Position numbers and translations under genes: made by a program | Virus record (IMG/VR): IMGVR_UViG_3300020582_000009 | Span: 1 to 57,497 of that record | DNA from: a virus | Lineage: Duplodnaviria > Caudoviricetes | Strand: one strand, 5' to 3' | DNA: 57,497 bases | Shown here: positions 1 through 57,497 of the stretch, piece by piece | Layout: each line of letters begins with the position of its first letter | How positions within the stretch are numbered: position 1 is the first letter of the stretch | The notes under the pieces: generated by a model | The model's database searches: none | Told to the model about the DNA's origin: nothing | What the model saw: only the letters and a program-made list of their open reading frames with translations

Positions 1-3
1 TCT

Positions 4-148
4 AAATACGCTTCCGCAACGCATCGCTGTGGCGGGTGGTCGGTTCGGACAATTACGAAAGCCTGCTTGGTTCGACGCCGGCCGGAATCGTGTATTCGGA
101 ATGGGCGCTTGCGGACCCCAATGCGCGGGCTTTCCTGCGGCCGATTCT
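4..148 (+). repeat. Terminal overlap, copy 1 (matches 57353-57497)
   Basis: 145-nt direct repeat with offset 57349 and one mismatch (C22 vs G57371); lies inside terL, so most likely an assembly circularisation overlap. Confidence 0.95.
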
Positions 149-1064
149 CGCGGAAAACAAGGGTTGGGAACTATTCATCACGACGCCTCGCGGCGCCAAT
201 CACGCGCAAAAGACCTATCAAGGTTTTCGCGATGATGCCGATGCTTTTGCGCAAATCCTGACTGCCGATGATACGGGCATTTTTACCGCCGACCAACTCG
301 CTTATGAGCTCAAGGAATATCAGCGCGACTATGGGGAAGACGAAGGCCGCGCCCTTTTTGAACAGGAATATTATTGTTCCTTTGAGTCGGCGCTCGTTGG
401 CTCCTACTACGGGTCTTATCTCAATCGCGCGCAAAAGGACGGTCGTATCCAACAATTGCCGATTGATCGCGCCATTCCCGTTCACACGGCGTGGGACCTA
501 GGCATTTCGGATTCGACGGCGATTTGGTTTGTGCAATGTGTCGGTCAGCAGCGCCGCTGGATCGATTATCACGAGGCCTCTGGCGTCGGGCTTGACGAAT
601 ACGCGAAAGTGCTTGCTGAAAAACAGAAAGAATTCGGTTGGGTCTACGGCAACCACTATTTTCCGCACGATATCGAGCATCGCGAACTCGGCAACAAAGG
701 ACTTTCGCGGGTCGATACGCTTCGCGGTCTCGGCATCAAGGCGACCGTCGTGCCGCTGCACAATGTCAATGATGGGGTCAATGCGCTTCGTCGGATGCTC
801 GATGCCTCATGGATCGATGATAAGCGTTGCGAACGCGGACTTAATGCCCTTCGGAATTATCGCCGCGCCTGGGATGAAAAGTTGAAAATGTTTCGTGATG
901 GTCCGGTGCATGATTGGGCTTCCCATGGCGCGGACGCGGCAAGGACTTTCGCGGCGGGTTATCGGGAAGCCAAGGCTAAAGTGAATTTTCCGAACGCATC
1001 GGGACCGAACTATGGAACATTGCCGGTGGATCGCGGCACGGGCTGGATGGGTGGACGCGCGTGA
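36..1064 (+). CDS. terL: Terminase large subunit, 3' part (continues in frame from 56941 across the join)
   Basis: Walker B-like GIVYSE, coupling motif ITTPRG, nuclease motifs AWDLG and HDWASHGADA; C-terminal GWMGG. Confidence 0.95.
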   Translation: MVGSDNYESLLGSTPAGIVYSEWALADPNARAFLRPILAENKGWELFITTPRGANHAQKTYQGFRDDADAFAQILTADDTGIFTADQLAYELKEYQRDYGEDEGRALFEQEYYCSFESALVGSYYGSYLNRAQKDGRIQQLPIDRAIPVHTAWDLGISDSTAIWFVQCVGQQRRWIDYHEASGVGLDEYAKVLAEKQKEFGWVYGNHYFPHDIEHRELGNKGLSRVDTLRGLGIKATVVPLHNVNDGVNALRRMLDASWIDDKRCERGLNALRNYRRAWDEKLKMFRDGPVHDWASHGADAARTFAAGYREAKAKVNFPNASGPNYGTLPVDRGTGWMGGRA

Positions 1065-1225
1065 TTGAACAACAGAAGCCTATTGAACCGCCGCAGGATC
1101 AACCGGCGCCCCGCTGGCAGGCTGAGTCGCTCTCCAATGCACTCAAGGTCCGCCGCGGCATTCCCTTGCAGCCCAAGCCTGACAATTCGCCCAATCGCGG
1201 TTCCGGCTGGATGGCTGGCAAATGA
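1061..1225 (+). CDS. 54-aa microprotein ending in a TerL-like GWM tail (not in ORF track)
   Basis: GTG overlaps the terL stop and the TGA overlaps the portal ATG; translates MIEQQKPIEPPQDQPAPRWQAESLSNALKVRRGIPLQPKPDNSPNRGSGWMAGK. Confidence 0.65.
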   Translation: MIEQQKPIEPPQDQPAPRWQAESLSNALKVRRGIPLQPKPDNSPNRGSGWMAGK

Positions 1226-3399
1226 CGGCCGTCATCGCGGCACAGGACGAAAAGAGCGCTACTGGCGACGACGCCGTGGTGCTGGAAGCGTTCGAACGCT
1301 GGAAAGCCTGCAATGACTGGCAGGGCGTCCAGGACGAGCGAATCCGCGAAGACATCAAATTCGCCAACGGCGATGCGCGCAATTCGTGGCAGTGGCCGAC
1401 CAAGATTTTCGAGGAAAGAAACGCGGCCGGTAATGAACTGCCTTGTCTGACCATCAATAACACGCGCGTTCACAACGATCTGATCATCAATCAGATTTCA
1501 AAGAACAATTACGGCGTCAAGATCAGGCCGACCGGAGGGAAAGCGACCTATCAATCGGCCCAGGTGATGCAGAGCATCATCCGCCGCATCGAGGATATTT
1601 CGAAGTTTTCCGCGGCACGGCGCAAGATCACCGAACAGCAGGTCGATGGCGGTATCGGTTATTGTTTGATTGAAACCGCCTATGTGTCGAATCGATCGCG
1701 CAACCAGGATATCTATCTCAAAGCGTCGCGCGATCCGACCGCGGTCTATCTCGATCCATGGATCAGGGAAGCGGATGGTTCCGACGCCAATTTCGGGTTT
1801 GTATTCGAGCGGCTTCCGCGCAAGGAATTCGATCGCAAATATCCGAAGTGGAAAAACAAGGTCGGGACCGCCCCGATCGATGCCACGTTCGCCAACTGGA
1901 TTTCCGACAAGGAAATCATGCTGGCGAAATACTTCCGCAAGAAACAGAAGCCCGACACTTATGTCTGGTACAAGAATGCCACGGGTGAGGAAATCGAAAA
2001 GCTTGCCTCCGAAATCAAGGAAGAAAGCGGCGACGACATCTATAAAGCCTTGATGAAGGATATCAAGGATGGCGTGATCGATGGCGGTACGCGCTCGGTA
2101 TTCGACGACCAAGTGGAATGGTTCCTGATTGCGGGCGACACCGTCATCGACAAAGGCGATTGGGCTGGCAAATACATTCCGATCTGCCGCTGTGTGGGCC
2201 GCGAACTGATCATCGATGCCACGCTCGATATCAAGGGCCACACGCGGCCTCTCATCGACGCGCAGCGCATGCTCAATTTCTCCGCCTCAACCGATGTGCA
2301 GATGAATGCTTTGCAGCCGAAATCGCCGTTTGTCGGCTCGGCGGAGGCGACGGAAGGGCAGGAGGGCTGGAAATCGGCGAATATCAACGCGTTCGCCGTG
2401 CTGCTCTACAATCAGTTCGACGATGAGGGTAATAAGCTCGACCCTCCTGTACGGCAGCCGGCAGCACAGCCAAACGCCGCCTATCAGACCGCCATGCAGA
2501 ATGCCGAACGGCAGATGATGCTGATTTCGGGGCAATGGCAACAGGATCAGGGCCAGCCTCAGAATCAATATGCCGAGTCCGGCAAAGCCATCAACGCAAG
2601 GCAGCAGCAAGGCGATACGGCGACGTATCATTTTCCCGAACACCAGAGCGACATGCTGCGCTTCGTCGGTGTTCAATTGCTCGATCTGATCCCGAAGATT
2701 TACGATACCGAGCGCACGCTTCATATTATCGACGAAAAGAACGAGAAACGGTGGATTCGCATTGATCCCAATCAGGATAGCGCTCTGCAAGAATTACAGG
2801 CAGAGGAAAAGGACGAAGAAGCCGTGCGCTTCGCCTTCAATCCTTGTGTCGGCGAATACGAATGCGTCTCCGATCCTGGACCAGACTACGCGACACAACG
2901 TCAGGAAGCCGCCGACTCCATCGGCCAGTTGATGGCGGCGAACAAGGAATTGGCGGGCGTTGCCGCAGACCTCTACTTCAAGTATCTCGATTTCAAGGGC
3001 GCCGACGAGATCATGGAGCGTCTGCAAACCGAGTTGAAGGCGCAAAAGCCCTATCTGTTCAATAAGGACGTGAGTCCGCAGTTGCAGCAGGCGCAACAAC
3101 AGATGCAGCGCCTCGTGGCGCTCAATTCGGAATTGATGACCAAGCTTGCCGACCTCAATCTCAAACTCCGCGGGCGAGACGAAAAGCGCGACATCGAAGC
3201 CCATCGCGCCGATACCGAGCGCGATAAGATGATCCTGGAATTCCTGAAAAACACGATGTTGACCGAGACACAGAAAGCCGATCTCGATCACCAGATCATG
3301 CTGGCCGGCCATCAGCACATCTACGATACAATTCAACAGGTCAATGAAGCTGCGCTGAATCCGAGCGTGACCAATGGCAGCGGAAACGGGAGCCAATGA
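1222..3399 (+). CDS. Portal protein, P22 gp1-like
   Basis: 725 aa directly after terL; EDIKFANGD..WQWP, PCLTIN, ESGKAINARQQQGD, GPDYATQRQEA motifs; Gln-rich C-terminal coiled coil. Confidence 0.92.
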   Translation: MTAVIAAQDEKSATGDDAVVLEAFERWKACNDWQGVQDERIREDIKFANGDARNSWQWPTKIFEERNAAGNELPCLTINNTRVHNDLIINQISKNNYGVKIRPTGGKATYQSAQVMQSIIRRIEDISKFSAARRKITEQQVDGGIGYCLIETAYVSNRSRNQDIYLKASRDPTAVYLDPWIREADGSDANFGFVFERLPRKEFDRKYPKWKNKVGTAPIDATFANWISDKEIMLAKYFRKKQKPDTYVWYKNATGEEIEKLASEIKEESGDDIYKALMKDIKDGVIDGGTRSVFDDQVEWFLIAGDTVIDKGDWAGKYIPICRCVGRELIIDATLDIKGHTRPLIDAQRMLNFSASTDVQMNALQPKSPFVGSAEATEGQEGWKSANINAFAVLLYNQFDDEGNKLDPPVRQPAAQPNAAYQTAMQNAERQMMLISGQWQQDQGQPQNQYAESGKAINARQQQGDTATYHFPEHQSDMLRFVGVQLLDLIPKIYDTERTLHIIDEKNEKRWIRIDPNQDSALQELQAEEKDEEAVRFAFNPCVGEYECVSDPGPDYATQRQEAADSIGQLMAANKELAGVAADLYFKYLDFKGADEIMERLQTELKAQKPYLFNKDVSPQLQQAQQQMQRLVALNSELMTKLADLNLKLRGRDEKRDIEAHRADTERDKMILEFLKNTMLTETQKADLDHQIMLAGHQHIYDTIQQVNEAALNPSVTNGSGNGSQ

Positions 3400-3539
3400 T
3401 GCCGCTCAAGCGCGGAACGTCGAATAAGACGCGCGAATCCAATATCAAACGCGAGATTCGCGCCGGCAAACCCATCAAACAGGCGGTCGCCATCGGCTAT
3501 TCCGAACAGCGCCAGTCGCGGAAGAAAAAACGCCGATGA
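3396..3539 (+). CDS. Small basic phage protein (MPLK..NI.REI.AGKP.KQAVAI type; not in ORF track)
   Basis: MMPLKRGTSNKTRESNIKREIRAGKPIKQAVAIGYSEQRQSRKKKRR; ATGA overlaps at both ends. Confidence 0.8.
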   Translation: MMPLKRGTSNKTRESNIKREIRAGKPIKQAVAIGYSEQRQSRKKKRR

Positions 3540-3874
3540 ACGTCGAATCGCCATTCGTGACGGTATCGAAAATCCTCAATGAGCCGGTCAACACGTTCGA
3601 TGATTTGCGAATAATCGCCAAGGATTGCAAAGGGTTGTCCGATGCCGACAAAGAGATCATCGCTTCCGCTGCCGATGAACTGGAAGCGAGCCTTCGCGGT
3701 CATTTGGAAACCTGCACCAAACTCGTCAAAACCCAAGCCCGTCTTATCGCTGTGAATGACAGGCTTCTGGATGTAACGGCGGACTTGATCGAAGCCAGAA
3801 AACTCCGCAATATGCCGTTTCCGAATGTGACGCCTTCGCTTTATCCGCAAGGAAACTGGCCATGGCCGAAATGA
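3536..3874 (+). CDS. Hypothetical coiled-coil protein
   Basis: 112-aa ORF coupled by ATGA overlap in the late operon. Confidence 0.65.
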   Translation: MNVESPFVTVSKILNEPVNTFDDLRIIAKDCKGLSDADKEIIASAADELEASLRGHLETCTKLVKTQARLIAVNDRLLDVTADLIEARKLRNMPFPNVTPSLYPQGNWPWPK

Positions 3875-4144
3875 ATTCACCACCGCCCAAGCCGATGCCC
3901 CTCACGGGTATGCCCGATACGCTCGAAGGTCTCAACCCGCCGACCGACATGGACATGCGCAAGGGCGTGAAGTTCGGCAAGATGGACGTGAATCCGGGAC
4001 GGAAAGAGTCTGGCAAATGAATCTCATTGAGACTTTTGCCAAGATATGGCATTGCCGAATAGGTCATGTTCGGCTGAAACACGCATCCTATCTCAATTGC
4101 GCGTATTTTTATGCGCCTTATTATTGTGAGGATATTTGGAGTGA

Positions 4145-4621
4145 TTGGATTCGCAGAAATGCGGGCGCTTTGGAGAGATTTTCTTGATCGAGATCAACGG
4201 CGAGCAAATCTCGACCAAACAGGCGCGCGATCTCATTCGCATGCTCTACAATGACGCCAAACAGATCGCGGGCGAATTCCACAATATGGAGCGCAGCGAA
4301 AAGTTCCGCCTCAATTGGCCGAACGAATACGAATTCGCCTCGTCCGAATGGCGCAATTTCGTTGCGGCAACGCGGCAGATGTACACGGCACGGTTGGCCG
4401 ATCCGCATACGCCTGGGGATGTCAAACGCCGGATATTTCTGGCGCTCGTGCTGGAAACCAAGATCGCCGAAGGCCGGGAATCCGACAATCGCTTGCAGAT
4501 TTACCCGAACACGCAGCAATTCGTCGGTGATAAAATCGAGAATCGCAATATCCTGCAGAACTTCGGGAAAAAGCCGAACCTTCGCGCCTATCTCCGCCGT
4601 TCCACCGCGACCAAACATTGA
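4145..4621 (+). CDS. Hypothetical phage protein (start uncertain)
   Basis: Fills the gap before the scaffold gene; protein-like composition. Confidence 0.7.
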   Translation: MDSQKCGRFGEIFLIEINGEQISTKQARDLIRMLYNDAKQIAGEFHNMERSEKFRLNWPNEYEFASSEWRNFVAATRQMYTARLADPHTPGDVKRRIFLALVLETKIAEGRESDNRLQIYPNTQQFVGDKIENRNILQNFGKKPNLRAYLRRSTATKH

Positions 4622-4630
4622 AGGTGATCA

Positions 4631-5419
4631 ATGCCGCCTGATGCCCCGATCGAGCCTGTAGCCGAGCCGGTTGTTCCGCCGATCGTGGACGCGGTTGTCG
4701 AACCACCGATTCCTCCGGTCGAGCCTCCGGCGCCCGAGCTTCCGGCGCGGCGCGTCAACGATCCACTGATTTCGACGATTACGGGATTACGTGCGAAAAA
4801 TCGTGAATTGGAAACTCGCGCAGAAATCGCAGAACGCGAAGCGTCAGAAGCCAAAGCTCTGGCGGATCGTTTAGCTCGCAGCGGTCAAAATCCTGTTGCG
4901 CCCGTTGTTACGGCGCCGCCGCGCATATCGGATGACGAGGAAGTTGATCGCCGGGCCAACTACAAGTTATTTGTTCGCGACGTAAATCAGGTGCAAAGTC
5001 GCGGTATGGAGAAATACGGCACACAATTTGTGGAAACGATCAAAGCCCTTGAAGCCGTCGGCGCGAATAGCGACGTTTTTGTCTCCGAAGTGATGGCTGT
5101 TGATCGTGCCAATGCTCATGTGCTTCTCAATACGCTGGCGCAAGACTTGGAACGCACGGTTTCTCTCGTCAACATGGATCCGACCAGCCGCATTGCGGCG
5201 CTCACGAGGATGGCTATGGCTCCCGCCGCCGATGCAGACGCAAATTCGAAACAGCCGACAACTCCGCCCGCGCCGAGAGTCAGTCGCGCGCCCGCACCGC
5301 CGCCCCCGGTTGAACCGTCTTCGACCAAGATCAAGGACTGGCGTTCTGATGAAGCGAGCGACGAGGAATTCGACGCCGGTTTCACTGAAATGATGAAGCG
5401 GAAGTCGGCACGGCGCTAA
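4631..5419 (+). CDS. Capsid scaffolding protein
   Basis: Between portal and coat; Pro/Glu-rich N-terminus, coiled coil, VSRAPAPPPPV motif, short charged C-terminal helix. Confidence 0.8.
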   Translation: MPPDAPIEPVAEPVVPPIVDAVVEPPIPPVEPPAPELPARRVNDPLISTITGLRAKNRELETRAEIAEREASEAKALADRLARSGQNPVAPVVTAPPRISDDEEVDRRANYKLFVRDVNQVQSRGMEKYGTQFVETIKALEAVGANSDVFVSEVMAVDRANAHVLLNTLAQDLERTVSLVNMDPTSRIAALTRMAMAPAADADANSKQPTTPPAPRVSRAPAPPPPVEPSSTKIKDWRSDEASDEEFDAGFTEMMKRKSARR

Positions 5420-6165
5420 GGCTTCTGCTCCCGACGCCTCTGCCAAACAATTCGCATTTTTTCTGCTTGTCGCGCCTTCGCTTCGGGATCAGCCCATCTC
5501 GTTTGTTTACGATTTCGCAGACCGCCATTGGGATCAGCCCATTGCATTTTTGTAGCTTCCGAATGGCGCCTGATCGTCTCTGGATCACGTTTCGTGGCCT
5601 TCACTCTTTCGGAGTGCTGTTCTCGAACCCCGATTTTATTCCAATGCAACGCGAGTTTTGTGCTTACTTGCGCGCGATGTTTAGGGTCAGTCCATAATTC
5701 TTTGCTAAGAACGGATTGCAGCGCACGACGTTCTGGAGAACGGGCAAATTCGGCAAGACTTTTTCCTCTTTCTCTTAACCATTCCAGATATACTTGATCA
5801 TCCGATTGTTTCTTCGTAATGCCGAAATTGATCTTAGCGCGCGTAGCCTCGCTGTTGATAAAATTGGTCCGCCCGAGATTCGAAAGCCGCGAATTGAAAC
5901 ATTCATGTGTGGAAATAGCTTCCAATTCGGCTTTCGCTCTTTCTTGATAATCGTTATTCTCTAGATTCGAAAGTATCGAAAATGCAAAAGCCGCTGCGCC
6001 GTATTTATTCCAAGCGCGCTGCAAATACGAACAGTGATGCCGCTGGCATTTGAGGTCGCTTCGATGTTCAATCCACCTACGTTTCGGATGGAGACAACTT
6101 CCGATATAACATCGGCCGGACGCAAGATGGGTTATGGCGTAAATGAAACAAGGTCGCGTATCCAT
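5416..6165 (-). CDS. GIY-YIG homing endonuclease, free-standing and antisense
   Basis: FIYAITHLASGRCYIGS..RRW.EH..L N-terminal GIY-YIG domain; repeated HSE..K / WADP NUMOD3-like C-terminal units; lower GC than neighbours. Confidence 0.88.
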   Translation of the reverse strand: MDTRPCFIYAITHLASGRCYIGSCLHPKRRWIEHRSDLKCQRHHCSYLQRAWNKYGAAAFAFSILSNLENNDYQERAKAELEAISTHECFNSRLSNLGRTNFINSEATRAKINFGITKKQSDDQVYLEWLRERGKSLAEFARSPERRALQSVLSKELWTDPKHRAQVSTKLALHWNKIGVREQHSERVKATKRDPETIRRHSEATKMQWADPNGGLRNRKQTRWADPEAKARQAEKMRIVWQRRREQKP

Positions 6166-6204
6166 CGGACTAACTCGCAGTGGTCATACTTAGACTATAT
6201 ATGA

Positions 6205-6470
6205 TCATCGGCGAGAAAACAAAGCTTTTACCGGCTGAAAAGTCGGGTTTGGCCGTAATATCGCATTCGGCACGCGACGCTTAAACTTGAGCGTTATCAA
6301 GGTTCTCCCGCTCTTTCGGACTCGGGACCCGTCCTGAGCTCGGATATCTCCGAAGCTCCGTTCAAAGTAATCGACTGCTTTGAGCATCATACAATACGCG
6401 CCACGCAAAGGAATGGCGCCACACATGCTGGAAAAGCCAAGCACTGGCTGAGTATAGCGGAGCTTTATCA
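6205..6470 (+). ncRNA. Putative multi-branched structured RNA in the coat gene leader
   Basis: At least eight helices paired by eye, several with G-U pairs and one GAAA tetraloop (see findings); no credible ORF. Confidence 0.55.
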
Positions 6471-6482
6471 AGGAGATAGGCT

Positions 6483-7739
6483 ATGAACAACCTGCTGACT
6501 CCCAGCATGATCACGCGCTATTCGATCCGCATGTTTCTGAATACCAACTATTTTATTCAGAACGTGTCGCGCCAGTTCGAAAATCAGTTCGGCATCGAAG
6601 GCGCCCGCATCGGCGCGCAATTGCGCATCCGTTATGCCAACCAGTACACCGTCACGGACGGTCCGGGCATTTCGATCCAGGATACCACCGAACAACAATT
6701 CCTGCTCACGGTCGCCACGCAGCGCCATGTGGACGTGGCCTTCACGTCGGCGGAAACCACACTCGATGTGGACGATTACATGGAACGCATCGTTCTGCCG
6801 CGCGTCAATGCGCTCGCCGCCAACGTCGCCCTGCAAGTCATGGTGAACACGGCGACTGCGGTGCGCAACGCCGTCGCCAATGTGGACGCCAACAACAATA
6901 TTTTGCCGATCACCGATGGCCCGGTCGCATTGGCCCGCGCCATCCTCGAAGAAAACTCGGCGCCGAACTTCGGCGAAATGGGCATGCGCAAGGTCGTGCT
7001 TGCGCCGCGTTCCGACACGCGCATCCAGCAGGCGCTCCGCGGACTCTACAACCCGGTCGAATCGATCTCCCGGCAATACAATACCGGCATGATGTATGAG
7101 GCTTTGCAGTTCCGGTTCTTCGAGGATCAGTCGGTCGTCTCGCACACCACGGGATCGCTCACGACCGCGACTGTCAATGGCGCCAATCAGACCGGCCAGA
7201 GCCTCACGGTCAACGCCCTCGGCGGCACGATCAATGCCGGCGACGTGTTCACGATCGCGGGCGTCAATGCCGTGAACCGTGCCAACTTTTCCAGCCTGGG
7301 CACGCTGGCGCAGTTCGTTGCGACCGCCAATGCGGCGGCGAACGCGACAACGATCTCATTCTATCCGCCCATCATTCCGCCGGCCAATGCGAATCCCTAT
7401 GCGGGCCTGCCCTATACGGCGCAGCAGTATCAGACCGTCACGGCGTCGCCGGCCAACAACGCGACTATCACGCCATTTGCCAATGCCAGCGTGACCTATC
7501 GCGAGAATCTGGCCTATGCGCCGGACGCGATCACGCTTGTGGTGGCGCCGCTGTGGATACCGCCGAACGAAAAGGGCGTCATCGCGGCGGCGCGGCATGA
7601 GTATGATCGATTGTCGATGCGCTCGCTTGTGGTCTACGAGCCCACGACCGACCAGCCGGTGGATCGCCTCGATATTCTGTTCGGGAGCGGGGTGCCGAGA
7701 CCGGAATGGATCGTGCAGGCCATGGATTCGACGCCTTAA
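6483..7739 (+). CDS. Major capsid protein, P22 coat (gp5) family
   Basis: 418 aa; strong RBS AAGGAG; NNLLTPSMITR, ARIG..LRIR, GDVFTIAGV.AVN, RLDILFG motifs; strongly biased codon use. Confidence 0.93.
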   Translation: MNNLLTPSMITRYSIRMFLNTNYFIQNVSRQFENQFGIEGARIGAQLRIRYANQYTVTDGPGISIQDTTEQQFLLTVATQRHVDVAFTSAETTLDVDDYMERIVLPRVNALAANVALQVMVNTATAVRNAVANVDANNNILPITDGPVALARAILEENSAPNFGEMGMRKVVLAPRSDTRIQQALRGLYNPVESISRQYNTGMMYEALQFRFFEDQSVVSHTTGSLTTATVNGANQTGQSLTVNALGGTINAGDVFTIAGVNAVNRANFSSLGTLAQFVATANAAANATTISFYPPIIPPANANPYAGLPYTAQQYQTVTASPANNATITPFANASVTYRENLAYAPDAITLVVAPLWIPPNEKGVIAAARHEYDRLSMRSLVVYEPTTDQPVDRLDILFGSGVPRPEWIVQAMDSTP

Positions 7740-7851
7740 CCGAAAGCCGCCTTCCCGCTGCTAAGAGAACCGGCACTCAGCGCAAACACGATTCCGATCC
7801 GTTCGGCTTTCGGGCCATGGTGGACATTGCGGAAATCGGAATAAGCCGGTT
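7740..7851 (+). ncRNA. Putative pseudoknotted or switchable RNA element right after the coat stop codon
   Basis: Perfect complementary pairs 7740-49/7804-13, 7756-60/7778-82, 7768-74/7845-51, 7791-98/7835-42, mutually crossing. Confidence 0.5.
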
Positions 7852-7875
7852 ACACTTTCATCTAGGAGAATCACG

Positions 7876-8220
7876 ATGGCATTCGATCCAGAACAGCACG
7901 AAATCGATCCGAGGACCGGCTTGATGGTAGACAAGGACACCAAGCATTTCGTGGGCTTGGTCCCGCCGCCGGCTGCGGAAGTCAAGGATGTGGAATTTCC
8001 GAAGTGGATTACGCCGCACGAATCCCATATCCACCGGCAGGAATCGCCCGGTGCACCCGATCATATCTCGACCGATCAATGGGAGACTCACGTTGACCGT
8101 GCCGGCAACGTGACAGTTCTCGTGCACGATGCCGAGGCGGAAGCCTTGGCACAGGGCGCCAAGCAAGACTCGTCTCCCGCGGCCGACGCGGATGCACCAA
8201 AAAACGAACCTCTGGAATAG
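7876..8220 (+). CDS. Hypothetical post-capsid protein
   Basis: RBS AGGAG; EFPKW...VLVHDAEAE motif. Confidence 0.75.
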   Translation: MAFDPEQHEIDPRTGLMVDKDTKHFVGLVPPPAAEVKDVEFPKWITPHESHIHRQESPGAPDHISTDQWETHVDRAGNVTVLVHDAEAEALAQGAKQDSSPAADADAPKNEPLE

Positions 8221-8222
8221 CC

Positions 8223-8486
8223 GTGGCACAGAAAAAACCAGCGGCATTCCAGCACGTCGATGGCGGCCTGCGGGAGCAATTGCAGGGCAACGTCGTCGAT
8301 ACGGAACGGCCATTCATGGAACGGCTGATTTCCGGGATTGCGCTTGTGGCGGCGCGCGGATTGTTGGATGAAGCCAATAAAAACGGCTTAATGCTGCCGG
8401 GGAGTAGCGAACCGCCAGCACAGGTGCCCAATTCATTGCCGGCGCCCGATCAGATCGCGTCAACTCAAACCGAAAAAAAGGATTAG
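8223..8486 (+). CDS. Hypothetical protein
   Basis: 87-aa ORF tiling between neighbours. Confidence 0.6.
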   Translation: MAQKKPAAFQHVDGGLREQLQGNVVDTERPFMERLISGIALVAARGLLDEANKNGLMLPGSSEPPAQVPNSLPAPDQIASTQTEKKD

Positions 8487-8488
8487 CC

Positions 8489-9292
8489 ATGGCTTTCGAA
8501 CTGCCGCCGCGAAGTCAGGTCGGTTATCTGTCGCCGGACATCGCCGGTGAAGGCGTCAAGGTGATCATGTCGGACGGTGATCAGATCACCTATAATCCGA
8601 CGCCGCCAAAACCCGTCATGCCCGACTGGAGCGGCATCAAGTCGATCCGGCATTATTTCGGGCGGACGGATTTCCGAGTGTGGCCGGCGTGGCTCTACCA
8701 TCCGACGCAGGAACCGCGGCTCGTCAAGAATGAGTATGAGGCGGCGGACTTAGGTGTCTGCTTCCGCGAAGCGACATGGGAGGAAAAGGGCAAGTATGGC
8801 CGCGACCGGGTGTGGGACTGGAAAGACGAATGCCAATGGCGCCCGCAGCCTTATCCCGACACGATCAAGTTCGATCCGACCAAGCTGGAACAGGGCAAGG
8901 AGTACATTCGCACCCCGGTTCCTCAGCATACGCAGAATCGCGACATGCTGCAAATGATCCTGCCCGAAGTCACGGCGGCGGTGGTCAATGCGCTCAAACA
9001 GGGCGGTGCGGTCAATCCGACTGGAATCGATCCCAAGCAATGGGACGAGTTTCTGGCATTCCAGGCATGGAAGAAGACGCAGGAGGCGATCGATGTGGTC
9101 GCACCTCCAGTTGATGAGAATCAGACCATGATGTTCGGCGATCCATCGCAGCAAAGCGCGCTCGGTTCCATGGCGATGACCGAAGAACAGGAGCGCGCGT
9201 TGTGGGAGGTGGAGGCCAATAAGAAAGGCATCCGCATCGACAAGCGTTGGTCGCTCGATACGCTCAAAGAGCGCGTGCGCGCAGTGGACTGA
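8489..9292 (+). CDS. Hypothetical head-associated protein with C-terminal HeH/LEM-like motif
   Basis: WPAWLYHP..PRLVKN and terminal GIRIDKRWSLDTLKERV. Confidence 0.75.
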   Translation: MAFELPPRSQVGYLSPDIAGEGVKVIMSDGDQITYNPTPPKPVMPDWSGIKSIRHYFGRTDFRVWPAWLYHPTQEPRLVKNEYEAADLGVCFREATWEEKGKYGRDRVWDWKDECQWRPQPYPDTIKFDPTKLEQGKEYIRTPVPQHTQNRDMLQMILPEVTAAVVNALKQGGAVNPTGIDPKQWDEFLAFQAWKKTQEAIDVVAPPVDENQTMMFGDPSQQSALGSMAMTEEQERALWEVEANKKGIRIDKRWSLDTLKERVRAVD

Positions 9293-9297
9293 AATGA

Positions 9298-10071
9298 ATG
9301 GCGCTGCAACCGCCGTCAGAAGCCGGGAATATTCCCGTCGATAATTACGGCGTGTTGCTTGAAAATGCGCTAATCGACGCAGGCATCGTCGGCATCGATC
9401 AATCGATTGAGCCGGCGATTCTCAACCGGGCGTTTCGGCAGGCCAATTGGTTGTTCGCACAATGGGCGCGCAAACGCTGGCTGACCTATCGCATAGCCGA
9501 TTATTCGTTTGTTTCGACGGGCGCTCAAAGCTACAGCGTCGGACTGAATGGCGCAATCAACATCAACCCCCGGCCCGATCGGCTGGAATATGCATTCCTA
9601 CGGTTTTTGAACAATCCTCCGGGCGGCAATCTGGCGGTCGATATTCCGCTCGATATCATCCAGTCGCATGAGGATTATTCGCGAATCACGGTCAAGAACA
9701 TAGGGACACTACCTTGGCGCATATTCTATGATCCGGTCTGGCCGGTCGGCGTGCTGCTGCCTTGGCCTGTGCCGCAGGCGTCGATCTACGAGATTCATTG
9801 CGGCTTTAAGGTCGTGTTGCCGCGTTCGGCAAACCTCCAAGCTCCGATAAACTTTCCGCCGGAGTATGAAACCGCCCTCAATTATTGCCTCGCGCGCCGC
9901 CTGAGGTCGAACTATCAGTTGCCTCCCGATCCGGAAATCAATGCTCTCGCGCGCGACGCTTTGAACGTGATTCGGCTGGCGAATAGCGCCATGGGGGTGC
10001 TTCGAATGCCGACCTTCCTGCGGGGAAGACAACGGGCTTACGACTATCGTGGCGATTCGGATGATTTCTGA
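9298..10071 (+). CDS. Head-tail adaptor (P22 gp4-like)
   Basis: ALIDAGIVG...N.L..QW N-terminus, YDP.WP.G.L..WPVP, FPPEYE.AL.Y.LA.RL; position after coat. Confidence 0.8.
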   Translation: MALQPPSEAGNIPVDNYGVLLENALIDAGIVGIDQSIEPAILNRAFRQANWLFAQWARKRWLTYRIADYSFVSTGAQSYSVGLNGAININPRPDRLEYAFLRFLNNPPGGNLAVDIPLDIIQSHEDYSRITVKNIGTLPWRIFYDPVWPVGVLLPWPVPQASIYEIHCGFKVVLPRSANLQAPINFPPEYETALNYCLARRLRSNYQLPPDPEINALARDALNVIRLANSAMGVLRMPTFLRGRQRAYDYRGDSDDF

Positions 10072-10316
10072 TGCTGATCGCGCTGGATTTTGGGAAAACA
10101 TACAGCCGCGATCCTGAGCTTTGGAATAAATTCATCGCCGATGCCAATGCGAGAGGTCATGAGGTCGTTTGCGTCACGCTTCGCGATCTTGAATATGCCG
10201 TTACGATGCCTTGCAAGGTGATCTATACGGCCGGCGAGAAAAAACTGAAATACATGACTAAACTTGGCCGCTCTGTCGATATCTGGATCGACGATTGGCC
10301 GGCGACAATCGTCTGA
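10071..10316 (+). CDS. Minimal HAD-superfamily-like protein
   Basis: IALDFGKTY, GHEVVCVT.R, K, DIWIDD.P; second Asp of DxD is replaced by Gly. Confidence 0.7.
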   Translation: MLIALDFGKTYSRDPELWNKFIADANARGHEVVCVTLRDLEYAVTMPCKVIYTAGEKKLKYMTKLGRSVDIWIDDWPATIV

Positions 10317-10331
10317 CAGGGAGAAATTTCT

Positions 10332-10814
10332 ATGCTGAGAACCGTTCGCGATATTCTGATCGGCGCCTTCATTGCCGCCATGGTCACGTCAGCATTCGCG
10401 GTGTTCGGCCGCGCGCCGTTGCAATATGCCGATGAGGCGCCGATTGACCAGAAATGGCTTTACGGTCTTTCCGGCGGCTACAATTACACATTCCAGAATG
10501 CGATCTCCGCTGCCGGTACGACACAGGCGACCGCGACCGTTTTGCCGAACGAAGTCTATCTGATGGAGGTCGATACGGCGAGCGGCAGCGCAACGGGCGT
10601 GGCGTTGCCGCCATGCGTGCCGAATTCGACCGGAGGCCAGCAGATCGTACTCTACAACAACACATCCACCGGCTTGACCGTCTATCCTGCGGTCGCCAAC
10701 AATCCGGTGACGAATTCGCAGGATACCATCAACAATTCCACGACATTGAGCCTTTCGGGTCATACGCAGACGGCCTTCGCCTGCATCAAATCCGGGGTGT
10801 GGAGTTCGTCTTGA
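10332..10814 (+). CDS. Signal-peptide-bearing virion-type beta-domain protein
   Basis: MLRTVRDILIGAFIAAMVTSAFA signal; Ser/Thr-rich; AAGTTQATAT..GVALP..YNN....TVYP domain; 2 Cys. Confidence 0.75.
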   Translation: MLRTVRDILIGAFIAAMVTSAFAVFGRAPLQYADEAPIDQKWLYGLSGGYNYTFQNAISAAGTTQATATVLPNEVYLMEVDTASGSATGVALPPCVPNSTGGQQIVLYNNTSTGLTVYPAVANNPVTNSQDTINNSTTLSLSGHTQTAFACIKSGVWSSS

Positions 10815-10840
10815 CCGTGAATGAATTCTCTTGGTGAATC

Positions 10841-11950
10841 ATGGGCGCCAGTGATCGCCGCAAGGCACGCCGGGAAGCGAAACGGGCGCGGGAGCAAACC
10901 GCGCCTGTTGTCGTTTCTGAGGCTCCGGTAACGGAACAGAATCATGCGAGTTCGCCCCCTGTACTACGGCTGGTTCGATGGCAGGACGATGGAATTCCGT
11001 CTGAGTCCACTGCCACCGGACGCTCCGGTGCGGCCGTCGATCGCATTTCCGACCACGACCGAGTTGATGGAACTGGTGGAGAAGAAAAAAGCGCGCCTGA
11101 TGTGGTGGCCTCCGCTGGACCAATCGAAGATCACATCCCGATCAACCTCGTAAGGCGTTCGTTCGACGCCTCCGAGATCAATCCGATTCTCAACGGCGAA
11201 TCGATGTTTCGGATGGTGGGAACGCCGCAGTCCGGTTATCTGGATTTGACGCCGGTTTTGGCGGACAAGCGCAATATCTTGTTGATGGCCGACAACGGCG
11301 GCATCCTGTTTGCGTTTCGTGATTCACGTCGCACTGACGGCGAAATCAACTATGACGCCTGTTCCTATATGGTCCACACTATTTTGCAAAAGCCGGAACG
11401 CGGTTCGCATGGTTTGGCTGGCGCGCACAATCAAAATGTCTGCCGCGCCGCTTATCGCTGGATGTTCACGCAGACCGATTGCATGACGCTGCACACGCAG
11501 ATTCCGGCTTTCAACCGCGCGGCGTCCATCTTTGCTCCACTGCTCGGATGGGTGAAGGAATTCGAGCGCAAATCGGTCTGGCCGACCGATGACGGTCTGG
11601 TCGATATGTCCTACTGGACATTGCGTTATGAGGATTGGATCAGGAAGACGCCGGAACTGGAGCGCTCCGGTATCCTGTTTCATCAGAACCTTGAAACCGA
11701 ATTCGAACGCCACGGCCGTCCCGGCGAACAACATGCCGATGAAACCTGTCATGATCGCGCGGTAGGAGCCGCTTTCGAAACCATCTTCGGCGGTCAACCT
11801 GACAAGGCGATTTATCTCTATAATCGCTGGGCGCGGTTGGCCGATTATGCGGAGATCGCGCTTGTTTCACATCGGCCCGTGGTGATCGATATCGGCAACG
11901 CCGTTTTGCAGGTCACGGGTGATAAGTTCAAGGTAGTCTTGGTCCGATGA
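10841..11950 (+). CDS. GNAT-like head assembly protein (DUF2824 / P22 gp14-like) with N-terminal extension
   Basis: YMVHT.L...RG, AYRWMFTQTDCMTL.TQIP.FNRAA..FA..LGW..EF.R core. Confidence 0.65.
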   Translation: MGASDRRKARREAKRAREQTAPVVVSEAPVTEQNHASSPPVLRLVRWQDDGIPSESTATGRSGAAVDRISDHDRVDGTGGEEKSAPDVVASAGPIEDHIPINLVRRSFDASEINPILNGESMFRMVGTPQSGYLDLTPVLADKRNILLMADNGGILFAFRDSRRTDGEINYDACSYMVHTILQKPERGSHGLAGAHNQNVCRAAYRWMFTQTDCMTLHTQIPAFNRAASIFAPLLGWVKEFERKSVWPTDDGLVDMSYWTLRYEDWIRKTPELERSGILFHQNLETEFERHGRPGEQHADETCHDRAVGAAFETIFGGQPDKAIYLYNRWARLADYAEIALVSHRPVVIDIGNAVLQVTGDKFKVVLVR

Positions 11951-12156
11951 ATGATCCGCTTCCAGCATGGTTGCAAAAGCCTGATCCAACAAAAAGGATT
12001 TTGGCCGGTGCAACTCAGCAGCATTTGATCGATTTTGCGCAGAAGAATAATCTTATAATCGTCGAGTTTTTTAGCACGACGCGGCCTCGGAAGAAATTTC
12101 CGAACGTGCCGTATATCAGTTCTGATGTGACGGCTTGGTACGGCTTGACCAAATAG
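11947..12156 (+). CDS. Hypothetical protein
   Basis: ATGA-coupled 69-aa ORF. Confidence 0.5.
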   Translation: MNDPLPAWLQKPDPTKRILAGATQQHLIDFAQKNNLIIVEFFSTTRPRKKFPNVPYISSDVTAWYGLTK

Positions 12157-12157
12157 C

Positions 12158-12466
12158 ATGGGTCAGATAGTCCCGATCGAACGCAACTTGATGACGCCGT
12201 TCGGCGAAGCCGAGGCGGATTTCATGTGGGTGCCGGATTCGCCTGATTTTCCCAGCGAATATCAATGCTGGATTTTGGAGACCAATGAAGTGTGGTGGTT
12301 TCCGCAGCCTTTGGTGCGCGCGGTCAAGAGCATGTCGTCGCATCGCCGCGGACTTTCGAGCGCAATCGTCATGCCCGATGCCTTGTTGAAGCAATATGCA
12401 CCACATTTGTTGCGTCATAAGGAATCGCCTTTTCATGAACAGGCGAAGAAACTGCTTAAGGCGTGA
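12158..12466 (+). CDS. Hypothetical phage protein
   Basis: TPFGEAEA..W..ETNEVWW motif; tiles the operon. Confidence 0.65.
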   Translation: MGQIVPIERNLMTPFGEAEADFMWVPDSPDFPSEYQCWILETNEVWWFPQPLVRAVKSMSSHRRGLSSAIVMPDALLKQYAPHLLRHKESPFHEQAKKLLKA

Positions 12467-12469
12467 TGT

Positions 12470-13972
12470 ATGGTCCAGATCGCTCTCACGTCCGGCGCCT
12501 ATAGCAGCGAATCGATCATCGCCAATGCGCAGCGGGCGCTGAATCTCTTTATGGAAAAGAACCCTGCGGAAACGACGCCCGGATTTCCGACCACGCATTA
12601 TGCGCGTCCTGGGTTGAAGTTGCTGGGCTCTGCGGGACCCGTCAATATCGGGCGGTGTCTATATGGTGCCACCAATGGCGATGTCTATGCCGTGGTGGGT
12701 CAGAACGTCTATTACGTCGATCCTAATTTCAAGTTCAATCAGATCGGAGTTTTGCTCGCACAAAAAGGCACGCCAGTCTATATGGCGGACGACGGTCAGA
12801 ATATTGTTATAGTCGATGGTTCGGCGAACGGCTTTAACGTCAACATGACGACGCGCGTCATGACCACGATTACCGATCCGAATTTCCTGGGTTCGGATAG
12901 AGTCGATTTCATTGACTCATTTTTGATCTTCAATAAGCCTGCCACGAATGAATGGTATTGCTCGCTATCCGACGAGATATCGTTCAATGCGCTCTATGTT
13001 GGCGTCAAGACGGCTTGGCCGGACAATATCTATTGCTGCGTGGCGATCGAGCGGGAAGTGTGGATTTTCGGACCGAAGAAAAGCGAACCATGGTATAATG
13101 CCGGCGCGACGCCTTTTCCGTTCCAGATTTTGCCGGGCATCATCATCGAACAAGGCTGCGCCGCGAAATATTCTCCGGCCAAGATGGATACCAACGTCTA
13201 TTGGCTGTCGCAAAGCCCCGAAGGGGCGCGCATGGTGATGCGCGGCAATGCCAAGAACATCGCGCAACGGATTTCGACGCATGCAATCGAGAAAGAATTC
13301 CTGAAATATGCACGCGTGGACGACGCGATCGGTTCGACTTATCAGATCGCAGGTCACTCTTTCTATGAGTTGCACTTTCCGACCGCCGACAAGACCTGGG
13401 CGTTCGACGAGGCGACGCAACAATGGTTCGAGGACAGCTGGATCGACAATAACGGCCTGTTGCATCGAGCGCGCAACACATTCACGGCCTACGCCTATGG
13501 CATGAATCTGGCGCTCGATTGGGCCAATGGCAATCTTTATCAGATGGACTTGAGTACATATACGGATAATGGTCAGCCTATCGTCTGGATCAGAGCGTTT
13601 CCGCATTTCACCCATGAACTGAAATATGTGGGACTGGCTTCAATCATGGCTGACGTGGCGGCCGGAACCCGATCGAATACCGGCGAACAAAATCAGTTCT
13701 TGAGTCCATGGAGCGCGGGATTCAATGCGGGATTTGGACCGTTGGTCCAGGTCGCGACGCCCGTGCTCAATCTTCGAATCTCACGTAATGGAGGCGCCTC
13801 TTATGGCAACTATCGGCCGCAAAACATGATCAGTTCCGGCAACTATCGGCCGCCGACGCGCTGGCGCGGCAACGGCATCGCGCGCGACTGGGTTCTGGAA
13901 TTGTCTTCGACGGTGGAAATGGTCGGGGCGCTCAATGGGGCCTATGTCGATCCGATCGAGGGCGCGGCATGA
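12470..13972 (+). CDS. Packaged-DNA stabilisation / tail hub protein (P22 gp10-like)
   Basis: 500 aa; AQRALNLF.E, GCAAKYS, RISTHAIE, YQIAGHSFY.L.FPTADKTW.FD motifs. Confidence 0.88.
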   Translation: MVQIALTSGAYSSESIIANAQRALNLFMEKNPAETTPGFPTTHYARPGLKLLGSAGPVNIGRCLYGATNGDVYAVVGQNVYYVDPNFKFNQIGVLLAQKGTPVYMADDGQNIVIVDGSANGFNVNMTTRVMTTITDPNFLGSDRVDFIDSFLIFNKPATNEWYCSLSDEISFNALYVGVKTAWPDNIYCCVAIEREVWIFGPKKSEPWYNAGATPFPFQILPGIIIEQGCAAKYSPAKMDTNVYWLSQSPEGARMVMRGNAKNIAQRISTHAIEKEFLKYARVDDAIGSTYQIAGHSFYELHFPTADKTWAFDEATQQWFEDSWIDNNGLLHRARNTFTAYAYGMNLALDWANGNLYQMDLSTYTDNGQPIVWIRAFPHFTHELKYVGLASIMADVAAGTRSNTGEQNQFLSPWSAGFNAGFGPLVQVATPVLNLRISRNGGASYGNYRPQNMISSGNYRPPTRWRGNGIARDWVLELSSTVEMVGALNGAYVDPIEGAA

Positions 13973-14248
13973 CTGAGATTCCGTCATCTTTCGCAAATTA
14001 TCCGAAATCCGTCATGGAATTGCGTTCGGAAAAATCCGATGCCGCAGCCGATTGGACTCCGCGCGATGTCCTGATCGATGTTCTTCGGTCGATCGACCAA
14101 GGAAAAGTCAAGCCGGAAGCATTGATTGCGGCCAAAGGCATCTGACGAAAAAAGCATGGCGCGCGTGCATTATAGAGTTTCATCGCCGGATTGGCATGTG
14201 TCCCTCGGAATGCTCAATGATGCGATATACAAGATGTTTGAACGATGA
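13969..14248 (+). pseudogene. Small phage gene apparently split by a +1 frameshift near 14134
   Basis: Frame 1 (..DWTPRDVLIDVLRSIDQGKVKPEALIAA) stops at 14145; the +1 frame continues KASDEKSMARVHYRVSSPDWHVSLGMLNDAIYKMFER and ends in an ATGA overlap with the next gene. Confidence 0.55.
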
Positions 14249-14724
14249 GCATTAAGCATATCCCGGCGCATTTTATTCCAAGCGCTCCCGTCGTCGAACC
14301 GACAACGGGAACGCCGACTGTTGCTCATGGCCGCGCCTTCATGCAGGCCATGCATCAAAGGACCGGCGGCGGTACGGGAATCGTGCCGCAAGTGACGCCG
14401 CAAACGTCGCTGCTCAAAGCAACGGGGACTGGTATGAACGACGCCCTCGGCCTGACGCAAGACTGGAATCATGTCGGCACAGTTCCGGCTGGAACGGGGG
14501 TCCAGATCGCGCCCGAACTTGCTTTGCAGGCGGGCAACGATATTTGGGTCTTCAATAATGGTGCCAATAATCTCAATGTATTTCCGCCTGATGGGCAGAC
14601 GCAGATAGATGCATTGGCGGTCGGCGATCCTTTTGTCTTGGCGCCCGGCAAGTCGAGATGCTTCCAGTGCCTTGCCACGTCCGGCGGCGGCCAGAATGGC
14701 ATTTTCAGTTCCTACGGCAACTAG
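14245..14724 (+). CDS. Tail needle-position protein with C-terminal knob-like domain
   Basis: Follows the gp10-like gene; P.VEP.TG.PT..G..F...RTGG N-terminus; C-domain resembles 10332..10814. Confidence 0.65.
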   Translation: MSIKHIPAHFIPSAPVVEPTTGTPTVAHGRAFMQAMHQRTGGGTGIVPQVTPQTSLLKATGTGMNDALGLTQDWNHVGTVPAGTGVQIAPELALQAGNDIWVFNNGANNLNVFPPDGQTQIDALAVGDPFVLAPGKSRCFQCLATSGGGQNGIFSSYGN

Positions 14725-14733
14725 CGGGATTAT

Positions 14734-15480
14734 TTGATGCCGACTGCGGCTTTAATATCTGGAGGGCTCGGCGCGCTTGGGTCGATCGGCGGCGGCTTGA
14801 TCGGTGCTAATGCTTCACTACGCGCATCGGGACAACAGGTTGCTCTAGGCCAGCAGGCTCTCGCGACTCAAGCCGCCATGTTCGGCGATGTGCAGAATAA
14901 TTTGCAGCCTTATATCTCGACCGGAAATCAGGCTGGCAGCGTTCTTACGTCGCTGTTGACTCCCGGTCCCAATCAAACGGCGGCACTGTCTCAGATTCCG
15001 GGTTTCCAGTTCGCGCAGAATTGGGGACAGAAAGCGGTGCAAAACCTCGGCACCACGACGGGACTTGGCGGCAATACGCTCACGGCCGGCGCAAATTATG
15101 CGACCGGATTGGCACAACAGAATTTCGGGCAACTGGTCAATCCGCTGTTGAGTCTCTATGGCACGGGCGAATCGGCCGGTGCTGCGCTCGGGGGTGTGGC
15201 GTCGAATTTCGGCAGCACCATTGGCAGTACGCTTGGCAATATCGGGAATTCAATGGCTTCCGGCACGCTCGGATCGGCAAATGCGCTCTCGGGAGCCTTG
15301 GGCGGCGTCGGCGGCTCGGTGAGTAGTGCGCTTTTGTTGAGCAAATTACTGGGCGGCGGAAACTTGGGTGGGCCAGGAGCCGGTGGCGGAGCGAATGGGG
15401 TCTACAGTGGAAATAATATTCTTAACGATCCTGCACTTCTGAACTATAACCAAGGTGCCATTATCGGCGGGGGACCGTGA
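14734..15480 (+). CDS. DNA ejection protein (P22 gp7-like)
   Basis: Gly/Ala-rich; LQPY...G, PGFQFAQ.WG, GLGGN.L motifs. Confidence 0.78.
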   Translation: MMPTAALISGGLGALGSIGGGLIGANASLRASGQQVALGQQALATQAAMFGDVQNNLQPYISTGNQAGSVLTSLLTPGPNQTAALSQIPGFQFAQNWGQKAVQNLGTTTGLGGNTLTAGANYATGLAQQNFGQLVNPLLSLYGTGESAGAALGGVASNFGSTIGSTLGNIGNSMASGTLGSANALSGALGGVGGSVSSALLLSKLLGGGNLGGPGAGGGANGVYSGNNILNDPALLNYNQGAIIGGGP

Positions 15481-16040
15481 TGGCAAATGAAGCTGCGCTG
15501 CGCAAAGCTATCGAAGGTCCGCCGCGTTCGCGCGGCTCGGCCCTCAATTCGATTGTCCCGGCTCCGCCACCCGAGATCAATAATCAGAAGCCGGCATTGT
15601 CATCGGGAATGATGGCTGCGCCGCAAGGCGCGATGCAGCCACAGCAGCAGATGCCGGCGCCGAATCATGCACAGACGGTTTCGGCATTGCGGCATTTCCA
15701 GGCGATCATCGGTGAGTTGAAGGGCTTATTGGAATCCGACGAGATCGGCAAGACCGACATGAAATCCGCGATCATCGACGGCACCACGCGGCTTGTGGCG
15801 GAGCGGATGCTCTCGCCGGCCGATGCCGTGACGCAACTCGCTTCCGTGCCGACGCGGCCTTTCGAACAAAAGCAATGGGCGCAGAATCTTCTGCAACAGA
15901 CCATGCAGGCGCGTGACGGTGTGGTGATGCATCATGCGATGGCATTTGCGGGTGCGCCTCCGGGCGAAGCGCCGGATCAGGACGACCATTTGCAGAATAT
16001 GCAAGGGTTGATGTCGCAGTATAGTGGAGGACAGCAATGA
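15477..16040 (+). CDS. Probable internal virion protein
   Basis: Gln/Pro/Met-rich ORF within the ejection cluster. Confidence 0.65.
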   Translation: MMANEAALRKAIEGPPRSRGSALNSIVPAPPPEINNQKPALSSGMMAAPQGAMQPQQQMPAPNHAQTVSALRHFQAIIGELKGLLESDEIGKTDMKSAIIDGTTRLVAERMLSPADAVTQLASVPTRPFEQKQWAQNLLQQTMQARDGVVMHHAMAFAGAPPGEAPDQDDHLQNMQGLMSQYSGGQQ

Positions 16041-16567
16041 TAAATCGGCGAGAAATTATTAAAAAATCAGCCGCCGCTCTCGCGATTGGTTCTATCGGTC
16101 TTCCGGCTCTCGCCGAGAAAGAACCAAATATCATTCCCGAATCGGAAATCCGGGAGCATATTCTCAGATGCCAAAAAGGTTGCAACTATGCCTTTATGTT
16201 GCAGGTATTTCTTGAGCAGTTGCATGGCGTCAAAATAATGCCATTGCACCGGGATATTTCTGAACAGGGCGCTAGAATTCATGCTCTCTCTGATGATGGC
16301 CGCAAATTTCAACAATTGGCGGCGCATGGTGATCCGATGGAATTTGGAAGTGTTCATGTCAGAAAACTTGCGGAAAAAATAGCGGAAAAGGGAAATGTTA
16401 TCCAATTCGCCAAACTGTTAATTCCCAGTCATGGTTGGATTTCGCCAATTTACGGCGACGCTTGGCACAATATTGAAGATGCCGTGAGTTTGCGCGGTCT
16501 CATAGTATGGAATGAGAATCGCCATCACGATATGAGGCTTGATGCGCTTTTTACGGCATGGAGTTGA
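16037..16567 (+). CDS. AT-rich inserted gene with twin-arginine (Tat)-like signal
   Basis: MINRREIIKKSAAALAIGSIGLPALA. Confidence 0.65.
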   Translation: MINRREIIKKSAAALAIGSIGLPALAEKEPNIIPESEIREHILRCQKGCNYAFMLQVFLEQLHGVKIMPLHRDISEQGARIHALSDDGRKFQQLAAHGDPMEFGSVHVRKLAEKIAEKGNVIQFAKLLIPSHGWISPIYGDAWHNIEDAVSLRGLIVWNENRHHDMRLDALFTAWS

Positions 16568-16950
16568 ACGTGGAAAAATTCAGTCCTGAATGGTATTGCA
16601 CAGATGAAGCGGCAGAACATCGCAAAGCGATGTATTTAGTGGAATTTGTCAAAGCGGTCGATCATGTCGATTATGGAGAAAAAGAGCCAAAGCATGATGC
16701 TGCATTTTGGTATTATGACGTGATTTTAGACGCGCCTCGTTGGATAGCTTTGAAACCGACGCATAGATGGTATCGGATTGTTTTTGAAGATTATGGAAAA
16801 GTTTATCCCGAAAGACTCAATGAAGGTGCCCGCGGAATTGCAGACGGTTCAATTAAAGTCTATGAATTGGTCGGGTCCCCGGAAGCTGTCGCTAAATTCA
16901 CGGCGCTTGCGAAAGGCTTCAAAATAATTGAAGGCGACAAGAATGCCTGA
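16558..16950 (+). CDS. AT-rich inserted hypothetical protein
   Basis: 130-aa ORF overlapping both neighbours by a few bases. Confidence 0.6.
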   Translation: MELNVEKFSPEWYCTDEAAEHRKAMYLVEFVKAVDHVDYGEKEPKHDAAFWYYDVILDAPRWIALKPTHRWYRIVFEDYGKVYPERLNEGARGIADGSIKVYELVGSPEAVAKFTALAKGFKIIEGDKNA

Positions 16951-18169
16951 CCCGTCTGCGCTTTATCCCGGTCCGCCGCAACAGCAACCGTCTTTGCTGA
17001 ACGATCCGGCACGCCTTATTTCGACGCTGGAAGGGTTGCAACGATTTCAGATATTGCGCCAGCAAGCCCCTGCGCTCGGACAGATTCCGGGACAGCAGTT
17101 GCAAAATCTGCAACTCGCTAATACCGGCCAGCAGATGGAGCAACAGGAAACGGCGGCGCAAACGGCGCGCGCCTATCTGGGAACAACTTTGCTCGGACTC
17201 GATGATCCGACTGCCGATGATGTGCACAACAGTACGGCGAATTTCGCCAAGGCTTATCCGTTGATTGCGGCCCAGTTTCCGGGCGCGATCAATGCCGCCG
17301 CCGATGTGGTGCTCAATCAGCCTGCCGGCAAGAGCATTAAGGATGGTGCAAATATTCTAGCCGCAACGTCGCTCTCTCCGTCGTCGGCTGCGGGATTAGT
17401 GCAAGCTCCGCCGAGCGCGTCAGGCGCGCCACAAGTGCAGCCGATGGCGCGGGCACTCACTGGTGGTGGCCTACAAGGAACGAGCGTGTTTCCAACTGCT
17501 CCGCCTCCGGGCTTTGCCGAACGGCAGGCCGGCGGTGCTGCACTCGATACGAAATTGGCAGGCAATCTTGCCGACGCGGCCGAAGGGTCGCCCGCGCGAA
17601 TCGGCATTCTCGGCAATCTGTCGGATAATATCGACAAGTTTGCCGCCGGTCCCGGTGCTGATTGGACAAAGGTCGCCAAGTCGTTTGTCAATCGCAACGT
17701 GCCGCTGCCCGCCGGATGGCAGTTCGATCCGAAGTCGATCGGCGCGCAAGAGGAATTCAACAAACAGGCGATGCAGCTCGCACAATCGCAATTCCAGACG
17801 ATCGGCGGGACTGGAACGGATTCCAAGTTTGCTTCGGCCTTCGAAACTTCTCCCAATGACGCGCTGTCCGCGCTCGGCAATAAGGGCATCATTCGTCTAC
17901 TCAAGGGCAACGAGGATGCTTTGCAGGCGAAAAACAGTGCTTGGCTGCAAACAGCGAATGCCAATCCCAATGCCTCCTATCGGCAATTCTCCCAACAGTT
18001 CAACAGCAATTTCGATCCGCGCGTGTTTCAATTCAAGTATCTCAATCCGGCGGAACGTCAGGAATATTTTTCGAAACTTGATGTGCAGTCTGGCGAACAG
18101 CAGAAGTTTTTGCGCGATCTTGCCTTTGCGCGCAAGAACGGCTGGATCAATTTCAACGTGAATCAATAA
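16943..18169 (+). CDS. DNA ejection protein (P22 gp20 position)
   Basis: Gln/Ala-rich, Cys-free; MPDPS start; position between other ejection genes. Confidence 0.7.
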   Translation: MPDPSALYPGPPQQQPSLLNDPARLISTLEGLQRFQILRQQAPALGQIPGQQLQNLQLANTGQQMEQQETAAQTARAYLGTTLLGLDDPTADDVHNSTANFAKAYPLIAAQFPGAINAAADVVLNQPAGKSIKDGANILAATSLSPSSAAGLVQAPPSASGAPQVQPMARALTGGGLQGTSVFPTAPPPGFAERQAGGAALDTKLAGNLADAAEGSPARIGILGNLSDNIDKFAAGPGADWTKVAKSFVNRNVPLPAGWQFDPKSIGAQEEFNKQAMQLAQSQFQTIGGTGTDSKFASAFETSPNDALSALGNKGIIRLLKGNEDALQAKNSAWLQTANANPNASYRQFSQQFNSNFDPRVFQFKYLNPAERQEYFSKLDVQSGEQQKFLRDLAFARKNGWINFNVNQ

Positions 18170-18170
18170 A

Positions 18171-20828
18171 ATGGCAGATAACGCTTTATCCCCACAGGAC
18201 CGCGATATTGTCGCGCGGACCATGCTTTCGGAAGCGGGTCAGGATGGCCCGCAAGGCATGGCAGCCGTGGCGGCCGTCATTAAAAACCGCCTGCAATCGG
18301 GTCAATATGGCGCTTCGCCTTCCGAAGTGGTTCAGCAGCCCAACGCCTTTTCGGCATGGTCGCTGCCGAAAACAGATTCCAACAATCCGTCGAAATGGTC
18401 GCCGAAAAGCCCTCAGTACCAGCAAGCATCGTCGATTGCCGATTCGGTATTTTCCGGTCAGATTCCCGATCCGACGGGCGGCGCTTCGCATTATTTGAAT
18501 CCAGCCATCGTAACCGCGCAAAAAGGCAAGTTGCCGGATTGGGCACAAGGCCAGCCCACGGCGATGATCGGCAAGCACGCATTCTATGCGCCGACATCGT
18601 CACCACAAATGCTGGCATTCAATTCGCCATCGCAATCGGATATCGACGATACAGCCGGTTTGTTCGGTCTGAAACCGAAAGCGGCGATTCCTGCTCCGCA
18701 ACAATCGACGACACCACTGCCGCCTGCGGCCTATTCCGGCATCTCGCCGATGGAAACGGTTGTCTCGCCATCGGACATTGCTGACACGGCCAAAGTTTTA
18801 GGATTGAATCCTGGAGCACCAAAAGCCGCATTGCCCACCCCAATGCAGCCGGCGCCGGAAGCGCAGTCGCGCTTGCCTTCCGACCAAGAAGCCATCGCCC
18901 AAGCGCGTGCCAAGACAATCGGCTTTCCCGACGCGGTCGCGCAAGGTATGCCAGTTGTCGGTCCGGCCCTCAGCGGTGCGGAATCCGCGACTGGCGCTGC
19001 CATTAGTCCGCTTTTGGCCGGCAATCCGAATAATCTTGATTACGCTTCGCGCTTCAATCGCGAATGGAATATCAATCAAGAGGCGCAACGGCTCTATAAT
19101 GAACAGTATCCTTATCTCTCGACCGCCGGAAATCTTCTCGGTGCGGGGCTGGCCACGGGGCCGTTCGCACAAACCACGTTGGGTGCAGCAGCGCTCGGCT
19201 TGCCGAATGCGACGCGGCTTGGTGCTACCGCTGGCGGCCGACTTTATACCGGCGCTTTGGGTGGTGCGACGATCGGCGGAGCAGATTCAGCCTTGCGTGG
19301 CGACAGTCCGATTACCGGCGCAGAAGTTGGCGGCGTGCTTGGTGGCCTTGGACCAATCGCGGCGGAAGGCATTGGCGCGACCATAGGCGCCGGCCTCAAT
19401 GCTTTGCGCGGCGGTCAAGGTGCTTTGACCGATGTAAACCCGATTGCACGCAATTGGCTTTCGACTGCGCTCGCCAACGAAACGCCGGCCTCAATCGCCG
19501 CGGCGCGCGCGCGCATGGGGCCGCAAGGTTTTCTCGGCGATCTCAATCCCGCCATGACCGAACTGGCGGCGGGGATTGCCAATCGCGCCGAACCGCCAGC
19601 AAGTTCGATCGTCGGCGAAGCCTATCGCACGCGGCAAGCGGCGCAGCGCGGCGTTATCGAGGATTCTTTGAATCGCAATATCGGCAATCCGGTTGATATC
19701 GAAGATTTCAAGGGGATGATCACCGAGAATCAAAAAGCCGCCGCGACACCGCTCTATCAGCAGTTCCGCACCATGCAGGTGCATCCGACGCCGGAAATTC
19801 AAGCGCTGATTCCACGATTGGACGCGGCCGGCGCTTTCGATCAGGCATCCAAACTCGCCGGCATCAATGGCGATAGTGTGAACCGGAATTTCTTCGTCGG
19901 AGGTCCGCAGAAAGCATTCCCGACGACGCAAAGCTGGGACTACATCAAACGGTCCTTGGATAGCAAGATCGATCAAGCCTATAACGGCGGCGATAACACG
20001 ACGGCGCGGGCCTTGATCGGTTTGAAAAACGACGTGATCAATGCCGTGGGCAAGACGCCTGCCGGCCAAGTCTGGAATCAGGCGCGGTCCGAATTTGCCG
20101 ATCGTGCCGCATTGCTCGATCAGATAGATGCCGGGACCGATACTTTCCTTGGTGGACGATCAGGAACGACGGCCTCGCAACTGCGGCAGGAATTACAAAG
20201 CTTGAATGGTCCCGAGCTCGCCGCGCGCATTGTCGGACTGCGCAATGCCGCCGACCAGGTCATGGGCGCTACGCAAAATGGTGACACGACGTTGCGTAAC
20301 AAATTTCTGGCGCCGAACAATCAGGAGAAGCTTCGCCTGATGCTCGGCGATCAGCGTGCGCAGGATTTGACCGATACGATGCAACAGCAGGAATATCTGT
20401 CGGGTCAACAGCGTTATGTGAATCCGCGGGCGGGCTCCGCCACGGCGCCGCGCAATGCGGCGATTTCGGCGCTCGATGCGCCGGCATTGCCGCATTGGAA
20501 TCCCAATCTGACCGAGCCGCTGTCTTTCATTCCGCCGTCATGGATCGATGCATTGCGGCCTTCGACGGTGCTTCAAGGTGGCCGTGATGCGAGCTACGCG
20601 GGCGCGCGACAGCAACTTGCACCATTGCTCACACAGCAGGAAGGACCGGGACTTTCGGCTTTGCTGGATGCGATCAGAGCGGAGGCGGTAGGGCGCGGCA
20701 ACGCTCTGGCGCGGGGAAACATGGCGCGGACATTGACGGGAGCGGCAATTGCGGGACCGCTGTCGCAGGCGCTTCGCATGCGGGGCGGCTTTTCGACATT
20801 GCCTGCTCTATCCGGGCCTGCACAATGA
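18171..20828 (+). CDS. Large ejection protein with N-terminal SleB-like cell wall hydrolase domain
   Basis: ARTMLSEAG..GM.AVAAVI.NR..VV.QP..FS.W..DPTGGA.HY.NP..IG.H.FY; rest Ala/Gly-rich and helical. Confidence 0.85.
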   Translation: MADNALSPQDRDIVARTMLSEAGQDGPQGMAAVAAVIKNRLQSGQYGASPSEVVQQPNAFSAWSLPKTDSNNPSKWSPKSPQYQQASSIADSVFSGQIPDPTGGASHYLNPAIVTAQKGKLPDWAQGQPTAMIGKHAFYAPTSSPQMLAFNSPSQSDIDDTAGLFGLKPKAAIPAPQQSTTPLPPAAYSGISPMETVVSPSDIADTAKVLGLNPGAPKAALPTPMQPAPEAQSRLPSDQEAIAQARAKTIGFPDAVAQGMPVVGPALSGAESATGAAISPLLAGNPNNLDYASRFNREWNINQEAQRLYNEQYPYLSTAGNLLGAGLATGPFAQTTLGAAALGLPNATRLGATAGGRLYTGALGGATIGGADSALRGDSPITGAEVGGVLGGLGPIAAEGIGATIGAGLNALRGGQGALTDVNPIARNWLSTALANETPASIAAARARMGPQGFLGDLNPAMTELAAGIANRAEPPASSIVGEAYRTRQAAQRGVIEDSLNRNIGNPVDIEDFKGMITENQKAAATPLYQQFRTMQVHPTPEIQALIPRLDAAGAFDQASKLAGINGDSVNRNFFVGGPQKAFPTTQSWDYIKRSLDSKIDQAYNGGDNTTARALIGLKNDVINAVGKTPAGQVWNQARSEFADRAALLDQIDAGTDTFLGGRSGTTASQLRQELQSLNGPELAARIVGLRNAADQVMGATQNGDTTLRNKFLAPNNQEKLRLMLGDQRAQDLTDTMQQQEYLSGQQRYVNPRAGSATAPRNAAISALDAPALPHWNPNLTEPLSFIPPSWIDALRPSTVLQGGRDASYAGARQQLAPLLTQQEGPGLSALLDAIRAEAVGRGNALARGNMARTLTGAAIAGPLSQALRMRGGFSTLPALSGPAQ

Positions 20829-21078
20829 GCGCCTTCCAGGTTCTCTCGCATGCCGGAAAATCCGCAAGCGGTTCTGGATCGTCCGACCACCACAACGATC
20901 GCCGCTGCGGTCCATCGTCAGTTTGCGTTTGCCAATATTCGGCTTCCAGATCGGCAAGAATTCGCCGTCGCGCGGAATCCAGAATATTCACGCCGTAAGA
21001 ATGCTGAAAGCCGCGCCGAATGCCGGAAATGATCGTGATGCCGGCATAGACGGCAATAAATGGCCAATTCAGTTGCAT
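20674..21078 (-). CDS. Antisense hypothetical protein with N-terminal hydrophobic segment
   Basis: Last ORF of the antisense cluster; 3' end overlaps the ejection gene, so its extent is doubtful. Confidence 0.4.
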   Translation of the reverse strand: MQLNWPFIAVYAGITIISGIRRGFQHSYGVNILDSARRRILADLEAEYWQTQTDDGPQRRSLWWSDDPEPLADFPACERTWKALIVQARIEQAMSKSRPACEAPATAVPQLPLPSMSAPCFPAPERCRALPPPL

Positions 21079-21320
21079 GGCTTTGTCCGACTATCGGTCC
21101 AGGCTTTTTCTTTCGCCTTCAATTCTTCGGGCTTAATGCCGGCCATCAAATAAGTGCGCAGCTGTTCTTCGATCCGCTTTGCAAAACCAGTTTGATCCGT
21201 AACGTATTCCTGCGGAATAGAGCAATGCGGCGACGCCAATACATAAAGCGAACTACGCATTTGATCGATCTCGGCAAGCGTGTAGCGATATTCGATGGCA
21301 GGCGGATTATCGAGCGGCAT
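21069..21320 (-). CDS. Antisense hypothetical protein (MPLDNPPAIEYRYTLAEIDQMR..)
   Basis: AAGGAAAG upstream; protein-like 83 aa. Confidence 0.6.
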   Translation of the reverse strand: MPLDNPPAIEYRYTLAEIDQMRSSLYVLASPHCSIPQEYVTDQTGFAKRIEEQLRTYLMAGIKPEELKAKEKAWTDSRTKPCN

Positions 21321-21465
21321 GTTTGAATCTTTCCTTGTGCTGTTGTCTTCGCCAAAACTCGAAATAATTTCCCAATAGCGGTTCGCGTTTCGGTGCACTA
21401 TGAGGATAAAGTCGGAAGCGAACCACGACGTAACCCCATGCGATGCGTGCGAAGCTGCGCATGTT

Positions 21466-21828
21466 CTACCTCCAAGGCCAAACCGGCCAAATCTTTTCCA
21501 TCGGAGTCGGCATCTTGCCGGGTCCATCGCCGGACCACATGCCGGCTTCATTCGGATAGCACTGATACTCGCCTTCGCAGGTAGGATCGTCGCCCGGCCG
21601 TGCGGGTGCGCCGAAATAATAGCCGCAATACTTGCACAACCAGCGCCGATGCACATCGCCGCCGCCATAGGCGCGGAATGTGTCTCGCGCGGTGCAACGC
21701 GGACAATCGAAGCGATTAGGTGTGAATGTCGAACAAAAGTAATGGACATACGAGTCCCACTGAGTCCATCTGCGGTCGCGCCGCATTTCGATCTTGTAGA
21801 ATTGCGCCAGCGGATGCGAATCGCTCAT
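21466..21828 (-). CDS. Antisense zinc-ribbon protein
   Basis: CPRC...CKYCG motifs. Confidence 0.6.
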   Translation of the reverse strand: MSDSHPLAQFYKIEMRRDRRWTQWDSYVHYFCSTFTPNRFDCPRCTARDTFRAYGGGDVHRRWLCKYCGYYFGAPARPGDDPTCEGEYQCYPNEAGMWSGDGPGKMPTPMEKIWPVWPWR

Positions 21829-21951
21829 AGTGGCTTTCGGGGTTGGGTGTGAGTGGTTTTTGTCGGTGTGGCTTGCGCGAGCGGGCGTGAGCGAAACAAG
21901 ACTGCAGAGGAAAAGCCTTCGCGAAAGCATCGCTGCCTCAAAGGGGAAGCC

Positions 21952-23850
21952 TTGAAAAGATTCGGCTATCTTAGCGTCGTTATCGCTTTCGCGCTATGGG
22001 CTTTTGGGTTTTCCCAAGCTCTGGCGCAAGGTACGATATTACCTCCCGGCGAAACCTGTTTTTCAGCTTTGGCGCCGACTTCCGGAGGACCAGGCGGTAC
22101 AGGAACCGGCTTTGTCGGCCTCTTGGGCACGATCACGGCCGGGACCGGCGGCACGACCGGGACCTATGGCGGCGTTCTCCTCACTGGCGGCCATGGCACG
22201 GGCGCCACGGCCAATATCACGGTGTCGGGCGGCGGAGTGACCGCCGTCGCGATCCTCAGTCCAGGCGTCTCCTATGTGGCCGGAGACGTGCTTTCAGCGG
22301 CGTCCGGCAATATCGGGAACGTCTCCGGCTTTTCGGTTCCGGTTTCCAGCGTCGCCATCAACCAGTCCTTGGCCGGCGGCACGGTCGCGTTCTATGTGCC
22401 CAATACCAGCACATTCAAGCAGACGTGGTTCAATGCCGATCTCGGATCGAATCACCAGAACACCAATCCGGTCACGCTCGATGCCAACGGCTGCGCCATC
22501 ATCTATGGCTCGGGAATCTATCGGCAGGTCCTGGAAGATTCGCTCGGCAATATCATCTGGGACCAACTGACGGCTTCGACCAATCAGAACAATCCCTATT
22601 GGGCGAATCTGGCCGGCGGAACGCCGAATGCCATTACGGTCACGGATACTGCGTTCGCGGCGATTGACGGCCAGATCATCGGTTTCATTCCGCTCTATAC
22701 CAACACTGGCGCGACGACACTTGATCCGTCAGGCTACGGCGTCTACCCGATCGTCAAAGACACTTCGACCGGAGCGGTGGCGCTCACGGGTGGCGAGATT
22801 GTCGCCAATTCGCCCTCGAATGTGGTCTATGTTTCATTCTCGGCGTCGCAGCAGAATTTTCATATCATCAATCTGGTGCAGACGGCGGGTTCTGTCGCCT
22901 CATCGGTTTCGATCACGCCGCAAGGTTATCTGAATCTCGTCGGCGTCGCCAGCGGTGGTCCGATCCAGGGCGCTTCCGATGTGACCGGAGCGCAGACGGT
23001 CTATTACAGTCCCTATGTGGGCAATCAGGTTCCAGTCTGGAATGGATCTTCGTTCACGATCCTTCCGTTTGCCGAATTGCAGATCGCGCTTTCGTCGGCG
23101 CAATCGGCCAGCACGATCTATGACGTATGCATCTTCAATAACGCCGGGACCGCCGTCGGCGTTTTTGGGCCGGCATGGTCCAGTTCAGTCGCGGGGTCCA
23201 GTACGCGCGGCACCGGGGCCGGCTCCGCTCAAATCCAATATCAGAATGGCGTGCTGGTGAACTCGTTCGCGATCAATGCCAATAACGGATCGAACCCATA
23301 TACGATTCCGGCGCTCGAATGTACCTACGTCGGTTCGATCTATGTGGACGCGACGCAAGGGCAGGTCAGCAACTATCGGACATGGGGACAAAGCCGCAAA
23401 TGGGGAATCTGGAATCCCTATAATTGCGTGCCGATCTATTTGCAGGCCGGAGATTCCACATCGTCATGGAGTTACACGACCAATAAGACGTTGCAGCCGG
23501 CCAACAACAATACTGCTAATAGTCTGACCGTGTTCAGCGGCCTGCCGAGTCAGATTTACGATCTTGAGGAAACCCAGCTTGTGGGAGTTTCGGCGAGCGA
23601 GGCGGATAACTTTCAGATTGGCATCGGCTACAACGTGACCAATGCCGCGTCGGGATTTTCACCGACATTGCTGTCACCGGCCGTTACCGCAAGCGGAGGA
23701 ACTGAAAATGCATTGGCGATCTATCTGGCTCCTCCTTCGCTTGGCATTAATACCGTGACGGCTCTCGAAGCCGCGTCGTTTGGCGGCGGGACGCTTACCT
23801 TTCATGGGACGATCGCCAATATGCTTCTCTCGGCGAAGTGGTGCGGCTGA
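21952..23850 (+). CDS. Tail fibre/tailspike with virion-attachment domain, preceded by a Sec signal peptide
   Basis: RBS AGGGGA then TTG; MKRFGYLSVVIAFALWAFGFSQALA|Q; LAGGTVAFYVPNTSTFKQTW..NTNPVTLDANG.AIIYGSG.YRQV..D..GN.IWDQLT podophage attachment motif; 6 Cys. Confidence 0.82.
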   Translation: MKRFGYLSVVIAFALWAFGFSQALAQGTILPPGETCFSALAPTSGGPGGTGTGFVGLLGTITAGTGGTTGTYGGVLLTGGHGTGATANITVSGGGVTAVAILSPGVSYVAGDVLSAASGNIGNVSGFSVPVSSVAINQSLAGGTVAFYVPNTSTFKQTWFNADLGSNHQNTNPVTLDANGCAIIYGSGIYRQVLEDSLGNIIWDQLTASTNQNNPYWANLAGGTPNAITVTDTAFAAIDGQIIGFIPLYTNTGATTLDPSGYGVYPIVKDTSTGAVALTGGEIVANSPSNVVYVSFSASQQNFHIINLVQTAGSVASSVSITPQGYLNLVGVASGGPIQGASDVTGAQTVYYSPYVGNQVPVWNGSSFTILPFAELQIALSSAQSASTIYDVCIFNNAGTAVGVFGPAWSSSVAGSSTRGTGAGSAQIQYQNGVLVNSFAINANNGSNPYTIPALECTYVGSIYVDATQGQVSNYRTWGQSRKWGIWNPYNCVPIYLQAGDSTSSWSYTTNKTLQPANNNTANSLTVFSGLPSQIYDLEETQLVGVSASEADNFQIGIGYNVTNAASGFSPTLLSPAVTASGGTENALAIYLAPPSLGINTVTALEAASFGGGTLTFHGTIANMLLSAKWCG

Positions 23851-25898
23851 TGCGCGTCGTCAGGATTGTAGCACTGTTGTTTGGACTTGTATTTGCGTCA
23901 TCGCATGCGCATGCGCAACTTTCGCAGACGGCGCTTCAAACTCTCATTGCCAATAATCTTCCTTCGCAATCCAACGGCGCCATTACCCCCGCTATCATGG
24001 TGGCGACGCTCGATCAGATTGCATTATCCTATAATCAGTCCGGATCAGCATGTGCTACCGGCACGCTTTCCCCGTTCCAGCCGTTTACCAATACCGCCGT
24101 CACTACGGCGACGACCTATGGCATCTACAATCCGACGACATCGACATGCCTGAATTTTCTTACGTTTAATCAGACCACCGGCGGATTCGGTTTCTCGCCA
24201 ACCCCAACTGTCTCAACGTCGGCATTTTCATTCAGCGTCACACTCAACCCTACGACAACGCTGGTTACGCCAGTTCTTTTCATCGAAAACCTGACCGGCT
24301 CGGCGTCGTCAACCGCTTACACGATGCAGGTTGGCAACAACAATGACAATTTGAACGATCCGAACGGCTTGTTCATCGGTTATTTTCAAGATGTTGCCAA
24401 TGGCGCCAGTCTGACCGGCAATCGTACGGTTGTTCAGTCGTTAATGGATTTTAGCCACACATCCTCCAATTCGGGCACGACTTTTTACACCGCCAACGGG
24501 ATGTGGGCATACGCCTCGGCGGCGGATGGCGGCAATCCGAATCTGGCCGGCGGCAATACCGTCTGTTCTTTGCTCGCCGGCGCGACTGGATGGACCGAAT
24601 GCGAGTCCTTTGAGGCCGATGTGAGCATTGGCGCAAGTGCCTCTGCGACCGCCAAAATGGGTATCAATATCGTTCTCCTTGGCACCGGCGCTCCTTCTCC
24701 GCTCGCTCCCGATCGCACACAGGCGACTTATAGTCTTGGTCTTGATCTGGTCGCGGAGGACACCTCGACGCCGGGGTTTAAAACCGGAATCTCGTTCGGC
24801 AATCCTTTTGGTTATTGGCCAATTGCCACGACAGGAACGATGATCGGAACGACCGCTCCTATTACGACTGACGCATATGCGGCGGCTTACGGAGTGGATT
24901 TTAACAACGTCGTTTTCAGCACAGCCTTTCTGCGCGCCAATAATGGTGTTGCCGGCACCGTGGGTTTTCTTGAACAGAACGGCGCAGCGACGCTGTCACC
25001 CAATCTCGGCGCCGCGCCGAACGCAACGGCAGATGCGATCGTTCTATCCGATACAGTTGTCGCTGCTGCGGGCAATCAGCAATTTAGCCCCGCACTCCAT
25101 TTTATCGGACAGGGTTGGAAAACGAACGCCACGGCTGCCTCGCAGCAGGTCGAATATATCAATTATCTTGTTCCAGTTCAGGGCACCGCCAATCCAATGG
25201 CGAACCTTGTTTGGGCCTATCAGAATAATGGCGGTGGTTACAATACGGTTGCCACGCTGACCGCAGACAATTATGCGGCGGGTTTCGGAACTTTCATCCT
25301 TAATGGCACCAACGGATCAGCGTTTTCTCTGGAAGTGGCTGGCACGGAAGAAGGTCGTTTCCTTTCGTCGGTAGGTTCGTTCGGGGTTCAGGTATCGAAC
25401 GGTGGCACGTTAATTTTTAGCACGGCAGCAGGCAATCGGAATTTTGCTCAGTTCGCCGGCAACACAAATTCAGGCGGCGAATTCCAATTTGTCAATGCGC
25501 CGACTATAGCCTCAGCCAGCGGCGCTACGCTCGATGAAATCAACATCGAAGCCGAGACGCAGACGATTTCCGGCTCGACCAATATCACGACCGCGGCCGG
25601 CTTCAACATCATGTCGATCTATCGCTCGACCTATGTGGCATCAAGTGCCATCACCATAACCAATGCGGCGTCGCTCGCCATCGCGAACTGCCCGCTCGCC
25701 GGCACTGATATCACGATCACCAATTGCTATGCGCTATGGGTGCAAGCGGGTGCTTCAATGTTTGCCGGCACAGTCAGTTCGACGGCGGGTTTCATCGCCA
25801 ATGGAAATACAGGCATAACTCAAACCTGTACCGTCAATCAGGCGAAGACCCTTGTTTTCACACTGGGCATCCTCACGAGTGGATCATGCAATTCATAA
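23850..25898 (+). CDS. Fibre-like beta-rich protein with Sec signal peptide
   Basis: MRVVRIVALLFGLVFASSHAHA|Q; Thr/Ala/Gly/Ser-rich; 8 Cys in four neighbouring pairs. Confidence 0.78.
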   Translation: MRVVRIVALLFGLVFASSHAHAQLSQTALQTLIANNLPSQSNGAITPAIMVATLDQIALSYNQSGSACATGTLSPFQPFTNTAVTTATTYGIYNPTTSTCLNFLTFNQTTGGFGFSPTPTVSTSAFSFSVTLNPTTTLVTPVLFIENLTGSASSTAYTMQVGNNNDNLNDPNGLFIGYFQDVANGASLTGNRTVVQSLMDFSHTSSNSGTTFYTANGMWAYASAADGGNPNLAGGNTVCSLLAGATGWTECESFEADVSIGASASATAKMGINIVLLGTGAPSPLAPDRTQATYSLGLDLVAEDTSTPGFKTGISFGNPFGYWPIATTGTMIGTTAPITTDAYAAAYGVDFNNVVFSTAFLRANNGVAGTVGFLEQNGAATLSPNLGAAPNATADAIVLSDTVVAAAGNQQFSPALHFIGQGWKTNATAASQQVEYINYLVPVQGTANPMANLVWAYQNNGGGYNTVATLTADNYAAGFGTFILNGTNGSAFSLEVAGTEEGRFLSSVGSFGVQVSNGGTLIFSTAAGNRNFAQFAGNTNSGGEFQFVNAPTIASASGATLDEINIEAETQTISGSTNITTAAGFNIMSIYRSTYVASSAITITNAASLAIANCPLAGTDITITNCYALWVQAGASMFAGTVSSTAGFIANGNTGITQTCTVNQAKTLVFTLGILTSGSCNS

Positions 25899-26368
25899 AA
25901 ATAGCTATGCTTTTTCTATCGCTCGCTCATGCTGAGGATGCATCCAAACCGGCAGCCCTTACCTATGAACAGGTCGAGTCTGTGCTGGCTGGCCTTATGG
26001 GTCTTGACAAAGGAACCGATCAAATTGCCAAGGACGGTGCACAAGAACACGTAGTTCACCACGCCTTCAATCTCGGCGAGGGCTTGCGGGTCCAAAACGG
26101 TTTGCTGGAAGCACGGTTGCTGGACGCCGATCGGACTTATACTCAGGCCAAGAACGCGCTGGTGCGCCAATACGCGGACGGCGGCGATAAGGTGCCTGAT
26201 AAGAACAGGATCGAATTCGAGGCGGCAGCGCAGAAGTTGGCACAGACATCATCCGGCCTCGTCCCCCCCCATTTCAAAATGGAGGAACTAAAATTAAAAG
26301 ATAATCCGGATATTACGTCATCAATCATCGCATTGTTGCAGCCTATCATTGATGAGACATCGCAATGA
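25886..26368 (+). CDS. Helical protein with short signal peptide, fibre-chaperone position
   Basis: MQFIKIAMLFLSLAHA|E; charged helical body ending I..SIIALLQPIID. Confidence 0.65.
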   Translation: MQFIKIAMLFLSLAHAEDASKPAALTYEQVESVLAGLMGLDKGTDQIAKDGAQEHVVHHAFNLGEGLRVQNGLLEARLLDADRTYTQAKNALVRQYADGGDKVPDKNRIEFEAAAQKLAQTSSGLVPPHFKMEELKLKDNPDITSSIIALLQPIIDETSQ

Positions 26369-27867
26369 CCATCCACAAACGCTTGATGTTTCTTGCGACC
26401 TTGGCGTCTTTCGCGCTGGTATTTCTTTGCTTTGGCGCCAATGCAGAAACCATCACTATCACAGGTTCCTCGGGAGGCAGCGGAGGTGCCGTCTCATCCG
26501 TCACCGGCACAACCGGCCAAGTCACCTGCACCCCGACCACAGGCAATGTGATTTGCTCGCTGCCTTCGACGATCACGGAAGCGCTGACATTCGCGCCATC
26601 GGGCGGCCAAGAGTTTTTCTCCGTCTCTGGTGCCACGGGCGGAAACGCCACCACCACGATCTCGCACAGCACGACTTCCACGAGCGACCAGCAATGGACC
26701 GTTGTCAACGATAACGGCACTGACAGCACGATCATCTTCACCAATGGATCGGCGCGAGATAATACCACTATCGTCCGGCAGGCCAGCACGACAGCGATCG
26801 AGGCCACGGGGTCAGGACTATATCTAGGAACATCAACGAGTACCGCGCCGGTCATTTTATTTGCTGGCGGCGTCGTGAATGGGACTAACAATGCCATCAC
26901 GGTTTCTAGCCCGACCGCGATTGCGTTCAATCAGTACACGACACCCGGCGTGATCGTAAATGATTCCAGTGGCAATCTCACGTCGTCTACCGCGCTTGCG
27001 CTGACTAGCGCAGCGATTGCTCAGGGATCAATTACCACAAATCTTAAAGGTCTGAATCTGACTGCCACGTTCAATGCGGCAGGCACGACGTTCGATGCTC
27101 CACTGTTCGAGAACATCACTAATACGGCGAGTGCGGCAGGTAGTCTGATCGCGGACCTACAGGTTGGCGGTGTCAGCACGTTTAACGTTGGCATAGCTCC
27201 GTCATCTAGCGGTCCTCTGGTGTTAATAAATGCTACTGGCGCGGCCCCTACAACATTAGGCGTATTAAATTCTACGGGGCTTCAGATCACCGGCAACAGC
27301 ACGGCTGGCGGAAGTGTCGTGCTGGATGCAATAGGCACCACAGCAAACATAACTATAAATCGGATTAATGGTAGCGCGGCATCGCCGACTGCAATAACCT
27401 CGGCTCAAACGATATCTAATAACGTATCTGGCGGCTACGATAGTTCAGCAATTGGCGTGGGGGTTGAACTACAGGCCAAGTCCATCAACGCGTGGACCAC
27501 TAGCGATCACTCCGCTTACCTCGGCATCTTCACTGTGGCGGGGACCACGACGACGCTTTCCGAAAAAGTCCGTTTCCAAGGTTCGGGCGGCGTGACCGTG
27601 GGCAATGGTGTTATAGCGACTGATCCAGGGGCATCGAATCTCTTGGTCGGAGGCAATATCGCGATTAAAGCCACGGGACAGACGCTTGCGGCTGGCGAAC
27701 TTGGTATGGGCGAAATTACCGCTTCGGGAAGCGCACCCGGCGCCAGCAGCGCCAAGATGGAATGGGTCACCGGGACGAATGCCAATACATGCAAGCTGAT
27801 CGCCTATGCTGGCACGTCATCAACGCCAGTGACCATTGTGGACAACGTCGGGGCAGGCTGCACATGA
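26365..27867 (+). CDS. Fibre-like protein with Sec signal peptide
   Basis: MTIHKRLMFLATLASFALVFLCFGANA|E; VSSVTGT.GQV..PTTGNV..SLP and EKVRF..SGGV.VG fibre motifs; 4 Cys in mature part. Confidence 0.78.
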   Translation: MTIHKRLMFLATLASFALVFLCFGANAETITITGSSGGSGGAVSSVTGTTGQVTCTPTTGNVICSLPSTITEALTFAPSGGQEFFSVSGATGGNATTTISHSTTSTSDQQWTVVNDNGTDSTIIFTNGSARDNTTIVRQASTTAIEATGSGLYLGTSTSTAPVILFAGGVVNGTNNAITVSSPTAIAFNQYTTPGVIVNDSSGNLTSSTALALTSAAIAQGSITTNLKGLNLTATFNAAGTTFDAPLFENITNTASAAGSLIADLQVGGVSTFNVGIAPSSSGPLVLINATGAAPTTLGVLNSTGLQITGNSTAGGSVVLDAIGTTANITINRINGSAASPTAITSAQTISNNVSGGYDSSAIGVGVELQAKSINAWTTSDHSAYLGIFTVAGTTTTLSEKVRFQGSGGVTVGNGVIATDPGASNLLVGGNIAIKATGQTLAAGELGMGEITASGSAPGASSAKMEWVTGTNANTCKLIAYAGTSSTPVTIVDNVGAGCT

Positions 27868-28199
27868 AAAAACTGTTCCTCGCACTTTGTTTGGTCGCTG
27901 CTTTTGCGCCAGCACAGGCATCCGGTCCGGTCCCGGCTGTCAATACCGATATGGGCTGTACGGCGACAGGGCAGGTGGTTCAATACAACGGAAGCTCACT
28001 TTCTTGCAGCGCCCCACAGCGCCCGTTGGCAACAGTAGGCTCCGGCGCAAGCCAATTGCCGACATGCAATTCCGGCACCAAGGGCGCCATGTATATCGTT
28101 ACCGATGCCCTGACCCCGGTTGCCATAGCGACCGTTGTTGGCGGCGGTTCGGTTTCCATCGGCGTGACGTGTAACGGCACGAACTGGATCGTACAATGA
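27864..28199 (+). CDS. Small fibre-tip-like protein with Sec signal peptide
   Basis: MKKLFLALCLVAAFAPAQA|S; LPTC..G.KGA..IVTDA..VVGGGS..V.CNGTNW.V; 4 Cys in mature part. Confidence 0.75.
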   Translation: MKKLFLALCLVAAFAPAQASGPVPAVNTDMGCTATGQVVQYNGSSLSCSAPQRPLATVGSGASQLPTCNSGTKGAMYIVTDALTPVAIATVVGGGSVSIGVTCNGTNWIVQ

Positions 28200-28444
28200 T
28201 GCGCCGATTCCTTGCCGTCTTCGCGGTTCTGGCGGGGTTCATTGTGCCGACATTTGCACAAACTGCCGGACAATCCGTACCGCAACAAATATCCGTCTGC
28301 CAGCAGCTTCTTAATGAAGCTAACGCGCGGATTATCTTGCTCGATGCAAATTCGGCTAAGCAGATCGCAGATTTACAAAATAGAGTCGCTGACTTGCAAA
28401 AGCAAGTGGATGCTAAGCAGAAAGATGTGCCGCAAGAGAAATAG
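28196..28444 (+). CDS. Small exported coiled-coil protein
   Basis: MMRRFLAVFAVLAGFIVPTFA|Q; heptad repeat. Confidence 0.7.
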   Translation: MMRRFLAVFAVLAGFIVPTFAQTAGQSVPQQISVCQQLLNEANARIILLDANSAKQIADLQNRVADLQKQVDAKQKDVPQEK

Positions 28445-28450
28445 GGTCAT

Positions 28451-28696
28451 GTGGTGAAAGATAACATCTATTACATAGTCGTTGGAACGCTGGCCGCAGT
28501 CATGCTGGCGGTCATAGCCATTTTGCTGATCGGTCTATTTGATGCGCGGGTGGACAATGATAAAATCTTTGCCGTTCTTGGTCCCGCATTTCAAACGATC
28601 GTCGGTTGCTTCGTGGGAGTGCTCGGAAGCCGTGCGCTCAATCACGATAAGCCGGAAGAACGGGTCGAAGCGGGAAAACCCAAGACCGATTCTTGA
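28451..28696 (+). CDS. Two-TM membrane protein, holin-like
   Basis: Two hydrophobic helices and a charged tail; upstream of the endolysin. Confidence 0.6.
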   Translation: MVKDNIYYIVVGTLAAVMLAVIAILLIGLFDARVDNDKIFAVLGPAFQTIVGCFVGVLGSRALNHDKPEERVEAGKPKTDS

Positions 28697-28759
28697 CCGC
28701 CTTTCTCGGCGGAGTCAGTGTGCGTTGCGTTAGGCCGAATCAACGCAAGGTTTTATGGC

Positions 28760-28975
28760 ATGACCGTCATGGTTCCCCGTGATTTCTGGGTCGGTTATCA
28801 TCCCGATCATAAGGGCGTCTGCCTCGTGTTTAATGCGGGCGCCACGGACGAATTGATTATCCCGATGGCGGCGCAGGAAGCCTTCGACGCCGGTAAGTCG
28901 CTGAAAAAGCGCGGGGCGCAATTGTTGGCGGCGGCGGTGAATAGGCCGGAAGTTCCTGCGAGACTGGATAGTTGA
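28760..28975 (+). CDS. Hypothetical protein
   Basis: Tiles the gap before the endolysin. Confidence 0.55.
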   Translation: MTVMVPRDFWVGYHPDHKGVCLVFNAGATDELIIPMAAQEAFDAGKSLKKRGAQLLAAAVNRPEVPARLDS

Positions 28976-28976
28976 C

Positions 28977-29843
28977 ATGGCGATGCTCAACCAGCCGCCC
29001 AACACCTTCGGCTTCGATGCCTCGGTTCCGCTCAGCCGAGTTGTCGGCGGACTGTCCGCCATCGGCGTGACGGGTGTTGGCCGCTACGTCGCACTCGGCG
29101 AAGTCAATGCCTGGAAGGTGCTCACTCCCACCGAGGCCGTTGAACTCGCCATCGCCGGCATTGCCGTGTTTCCGATCTACGAAACCACGGCGAGTGCTGC
29201 CGATCATCGTTCGGCCGATGGTGCTTATGCTAATGGTTATCTACCGAGTGTCGGTCTTTTCCCGGACACTGGCGTGTGTCTCTACGATACGCAGGACGGT
29301 GACGCGACCGCAGCGAATATGCCTGCAATCATTCCCGCCGTAAAATCGTTCTTTGCGCAGACGCCGGGCTATCGCCGTGGCATCTATGCCGGGGGTTATT
29401 GCGCAACGCAGCTCAAGGAGCAGAACCTCATCGACCTTGTCTGGATCACGCAATCCATGGAATTCACCGGCACGCAGCAAGTTCTTTCCGGCGACGGCTG
29501 GGACATGGTGCAGCGCCTTCCCGCCGATATGACCATCAACAATGCCTTCATCAACGTTGACCCGGACAGCAAGCGGCTTCCGAATGCCGACATCGGCGCC
29601 CGCGTTCCATGGAACGGCGCTGTACCGGAGAACGCGGTCTTGAGCGTGGTTGCAACGCAGATGCTTTTGAACAAGGCGACTAATGCCGGACTGGCGACCG
29701 ACAACGAAAGCGGGCCGAATACCGACGCTGCACTGGCGGCATTTCTGGTTAAGGGCGGCTTTGAAACGCTGACGTGGGGCGGCGCGATCGAGGCATTGTT
29801 GGAGCAGGCGGGAGTGTCGATCTACAAGCCGAGTGTCGCATGA
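28977..29843 (+). CDS. Endolysin candidate, DUF1906/GH25-like glycoside hydrolase with C-terminal PG-binding-like domain
   Basis: GFDAS, VGRY, K.LT..EA, VFPIYET, Y..GIYAG; Q.LLN..L.TD..SGP.T.AAL.AF. Confidence 0.78.
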   Translation: MAMLNQPPNTFGFDASVPLSRVVGGLSAIGVTGVGRYVALGEVNAWKVLTPTEAVELAIAGIAVFPIYETTASAADHRSADGAYANGYLPSVGLFPDTGVCLYDTQDGDATAANMPAIIPAVKSFFAQTPGYRRGIYAGGYCATQLKEQNLIDLVWITQSMEFTGTQQVLSGDGWDMVQRLPADMTINNAFINVDPDSKRLPNADIGARVPWNGAVPENAVLSVVATQMLLNKATNAGLATDNESGPNTDAALAAFLVKGGFETLTWGGAIEALLEQAGVSIYKPSVA

Positions 29844-29879
29844 CCCCGCGATTAGGTTTGTCAAATCCATAATTCCGGC

Positions 29880-30167
29880 ATGACCCTCACCGCCGCCCTC
29901 AAAATCCTAGCCGTATTCGTGCCGGAACTGACGGCGCAAATACCCGCTATCATCGCGGCCATCGCCACGCTACAGAAAGCCCAAGTCATCGTGCAGCCGG
30001 CCGTGACGCGGTTCGAGGCTGGCGAAAATGGCACGCTTGAACTGATAGGCGAGGCTGCGCAATTAACGGCAATGGGACCGGACATCGTTGCTGCGTTGAA
30101 GACCATCGAACAGGTGCAAGCCATATTCACAGCCTATGGGGCTAAAATCGAAGGGGCTACCCAATGA
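29880..30167 (+). CDS. Hydrophobic hypothetical protein in lysis cassette
   Basis: Ala/Ile-rich 95 aa. Confidence 0.6.
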   Translation: MTLTAALKILAVFVPELTAQIPAIIAAIATLQKAQVIVQPAVTRFEAGENGTLELIGEAAQLTAMGPDIVAALKTIEQVQAIFTAYGAKIEGATQ

Positions 30168-30553
30168 ATCTCCCAACTCAAGCGCAGACCAATACCGCGC
30201 TTCGTTACGCTGGCACGACCGTTGGTAGCGCGGCGTCGATCTTAGTTCTGCTGGGTATGATTGACGCTAATACGTCAACCCAACTGATCGCAGCATTCCA
30301 CAAGTTTTTTGATGATCTTCAAGCTCTCGTTGGAGACGTTTACGTGATCGTCGGAATTGCTGGACCTATCGTTATCGTGTGGCTTGGCAAGATCGGCTAC
30401 AGTTCAGCCAGCCCAAAGAATCAAACTGCGTCTGCGCTCGCTGCTGAACCTAAAACGGTGATTGCAGCCGTGAATGCGCTTCCGAATGCATCGGTTACTG
30501 TCAGCGACCCGGCGCTGGCCACTCCGGGCGTCAAAGTTGGGCCGGTACAATAA
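30164..30553 (+). CDS. Holin-like membrane protein
   Basis: Two hydrophobic segments; follows the endolysin. Confidence 0.6.
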   Translation: MNLPTQAQTNTALRYAGTTVGSAASILVLLGMIDANTSTQLIAAFHKFFDDLQALVGDVYVIVGIAGPIVIVWLGKIGYSSASPKNQTASALAAEPKTVIAAVNALPNASVTVSDPALATPGVKVGPVQ

Positions 30554-30625
30554 AACCGTGACGTGATATTTTTGTCACGGGCAACCGCGCTATAGATGGA
30601 CCGTCCAAATCAACGGAGAGAACCC

Positions 30626-31360
30626 ATGAAATTCTTTCGCAGACTGTCCATCGGCCTTATCGCGCTCGCCTTCGCCAGCGGTGCCCATGCGGCGGATATG
30701 GCGGTCAAGGTGGCGCCAAAGCCTATCGTCTATCCCACGTCCGCTTGCGGCCTGTTCTACGGCTTCAACGTGCAGGGCGGCGCTGGTGCCATCAACAACG
30801 GCCCTCCCGGCGCCGTGCAGATCGGGGGCGACATTGGTGGCGAGGTTGGCTACGCCTGCCCGACCGCCAGCGTTCCGTGGTTTGCTCAAGTCGAGTTGGA
30901 CTTCCAGAATCTCAATGCGGGCACGGCCGGTTTCTCCCTCAGCGGCCCGGCGATGGTCAAGGGCGAGGTTGCGATCCAGACGCCATTGCTGGCGATCTAC
31001 GAGAGCATCTTCAACGCCTCATCCTCGCAAACTCCGACCGTCACGACTTGGTTGCCGCCCGGCTATTCGGTCACCGGCACGCCGACCAACTACATCGGCC
31101 TCGTGACCACGCTCAATGACATTACGGCCCAGTACGGCGCCGGCAGCTACAAGGATTGGACGTGGACGCCGATCGGCGTCCGCACCGGCATCCTGTTCAA
31201 CGTGACCGGGCCGAAGGGCGTGCAGGTTGTCGCCGACGTGTTCGCCGAACTGGATAGCCAGAGCAATCAGATTTGCTTCGGCTCTGGCGTGCCGGTCGGC
31301 GCGTCAAGCTGCTCCAAGCTCGGCGAGTCGTGGACGGCTGGCATTGAGTTCAAGCTGTAA
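30626..31360 (+). CDS. Outer-membrane beta-barrel protein (Omp25/RopB-like)
   Basis: RBS GGAGAG; signal ending AHA|ADMAVKVAP; alternating beta-strands; C-terminal beta-signal WTAGIEFKL. Confidence 0.8.
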   Translation: MKFFRRLSIGLIALAFASGAHAADMAVKVAPKPIVYPTSACGLFYGFNVQGGAGAINNGPPGAVQIGGDIGGEVGYACPTASVPWFAQVELDFQNLNAGTAGFSLSGPAMVKGEVAIQTPLLAIYESIFNASSSQTPTVTTWLPPGYSVTGTPTNYIGLVTTLNDITAQYGAGSYKDWTWTPIGVRTGILFNVTGPKGVQVVADVFAELDSQSNQICFGSGVPVGASSCSKLGESWTAGIEFKL

Positions 31361-31370
31361 AGGAAACGAC

Positions 31371-31568
31371 ATGAGCATTGGAGAAGATCGCGTTCGGACC
31401 AAGTTCAATCCGAGTGCTAACAATGTGGTTGAAATGATCAAGCAAAAGTCAGCCGAATTGATCGACGTTTGCGAGGCGTTGAAGGCCAAAGACCCGCGCT
31501 TGGCTTCCCTTGCGCAGACCGCGTATGAGGAAGCCGCCATGTGGGCCGTCAAAGCCGCGACGGCGTAA
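31371..31568 (+). CDS. 65-aa Acb2/Tad1-like helical hairpin protein
   Basis: RBS AAGGAA; V..IKQK.AELID...RLASLAQTAYEEAAMWAVKAAT. Confidence 0.65.
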   Translation: MSIGEDRVRTKFNPSANNVVEMIKQKSAELIDVCEALKAKDPRLASLAQTAYEEAAMWAVKAATA

Positions 31569-31573
31569 CGACG

Positions 31574-31756
31574 ATGGCGAGCACAGCACGTTTAACCGGC
31601 GCGCTGCTGCTCGCCATCGCTCTTGTCGGCTGCGCCCTTCCCGGTGCGGCGGTTGCCAAATGCGATCACGCCTGCTGGCGGAAGATATGTGCTGACCTGG
31701 CACGGCAGCATGGGACTAGCTTTGTGGCGTGTATGAAGGATCAGGACAGGCCATGA
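31574..31756 (+). CDS. Small exported Cys-rich peptide, possibly a lipoprotein
   Basis: Hydrophobic signal with LVGC lipobox-like motif; four further Cys. Confidence 0.55.
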   Translation: MASTARLTGALLLAIALVGCALPGAAVAKCDHACWRKICADLARQHGTSFVACMKDQDRP

Positions 31757-31935
31757 AACAAAACAATCCGCCGCCAGATGAATGTGAGATATGTGGCGTC
31801 GCTATTCTAGGCCAATCGTATTGGCATCAATATCATCCAATCGAACGATGGCTGTGTGAGGACTGCTTAAAACGAGAATGCGCTGGCACTCCGGGAATGA
31901 CGTTCCGTGCCGAGCATTGTCCGAACAACCCATGA
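31753..31935 (+). CDS. Small zinc-finger protein
   Basis: CEICG...LCEDC. Confidence 0.55.
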   Translation: MKQNNPPPDECEICGVAILGQSYWHQYHPIERWLCEDCLKRECAGTPGMTFRAEHCPNNP

Positions 31936-32021
31936 TGCCGGCAGGCACTTTGCGGACCAGGACATGAACATTGCTGCATTCAGTGACATCGGAGTTAATA
32001 TCACTGCTGAATGGAGCGGCG

Positions 32022-32327
32022 ATGATCCTCTCTGACCCGAACGATCTGCCGCTCACCTGGGGCCTTATCGCCGTGATGGCCAGCGTGGCCACGGGAACGG
32101 CCTTTCTGACTTGGTTTGTTTCCAAACAATTTAGTAGCGCGCGCCATCTTGTTTATCGCATCGTCTCCAAACATAACCGGGAAGATGATGATCGGTTTGC
32201 CGCCATCCAAAACGATATTTTCCGCATCCTGTTGCGCAACGCCCGCAAGGATGGCGACCAGCCGCCTGAGTTCACCCCGTTCCCGCGCCGAGCTTATCTG
32301 ATTAGTGATGGCGAACTTGCCGAATGA
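32022..32327 (+). CDS. Single-TM membrane protein
   Basis: N-terminal TM then charged helix. Confidence 0.6.
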   Translation: MILSDPNDLPLTWGLIAVMASVATGTAFLTWFVSKQFSSARHLVYRIVSKHNREDDDRFAAIQNDIFRILLRNARKDGDQPPEFTPFPRRAYLISDGELAE

Positions 32328-32330
32328 GTT

Positions 32331-32606
32331 ATGGATTACCAGCTTGTCATATCCATTGGTGCACTGGCAGTTTCAGTGATCGTTGCTTTCAGCCGAACGC
32401 TCGATAAATCGTTGTCGATTCGCGAACATGAGGAATTTAGCAAGAACGTAAATTCGGCATTGGCCGGATTAAAGCACGATTTCGAGCGCGAGACCGACAA
32501 GATAAACCGTCGTGTCGAGTTGATTGAACAAACGCGGCCAACAACGGGAGAACTTGAAGCGCGGTTGAACAAACCATTATCTCATTCCCCAACAACTCCG
32601 CCATGA
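32331..32606 (+). CDS. Single-TM coiled-coil protein
   Basis: N-terminal TM then heptad-rich tail. Confidence 0.65.
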   Translation: MDYQLVISIGALAVSVIVAFSRTLDKSLSIREHEEFSKNVNSALAGLKHDFERETDKINRRVELIEQTRPTTGELEARLNKPLSHSPTTPP

Positions 32607-32806
32607 CCCCCGCCGACTACCAAGCTATCGCCAATGCAATTCATGAAGCTGCTTACGCGCGTATGGGCCGCACAGCTCTGATCGAAACCCTGGCACAGAT
32701 GGCCGAAAAGGTGGCGGACGTGTTTGCCAAGGACAAGAAATTCGACCGCTTGGCGTTTATCCGGTGGTGTGGATTCAACGGGCCTTTGGGCGAGCGCTCT
32801 GATTAG
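32603..32806 (+). CDS. Hypothetical phage protein, last rightward gene before convergence
   Basis: MT..DY.AIA..I...A.VFA.D.KFDR..F..CG. Confidence 0.65.
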   Translation: MTPADYQAIANAIHEAAYARMGRTALIETLAQMAEKVADVFAKDKKFDRLAFIRWCGFNGPLGERSD

Positions 32807-33007
32807 GCAAAACCGCGAGATTATTTCGGGACAAGCACAGATGACCATGTTGCAATGCAGATGCCTAGAATTAATTGCTCACGGTCCTTGTTCCACAATC
32901 CACCGAGTATTTCGCATAGCCCCCACAAGCCGAGAATAATACCGGCGATGTCTTGGCCTATTTGCATCAGGTCATGAAACATGGGCATTCATCTCTTGAG
33001 AATGAGG

Positions 33008-33454
33008 CTATTCGCAGCCCCGCCCGACTTCCCCACTGTCTCTTTCCGATACGAATACCTGCCACGGCCGCCATCCAGCGGGACAATGAAAACCCCAATT
33101 GCGGATGACAGGTCCGGTAACGAACAGCGACCAGCACGGCTTATCTATCTCGATCCGATGCGCTGTTCTAGCTCGGCGGAACTTAAGATTGCCGGCATGA
33201 TATTTGATCGCAGTGCAAACACCGCCAGCCAGAATGCTGTGCTCAATGTACTCGCCTTCAAGTAGATAGCTCACATTTAGCCAAGGATGGTCATGGAGCG
33301 CTCTATCGTCGTCCGAGTGCAGAAATTTGTGCAGATAAATATTAAAGAATCGATTGCGTGGAATAACCCACCATCGCTGCATGTACGGATTGTCTTTGCC
33401 GCCGATGACAAAATCTGGCGGCCGACTGTCCGCTAAGCGGTGATACCAGCGCAT
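33008..33454 (-). CDS. Cupin-fold (cysteine dioxygenase-like) phage protein
   Basis: NIYLHKF.HSDDDRALHDHPW..S..L.G.Y.E...HRI...WSLF.TGP..R.WGF. Confidence 0.75.
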   Translation of the reverse strand: MRWYHRLADSRPPDFVIGGKDNPYMQRWWVIPRNRFFNIYLHKFLHSDDDRALHDHPWLNVSYLLEGEYIEHSILAGGVCTAIKYHAGNLKFRRARTAHRIEIDKPCWSLFVTGPVIRNWGFHCPAGWRPWQVFVSERDSGEVGRGCE

Positions 33455-35386
33455 ATTTGTCCTCTCATCATCTACAAACGCGGTCGTTTCAATTCTGCGA
33501 TGGCCCGCCTCCACCACGACATTTGTGCGATGGCATCACAGGCGTCGTTCCAGCCATTCCAGTATGCGCTATAGGCATCGTCCTTCTGGACAGGAGTAGC
33601 TGCTAAATGACGGCGCATCGCGTCCGCAATGTGATAAGCCTTTGACCAATAATCTTCCACTTGGAAGGCCGGTGAATGTGGTCCGTCAGCCATATCTCTG
33701 TCGCTCATTTTCTCACTCATTGCCCAAGACTGCGGTCATGATCCGCCATCAACTTCGCGATTTCTTCGCCGACCTCTCGCATAGCATTTCCAATTCGTTG
33801 AATCCCTATATCGCTGTGATGACGCCAACGGTCACCTACGCGGTACAACGCGAGTTCAACGATAGTTGCTAATTGCTCCGGTGTCATCGCATTGTTCGCT
33901 TATCAAAGCGCCGCGCGCCGAAGCGCCGAAACGAGAAGATCGCGAATATCGCGGTCAATAGTAATGGTGCGCTGCCATTCTTTCGCGGCAGTAAACACAA
34001 TCTGCTCCAATGTGCGAGCAACCTCATTGCGGCTCATGGTTCCATCAATCAGAGTTCGCGGTGGACGCGGCTGCTGACGTGCCCATGTCTGGCCGTCGAT
34101 TGTAATCCTCTCGATATTGCCCTTGATGGCGTCTTTCAGACCTTCAACTATTTTCGATGCGCTCATGTATCGCTCCGCATTTTCTGCTCAAAAATACCGC
34201 GCTTGTTTACCTTTGCCAACTGGGTGCGGCCCGCGCTTGGCAAATCGCTTGCCTCTGCTTTTGCCACATTGAAACGCCCCACGATGCTTTGGCTTCGATG
34301 TCATCATGAGTCCGTAGGGCGGATGCGCGCGACGTTTCTTGCCTGTAGCCATCATTCGTTCCCCTCAAGCACCCGCCGCGCCAGTGCCGCATGCGGTCCA
34401 TCCCAAGTCTCGACATTGAACTCCGGCAGTCGGCGCAATGTCACATGCGGCGGTGCTGCGCCGGCTATCTGGTCGGCTACGATGATTGCGTGAAGGCCGG
34501 CGCGGAGGCGGGTGATTTCCCGGCTCTGATCGCCGATGAAATTAACTAGCTCGGGGCGCGTGCCGTGTATGTCAGTCATCGCATTTCTCAGGTATCAAAG
34601 AAGCCCGTAATAGTGCGCGATGAACATGGCTGCCTGTACCAAGAAGAATGATGCTCCGAAGATGACAATCATTCGCCATGGCCTAAGACGCGGTGCCGCT
34701 GCCAAGATGTCCAACTCAGCTCTGGTTACCAAAAATCCACTAGCGCTGCGCTCTACCTTGCGGCCAAGTCGCTTTTCAATCCATGTGTGTAATCTATCAG
34801 TCATGTCTCGCTCCGCATTTGCTCACCGTGAACGCGCGGCTTCTGGAACGTCCACACGATCGAGCGGGGTATCCAGAGGATGAAAAACTGGAAGATCAGG
34901 GCGGCGGGGCTCATGACATTCCTGTGATGTTAACGTAAAACTTTTGTCCATTCAGATAAGGCGGCTCGGATCGCCGTTGGTATTTGTTTGCAGGAGCATC
35001 GCGGATAGCTGCACGTCAAATGAACGTCAGCGGCGTCGCATCCTACCCTTACGGCGCGGATGAACTGCACAGTTTCGCCGAGTTGTTCTGCCTCTATCAG
35101 AGGAACACTGTCGCCAACCTTAGCTGTATTTAAGCCGCAGATACATCCTGCTGTGGTCTGACATTGAGGCATGGTGCAAATGACTAGCGACATGGTTCAT
35201 TCTCTTTTCGACGCGTCAGTACGGTGACACTGGCAACGTAATGAACGGGGGCATTTTTTGCTCAGGGTCAAATTCCAACAATACAATGTCATCCCGATTG
35301 GGGCACCGAATGATGATCTTATATCGCTCTTTATCATCAACCCGGAGAAGGCTGCATTGAATCGGCGTTGCCGTATCGATCGGCAT

Positions 35387-35566
35387 TTATTTCTCCATTA
35401 ACCAAATGATGATTTTGGCCAGACCTTGTGCGTCAGGCAGTTTTCCTTGGCGTATGCGCGCGAGAGTTGATTCTCCTATGCCAATTTCCCGAGCCATCGT
35501 CTTAGATTCAATATCGAACTTCTGTTGGTAGGCCGTAAGCATCTTTGCAAGATGGTGCATTTTCAT
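35387..35566 (-). CDS. Small XRE-type HTH protein (not in ORF track)
   Basis: MKMHHLAKMLTAYQQKFDIESKTMAREIGIGESTLARIRQGKLPDAQGLAKIIIWLMEK. Confidence 0.7.
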   Translation of the reverse strand: MKMHHLAKMLTAYQQKFDIESKTMAREIGIGESTLARIRQGKLPDAQGLAKIIIWLMEK

Positions 35567-36268
35567 TCACGACACGTCAGTAATCTTATTCCAGATCGTC
35601 GGTAGTTATTTCACGCCATGCTTCGCAGTGCTTGCAGACCATTAAGGGCATACCGTCATCGTCACATTCGGCAAGCCAATGATGATCAACGCCTTCACAG
35701 ACAGTGCAATGCCGCGCGCAGGGTTTTGTCGCTAAGATTGCGCCGGCCGCTGTTCTATACTCGCCTTCCGGGAGGGGCGTTTCGAGCGCGGCTTTAATGC
35801 TATCTGGTAGATCGTGCTTTGTCATGACGTAAGTGCCAATTTCTTTTCTAACCAAAGCTTGAAGTGAGGATTGCGCTGACATCGTTTACAATTGACACCC
35901 TGCCAATCTTTGTAGTGTGCCTCAAATCGTTGACCGATGTCGGTTTCATATTCGGTGTTGAAACCCTTACAGCGATGCCCGTACATACCGCAGGCGGTGG
36001 TCTGGAAACCGTGCCTATCCTGCGAGCCGATGAAGTGGACCTTGTTCATGGTTCCTCGCGTTCCCTGACGCTCAGTGCGGCTTCATCAATCGCATGCCGC
36101 CGCACCATTCTGGACTGGCGCAGTGCGCGAAGCCGCTCTCTCGACACTCCGGGCAATACATCCCTGATGGATTATCCGACAGAGGCGCATCGTCGGATGG
36201 GTCCTTTTCCAGATAGCCCCACGGCTTTTTTTCGTCGATCATTTGTCACTGTCTCCCCATCCTGCCGC

Positions 36269-36517
36269 TTAGTGCGGTTCTGTGTCGATGTGAACAGGTG
36301 GATGAGCTTGACCGACGACGCAAAGCCGAACGGGGCGCCCGAAGAAAATTGCCAGCCGTTCGCGCCACGTAGCGCGCCAGTAGGAATAGAATTCTGGCAG
36401 GCCAGCATCGACCTGCCTCAGAACGGGAAGGCCAACGCATGGACCGTGAGCATTCGCGTTCCAGCCTTGCGGGGCTCCCAGGACGTGTGTTGTGTGTTCG
36501 GTTTTGATTGGCGTCAT
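36269..36517 (-). CDS. Hypothetical protein, paralogue of 37489..37728
   Basis: LGAP..WN...HGPC.GLPV...SYWR..W.E...I..GR.VRLCVVG..HPPV..DT. Confidence 0.8.
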   Translation of the reverse strand: MTPIKTEHTTHVLGAPQGWNANAHGPCVGLPVLRQVDAGLPEFYSYWRATWRERLAIFFGRPVRLCVVGQAHPPVHIDTEPH

Positions 36518-37488
36518 TTGTCACTTACTCCCCAAAAACTGCGGAAAAAACTACCTGCCAAAATCGTTTCCGCCTGATGCGTTTAGCGACCGAACCAAAC
36601 GATATGATTGGATAGCCACCGTTTCCCCGAAGTATCCGATAGAGATCGTATTCCGGCATGCCAAACATCGCCGCAGCGTCACTGACGAGCGTGGGGGGTC
36701 GTTGGCCGATACTTTTGAAGTATTGACCTATGGCGCACTCATCCGGGAAATTAATATTAAATGTGCGATCTTCGGACTGGGCCATAACGAATGACACAAA
36801 GCCGGAGAAGTCGGGTTTTGATTTAACTGGCGCTTCCCATTTAGGGTCGTAGAGCATCACGCTCTCCTATATCTTGCTTTGACGCCGCGTTACTGCGGAC
36901 TATGCCGTCGCCACGGCGTGTTCGCGCAAGAGGATTAAAAGCTCGGCGAGGTCCGGTGTTACGTGGCTACCAATTTCCACACAGATTTCCTCATCCTTTC
37001 CCCAGGCCGGCTTCTTGCGATACCGAACATGCGTAAAGTGCGTCGTACCATCCGGATAATCGTGTGGCTCTTTTTCGATTACCCATGGCTCAGGGTACTT
37101 GTCCAACAACTCACGGATTTGCTCGCGCCGCTTGGTGTGATCTGCCATAGATTCGGCCTCTGCTTTAGAAAAAACGATCATTGTTGTTCTCCGCAGTGGC
37201 GGCGCATCAGCGCGTTGCACGCTCGGTGTGAGCGATAGTTTCCGCATTAAAGACATCGATCAGCTTCGCACGGCCAGCATCAGTTATGAAAAATCCGCCG
37301 TGGCTCTCGCCATCAAATCCCCGATAGTCGGCAAGCCCAAGGCGGCACAAGTGTTCGGCGCCGTTGCGTTGGAATTTGTATCGCTCAGGCAATTCGCACT
37401 TAGATCGCATCGTATTGGCGATTGCCTTAAGTGCTTTCAAGCTGCGTTTGGAAAGTTCTGCCATGTCAGTCTCCACACTTATTCATCA

Positions 37489-37728
37489 TCAAAGCGGCTT
37501 CGTATCCAGAGAAACCGGCGGGTGTGATGTTCCTACGACGCATAGGCGTACATGCCGCCCGAGCAAAATATCAAACCATTCGGCCCAAGAGACACGCCAG
37601 TAGGAAAACATATACGGGTCTTCCGTTTCGACAACCGGAAGGCCAATGCACGGCCCATGCCGCGTCTGATTCCACTCTGGCGGCGCGCCGAGTATTTTGT
37701 TTGTCGCGGGCGTCTTTATCGGCTGCAT
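37489..37728 (-). CDS. Hypothetical protein, paralogue of 36269..36517
   Basis: Same motif string over the full length. Confidence 0.8.
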   Translation of the reverse strand: MQPIKTPATNKILGAPPEWNQTRHGPCIGLPVVETEDPYMFSYWRVSWAEWFDILLGRHVRLCVVGTSHPPVSLDTKPL

Positions 37729-38953
37729 GAGATACCGTCGCTGGCTTGTTCGTGAGTTTCCATCATGGCTTCTGTGCCCACATCACCATTGACGATTTCT
37801 CGCATCAAAGAGACGGCTTCGTCTTTGGTTTCGAAGGCGTTGATCTCGACCCAATCTGTTCGCTTCGTTCTGGCAAAAACTTTGTAAAGCATCGCACTGT
37901 CCCTTCATGAACGCGAATGCTGCTGTTTACCGATGCGAGTTCGCGCCGATCTCAACTCGGCTGCAATGACCTTGTGAGCCTTGCTGATGCGCCCGTTTCG
38001 TCGGCCCATATTTTCGACCACGAGAGCGCAACGTTCACGCTCGGTCGCGATAGCCTTAGCAATGGCATCGCGGAGTTGTGTGACCGAACCGGCGAGAGCG
38101 TCGCCCGCTCGTTCGTAGTCGATTGAGTATGTAATCGTTGGCATCAGTCTCTCACTTATGAGTTCGAAATGCCTACTCGACGGCACCGTGTTGTTTCAGC
38201 GCACTCCAACCGGCCTCGGTTAGAGATACCGCTTCAAACATTGGCCCATCACCTTTGGCGATAAACGTATTATTGCGGCCTGTTCCTGGATGGACTTGAG
38301 CAAGGCCGCCAGCGATCAGCGCGTCAAGATGCTTGCCGTGACATTCGCCATACTGACTGAAATCCTCTTTCGAGAGCCATTCGAGCAATGCGAATTCCTC
38401 TTGGGTCATCCCACGCTCTCCCTATGCGCCGCCCGCGCCCGCATGACATCGGCAATCTCTTCCGCGTCGCCACTGGGCGCCCATCGCCCGGTCTTGGTGC
38501 TGTATTCCTCAAAGTCCCGGCAGTTCTTGACGTACTGCCGCTGCACATGCTCGGCCGTGGGATCGCTCGCCAGCAGCAAGCAGTTATGCGCCAGATTGCG
38601 CAGCCGAGTCGTGATGCCGGGATCGGTCGCGGCCTTGGCGCCGTCTCGGTATTGCTTGCATTGGGCGAGATAGTCGGCGGCGATCATGGTCGCCCCTTTC
38701 GCTTCGATTTTTTCTCAGTGGCGATTTCCGCAAGGATTTCTTGCCTCATGTCGTCGCGCTCTCTGGCGCGCGCTCTCATGCGGCATGGACAAAGCGGTTC
38801 GCCGTTTTGTGGACCGATGCAAAAACATGCGTGCGGAGCATCCAGAGCGTCGCGCGTCTTTTCGTGTGTCCAAGTTCTGCGTATGGCGGTCATGGCTTAT
38901 CGTCCCTGCGGCCGAATGAGGATGCCGGATCGGTCCGGTAGGAATCAATCAAA

Positions 38954-39157
38954 TCAGCGACGCGCATTTTCGATTTCCTGGACTGTCAGGCGACCGAGCG
39001 CCAGATTGCGAAGGTCGTCCGCCACGTCCTCGGGCACCGGCCGCTCACTCAAAGCCCACCGCCGCGCAGTGCGCTCGTTTACCCCGAACAGCTTGGCCGC
39101 CTTGACTTGGGAAAGCTTGACCTTGGCCAAGGCGGCGCGGAATTGGTTGGCGGTCAT
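38954..39157 (-). CDS. Small HTH repressor/antitoxin-like protein
   Basis: MTANQFRAALAKVKLSQVKAAKLFGVNERTARRWA..E.PVP. Confidence 0.8.
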   Translation of the reverse strand: MTANQFRAALAKVKLSQVKAAKLFGVNERTARRWALSERPVPEDVADDLRNLALGRLTVQEIENARR

Positions 39158-39672
39158 GACGCTAACAGTTTCTTGGCGGTCTTGAGGTAGCGGGCGCGAC
39201 CAGACATGCCGCAATAACCCCAAGCCCGCAGAGCAAAGGCAAGCCAAGTCTCTTGACCGCCCTTGTAGGCATCCACAAAGATCGCAGAGAGTTTTGCCTT
39301 AGCGGCATCGTCTGCCATGATAGCGGCCCACTGAGCCTTCACGCGATCGTCGCGCGCAACGGTCTTGGCGCGCTGTGCAGCGCGTACTAACGGGTGGTTC
39401 TTATAGGCGCGGAGTAGGCCAGAGTCGCCCGCCTTATTGATGCAATCGCTGCCTACTTTGAAGATGCGGCCATCGTGCGAACGAAGCTCGATCGCGTACA
39501 TGATGCCGGTGCCACAATAATCGCAGGAACCGCCGGGCTGTACTGGCGCATCGGGACAAGCCTGATATTTGCACTCAAACGCCCCGATGACCGCATAAGG
39601 CGCTTTGCCGAGGCCGGCGCGCTCGAATACGTGAAGGCCAATCTCGGCGGGGTTGTCGGTCTTGGTAAGCAT
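39154..39672 (-). CDS. Cys-containing hypothetical protein, paralogue of 45857..46381
   Basis: TDNPAE.GLHVFERAGLG.AP...GSC.YCGTGI.Y....RS.DGR.FKVG.DC..K. Confidence 0.8.
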   Translation of the reverse strand: MLTKTDNPAEIGLHVFERAGLGKAPYAVIGAFECKYQACPDAPVQPGGSCDYCGTGIMYAIELRSHDGRIFKVGSDCINKAGDSGLLRAYKNHPLVRAAQRAKTVARDDRVKAQWAAIMADDAAKAKLSAIFVDAYKGGQETWLAFALRAWGYCGMSGRARYLKTAKKLLAS

Positions 39673-39686
39673 CTGTCTCTCCATCC

Positions 39687-39751
39687 GGGCCTAAGCGCCC
39701 TTGACCACCCTAAGATACACGGCCCTAGGGCCAAGTCAATGCCCTAGGGCC
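39687..39751 (-). promoter_or_regulatory. Sigma70-type promoter overlapped by palindromic operators
   Basis: Minus strand TTGACT (39739-34), 16 nt, TATCTT (39717-12); palindromes GGCCCTAGGGCC 39721-32 and GCCCTAGGGC 39741-50. Confidence 0.75.
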
Positions 39752-39817
39752 ACGCTATTATCACGAATTGTTACAGTGCGGGCCTTCCACCCGCTTGGCA
39801 TCGTTGATGCCCGTCGA

Positions 39818-40021
39818 TCAATTCGTGTCCTTTAGTTCTAAGCCGATAGACTGGGCGATGCGGTCACGTAATTTTCGAACTTTTCTTGCTCGCTCTGTCG
39901 CTGCTTTGACATTGTTGGCGCCGCGGCCAGATTTGGCATAACGGGCCTCGCTCTCGTATCGCGTCGCGGCGCGAGTTAAGGAGCGCACAACCAAATCAAT
40001 CTCCTCAGCAGTGAGCCTCAT
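39818..40021 (-). CDS. Hypothetical protein
   Basis: ATGA-coupled to the exonuclease gene. Confidence 0.6.
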   Translation of the reverse strand: MRLTAEEIDLVVRSLTRAATRYESEARYAKSGRGANNVKAATERARKVRKLRDRIAQSIGLELKDTN

Positions 40022-40503
40022 TTCGATTCCTCGCACTGTGGTCTTTTCAATGCGGAGCAGAATGCCCATGCTTCTCTCGTCCATCTGGCGTCGGCCAACG
40101 CGTGATGCTCAGTCGTTGTCTGTACCGGAAGCGCGGGATTGTTAAGAATATCCGCCAGTTGCTTTACATCGCGGCAAAACATCGGCCAACCCTTCGGTAG
40201 ATCAATCATGCGGCCATATAGCTGACAGAGAGCAACCCAATCATAGTCCGCGTAATAAGCCCAAAATTCTGGTGTTGGTCCGACAAACTCAACAATATCA
40301 CGAGCAATGCGAGCACGGGCATGAATGGGGCCCCTTAAGTGCGGCCTCACGTTCTCTCTGAGCCACACCGTACTGCCGCTAAGAAATTCAGCGCCAAGCG
40401 TCTCTGCGTAATATTCACGGCCATCCTCGGCCACGAGTCCAATCGAGATCAATTCGATGAGCCGCCCATCTTCAAGAAATTCGGTGTCAAACCAAAATTT
40501 CAT
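40018..40503 (-). CDS. DEDDh 3'-5' exoribonuclease (Rv2179c/DUF5051-like)
   Basis: WFDTEFLEDG..IELISIG, WAYYADYDWV..CQL.GRM.DLP.GWP, HHALADARW. Confidence 0.85.
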   Translation of the reverse strand: MKFWFDTEFLEDGRLIELISIGLVAEDGREYYAETLGAEFLSGSTVWLRENVRPHLRGPIHARARIARDIVEFVGPTPEFWAYYADYDWVALCQLYGRMIDLPKGWPMFCRDVKQLADILNNPALPVQTTTEHHALADARWTREAWAFCSALKRPQCEESK

Positions 40504-40528
40504 AACCTAACCCCGCATTGTACAGCCT

Positions 40529-41050
40529 TTAATGCCCATGGTCGAAGTCTAGCTGCAACGCAACCTTGCGGCCGACTGTCACGATCGTATCGTTTTGGTC
40601 GCCATGGTTTACCAGGAGCAATTCTTCAAGCTCCATTCCATTCTTGATGCCGAGCCCCAGACTGTTCCAGCCACATACGATAGCGACGCCGCCGAGCTTG
40701 AGCACCCTAGCGGCCTCCCGCTTTCGCGTGCTGTAGAATCGCCGCGTTGTGTCGCAGGGGCCGAATCCTTGGTAAGCTTCCTTAACTTGGCGCGGAGAAA
40801 ATGGCGGATCAAATAGCACGCCATCGACGCTCGTCGGCGGCAACGCCTTTAGGAAGTCGAGCGCGTCCTGGTTATGGGTACCGGCGAACTTTGGATTGAT
40901 GTCGTTCGTGAAGGTGCAGCGATTCTTGAAAATGCTCTCACGACAAAACGGATCGATCCAAGAGCCGCCATCAAGGTAGCGCTCGATTAGCTCGCGGATT
41001 GGTGCGATGCTGAAAGTCTTTGGCGACGGCATCGCCCAAACACGGGTCAT
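40529..41050 (-). CDS. Small adenine-specific DNA methyltransferase-like protein
   Basis: WAMPS..TFSI.PI, IDPF, TNDINP, DALDFL, VLFDPPFSPRQ. Confidence 0.8.
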   Translation of the reverse strand: MTRVWAMPSPKTFSIAPIRELIERYLDGGSWIDPFCRESIFKNRCTFTNDINPKFAGTHNQDALDFLKALPPTSVDGVLFDPPFSPRQVKEAYQGFGPCDTTRRFYSTRKREAARVLKLGGVAIVCGWNSLGLGIKNGMELEELLLVNHGDQNDTIVTVGRKVALQLDFDHGH

Positions 41051-41052
41051 CT

Positions 41053-41424
41053 TCATTTCTTCTCGCATTCTGTGGGAGCAAGTGAAGCCAGCCGAGCGCG
41101 GCCAGCCGCAAACACGGCTTTGGTTGCTAGACTATCCGCAATCATGCGCCGTCGCTCCGGGCGCGAGTGTGCGAGGAACCAGCGGCGACAATCGAAGATT
41201 CTGCAAATAACCGGCGCACGATCGTGGATCGTACAGCCCTCTGGCCCGAGATACACGCAGTCGCCATTCGGCTTATGCTTGAGCACCGGAACGCGGCCCA
41301 TTGGGAGCGTGATGTACTCATGCTCATATGTTTCGACCTTGTCGCCCTCGTCCGGCATGAGCGCAAGCACTTCGCTTTTACAGCAAAGATGACATGAACC
41401 GCACGGTACATTTGCTCGCTGCAT
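41053..41424 (-). CDS. YkgJ-like cysteine-cluster protein
   Basis: CGSCHLCC, GDCVYL...GCTIHDRAP.ICR.FDC. Confidence 0.8.
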   Translation of the reverse strand: MQRANVPCGSCHLCCKSEVLALMPDEGDKVETYEHEYITLPMGRVPVLKHKPNGDCVYLGPEGCTIHDRAPVICRIFDCRRWFLAHSRPERRRMIADSLATKAVFAAGRARLASLAPTECEKK

Positions 41425-42098
41425 TTTCTCACTCAGCGGTCTTCAATGATAAAGCAGCATATAGGTAACAATCATCGCGGTGTCGCAGATCATCGCCACC
41501 AACCACAAGACGGTAGGCGTTCGAATGCGGGTTGCGAGGATGAACATTACGGCCGTCATGTTTATTCAGTCCTAGTAACTGCGCGTTGCGGCCAGCGTAT
41601 TGCGAACACGAATGCCAATTAGTTCGGATGACACACGATCATCGCGCGCCAAGCGGTCTAGCTCGTCGGCCTCATCCAAGATGCTCGCAATAAAGTTCTG
41701 CTCATCTTTCGTGAGGCCCAAGAACTTGCCGCGTCGGATCGCTGTAGCGAGTTGCGTTCGTTTCCGCATGTCACTTGTCCCCAGCAAGTGCGGCGCGCGC
41801 TGCTATTATTTCCGGTTCTTTTTCAAAGAGAGTCTTGGCCGTATGCACACCTTCAACATCGGCGCGTGCGGCCATCCAAGTTGCGAAATGACCGTCAACT
41901 AAATCTTCGACCAGATCACGCCATTGTTTCTCGGTCATTGTCATTCAGCCTTGGTTAGTGCGCGAACGAAAGCAATCAGCGCATCAGTCGCGGCTTTAAG
42001 ATCGCCCGGCGACTTGCCTACTGACGCCAAGCAGACGTTGAAGATATGTAGCCGCAACGCATCCTCGTCCGACTTGCTCATGTCCTGCCACTAATCAA

Positions 42099-42452
42099 TC
42101 AAGACTGCGCCAACTGTACCGGCTTGAACCGTTCCGCAATCCGGGCGGCGCCGTCATCCGGCAAATCCTTCAATCGCGCCGCCGCCTTCAATGCCTGATC
42201 GGCCGCGTCGGTCGTGCGCTTGATTTCGGATATGTAGGTTGTGAGTTCGAACAGACGACCGAGCGCGTGTGTGCATCGCTTTTCGATGACTTGCAGCCGA
42301 TCCTCTTTGTCTTTCAGTTTCGTTTCCAGGACGGCGATCTTCTGCCGGTATTCTTCGGCCTCGTTCAACAGTTGATCGCGCTGGCGACGTGTAGACGCCA
42401 TGTCGTTGAGGACTTTTTCAACCTGCGGATCGCGCTCGTAATCGTCGCTCAT
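42099..42452 (-). CDS. Coiled-coil hypothetical protein
   Basis: RBS AAGGG; long heptad helix. Confidence 0.7.
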   Translation of the reverse strand: MSDDYERDPQVEKVLNDMASTRRQRDQLLNEAEEYRQKIAVLETKLKDKEDRLQVIEKRCTHALGRLFELTTYISEIKRTTDAADQALKAAARLKDLPDDGAARIAERFKPVQLAQS

Positions 42453-42901
42453 GTGATTGCCCTTCCCCGTTCCGAGATCGCCAGCATAATCACGGCGCGC
42501 ATTGCCAACAAGTCCCCGCGCTGTGCATAGAGGCGTTCGCACAGCAGGATCGGATTGAGGCCGACGCGGTCCCAAAACGCTATTTCGCCGATACGATGTT
42601 GCGAGTCTGGATCGTCGGTATGACACGCTTGGCAAACCGGCAAAGCCCATTTATCCGCCGGCTTCTTGCCCATGCCGCTGCGTTTGCCATGGGCGCCCGA
42701 TTGCATGCGGACGTGGGCCGCCACGCAGGCCGGATCAAGGCCGCAACAGACGCACATGCACTGCCGCACGCGCGCCAGATAGACCGGATCGTCATCGCTC
42801 ACGGCGCGAAGCCGGATGCGTGTCGCGACCGCCATCGGGCGCTTAAGCAGTTCGCCGGGCGAGGCGAAGCGTGCGAGGGTTTTGGGGTGATCGGGTTTCA
42901 T
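42449..42901 (-). CDS. DUF968-like zinc-binding HNH-type protein
   Basis: YL..VRQ..C.CCG...AAHVR..GMG.KP.D.WALP.C..CH...QH..GE..FW. Confidence 0.8.
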   Translation of the reverse strand: MKPDHPKTLARFASPGELLKRPMAVATRIRLRAVSDDDPVYLARVRQCMCVCCGLDPACVAAHVRMQSGAHGKRSGMGKKPADKWALPVCQACHTDDPDSQHRIGEIAFWDRVGLNPILLCERLYAQRGDLLAMRAVIMLAISERGRAIT

Positions 42902-42964
42902 GGCTGCTGTAGATTTTTGGTCACGGATTAGCTGTGATTACGGTTCGGTCATCGTGGCGCCGCG

Positions 42965-43306
42965 TCAGTGCGACGCGACTTCATCAAGCATAGTGGCGAC
43001 TTCGTTGGGGGTACGTCCTGGTCGATCATTCCATTCTGGAATTGACCACATGCTCATGTGTTCAACGATGGCAGATATGGCTTTGTTGTAGACGTCATCT
43101 GGCGCGCCAAATAATGGGGGCAGTGCTGCGCCTGTGGCAGCCGTACTGACGGCTCCGATAACGCACAGGCTACCATCACTAGCTTCATAACGGTTCTGGC
43201 AGTGACCTCGGCGGCGGATCAACTCAGCCGCCGATCGTAGCACCCCCTGCCATGGCTCTAGCGGCTTTGTCTCGATTGGCAATTCCCATTTCGGATCATA
43301 CAGCAT
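42965..43306 (-). CDS. Hypothetical protein with MLYDPKWE N-terminus
   Basis: L..AA.LI...G.CQ...G.LC..GA...I..WND..GRT..EV...L. Confidence 0.75.
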   Translation of the reverse strand: MLYDPKWELPIETKPLEPWQGVLRSAAELIRRRGHCQNRYEASDGSLCVIGAVSTAATGAALPPLFGAPDDVYNKAISAIVEHMSMWSIPEWNDRPGRTPNEVATMLDEVASH

Positions 43307-43409
43307 CGCCCTCTCCTATCTTTCCGCATTTTTCGGCGCACCTAAGCGCCCGTGTGACTTTCCGTGCCGCCTTCGCAACCCGTGATCTGGAATGATCCAA
43401 ATCCTTCCT

Positions 43410-43459
43410 GAAAAATCCCCGCGGCGGCAAACCAAGGGGGCCAGGAACGCCGCCGCGGG
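43410..43459 (-). terminator. Possible intrinsic terminator after the Sak4-like gene
   Basis: 11-bp perfect GC stem 43418-28/43449-59 with a 20-nt loop, followed by GATTTTT on the minus strand. Confidence 0.5.
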
Positions 43460-43468
43460 TCGGGGAAC

Positions 43469-44659
43469 TTAAACTTGGTCCCCGTATTCATTGACCGGAA
43501 TTGCCGACACCTTGGCAAAGTCCGGCAGATCGTCGTTGAGTTCGAGCGCGGTCTGTTCCGCCGCCGTGTGCGGCTTCGCGTCGGACTTGATGACATCGTA
43601 GTCGCCGGGGACGATCTGCGGCGCGTTGTAGCGCGAGGGCTTGCCCTCAAGCTCATGGTGCAGCGAGTCATAGCCGGCGCGGAGGTCGAACAGCGGCATG
43701 ATTTCCTCAATCTCGGTCCACGACTTGTTGTCGAAGTGCTTGCGGATCAGTTGGATTTTCCGTTGCTTATCTGCGGCCGACTGGCCGGGAATGTGCAGCA
43801 CCAGGAGCGATTGGATTTCATCGACCGCGATGCGGCGCTGGACAGGCTGCCAGTCTCGTTTCTCGGTGGTGATGATGTGCTGACTATCCGTGTGATCGTC
43901 CACGCCCATATGCCGGCCGCCGAGATTGAGGCGGTTGATATGCGGCAGAAAATCCTTGAAGTCTGGATTGTCGATCTGCTGGCCGTCGAGCGTGGTGGAG
44001 CGGTCCTTCTGGATCGTAGCGCGGTGCGTCACGATATGAGTGCGTGTGTTCTCGACGTGCTCCATGAGCACGAGAAGCGACGGCTCGAAGGCGGTTTCGC
44101 CTTCGGTCTTCATCTTCGTGCCAATCTTCTCCATCTGGCGCTTGCCATTGTCGTCAACGTAGTTCTCGAAAATGTCGCCGGCTCTGCCGCACATGATGAT
44201 GTGAAGTTTCGAATTGACGAACAGCGACGTGAACTGCGCCCATCCGTGATCGCCCTTGAGGTAGCCGTAATCGTCGATCTGCAAGAAGCTGCGCTGTTTC
44301 TTCTTCATGTAGGAGGCGCACAACTCGCGCCACGGATGCGTGATACTGTCGATGATGAGCACCGATGCGTGCTGCTCGGCCTCGCGCATGACCGTGAGCA
44401 GGTCCGCGAACGTCTTGCGCTTGGCGACCACGAATGGAACGCCGGCTTCCTGGAAATCGGGGATGAGCCAATCCGACCCGGTTTCGGTGTCGAACATGGC
44501 AACCGGCTTCGCTGCGTAATCGATGCCGAGCTTGCGCATGTGCAGCACAAGGCCAGCCGCGACCTTGCCGGCGGTCTTGGTCTTGCCGGCGCCGGATAGG
44601 CCGAGGATGCCCATTTTCAGAAAGGCCGAAGTGCTTTCGGCGGGCTGTAGCAGTGACAT
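43469..44659 (-). CDS. Sak4-like (AAA_24) single-strand annealing ATPase
   Basis: GLSGAGKT Walker A, FDTE.GS, LIIDSITH.W Walker B, HIIMC.R; acidic DDLPDF near C-terminus. Confidence 0.82.
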   Translation of the reverse strand: MSLLQPAESTSAFLKMGILGLSGAGKTKTAGKVAAGLVLHMRKLGIDYAAKPVAMFDTETGSDWLIPDFQEAGVPFVVAKRKTFADLLTVMREAEQHASVLIIDSITHPWRELCASYMKKKQRSFLQIDDYGYLKGDHGWAQFTSLFVNSKLHIIMCGRAGDIFENYVDDNGKRQMEKIGTKMKTEGETAFEPSLLVLMEHVENTRTHIVTHRATIQKDRSTTLDGQQIDNPDFKDFLPHINRLNLGGRHMGVDDHTDSQHIITTEKRDWQPVQRRIAVDEIQSLLVLHIPGQSAADKQRKIQLIRKHFDNKSWTEIEEIMPLFDLRAGYDSLHHELEGKPSRYNAPQIVPGDYDVIKSDAKPHTAAEQTALELNDDLPDFAKVSAIPVNEYGDQV

Positions 44660-44681
44660 TTTACTCTCCCTTGGTTGAACG

Positions 44682-44987
44682 TCAGTGAACCTTATTCGCC
44701 AGATACACGGCATCCTTCGTCAGCATCGCCCGTAGTTCGCGCGACACCCGATCGTGATATTTGGCGCCGAGTTGCAACATGGTATTCTCATCGCACAGTC
44801 GCGTGCGCAGCACGGCGATATCGGGCGCATCGTATTCATTCTCCGGCACCGGCAGAACCATGGCTTCGCCGCCAGGATTGCGGCCGGTCTCGGTGGCGAC
44901 CGCAAGCGCGCTCGTGGCGTCCGTCGCTTCGACGACGGTTGCGCCGAGGAGGCCGTTCGCATCGATGAAACTAAGATACCAAAGCAT
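44682..44987 (-). CDS. Hypothetical protein
   Basis: MLWYLSF....LGA.VVEA....A...G.NPGGE. Confidence 0.7.
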   Translation of the reverse strand: MLWYLSFIDANGLLGATVVEATDATSALAVATETGRNPGGEAMVLPVPENEYDAPDIAVLRTRLCDENTMLQLGAKYHDRVSRELRAMLTKDAVYLANKVH

Positions 44988-45396
44988 CACTCGGTTTCCT
45001 CGAAATCGCTGCATCCGAAAATGGCGGCGAAGATAACGTAGGTCCCAAGGATGATGACGGGAATCCATAGGAATCTCATCGGCACATATCCCCAATGGGG
45101 AAGCTGTGGGCGATATAAACCCGCGTGCAGCCGCGATTGTCGCCATGCTGCCAAAGCACATAGGCGGCGCAGACCGTGCAGCCGGTGAGAGCAAGGGCCG
45201 CGAACAGGCGCAGGCCAAAGCTGGCGATCTTCATTTCGGTGCGGAAGTGGATTTGATCGGGGCGCATTGTTCACCAAAATTTCGTAATGAAGTGGAGGGC
45301 GACGTAACCGATAGTGCCGACGATAGTGCACCATACCAAGATGAAACAGCCGGCGAGGAAAAGCGTAGCTTTGTCGCCCTTATCAAGCTTCGCCAT
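44987..45396 (-). other. Three tiny single-TM membrane ORFs (45271-45396, 45076-45267, 44987-45079)
   Basis: Each has one hydrophobic helix; starts and stops abut or overlap. Confidence 0.55.
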
Positions 45397-45845
45397 CACA
45401 ATCCCCGCTCATCCCTGATCCGCGCGATAACCGCAAGCGCAGTACGTCCATGCCGGACGGCGCGGTCGACGGACTCGTACTCGCCGCGATAGTCCTCGGC
45501 CGCGCGATCAAGCTCGAACGTCGCATTGCCCTCGATCGCCGACACGAACACGTCGGTAAACTGCCGCATGTCCACCGTACCGATGGCGCTTGACCGAACC
45601 TCGGTGCCGACCGACAGCAGCCAGCGATCCGCGATAGCGGCCACACGCTTGATGAAGTCAGCCACGTCCTCGAATTCCTCAGGCTGCGGATTGATATGGA
45701 TGTGCGGCACCGCCAAGCACCGCAACTCGTCGATCATCGCCGCGAACGACCGTCCCATGGACGTATCGGGCTGTTTGTTTGCTGACGCTTGCGCGTCGGA
45801 CTTGATAACGTCGTAGTCGCCGGGGATGTGGGTGGGGTTGGTCAT
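45396..45845 (-). CDS. Hypothetical protein with N-terminal PGDYDVIKSDA motif
   Basis: RBS GGGAGA before MTNPTHIPGDYDVIKSDA. Confidence 0.75.
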   Translation of the reverse strand: MTNPTHIPGDYDVIKSDAQASANKQPDTSMGRSFAAMIDELRCLAVPHIHINPQPEEFEDVADFIKRVAAIADRWLLSVGTEVRSSAIGTVDMRQFTDVFVSAIEGNATFELDRAAEDYRGEYESVDRAVRHGRTALAVIARIRDERGL

Positions 45846-45856
45846 GGCTTTCTCCC

Positions 45857-46381
45857 TCACGCGGCCAAACGGGATTTGAGGTTTTTGAGCATCCGAGCGC
45901 GGCCAACGGCGCCGCACATTTTCCAGACGCGCTCAAGGTCAGCAAACAAAGTAACTTGTTCGCCGGGAACCCACGGGCGTCCCGGAACCATGATCGCCGA
46001 CAGTTTGGCGACATTGACCGCGTCGGCAACGAGCGCGTTCCACTCGGCGACAATCCGCTCGTCTTTCGCAGCGGCCTTAGCGCGGTGCATGGCGCGAATT
46101 TCGGGGCGCGTCTTGTAGGACTTGATAAGACCGTTGTCGTCGGTCTTGGCTACGCAATCTGTGCCGACCTTGAAGGTGCGGCCATCAGCCGAACGGATGG
46201 CGCAAACGTAGCGGATGCCAGTCCCGCAGTACGCGCACGAGCCGCTGGCCTGTGTGGTGCCGTCTGGATGGGTGATAAACTGCTCGGAAACGCCGATGCA
46301 ACGGAAAGGAGCGCGGCCAAGCCCGGCGCGCTCGAATACGTGAAGCCCAACCTCCGCGGGATTGTCGGTGCGAGCTAACAT
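45857..46381 (-). CDS. First leftward early gene, paralogue of 39154..39672
   Basis: RBS AAGGGGA; full-length similarity including CxYC..DC. Confidence 0.8.
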   Translation of the reverse strand: MLARTDNPAEVGLHVFERAGLGRAPFRCIGVSEQFITHPDGTTQASGSCAYCGTGIRYVCAIRSADGRTFKVGTDCVAKTDDNGLIKSYKTRPEIRAMHRAKAAAKDERIVAEWNALVADAVNVAKLSAIMVPGRPWVPGEQVTLFADLERVWKMCGAVGRARMLKNLKSRLAA

Positions 46382-46409
46382 GATAAGTCCCCTTGGTTCG
46401 ACAAAAACG

Positions 46410-46511
46410 ACACTAATTCATCTTTTCTGAATATGCAAGCCCTATTCAGAAATTATTTTATGAACGGTCGCCAACGCACCTCTTGCCAATTCACCTTTTC
46501 TAAACTATAGG
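46410..46511. promoter_or_regulatory. Back-to-back early promoters with shared operators
   Basis: Leftward TTGCAT-17-TAGTGT (46438-46410); rightward TTGCCA-17-TATAGG (46483-46511); AATTCAyCTTTTCTrAA at 46415-31 and 46488-504 (15/17 identical). Confidence 0.75.
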
Positions 46512-46518
46512 GAATTTC

Positions 46519-46740
46519 ATGGCTGAAACCACGCTCGATAGCCTCAGCGCCGTTATTCGCGCCTTGGGCGGTCCTACAGCGGTTGCGCGGCTGACCCGGA
46601 CAAAGCTGTCCGCCGTGAGCAACTGGCAGAAATTCGGGCGATTTCCGGCTAAAACCTATGTGGTCATGACGGCGGCGCTGCAACGGCGTCGTAAATCGGC
46701 GCCTGCGGCCCTTTGGGGTATGACCGAGGCCGCCGAATGA
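46519..46740 (+). CDS. Cro/YdaS-like HTH protein
   Basis: VI.ALGGPTAVARL......AVSNW...GRFPA..Y; first rightward gene. Confidence 0.82.
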   Translation: MAETTLDSLSAVIRALGGPTAVARLTRTKLSAVSNWQKFGRFPAKTYVVMTAALQRRRKSAPAALWGMTEAAE

Positions 46741-47258
46741 CCGACACCCCCCGCGAACGCCTCGCCGCCTTCCTCCAAGCCAAAGGCATCAAGGCCACAG
46801 CCGAATTCGCCCATAAGGCCGGCATCACCACCAGGCATGCCGCCAATGCCCTGACGGGGCGCCCAGTGGCGACGGTTCCGTATCTGCGTATCTGCGCCGC
46901 CCTCGGCTTCGACCCGCTCCCTGAGCTTTCCTACCGCATACCGGAGCCTGCGGATTTTGACTTTGCGTTCTTCGCCATGGGCTTCAAGATCGCGCGCGGC
47001 CTCAAGGGCGATAAGGACCGAACGGCGGCGGATGCCATCGGCGGCATATCGGCTTCGACCATCTGCCGCATCGAACTGGCGCACATCATGGGCATCGGCG
47101 TGGTACTCCGCGCCTGCCGCTATATCGGGCTGCATCCTTTCGGATATCTGCGGGTGCCACAGGCGGCTGTTTTCGGGCTGAAAACCGATGTTTCACGTGG
47201 AACACCATCAATATCAAAGGCTTATGGTGACCGAACCCTAATCACGGAGGTTCCGTGA
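46737..47258 (+). CDS. Tandem double XRE-HTH protein
   Basis: Two HTH-like units (EFAHKAGIT..LRICAALG.DP; AADAIGGISASTICRIE..LRACRYIG.HP). Confidence 0.7.
   Translation: MTDTPRERLAAFLQAKGIKATAEFAHKAGITTRHAANALTGRPVATVPYLRICAALGFDPLPELSYRIPEPADFDFAFFAMGFKIARGLKGDKDRTAADAIGGISASTICRIELAHIMGIGVVLRACRYIGLHPFGYLRVPQAAVFGLKTDVSRGTPSISKAYGDRTLITEVP
47189..47204. promoter_or_regulatory. parS: Chromosomal-type parS site
   Basis: TGTTTCACGTGGAACA, reverse complement TGTTCCACGTGAAACA, matches the conserved bacterial parS consensus TGTTNCACGTGAAACA. Confidence 0.8.
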
Positions 47259-48472
47259 CCCATCCTATCCGAATCCAGCCGCTACTTCCCCAGCTTGAAT
47301 CCATGCTCCGCCACGCCCAGCACTTTCTGGACTACGCGCTCAAGGTCCACCTGGAGGAACGCGGTCATAAAGCATTCCGGCAAGCCCAGCTCAAGCGAGC
47401 GCTGGAACGGGTGGCGGAACTGACTCTGGCGATCGAAGCGGTGAGGAATGTGCGCGTGCCAATGCCGATAGGAAGCATTGGGTCACGAGAGGGCGTTGCG
47501 GGCTGATAGGCCGGACTCGGTCAACGGGATGCGGGGATTCTAGGCTGTACAATGCGGAGGATCGTGATGGTGAAGAATATAATATTAGTCGCTGTATCCT
47601 GGATCGTTGGTGCTCCCTTGGCAATTGCCATGTTTCTCGTCCTGGTCGTAATTCTCGGCCTAATGATTGATGGCATCGGACAATACGATGAGCAGCATGA
47701 TCGATGCCTCAAGAATGCGACTAATGGTTATGAAATTAAGGAGTGCCGTCGGATATGGAGCGAGTGACAAAATGCTGACGTGGTATCTAATTTGTCTCGC
47801 TCGCCGCCGCTGCCCTGATCGGTTCTATTCTTACATCGGCTTCGGCATTTGGTTGATCCCGACGCCAGATACCTATGATCCGTGGACGGAGAGACTGACG
47901 AATAACAACTGCGAGGAACCATGAATTTTTTATATCAGATCGGTGAGATGACAGACGGCAACAATCGGCCTGTTACAGATCGCGCATTTATTGAAATCGT
48001 CGAAGCACACGATCCGCAAATAATACTTGGAGAAATCAACATCGAGATAGCGGACGCGGCCGAGCATGCGCGCCTTATCGCCGCGGCCCCTAGGTTGCTT
48101 GAGGCCCTTAAATTGTTCACATCTCCATCAATGGGTGAGACCAGGACAATGCTTGGGGAATCGTCCATAGGCTGGCAACAGAGCGATGGCCTGACCGCAT
48201 CAGAGCGAGTCGCTATGGCCCGCGCCGCTGTCGCCGAAGCAACCATGGTCAAACTATAGGAGAACTCCGTGACTGACGAACAGATCAAATACACGGTCGA
48301 TCGCTTCCTTGGCTGGAAGCTGCCAAGCAACTTTAGCCCGGACGCCGGAATCAGTTTCAAGCGCCCGAACTATCGTCCGTCTGTTGACACGACGCCTTCT
48401 GGCACAAATCTTTTCGACGCTGCGCAAGCCGAGGTCATGGTTCGGTATATGGTCGATGGAATGCCTCATTGA
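47255..48472 (+). other. Five small rightward early genes (47255-47506, ~47564-47767, 47772-47924, 47921-48259, 48269-48472)
   Basis: Tiled ORFs, several with RBSs. Confidence 0.65.
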
Positions 48473-48485
48473 AAAGACCGAACCA

Positions 48486-48923
48486 ATGACCCTCGCCTAT
48501 CTCGGCACGCCCTACACAAAATTCAAACGCGGATTAGAAGCCGCATTCGTCGAAGCATCTAATCTCGCCGGCCGTTTACTAAGCGCTGGCGTTTTCACAT
48601 TTTCCCCGATCGTTCATTCGCATCCCCTCGCGACTCACGCCAACCTCGATCCTTTGGACCTGAATATCTGGTACGGCATCAATCAAATATTTATGGCCCG
48701 CTGCGATGTCCTGATCGTCGCCCACATGGGCGGCTGGCAAGACTCCAAAGGTATCGCTTACGAGATCGAATTTTTCGAAAAGGCAGACAAGCCGATCTTT
48801 GATCTCGATGTAGAATCGCTGGCGATGATTCGCAGAGCGAAGACTGAATTCACCGGCGATCCGCGCATGAAATGGTCGATCAAGGACATGCCGCCGTTCT
48901 GGACGAAAGCGGTGAGCGAATGA
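48486..48923 (+). CDS. DUF1937 / nucleoside deoxyribosyltransferase-fold protein
   Basis: YL.TPYT, FSPIVHSHP, CD.L.V...GW..SKG...EI. Confidence 0.8.
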   Translation: MTLAYLGTPYTKFKRGLEAAFVEASNLAGRLLSAGVFTFSPIVHSHPLATHANLDPLDLNIWYGINQIFMARCDVLIVAHMGGWQDSKGIAYEIEFFEKADKPIFDLDVESLAMIRRAKTEFTGDPRMKWSIKDMPPFWTKAVSE

Positions 48924-49095
48924 CGTTTCCGTGCCGGCCAAACAAAGACAGCGTGTCGGAGCCAACGCCGCAACCCGACGATTTTGAATTACCGCGTTTT
49001 CAAAAACAGCCGCAACTAAAAGAGTTGTTTGGGCCGCATCCTGACTTGGATTATAATAATCTGCTGTTCGCACTTTGGGGCGCGGGGTTCATTCC

Positions 49096-50313
49096 ATGAC
49101 AGCGATTCTCCGCTACGATGCCGCCCGCAAAGCCGTCGCCGAAGCCAAGACATTCGACGAGGTTCGCGAATGGGAAGACAAGGCTGCGGCTGTGCGCGAA
49201 TATTCACGCCGCGTGCGCGATCGCTCAATGGAATTGGACGCCATAGAAATTCGCGAGCGAGCGCGCCGCCGACGCGGTGAACTACTTCTGGCCTACAAGG
49301 AGGCCGGCCAGCTTGAGCCCGGTGATCCACACGTCACCGACCGAGGACATCGTGTCGTTACCCTTGAATCTCTTGGGGTTTCGCGGAACGAGTCCGGCCG
49401 AGACCAGAAGATCGCGGCCCTTCCCGGGGACAGCTTTGAGCGCCTCATCAAGCGATGCCGCGAACACGCGGAGGCAACCGAAAAGCACGCCTTCAATGTA
49501 TTGAGGCCGCCCGACAAGCCGATCAACGGCGCTCGCTCAGTCATGGGATCAAGGCAAGAACCAGATGATTCGTTAGATTTTTTTCCAACACCGCCATGGG
49601 CCACTCGCGCATTATTCGAAAGCGTATTCCCGATCCTTCAACCTCGCGGAGAATATCTCGGCTCGCGCGTGTGGGAACCGGCCTGCGGCGCCGGCCATAT
49701 GGCCGAAGTGATTCGGGAATATTGGTCCACCGTGATCGCGTCCGACATTTTCGATTATGGCTATGGCTTAAGCGGCGTTGATTTTCTCAATAACGACCAC
49801 TGCGATACGAAAGCCGATTGGATCATCACAAATCCGCCATTCGGCGACAACGGCGAGAAATTCGCGCTCCGCGCGATCGAACTCGCCTCGGTCGGCGTTG
49901 CCATGTTCTTTCGTCTCCAATGGCTCGAATCAGTCGGGCGCTACGAAAAGATTTTCCGCGATCATCCGCCACGGTTGATTGCACAATTCACCGAACGCGT
50001 TCCGCTCCATAAAGGGCGCTGGGAACCGGAAGGGTCCACAGCCACGGCCTACCTGTGGATTGTGTGGATGAAAGGGTATCAAGGCCGCACGGAATTCTTC
50101 TGGATACCGCCGGGGCAGCGCGAAGGGCTATCGAAGGCCGATGATGTTGAGCGCTTCACTGCGCCTGTTATCATCAAGAAAAAACACAAACTCCAAAACA
50201 TCAGCGCCGACTTCGTTCACCCACGGTCGCCGATGTCAGAACCCGCGCTGGCGTCCGCCGCAACTGGTGCCGGCGCGGGTTCGCTCAAATTCTGGATGCT
50301 CGTTGCGGGATGA
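49096..50313 (+). CDS. Amino-methyltransferase with N-terminal helical domain
   Basis: DFFPTPPWATRAL, WEPACG.GHM, IITNPPF; N-terminal YDAAR.A.AEA..DEV domain. Confidence 0.82.
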   Translation: MTAILRYDAARKAVAEAKTFDEVREWEDKAAAVREYSRRVRDRSMELDAIEIRERARRRRGELLLAYKEAGQLEPGDPHVTDRGHRVVTLESLGVSRNESGRDQKIAALPGDSFERLIKRCREHAEATEKHAFNVLRPPDKPINGARSVMGSRQEPDDSLDFFPTPPWATRALFESVFPILQPRGEYLGSRVWEPACGAGHMAEVIREYWSTVIASDIFDYGYGLSGVDFLNNDHCDTKADWIITNPPFGDNGEKFALRAIELASVGVAMFFRLQWLESVGRYEKIFRDHPPRLIAQFTERVPLHKGRWEPEGSTATAYLWIVWMKGYQGRTEFFWIPPGQREGLSKADDVERFTAPVIIKKKHKLQNISADFVHPRSPMSEPALASAATGAGAGSLKFWMLVAG

Positions 50314-50441
50314 TATCGACAAGGCCCGTCGTTTGCATGATCTGGATGAGCGCATATGGATCGCCGAGCGGAACGGATTGCAGCATAAAGCGCAGCAGTT
50401 GCGCATCTATCAAACGATGATCCAAAGAGAGGCGGCTGACA

Positions 50442-50727
50442 ATGAATGCGATAAAGAAAGAATCTCAGCCGCACAATCTCGAACCCGGCGATGAAGGCTA
50501 TGGTGGTGGTCTGACCTATTCGCGAAGCGAAGCCATCGACATGAACTATAAATTCGCGAATCGCCATGTTCGAGGCGCGCCGCCAAGGCTTGGAGCGATT
50601 CGTCATCGGCATGATCGTCGATAACACGCCGATTCGTCCACAGGACTATGCCACGCCAGCGCGGTTTTCTTATTACTCATCAAGCGCCGCCATGTGTTTG
50701 GGTGAGATCGACGGGGCTGCGTACTGA
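50442..50727 (+). pseudogene. Small gene with apparent single-base insertion at 50559/50560
   Basis: ..MNYKFA then +1 frame IAMFEARRQGLERFVIGMIVDNTPIRPQDYATPARFSYYSSSAAMCLGEIDGAAY, stopping just before the next RBS. Confidence 0.5.
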
Positions 50728-50752
50728 TTCGCGGTGCGCAGGGAGAGGTGAT

Positions 50753-51238
50753 ATGGTTAAGAGAGGAATGTCACGTTATGCTATTCGTCGCGCGCGCGAA
50801 CATCAGCGCGCGCTTGCCAAAGAGCGTCCCGATATTGATTGGGACAAAGTTAGAGAAGAATACGAAAAACATTTCGGCCCTCTAAGGTTTCTTCCGAAGA
50901 AGAAAAAATCGCCAAAGACTGCTGTTTATTTAATGAGTGCAACCGATTTTGGACCTACAAAAGTAGGAGTGGCAATTGATGTGGAAAAGCGCCTTTCTCA
51001 AATTCAGACGGGCCATCCCTTTCCTTTACGATTATCTTATGTGATTTGGTTTTCTGAGCCACAAAGTGCATTTGATGCTGAGAAATGGCTTTTACAGGAA
51101 GTAGATCAAGAGTTGCGGCTAAATGGCGAATGGATAAATAGTCCGGCTGCAAAACTCACAGAGATGCTTCGAAATTTCGCGCGGCGACATTTGGCTTCCT
51201 CGATCATTGAAACGATCGGTGGCGAAGATGCCCAATAA
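50753..51238 (+). CDS. GIY-YIG (T5orf172/MUG113-like) nuclease
   Basis: VYLM....PTKVG.A.D.EKRL.QIQTG.P..L, A..AE, RLNGEW. Confidence 0.8.
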   Translation: MVKRGMSRYAIRRAREHQRALAKERPDIDWDKVREEYEKHFGPLRFLPKKKKSPKTAVYLMSATDFGPTKVGVAIDVEKRLSQIQTGHPFPLRLSYVIWFSEPQSAFDAEKWLLQEVDQELRLNGEWINSPAAKLTEMLRNFARRHLASSIIETIGGEDAQ

Positions 51239-51962
51239 AGATCGCCCCGCTTATATAGCACTCGCGCGCTCTTTTATTCGCGATCTGCGTTATCGGCGCC
51301 CCTCTGGACGCCCTTTGACCGAATTAGAGGCCACTATCTGGCTGATCGCAGAAGCGGCATGGAAACCACGCGGATCGGCGACGAGATTTGGTTCTATCCA
51401 CAATGAAAGGGCGCAATTATCCATTACACAAAGGGCGCTCGCTAGAGAATGGAAATGGTCGAAATCGAAAGTGCATCGTTTTCTTTTTGAACTGCGCCGA
51501 GATGGCACCATTGCGATAGACTTGGCCTTTCCTGGACCAAAAACCGAGGCGCAAACCGAACCGAGACGGGGATATGGTCGTACCCTTATCACCTTGATTA
51601 ATTACGATAAATTCCAAGGTTTTGGAAAGTCAGCAAAAAGATTGGACCAAGCTTTGGACCAAAAAGTGGACCAATCTCGGCCCGAACTGCCCGGACTTAT
51701 TTATCCAATTGCATCCAAACCAACAGAAACCAATAAATCAATTAAGAGTCTTGCGGGATCGTTCATTAATAAAAAACGTCCACCTCATGGGAAATGCTGG
51801 AACGGGCTTATATGCATACATTACGCGACCGAGGATTGGAGAATTTATTCAGCCGATTATGAGAAAGCGAATGGTTTAATAATTATGCCCTGCACCTATA
51901 TTGACGGTCGGGCGCGATGGTTTAAAGTGAATGGCGGGATCGATGATCGCCGAACAGGCTGA
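51228..51962 (+). CDS. Replication initiator-like protein (winged-HTH N-terminus)
   Basis: YIAL.R, A.IWLI.EA.WK, R.LA.EW.WS.S.V.RFL..L, TLITL.NYDKFQ; internal short repeats. Confidence 0.72.
   Translation: MPNKDRPAYIALARSFIRDLRYRRPSGRPLTELEATIWLIAEAAWKPRGSATRFGSIHNERAQLSITQRALAREWKWSKSKVHRFLFELRRDGTIAIDLAFPGPKTEAQTEPRRGYGRTLITLINYDKFQGFGKSAKRLDQALDQKVDQSRPELPGLIYPIASKPTETNKSIKSLAGSFINKKRPPHGKCWNGLICIHYATEDWRIYSADYEKANGLIIMPCTYIDGRARWFKVNGGIDDRRTG
51643..51674 (+). repeat. Iteron-like repeats, candidate replication origin
   Basis: TGGACCAA at 51643, 51655, 51667 (12-bp period) and 51533, inside the initiator gene. Confidence 0.6.
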
Positions 51963-52176
51963 AATAATGAAATTCGCATCCGCCCTTCCCTACACCGAAG
52001 CCGAGCGCGAAGCCGACGGCCGAGCGCGGCAGCGCATTAGCGACCGCCGTCTAGCGCGAAGGCTTGCGGTGCATAGTCTGCAATTCTACAATCAGCAGCC
52101 GACAAAAGAATCGGCCGCGCTTGAGCGTCGCAAAGTCGGCGAATCATCCAAAGACTGACCTTCAAGGAACTGGGGC

Positions 52177-52815
52177 ATGTCACTTCTAATCGGCCATCCG
52201 ACATTAGAAACAATTGCCTCGCATTCTCCTGTGGCCGTCCCTGTCTTTGATCGCAAATGGTATATTGTTCAATGCTTTGGCAAGTCCGATAACCAGGCGC
52301 TCAATATTCTCGAAACCATGGGTCTGACGACCTATTACCCCAAAATCCTGGATCTTCGTAAAGTACCTCGCAATAAGCTTTCCCGCGCCCAACGCTCGAC
52401 CGATGTGGAAATCAAGCGCCCTCACGTTATTCCCCTTTTCCCTCGATACCTGTTTGCATGGTTCGATATCACCCGCGATTCGTGGCGCGATATCTTCAAA
52501 ATTGCTGGTGTCGGGGGATTGGTCTGCAAGAACGATATGCCGGTCTATATGCCGCAAGAGCAAATCGATAAATTCAAGAATCGCGAGAACAACGGCATCA
52601 TTCCAGGCTCGGCAACGGTGCGACTGACTTTCGGTATCGGCGACCATGTGAACGTTACGGCGGGTCCTTTCGCCTCATTTCCGGGGATTGTCGAAAAAGG
52701 CTTGGATATGGCGATCGGCGATCTTGACCCGACGGCACGCATCAAGGTAGCGGTGAATATCTTCGGACGTGCCACTCCCGTCGAATTGGAACTATGGCAA
52801 GTTGCCAAAGCGTAA
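52177..52815 (+). CDS. NusG/RfaH-family antiterminator in late-regulator position
   Basis: WYIVQ, PLFPRYLF, KOW GD.V.VTAGPFASFPG.V, V.VNIFGRATPVEL...QV. Confidence 0.9.
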   Translation: MSLLIGHPTLETIASHSPVAVPVFDRKWYIVQCFGKSDNQALNILETMGLTTYYPKILDLRKVPRNKLSRAQRSTDVEIKRPHVIPLFPRYLFAWFDITRDSWRDIFKIAGVGGLVCKNDMPVYMPQEQIDKFKNRENNGIIPGSATVRLTFGIGDHVNVTAGPFASFPGIVEKGLDMAIGDLDPTARIKVAVNIFGRATPVELELWQVAKA

Positions 52816-52827
52816 GTTTTGCGTTAT

Positions 52828-52933
52828 GGGGTTTCTCAGTCTCGCGTAGCCACGCTTTTAGCCACTCTCGCAGCCACGCGAAAGGCCACGCGGAGTGCGA
52901 AAGCGTGGCGGATAAAAGGCAATTCTGAGTCCC
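52828..52933 (+). promoter_or_regulatory. Structured, 12-bp-periodic element upstream of terS
   Basis: GCCAC at 52849, 52861, 52873, 52885; stems 52849-58/52900-09, 52863-67/52893-97, 52835-39/52925-29. Confidence 0.5.
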
Positions 52934-52951
52934 TGTGAGTCAAAAAGCGCC

Positions 52952-53587
52952 ATGCAACCTTATGATGGTTCAACGCCGCATTCCGACAGGGATCGTGAGA
53001 CGTTCTGTCAAGAACTAATCGCGGGCGAATCACTTTACGTCGCCTTTCAAAATGCCGGCTTCAAGCGTCCGCGCGGCAATGCGCAGCGGATGCAGCAGGA
53101 ACCGGATGTCCTCAAACGTCTCGAATATCTGGCCGATCGCGTCAACAAGCTCGGCCTCGACGAAATCCTCGTCAGCTATCGCCGCAACGAGCATCGCCGC
53201 GCGCTTGAGCACATCGCCAATGCCGATCGGCTCTCGCTGTGGACCGACAAGACCAAGACCGTCGTGATCGGCAAATCGAAGGACGACAAGCCGATCCGTC
53301 GCAAATTGCGCAGCATCGAGCTCAAGCCGCTTGACAGTCTGACGGCGGAGGAACGCGCGCTGATCGACGGCTTCGAAGTGACGGAAAAGGGCGCCGTCAA
53401 GGTCCTCATGCCCAAGCGCCTCGATGCCCGCGCCATGCTGGCGAAGCTCGATGGACTGGACAAGCCAGTACGCGGTGAACTCACCGGCAAGGATGGCGCG
53501 CCTTTGGTTCCGGAATTCACCGATGAACAACGCGCGGCGGCATTGGCGGCATTTTTGAGCAAGAATGCGGCGGGGAAAGCGGCGTGA
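52952..53587 (+). CDS. terS: Terminase small subunit
   Basis: E.FCQ....G.....AF.NAGF...NA.R....P.V..R..YL; L..E.RA.I.G.E...G..KV; ELTGKDGAPL. Confidence 0.8.
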   Translation: MQPYDGSTPHSDRDRETFCQELIAGESLYVAFQNAGFKRPRGNAQRMQQEPDVLKRLEYLADRVNKLGLDEILVSYRRNEHRRALEHIANADRLSLWTDKTKTVVIGKSKDDKPIRRKLRSIELKPLDSLTAEERALIDGFEVTEKGAVKVLMPKRLDARAMLAKLDGLDKPVRGELTGKDGAPLVPEFTDEQRAAALAAFLSKNAAGKAA

Positions 53588-54041
53588 GCGAAGACCGGCC
53601 GGCTTGGCGCAAGGCGGGATGGCGCGACGCGAATGGCGATCTCCGTCTCGTCCGTTGGGCCGATACGCGCGCTCTTCTTGATCAATACGCGCAAAATCAC
53701 GGTATCGAGATCGAGGCATACGATATCGAAGGCAGCCGAGTGTATGGATTGATGCCTGCCGGTTTCGAAGACATGCGCCCTTGAAAATCTTCTCGCGCCA
53801 CACGCCGATTGAGCAGTTGACCGAAATCGAATGCGGCGGCTGCGCTCCACCGATCATCGTATCCGACGAATCAGCGACCGATTCCACATTCGTCATCGAA
53901 CTCAAGCCGCATGAACTTGTGGCGCTCGGTTTCATGGGGTTCATTGTCGCGTTCGGCCTATGCCGATATCTCGCGATGAACTATATCGACGCGGGCACGC
54001 AGCGCTGGATTTATCGCGCCTTCCTGTCCTGGATATTCTGA
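53584..54041 (+). other. Two small hypothetical ORFs (53584-53784, 53781-54041)
   Basis: Coupled by 4-nt overlaps; the second has a TM helix. Confidence 0.55.
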
Positions 54042-54116
54042 TAACGGCGCGACGACTGCCGCTCTAAAGCTCGTCAATCGCGCCGGCATGCCGGCTTTCC
54101 TCACGGGAGACTCCTC

Positions 54117-54794
54117 ATGATCGGATACCGCAAAGTCGTGATTGCCGGCGCGGCATTGACTGTTTCAGGCGCTATCGCGTTCGCGGCGGGCAATTGGTCC
54201 ACCCTGCCGCAGGTCGGCGAATCGTCGTTCTGCGCTTCGACCGTCACCGGCATTGTGCTGCCGACGCCGCAAGGACCGTTCGGCGTGGTGCCCGGTTCGA
54301 CGCAAGGAACGGGATCGTCAATTTGCGGACAGACCGTGCCGGCCGGCCCTGCGGCTTTAACGGGCACCGAGATCATTCCGGCGGACACGCAATTGTCCGG
54401 CAGTGCACCGCCGCAAACGGTCACCATCCCGATCGTGTTGTTCGATGCCGGAGCCTACACCTATACGTCGTGGCTCAATACGCTTGGCGCGTCGCCGAGC
54501 ACGTTGACCATTCCGAACAACACTAGCCTGTTCCTGCTCGATCCGACCGGCACTGTCACGTCGCTGACGCTCTATATGCCGTCGGCACCGCTCAATGGCC
54601 AGATGATTCGTATCGCTTCGACGCATACCATCACGAATCTCCTGTTGCAGGCTGCGACCGTCAACGGCGCCTTGAATGCGACCATCGAGAATTCTCCGAC
54701 GATCCTGACGGCTTCGACCACTGGACCGTTCAACTATGATTACATCTATTCGACGACCGCCATCAACGGACCGCTCTGGATTCGCGTCCAGTGA
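54117..54794 (+). CDS. Signal-peptide-bearing decoration/fibre-like protein
   Basis: RBS GGGAGA; MIGYRKVVIAGAALTVSGAIAFA|A; Thr/Ser/Pro-rich; L.P.GT..SLTL.MPS.P..GQ...W.RVQ terminal domain; 2 Cys. Confidence 0.78.
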   Translation: MIGYRKVVIAGAALTVSGAIAFAAGNWSTLPQVGESSFCASTVTGIVLPTPQGPFGVVPGSTQGTGSSICGQTVPAGPAALTGTEIIPADTQLSGSAPPQTVTIPIVLFDAGAYTYTSWLNTLGASPSTLTIPNNTSLFLLDPTGTVTSLTLYMPSAPLNGQMIRIASTHTITNLLLQAATVNGALNATIENSPTILTASTTGPFNYDYIYSTTAINGPLWIRVQ

Positions 54795-54915
54795 TTGTGG
54801 CTATCGTCATCATGGGGTGTGCGGCCGTGATCCTCATCAGCCGCACACTCCGCCTACCAACCGACTTTGAGAACAGTTGCAAAGCGCGGCATAGGGCGCA
54901 AGCCATCGTGAGAGA

Positions 54916-56046
54916 GTGGGAAGACAAGCGATGGCGGGAGTCCTCGGCTTTGTGATTGTGACGATGTTCTGGCCTGGGATGGCCGGAGCCGGGGTCGCAT
55001 CCAAATGGGTCGCTTTGCAGGTCTTGCTGCCGCTCACGCTTTGTTTCGTTCAAGTGCGCGTTACGGCAGTGCACTTAGTTATGGCGGCGATCTTCGCTTG
55101 GGCTTTGGTGTCGTTGGCGTGGGTCGAAGTGCTGCCAGACGGAATCGAGGGGCTGTCATTTCTCGGAGTAATCGCTCTTTCGTTTCTGGTCGGTCATGAC
55201 ATCAATATCGACTGTCTGTTGCGCGGTATGGGACTGGGACTATGGATATCGTCGGCTGTTGCTATCCTGCAATGGTTCGGCATTTATCCGGTGACATCCG
55301 CGGGTGATGGCGGTCCTTCGACTGGGCTTTTCGTCAACTCCATCTTTCTCGGCGAAATCAGCGCCGCGGTGCTGCTCGGGCTCATCGCGCAAAGTTCATG
55401 GATTATCGCGCTCGGCGTCATACCGGGCTTGCTTCTCAGTGGGGCGCGTGGGGCGGTTTTAGCGGCCGGAATTGCATTCATCGCGTGGTGCGTGCCACGC
55501 ATTCGGGAAAGGACGCTGATCATCGTTCCGGTTCTCACAATGCTGTTGCTGGCGGTCGAACCCGACAAATGGCTCTATTCGCAGACATGGGCCACGCGGC
55601 TGACGTTCTGGCGCGATACGATTGAGGGGTTGACATGGCGGGGACATGGCATCGGATCGTTCGTCTCGATGTTCCCGGCTTATGGCGACGGCATCGATCT
55701 GGTCTCTATCCAGCCGACCCATGCTCACAATGATTTCCTCGAACTTGCGTTCGAACTCGGATTGCCGGGAGTGATACTTGGCGCGCTTCTGGTCGGCATG
55801 GTACTTTGGCGTGCGCGAGAGCGCGAGAGGCTGGTTCTACTCACGCTGGGAATCACTGCTCTATTCGGGTTTCCGCTTCACATGGCCTGCACTGCCTTTC
55901 TATTCGGTGCTGTGGCGGGTCACGCTGCTGGGGGCTGGGATAGGGTTCGGATCGGCACACTTTTTGGCCGATCGGGCGTTTACGAAGGGCGCCAATTCGC
56001 TGACCTTGGCGGATTTGCAGCGGGCGGCGAGGCTCTACCCCTATGA
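54916..56046 (+). CDS. O-antigen ligase / Wzy_C family polytopic membrane protein (WaaL/PglL-like)
   Basis: About 11-12 hydrophobic segments; GLFVN, LSGARGA.LA, RL.FW..T, GHG.GSF, HAHNDFLEL.FELG..G, FP.H motifs. Confidence 0.88.
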   Translation: MGRQAMAGVLGFVIVTMFWPGMAGAGVASKWVALQVLLPLTLCFVQVRVTAVHLVMAAIFAWALVSLAWVEVLPDGIEGLSFLGVIALSFLVGHDINIDCLLRGMGLGLWISSAVAILQWFGIYPVTSAGDGGPSTGLFVNSIFLGEISAAVLLGLIAQSSWIIALGVIPGLLLSGARGAVLAAGIAFIAWCVPRIRERTLIIVPVLTMLLLAVEPDKWLYSQTWATRLTFWRDTIEGLTWRGHGIGSFVSMFPAYGDGIDLVSIQPTHAHNDFLELAFELGLPGVILGALLVGMVLWRARERERLVLLTLGITALFGFPLHMACTAFLFGAVAGHAAGGWDRVRIGTLFGRSGVYEGRQFADLGGFAAGGEALPL

Positions 56047-56215
56047 TCATGAATACCGGCTGGGGCCGGCGCGGTTGATCATCCGCGATAATGTCTGGTA
56101 TGATCCGGCATTCGCAATCGAATTACTGGAAAGTGTGAAAAAGAACGATCCAAACTCGCATTACTTGCAGGCTTGGATAGATGCCTTTCAGGAACGCCAG
56201 AAAATACGGCCATAA
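55907..56215 (+). CDS. TM-anchored TPR-like protein in the +1 frame overlapping the ligase 3' end
   Basis: (M)LWRVTLLGAGIGFGSAHFLADRAF...LQRAARLYPYD..YR...A.ELLE...K.DPNS. Confidence 0.6.
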   Translation: MLWRVTLLGAGIGFGSAHFLADRAFTKGANSLTLADLQRAARLYPYDHEYRLGPARLIIRDNVWYDPAFAIELLESVKKNDPNSHYLQAWIDAFQERQKIRP

Positions 56216-56227
56216 CGGAGAAAAACC

Positions 56228-56392
56228 ATGGCAGACGACATCGGCGACATCAAGGAAATCCGCGGCACGTCCATGGCGCTCAACGGCCAGAAAGGCCAAG
56301 GCGCGCAAAAGCCGTCGGCCATGGGCAAAGACGATCCGGGCGGCACCAAGCCACCGGAAGCGCGCGATGAGCACGTTCCGATGCCGAAGTGA
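56228..56392 (+). CDS. 54-aa hydrophilic protein (not in ORF track)
   Basis: RBS GGAG; MADDIGDIKEIRGTSMALNGQKGQGAQKPSAMGKDDPGGTKPPEARDEHVPMPK. Confidence 0.6.
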   Translation: MADDIGDIKEIRGTSMALNGQKGQGAQKPSAMGKDDPGGTKPPEARDEHVPMPK

Positions 56393-56430
56393 TTCGGTTT
56401 TTCTGAATCATGCGCCGACAAAGCCGCACC

Positions 56431-56940
56431 ATGCACAAGGCAATCCTTCGATTGGCGTGCGCGCTTTTCGGCGCATGGGTCTTATCGGCTCAGGCGCAGC
56501 AGCCGACTATCTCCTGCGCCTGGAACACGGGGCACACGAATTACGCCTGTGAGGAATCGCCGGCCGGCGTATCAAGTGCGGCCGAAAGCGGCCACGTCAT
56601 GCGCGCCAAGGCCGGCGTCATGGTCGGCTTTCAGGTCAACAACTGGGACACGTCCGCCGGCAAAACGGTGATGGCGCTCGATGCCAATGCTATTCCAGCC
56701 AATGGAACATTGGCTGTATGTTCCTATACCAATGGTACGCCGAACACCAATCCCTGCATCATGAAATGGTACGGCGTGCCGACCGCGCCATCGTCGTCGC
56801 AGCCGGCGACATTGGGAGCGAACTGGGCGCCGGGTCCCAATCTGCATTTCTATAACGGACTTGTCTTTGTATGCAGTTCGACGGGGCCGACGTCGCTGAC
56901 TCTGAGTTCGCAATGCACGTTTTCGGCGGAGTTGCAGTGA
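56431..56940 (+). CDS. Signal-peptide-bearing decoration-like beta-sandwich protein
   Basis: MHKAILRLACALFGAWVLSAQA|Q; 6 Cys in mature part; abuts the terL start. Confidence 0.78.
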   Translation: MHKAILRLACALFGAWVLSAQAQQPTISCAWNTGHTNYACEESPAGVSSAAESGHVMRAKAGVMVGFQVNNWDTSAGKTVMALDANAIPANGTLAVCSYTNGTPNTNPCIMKWYGVPTAPSSSQPATLGANWAPGPNLHFYNGLVFVCSSTGPTSLTLSSQCTFSAELQ

Positions 56941-57497
56941 GTGACCGATCTGACTGCCGCGCTGGCCCATATCAAGGCCATGGCGCCCGAGGAAAAGGCC
57001 GCTTTTGATCTTCTATTTGCCTCGGAACTCAGCAATATCGCGCTTGCGGCGCGATTTCCGATCGAATGGAAGCCGCGATCCTATCAACAAAAGGTTTGGG
57101 ACTATCTCGAATCCGGTGGCAAGCGAGCCTGTCTGATATGGCATCGCCGATCCGGCAAAGACGACATCGCATTGAACTGGGCCGCCAAGGCGGCGCATCT
57201 GCGGGTCGGCGAATACTGGCATATGCTTCCTGAAGCCTCCCAAGCCCGGAAGGCGATTTGGGACGCCGTCTCTCCGCATACGGGCAAACGTCGCATCAAT
57301 CAGGCTTTTCCGGCTGAGTATATCGACGGAAAAGTTCACGAACAGGATATGAAAATACGCTTCCGCAACGGATCGCTGTGGCGGGTGGTCGGTTCGGACA
57401 ATTACGAAAGCCTGCTTGGTTCGACGCCGGCCGGAATCGTGTATTCGGAATGGGCGCTTGCGGACCCCAATGCGCGGGCTTTCCTGCGGCCGATTCT
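56941..57497 (+). CDS. terL: Terminase large subunit, 5' part (runs off the end and continues at the window start)
   Basis: GTG start; W.PR.YQ, WHRRSGKD Walker A, YWHMLP..SQARKAIWD; in frame with 36..1064 through the overlap. Confidence 0.93.
   Translation, partial: MTDLTAALAHIKAMAPEEKAAFDLLFASELSNIALAARFPIEWKPRSYQQKVWDYLESGGKRACLIWHRRSGKDDIALNWAAKAAHLRVGEYWHMLPEASQARKAIWDAVSPHTGKRRINQAFPAEYIDGKVHEQDMKIRFRNGSLWRVVGSDNYESLLGSTPAGIVYSEWALADPNARAFLRPI
57353..57497 (+). repeat. Terminal overlap, copy 2
   Basis: Matches 4-148 with one mismatch. Confidence 0.95.

Follow-up and report, generated by a model that had tools for sequence, protein, structure and literature searches.

Sec-type leaders and paired cysteines on the tail fibers of a P22-like podophage suggest fiber maturation outside the cytoplasm

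The DNA analyzed here (the window, 57,497 nt in full) is a complete virus record, a 57.5-kb P22-like podophage with matches to the P22 portal (4.3e-127) and coat (1.9e-23) that also encodes gp10-like and ejection proteins. Six genes on the plus strand (A to F, positions 21952 to 28444) lie 3' of the ejection genes and immediately 5' of the holin and endolysin genes, at the tailspike position; P22 gp9 and its homologs in Pseudomonas phage PAE2, Xanthomonas phage PBR31, and Rhodoferax phage P26218 share this genome position after the ejection genes. The six genes are translationally coupled: the A stop and the B start both fall at position 23850, B and C overlap by 13 nt, and 4-nt overlaps occur at C/D, D/E, and E/F. 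The lysis genes encode a holin-like protein with two TM segments (28451 to 28696, plus strand; a weak match to phrog_126, holin/anti-holin, E = 0.0041) and an endolysin that lacks both an N-terminal signal and a SAR segment (28977 to 29843, plus strand; PF08924, E = 2e-7; phrog_13480 endolysin, E = 2.4e-6). Two scans of genome contigs recovered no prophage copy of the phage, and 401 sampled alphaproteobacterial genomes gave distant partial matches only, in 5 of them.

All six genes encode an N-terminal leader of the AxA type, basic and hydrophobic, with a positively charged n region (6/6) and an uncharged h region within the usual length of about 8 to 20 residues. Gene A starts at a TTG (position 21952) preceded by a ribosome-binding site, AAAGGGGAA, and its predicted leader and cleavage site read MKRFGYLSVVIAFALWAFGFSQALA/QG; the corresponding predictions are SSHAHA/QL for B, SLAHA/ED for C, FGANA/ET for D, APAQA/SG for E, and PTFA/QT for F. 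Leaders were scored with a home-made n/h/c/AxA heuristic, which is crude, is not SignalP, and does not distinguish cleaved signals from signal-anchors; by this measure genes A to F score 7.3 to 10.4, and 22 of 67 gene models in the window are positive. Thirteen models reach at least 8.3, comprising five of genes A to F (C, at 7.3, lies below), the genes at 10332, 54117, and 56431, a Tat-like gene at 16037, an OMP-like gene at 30626, the holin-like gene at 28451, a Wzy_C gene at 54916, and a reverse-strand ORF of doubtful status at 21069. The preliminary description had proposed signal-type leaders on six consecutive tailspike-locus genes and on 10332, 54117, and 56431, and both proposals are borne out, all six starts being present. 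Start codons were assigned by eye and with a simple ORF script, so mis-called starts or chance hydrophobic stretches have to be considered as the source of the leaders; we regard this as hardly credible, given that nearly all of the 120 listed homologs of gene A, from independent assemblies, have a leader, that the cluster is translationally coupled behind the ribosome-binding site of A, and that A has no in-frame start at its mature N-terminus. Translation from a start downstream of the leader, named beforehand as an outcome that would speak against export, is thus disfavored for gene A.

Judged by its sequence, gene A (21952 to 23850, plus strand; 632 aa) is a true tail fiber or tailspike. 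The predicted signal peptide (residues 1 to 25, positions 21952 to 22026) is followed by an N-terminal strand containing C36 (residues 26 to 40), a Gly-rich beta insertion of roughly 100 aa (residues about 41 to 136), a conserved podophage attachment module containing C181 (residues 137 to 215), and C-terminal jelly-roll domains. In an AF2 model (pLDDT, 87.9) residues 4 to 18 form a helix, residues 19 to 30 a low-confidence linker, and C36 and C181 each lie within a beta strand. Residues 138 to 212 align with residues 18 to 90 of the PAE2 tailspike (44% over 75 aa, E = 4e-13), and N-terminal modules of this type occur in 3,362 representative clusters at E ≤ 1e-3; the 183 BFVD matches of gene A at E ≤ 1e-3 are, where named, mostly tail fibers. 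Pfam returned no family for gene A at E ≤ 0.1, Head_binding (the P22 gp9 N-terminal domain) included, so the earlier claim that the first fiber keeps the podophage attachment domain holds by homology to the PAE2 tailspike but not by a Head_binding match. In a whole-model Foldseek search the C-terminal parts resembled lectin-like jelly rolls and phage knob domains, and the model contains no beta-helix enzyme fold.

Gene B (23850 to 25898, plus strand; 682 aa, signal 1 to 22) encodes a second fiber whose partial homologs are tail-fiber repeat proteins, three of them with Peptidase_S74; its eight cysteines form the neighboring pairs 68/100, 239/251, 614/626, and 660/680, and similarity over its first 63 aa links it to the signal-bearing second fibers of a related locus (L006). 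Gene D (26365 to 27867, plus strand; 500 aa, signal 1 to 27) encodes a third fiber-like protein with mature cysteines 55/64 and 476/499, and its atlas neighbors are phage fiber clusters (Mtd_N, Peptidase_S74, and Phage_fiber_2), all below 0.9 and serving as leads only. The remaining members are less easily placed. Gene C (25886 to 26368, plus strand; 160 aa, signal 1 to 16) is helical and free of cysteine, has viral hypothetical proteins as atlas neighbors, found no homologs when used as a search query, and gave a single-sequence fold too low in confidence to use (pLDDT, 52); a helper function in the periplasm is no more than a guess. Gene E (27864 to 28199, plus strand; 111 aa, signal about 1 to 20) is a small, beta-rich, predicted exported protein with four mature cysteines and no match in family searches. 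Gene F (28196 to 28444, plus strand; 82 aa) has a hydrophobic N-terminus, either a signal or a TM segment, and then a charged helical region with one cysteine, in which a coiled coil was judged by eye only; it matches phrog_22246 (E = 1.1e-3), a family without known function, and may be an i-spanin-like lysis-cassette protein instead of a fiber, with no credible lipobox ORF for an o-spanin partner on the plus strand between 27800 and 31500. None of the five relatives checked has genes C, E, or F. The idea that the entire cluster consists of fibers was therefore too strong: it fits A, B, and D, while F is perhaps a lysis protein, C is helical without cysteine, and C and E have no assigned role.

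Further predicted exported proteins, all on the plus strand, are scattered over the genome. A 160-aa beta-rich protein with two mature cysteines (10332 to 10814) lies within the head-completion module, and an OMP-like protein with four (30626 to 31360) lies 3' of the lysis genes; the latter, with a 47% identical homolog in another locus (L005), is an accessory gene and not part of a fiber. A polytopic membrane protein with a Wzy_C domain of the O-antigen ligase/polymerase family (54916 to 56046; PF04932, E = 3.4e-9) is flanked on both sides by predicted exported proteins, a 225-aa beta-rich protein with two mature cysteines (54117 to 54794) and a 169-aa protein with six in neighboring pairs (56431 to 56940), the latter immediately 5' of the terminase gene.

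Exported fibers might have their function not in the virion but in the cell envelope, during infection or lysogeny, masking or trimming a polysaccharide receptor in the periplasm; the outcome might be superinfection exclusion, or progeny kept from sticking to debris. A model would be WceF of Pantoea stewartii, which, in the part of the published account available (PMC7949094), resembles A in being exported, trimeric, and tailspike-like and in retaining an N-terminal head-binding domain of the P22 type, but differs in that it is chromosomal, belongs to an exopolysaccharide cluster, carries a Tat signal, and is a beta-helix enzyme that is not part of a virion. A WceF-like glycanase was considered for A and rejected (no twin arginine, no beta-helix in the model, phage context). 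The MAT fibers of Bdellovibrio point the same way: in the accessible portion of their description (PMC10769870) they are signal-peptide-bearing, phage-tail-fiber-like trimers, a number of which end in TNF-like or lectin tips, and show that such fibers can fold after export, but unlike A they are adhesins of a bacterial predator, neither virus-encoded nor joined to a capsid. The Wzy_C protein of the phage, flanked by exported proteins, would also suit an envelope role. We nevertheless consider such a role unlikely. No other protein of the phage has the tailspike attachment module, A maps to the tailspike locus, and its use elsewhere would leave the virion without an identified receptor-binding protein; the module is among the best-conserved parts of the protein (66% in 98 aligned homologs), and the C-terminal folds are those of lectins and knobs and not of a beta-helix enzyme. 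Secreted decoys or adhesins, the alternative first offered, are weak for the same reason and because Sec alone stops at the periplasm, short of the cell surface.

Virion fibers with export signals are favored by the comparison with relatives, for which 487 homologs of gene A were found, 120 listed, and 98 aligned. The leaders are conserved as a property and not as a sequence, with sharp conservation beginning at +1: identity is 36% in the leader versus 65% in the following 25 residues, the n region is net positive in 97/98, the most hydrophobic 9-residue stretch has a hydropathy of 2.07 or more in 98/98, position -3 is A/V/G/T in 92/98, position -1 is A/G/S in 93/98, and leader length ranges from 19 to 35 residues. 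Five IMG/VR relatives have the leader on A, and the four loci that extend past A have it on the next fiber gene or genes too. Signal-bearing versions also occupy the same locus in 6 of 13 IMG/VR loci from further small podophage lineages, one of which (L034) has three consecutive signal-bearing genes at the fiber locus. Tailspikes of the PAE2/PBR31 type have an N-terminal module homologous to A; the PAE2 tailspike, read directly, starts at Met1 without a leader, unlike A, and for 25 of 30 GenBank tailspike records the absence of a leader is inferred from alignments starting at query residues 19 to 32. When a signal-bearing, short-form relative (P0231) is aligned with the PAE2 tailspike (53% over 90 aa, E = 1e-23), residue 22 of the former faces residue 2 of the latter and C...C in P0231 lies opposite H...E in PAE2, which places the predicted cleavage register of A-type fibers at Met1/residue 2 of the signal-less proteins.

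The leader could instead be a signal-anchor or an inefficient signal, in which case fibers would be held at the inner membrane or remain in part cytoplasmic, and virions would take up membrane-bound fibers or those never exported. The heuristic is blind to this difference, and a cysteine late in the leader in 66/98 relatives, with a relaxed lipobox in 49/98, suggests that some relatives may have lipoprotein fibers, a poor fit to simple release; the leader of gene A in the window has no cysteine and thus no lipobox. The strict lipobox L-[AS]-[GA]-C occurs in only 1/98, however, and the small residues at -3 and -1, the onset of conservation at +1, and the coincidence of the post-cleavage register with the N-terminus of signal-less homologs make anchoring distinctly unlikely.

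Cysteine content provides a second line of evidence. Mature cysteines number 6 in A, 8 in B, 4 in D, 4 in E, 2 in 10332, 2 in 54117, and 6 in 56431, so the even counts claimed for these seven beta-rich proteins are correct, to which we add 0 for C and an odd 1 for F. The coat, the scaffold, and four ejection-type proteins have none, as had been stated for coat and ejection proteins, yet 7 are present in the portal and 5 in the gp10-like protein. Among proteins with at least one cysteine in the window, even counts are found in 9/10 exported versus 20/39 cytoplasmic proteins (Fisher p = 0.03). In the homologs of A, C36 and C181 are invariant (98/98) and mature counts are even in 90/98; additional cysteines come as pairs, namely 538+628 in five cases and 496+629 in four, with 492+631 confined to the window, and C324 replaces C393 in nine. 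When the N-terminal domain family is reduced to 50%-identity representatives, signal-bearing members are 87 even to 10 odd versus 15 to 17 for signal-less members (Fisher p = 1.7e-6), and signal-bearing members without the C36/C181 pair are still 26 even to 2 odd; cultured signal-less tailspikes, unlike A, have neither this pair nor a parity bias. The suggested survey of homologs thus found that parity tracks the signal and that pairs covary.

Cytoplasmic assembly is the textbook pathway of tailed phages, and the hydrophobic N-termini could serve another role while fibers assemble as in P22 and their cysteines oxidize after release. Phage tail disulfides can arise without export, for example by air oxidation, which the available part of a study of a siphovirus tail deems possible after release (PMC13576161), so Cys pairs alone are no proof of periplasmic folding. 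Assembly without export is nonetheless quite improbable: a structural peptide would keep its sequence, whereas no part of the protein varies more than the leader, which still has signal properties in 97/98; signal-less homologs work without a leader, and Cys parity follows its presence. Taken together, leader conservation, statistics, register, and parity give strong comparative support for the view that the leaders are real, cleavable export signals on real fibers with structural Cys pairs.

The architecture extends to other podophage lineages and to a siphophage. In the cultured Bradyrhizobium phage ppBdUSDA122-1, the annotated tail fiber WAX24263.1 (865 aa, 18 Cys) begins MKLQRLLGAIGAVVMSVSTALA/AE and its C-terminus is homologous to tail fibers in 223 phage records, while the preceding gene, WAX24264.1 (482 aa, 6 Cys), has a signal-like leader; as in the window, a leader-bearing fiber and its neighbor lie just 5' of the lysis genes, although this phage is lambda-like and the N-terminus of its fibers is unrelated in sequence to A. 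A term search of the accessible portions of publications on Bradyrhizobium phages, including ppBdUSDA122-1, gave no mention of signal peptides, and a literature search found no description of a signal-bearing, Cys-paired tail fiber architecture.

We propose, with a probability of roughly 55%, that the fibers undergo Sec export, cleavage, and periplasmic disulfide formation and join heads at holin-triggered lysis; export, cleavage, and oxidation are inferred from sequence, and the time and place of fiber-head joining are inference above all. Genes A, B, D, and probably E, perhaps aided by C, would supply the receptor-binding fiber set of a P22-like podophage. Their pre-proteins would carry Sec-type, signal-peptidase-I leaders, be exported unfolded, and be cut after AxA, cleavage of A recreating the N-terminus that signal-less tailspikes hold at Met1. 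The chains would then fold, trimerize, and form structural disulfides in the oxidizing periplasm, while DNA-filled heads with a closed portal/tail hub remain cytoplasmic. Firing of the neighboring holin and endolysin would mix the two compartments, and docking of the fibers through A's conserved N-terminal module would complete assembly.

Tailspikes of P22 are added last to finished heads, and the addition is possible in vitro; the fiber locus just 5' of holin and endolysin fits such late addition but is not independent support for it. Holins can open the inner membrane to large cargo, and the lack of a signal on the endolysin is consistent with such an opening here. Against joining at lysis, fibers and heads would meet only in a short, rapidly diluting lysis window. 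Examples of phage proteins that use host Sec before or during release are found among SAR endolysins and spanins and in filamentous and membrane-containing phages. Filamentous phages assemble at the membrane and do not lyse the cell, and the Sec-using proteins known from tailed phages are lysis or accessory proteins and not receptor-binding fibers.

The signals and paired cysteines on the fibers of this P22-like phage and hundreds of uncultured relatives suggest, at the level of sequence, maturation outside the cytoplasm and joining to heads only at lysis. That many environmental tailed phages finish their virions in two compartments, with cytoplasmic heads and hubs and Sec-exported, cleaved, disulfide-locked receptor-binding fibers in the periplasm, possibly also modified there by phage-encoded envelope enzymes such as the Wzy_C protein, united by holin triggering, is a broader proposal to which we give a little less than even odds. 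If true, SecYEG, LepB, and DsbA would be host factors for tailed-phage infectivity, and a new checkpoint would tie lysis timing to virion completion.

The window is a P22-like podophage genome. It encodes a P22-type portal (PF16510, E = 4.3e-127), a P22 coat protein (PF11651, E = 1.9e-23), a gp10-like head-closure protein (phrog_578, 3.6e-80), a scaffold, and a DNA-ejection protein (phrog_598, 6e-20), together with an 885-aa internal protein that contains a SleB-type cell-wall hydrolase domain. IMG/VR rates the 57,497-base record as 100% complete; bases 4 to 148 repeat bases 57353 to 57497 (145 nt, 99.3% identity), and the large terminase ORF leaves the 3' end and continues at the 5' end, which marks a genome that is either terminally redundant or closed into a circle. 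The topology is entered as linear in IMG/VR despite these overlapping ends. No tRNA genes were found in the window, and a promoter and terminator scan returned signals at or below shuffle expectation. A minus-strand ORF at 5416-6165, flanked by the genes for scaffold and coat, looks by eye, from its motif, like a GIY-YIG homing endonuclease, and a NusG-domain protein encoded a few genes 5' of the late genes (52177-52815; PF02357, E = 3.3e-14) may serve the phage in antitermination or as a processivity factor. The ejection genes are followed by six plus-strand genes, A to F (starting at 21952, 23850, 25886, 26365, 27864, and 28196), then by a holin-like gene (a weak match to phrog_126, E = 0.0041) and an endolysin (PF08924, 2e-7; phrog_13480, 2.4e-6). 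In P22-like phages, this is the position of the tailspike gene.

The preliminary description proposed that all six genes begin with signal peptides, and their starts proved real: neighbors abut or overlap by 1, 13, 4, 4, and 4 nt, which indicates one translationally coupled block, and the N terminus of every product carries one to three basic residues, then a hydrophobic stretch free of charges, and then an AxA-type site. The start codon of A is TTG, preceded by AAAGGGGAA. A home-made heuristic, used in place of a trained predictor, scored the six leaders at 7.3 to 10.4; it called leaders in 22 of the 67 gene models, with 13 scoring at least 8.3. That these leaders are artifacts of chance or of mis-called starts is barely credible, since the same leaders recur across independent assemblies. 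Translational restart inside A at the mature N terminus was also rejected, there being no ATG, GTG, or TTG at that point in the window. Neither Pfam nor PHROGs gave a name to any of the six, and an NCBIfam search with ten exported or lysis proteins returned nothing useful.

Gene A, whose 632-aa product has its predicted leader at residues 1 to 25, is a genuine fiber with a virion-attachment module. Residues 314 to 632 are similar to the protein annotated as tail spike in Pseudanabaena phage Pam5, and residues 140 to 212 are similar to the starts of fiber proteins from Ralstonia phage P4282 and from Pseudomonas phage PAE2; the PAE2 counterpart is an unannotated ORF 3' of a lytic-transglycosylase ejection protein and starts MTQLLPNGKQHF..., without a leader. 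The attachment domain previously assigned to A is supported by 44% identity to PAE2 residues 18 to 90 (E = 4e-13), although Pfam Head_binding gave no match. An AlphaFold2 model based on 98 homologs (mean pLDDT, 87.9) has a detached helix at residues 4 to 18, a low-confidence linker at 19 to 30, and an all-beta body. Compared with viral models it recovered 183 matches at E<=1e-3, the named ones being mostly tail fibers, and a Foldseek comparison with the PDB was informative at the domain level only, where it recovered TNF-like lectins and phage knob or fiber domains. The top whole-model PDB rows, Cry-toxin cores with TM scores of 0.10 to 0.14, were discarded as meaningless multidomain noise, and a PDB sequence profile search with A gave nothing below E = 0.12. 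Because no beta-helix was found in A, the modeled protein looks like a lectin-type fiber rather than a depolymerase.

The second fiber of the block, B, has repeat segments in common with tail-fiber proteins, three of which have an endosialidase chaperone domain and several of which carry leaders and even, high cysteine counts; its first 63 residues are similar to the second fibers of a related locus, L006. A complex prediction with three copies of A residues 26 to 240 and three of B residues 23 to 110 scored 0.00, which is no verdict either way, and docking of B on the insertion domain of A is a guess. For the fiber-like D, the nearest Atlas clusters are phage fibers (scores below 0.9, leads only), and a word-pattern search of IMG/VR gave no relatives. 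The C protein is helical and cysteine-free; a homologue search that left the "longer" and "shorter" length classes outside matched only C itself, and its single-sequence fold was too low in confidence to use (pLDDT, 51.9). The small E protein is of beta type and has four cysteines. In F, a leader or transmembrane segment precedes a charged, helical tail that contains a single cysteine; F could be an i-spanin-like lysis protein, and no o-spanin partner was found for it. Genes C to F were not present in the five relatives checked, which leaves A and the variable fiber genes that follow it as the firm core.

Exported proteins are also encoded elsewhere in the window. Inside the ejection-protein module (16037-16950) lies the gene of a 176-aa protein that combines a Tat-like leader (MINRREIIKK...ALA/EKE) with a CxxxC motif, followed by a 130-aa ORF; both are missing from five related contigs. 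Directly 5' of the terminase (54117-56940), a Wzy_C (O-antigen ligase/polymerase family) membrane protein lies between two exported, cysteine-paired beta proteins; this could be a serotype-conversion module or, more speculatively, a periplasmic glycosylation system for the exported fibers. Three small exported proteins (10332-10814, 27864-28199, and 54117-54794) have C-terminal halves that are short, beta-rich, and S/T/N-rich and end near Trp; they may be paralogs, a likeness judged by eye.

The leader on A is retained in five related IMG/VR contigs (64 to 70% identity), and the next fiber gene or genes are also leader bearing in the four of these loci that reach past A. A large protein search recovered 487 A homologs at E<=1e-3; among the 120 listed, almost all of them metagenomic and many from contigs of 57 to 62 kb, nearly all start with a leader, behind which A(Q/A)ATLLPPGEQCF is conserved. 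We aligned 98 of these 120 (alignment A2), omitting 22 with truncated, overextended, or fragmentary N termini (P0007, 10, 11, 13, 14, 26, 33, 35, 43, 46, 55, 61, 86, 88, 92, 97, 100, 102, 107, 109, 114, and 115). Mean identity is 36% in the leader, 65% in the next 25 residues, and 66% in the attachment module. The leaders are 19 to 35 residues long, with a net positive start in 97 of the 98 sequences, A/V/G/T at -3 in 92, and A/G/S at -1 in 93. A leader that varies in sequence while keeping its properties, with conservation setting in sharply from +1, is, at the level of alignment, the pattern of a cleaved signal peptide and not of a structural element.

The wider family of this N-terminal domain contains forms with and without leaders. 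Residues 130 to 235 of A matched 3362 clusters at E<=1e-3 among 1.84 billion representative proteins, in three architectures: ATLLPNGKQQF... placed right after Met1, this motif behind a leader, and its cysteine-containing form (...QCF) behind a leader, usually with a Gly-rich beta insertion of about 100 residues, as in A. Leaders were present on 97 of the 129 proteins classified among the 150 best-scoring representatives listed, which is not the family-wide share, since the ranking favors kin of the signal-bearing query. When the short form P0231, which bears a signal, is aligned with the signal-less PAE2 protein, its residue 22 falls on PAE2 residue 2 (53% over 90 aa, E = 1e-23), so that predicted cleavage would recreate the native N terminus of the cytoplasmic versions; the two cysteines of P0231 lie opposite His and Glu in PAE2. 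A search of 50,697 GenBank phage records gave 30 matching records, and the 25 that contain the module all come from small P22-like podophages; all alignments start at query residues 19 to 32, behind the leader, with the N terminus read directly for PAE2 only.

Of the 98 aligned homologs, 66 have a cysteine near the end of the leader, in ALSC or VLSC for the most part, 5 to 6 residues before the AxA site and in the region of residue 20 of gene A in the window. The leaders contain a strict lipobox in 1 of 98 and a relaxed one in 49 of 98, and from these motifs some A relatives might be lipoproteins. The late-leader cysteine hints that the fibers are tethered or partly unexported, a reading we consider distinctly unlikely.

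Cysteine content was the second part of the original observation. The even counts reported for the exported beta-rich proteins stand, and the coat, the scaffold, and four ejection-type proteins have no cysteines; the generalization is qualified by C (0), F (1), the portal (7), and the gp10-like protein (5). Counts are even in 9 of 10 cysteine-containing exported proteins of the window versus 20 of 39 others (p = 0.03). Across the 98 aligned homologs, C36 and C181 of A are invariant and C457 nearly so; 90 have an even mature count (4 in 62, 6 in 24, 8 in 3, and 2 in 1). Extra cysteines occur as position pairs, namely 538+628 (5 sequences), 496+629 (4), 518+522 (3), 567+591 (2), 559+605 (2), and 492+631 (window only), and in 9 sequences C324 takes the place of C393 with C457 retained. 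Signal-bearing representatives have even and odd counts in 87 and 10 cases versus 15 and 17 for signal-less ones (Fisher p = 1.7e-6), counts that are inflated by relatedness and rest on a two-motif leader classification leaving 24 of 265 proteins unclassified, several with visible leaders; the contrast persists at 50%-identity clusters and across architectures. Signal-bearing representatives without the C36/C181 pair have 26 even and 2 odd counts. Cysteines could also be oxidized after release with no export at all, as the available text of one study considers possible for a siphovirus tail (PMC13576161); we regard this as very improbable here. According to that text, no phage machinery is known by which fibers gain structural disulfides.

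Similar arrangements occur in other lineages. Of 16 further IMG/VR loci, three (L025, L028, and L029) duplicate the contigs of L006, L005, and L004. Among the 13 examined, the N terminus was read in 11: in six, a form with a leader occupies the same locus behind ejection-type genes, and five are signal-less. One of the six, L034, has three consecutive leader-bearing genes adjoining a terminase and a P22-type portal. The cultured lambda-like Bradyrhizobium siphophage ppBdUSDA122-1 encodes an annotated tail fiber of 865 aa with 18 cysteines that starts MKLQRLLGAIGAVVMSVSTALA/AE and whose C terminus matches tail fibers in 223 phage records; the preceding gene (482 aa, 6 cysteines) has a hydrophobic leader too, and both lie between a J-like tail protein and the lysis genes (L018, OP596612.1, 5285-9366). 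A term search of the accessible text of papers on this phage and its kin found no mention of signal peptides, and the literature searched, mostly outside subscription journals and exclusive of supplements, did not describe signal peptides for the tailspikes or tail fibers of any tailed phage.

No prophage copy of A was found among 68 candidate stretches of bacterial genome contigs. An exported OMP-like protein encoded 3' of the lysis genes (30626-31360) has 47% identity to L005 14916-15611. Its one weak match in genome contigs, 42% over 68 aa in an uncultured alphaproteobacterial MAG, is the sole hint at a host; 5 of 401 sampled alphaproteobacterial genomes had distant partial matches only.

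Tailed-phage assembly is, by the textbook, wholly cytoplasmic. The reading we favor, at a probability of roughly 55%, is that the fibers would leave the cytoplasm through Sec and lose their leaders to signal peptidase I, would fold and be oxidized in the periplasm, and would be added to cytoplasmic heads once the holin opens the inner membrane; that fibers and heads join at this moment is something we infer. In P22, tailspike addition is the final assembly step and works in vitro. The endolysin of the window has no export signal, and its holin must therefore pass large cargo, as is familiar from holin biology. These features, with the fiber block adjoining the lysis genes, make a periplasmic route workable. 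Exported fibers could instead act in the envelope without being incorporated into virions, for which the available portions of reports on WceF (PMC7949094) and on Bdellovibrio MAT fibers (PMC10769870) offer precedents; we consider this unlikely.

The proteins are recognizable fibers. If periplasmic maturation is correct, the implied assembly route, coupled to holin timing, would be new; it would also explain the source of structural disulfides in fibers. It predicts that infectivity could be reconstituted from fiber-less heads and periplasmic extract, and ppBdUSDA122-1, with leader-bearing, cysteine-rich fibers in culture, offers a tractable and direct test system. Receptor-binding proteins from metagenomes would then need periplasmic expression or oxidizing expression without the leader, and periplasm-matured fibers would be a widespread class.
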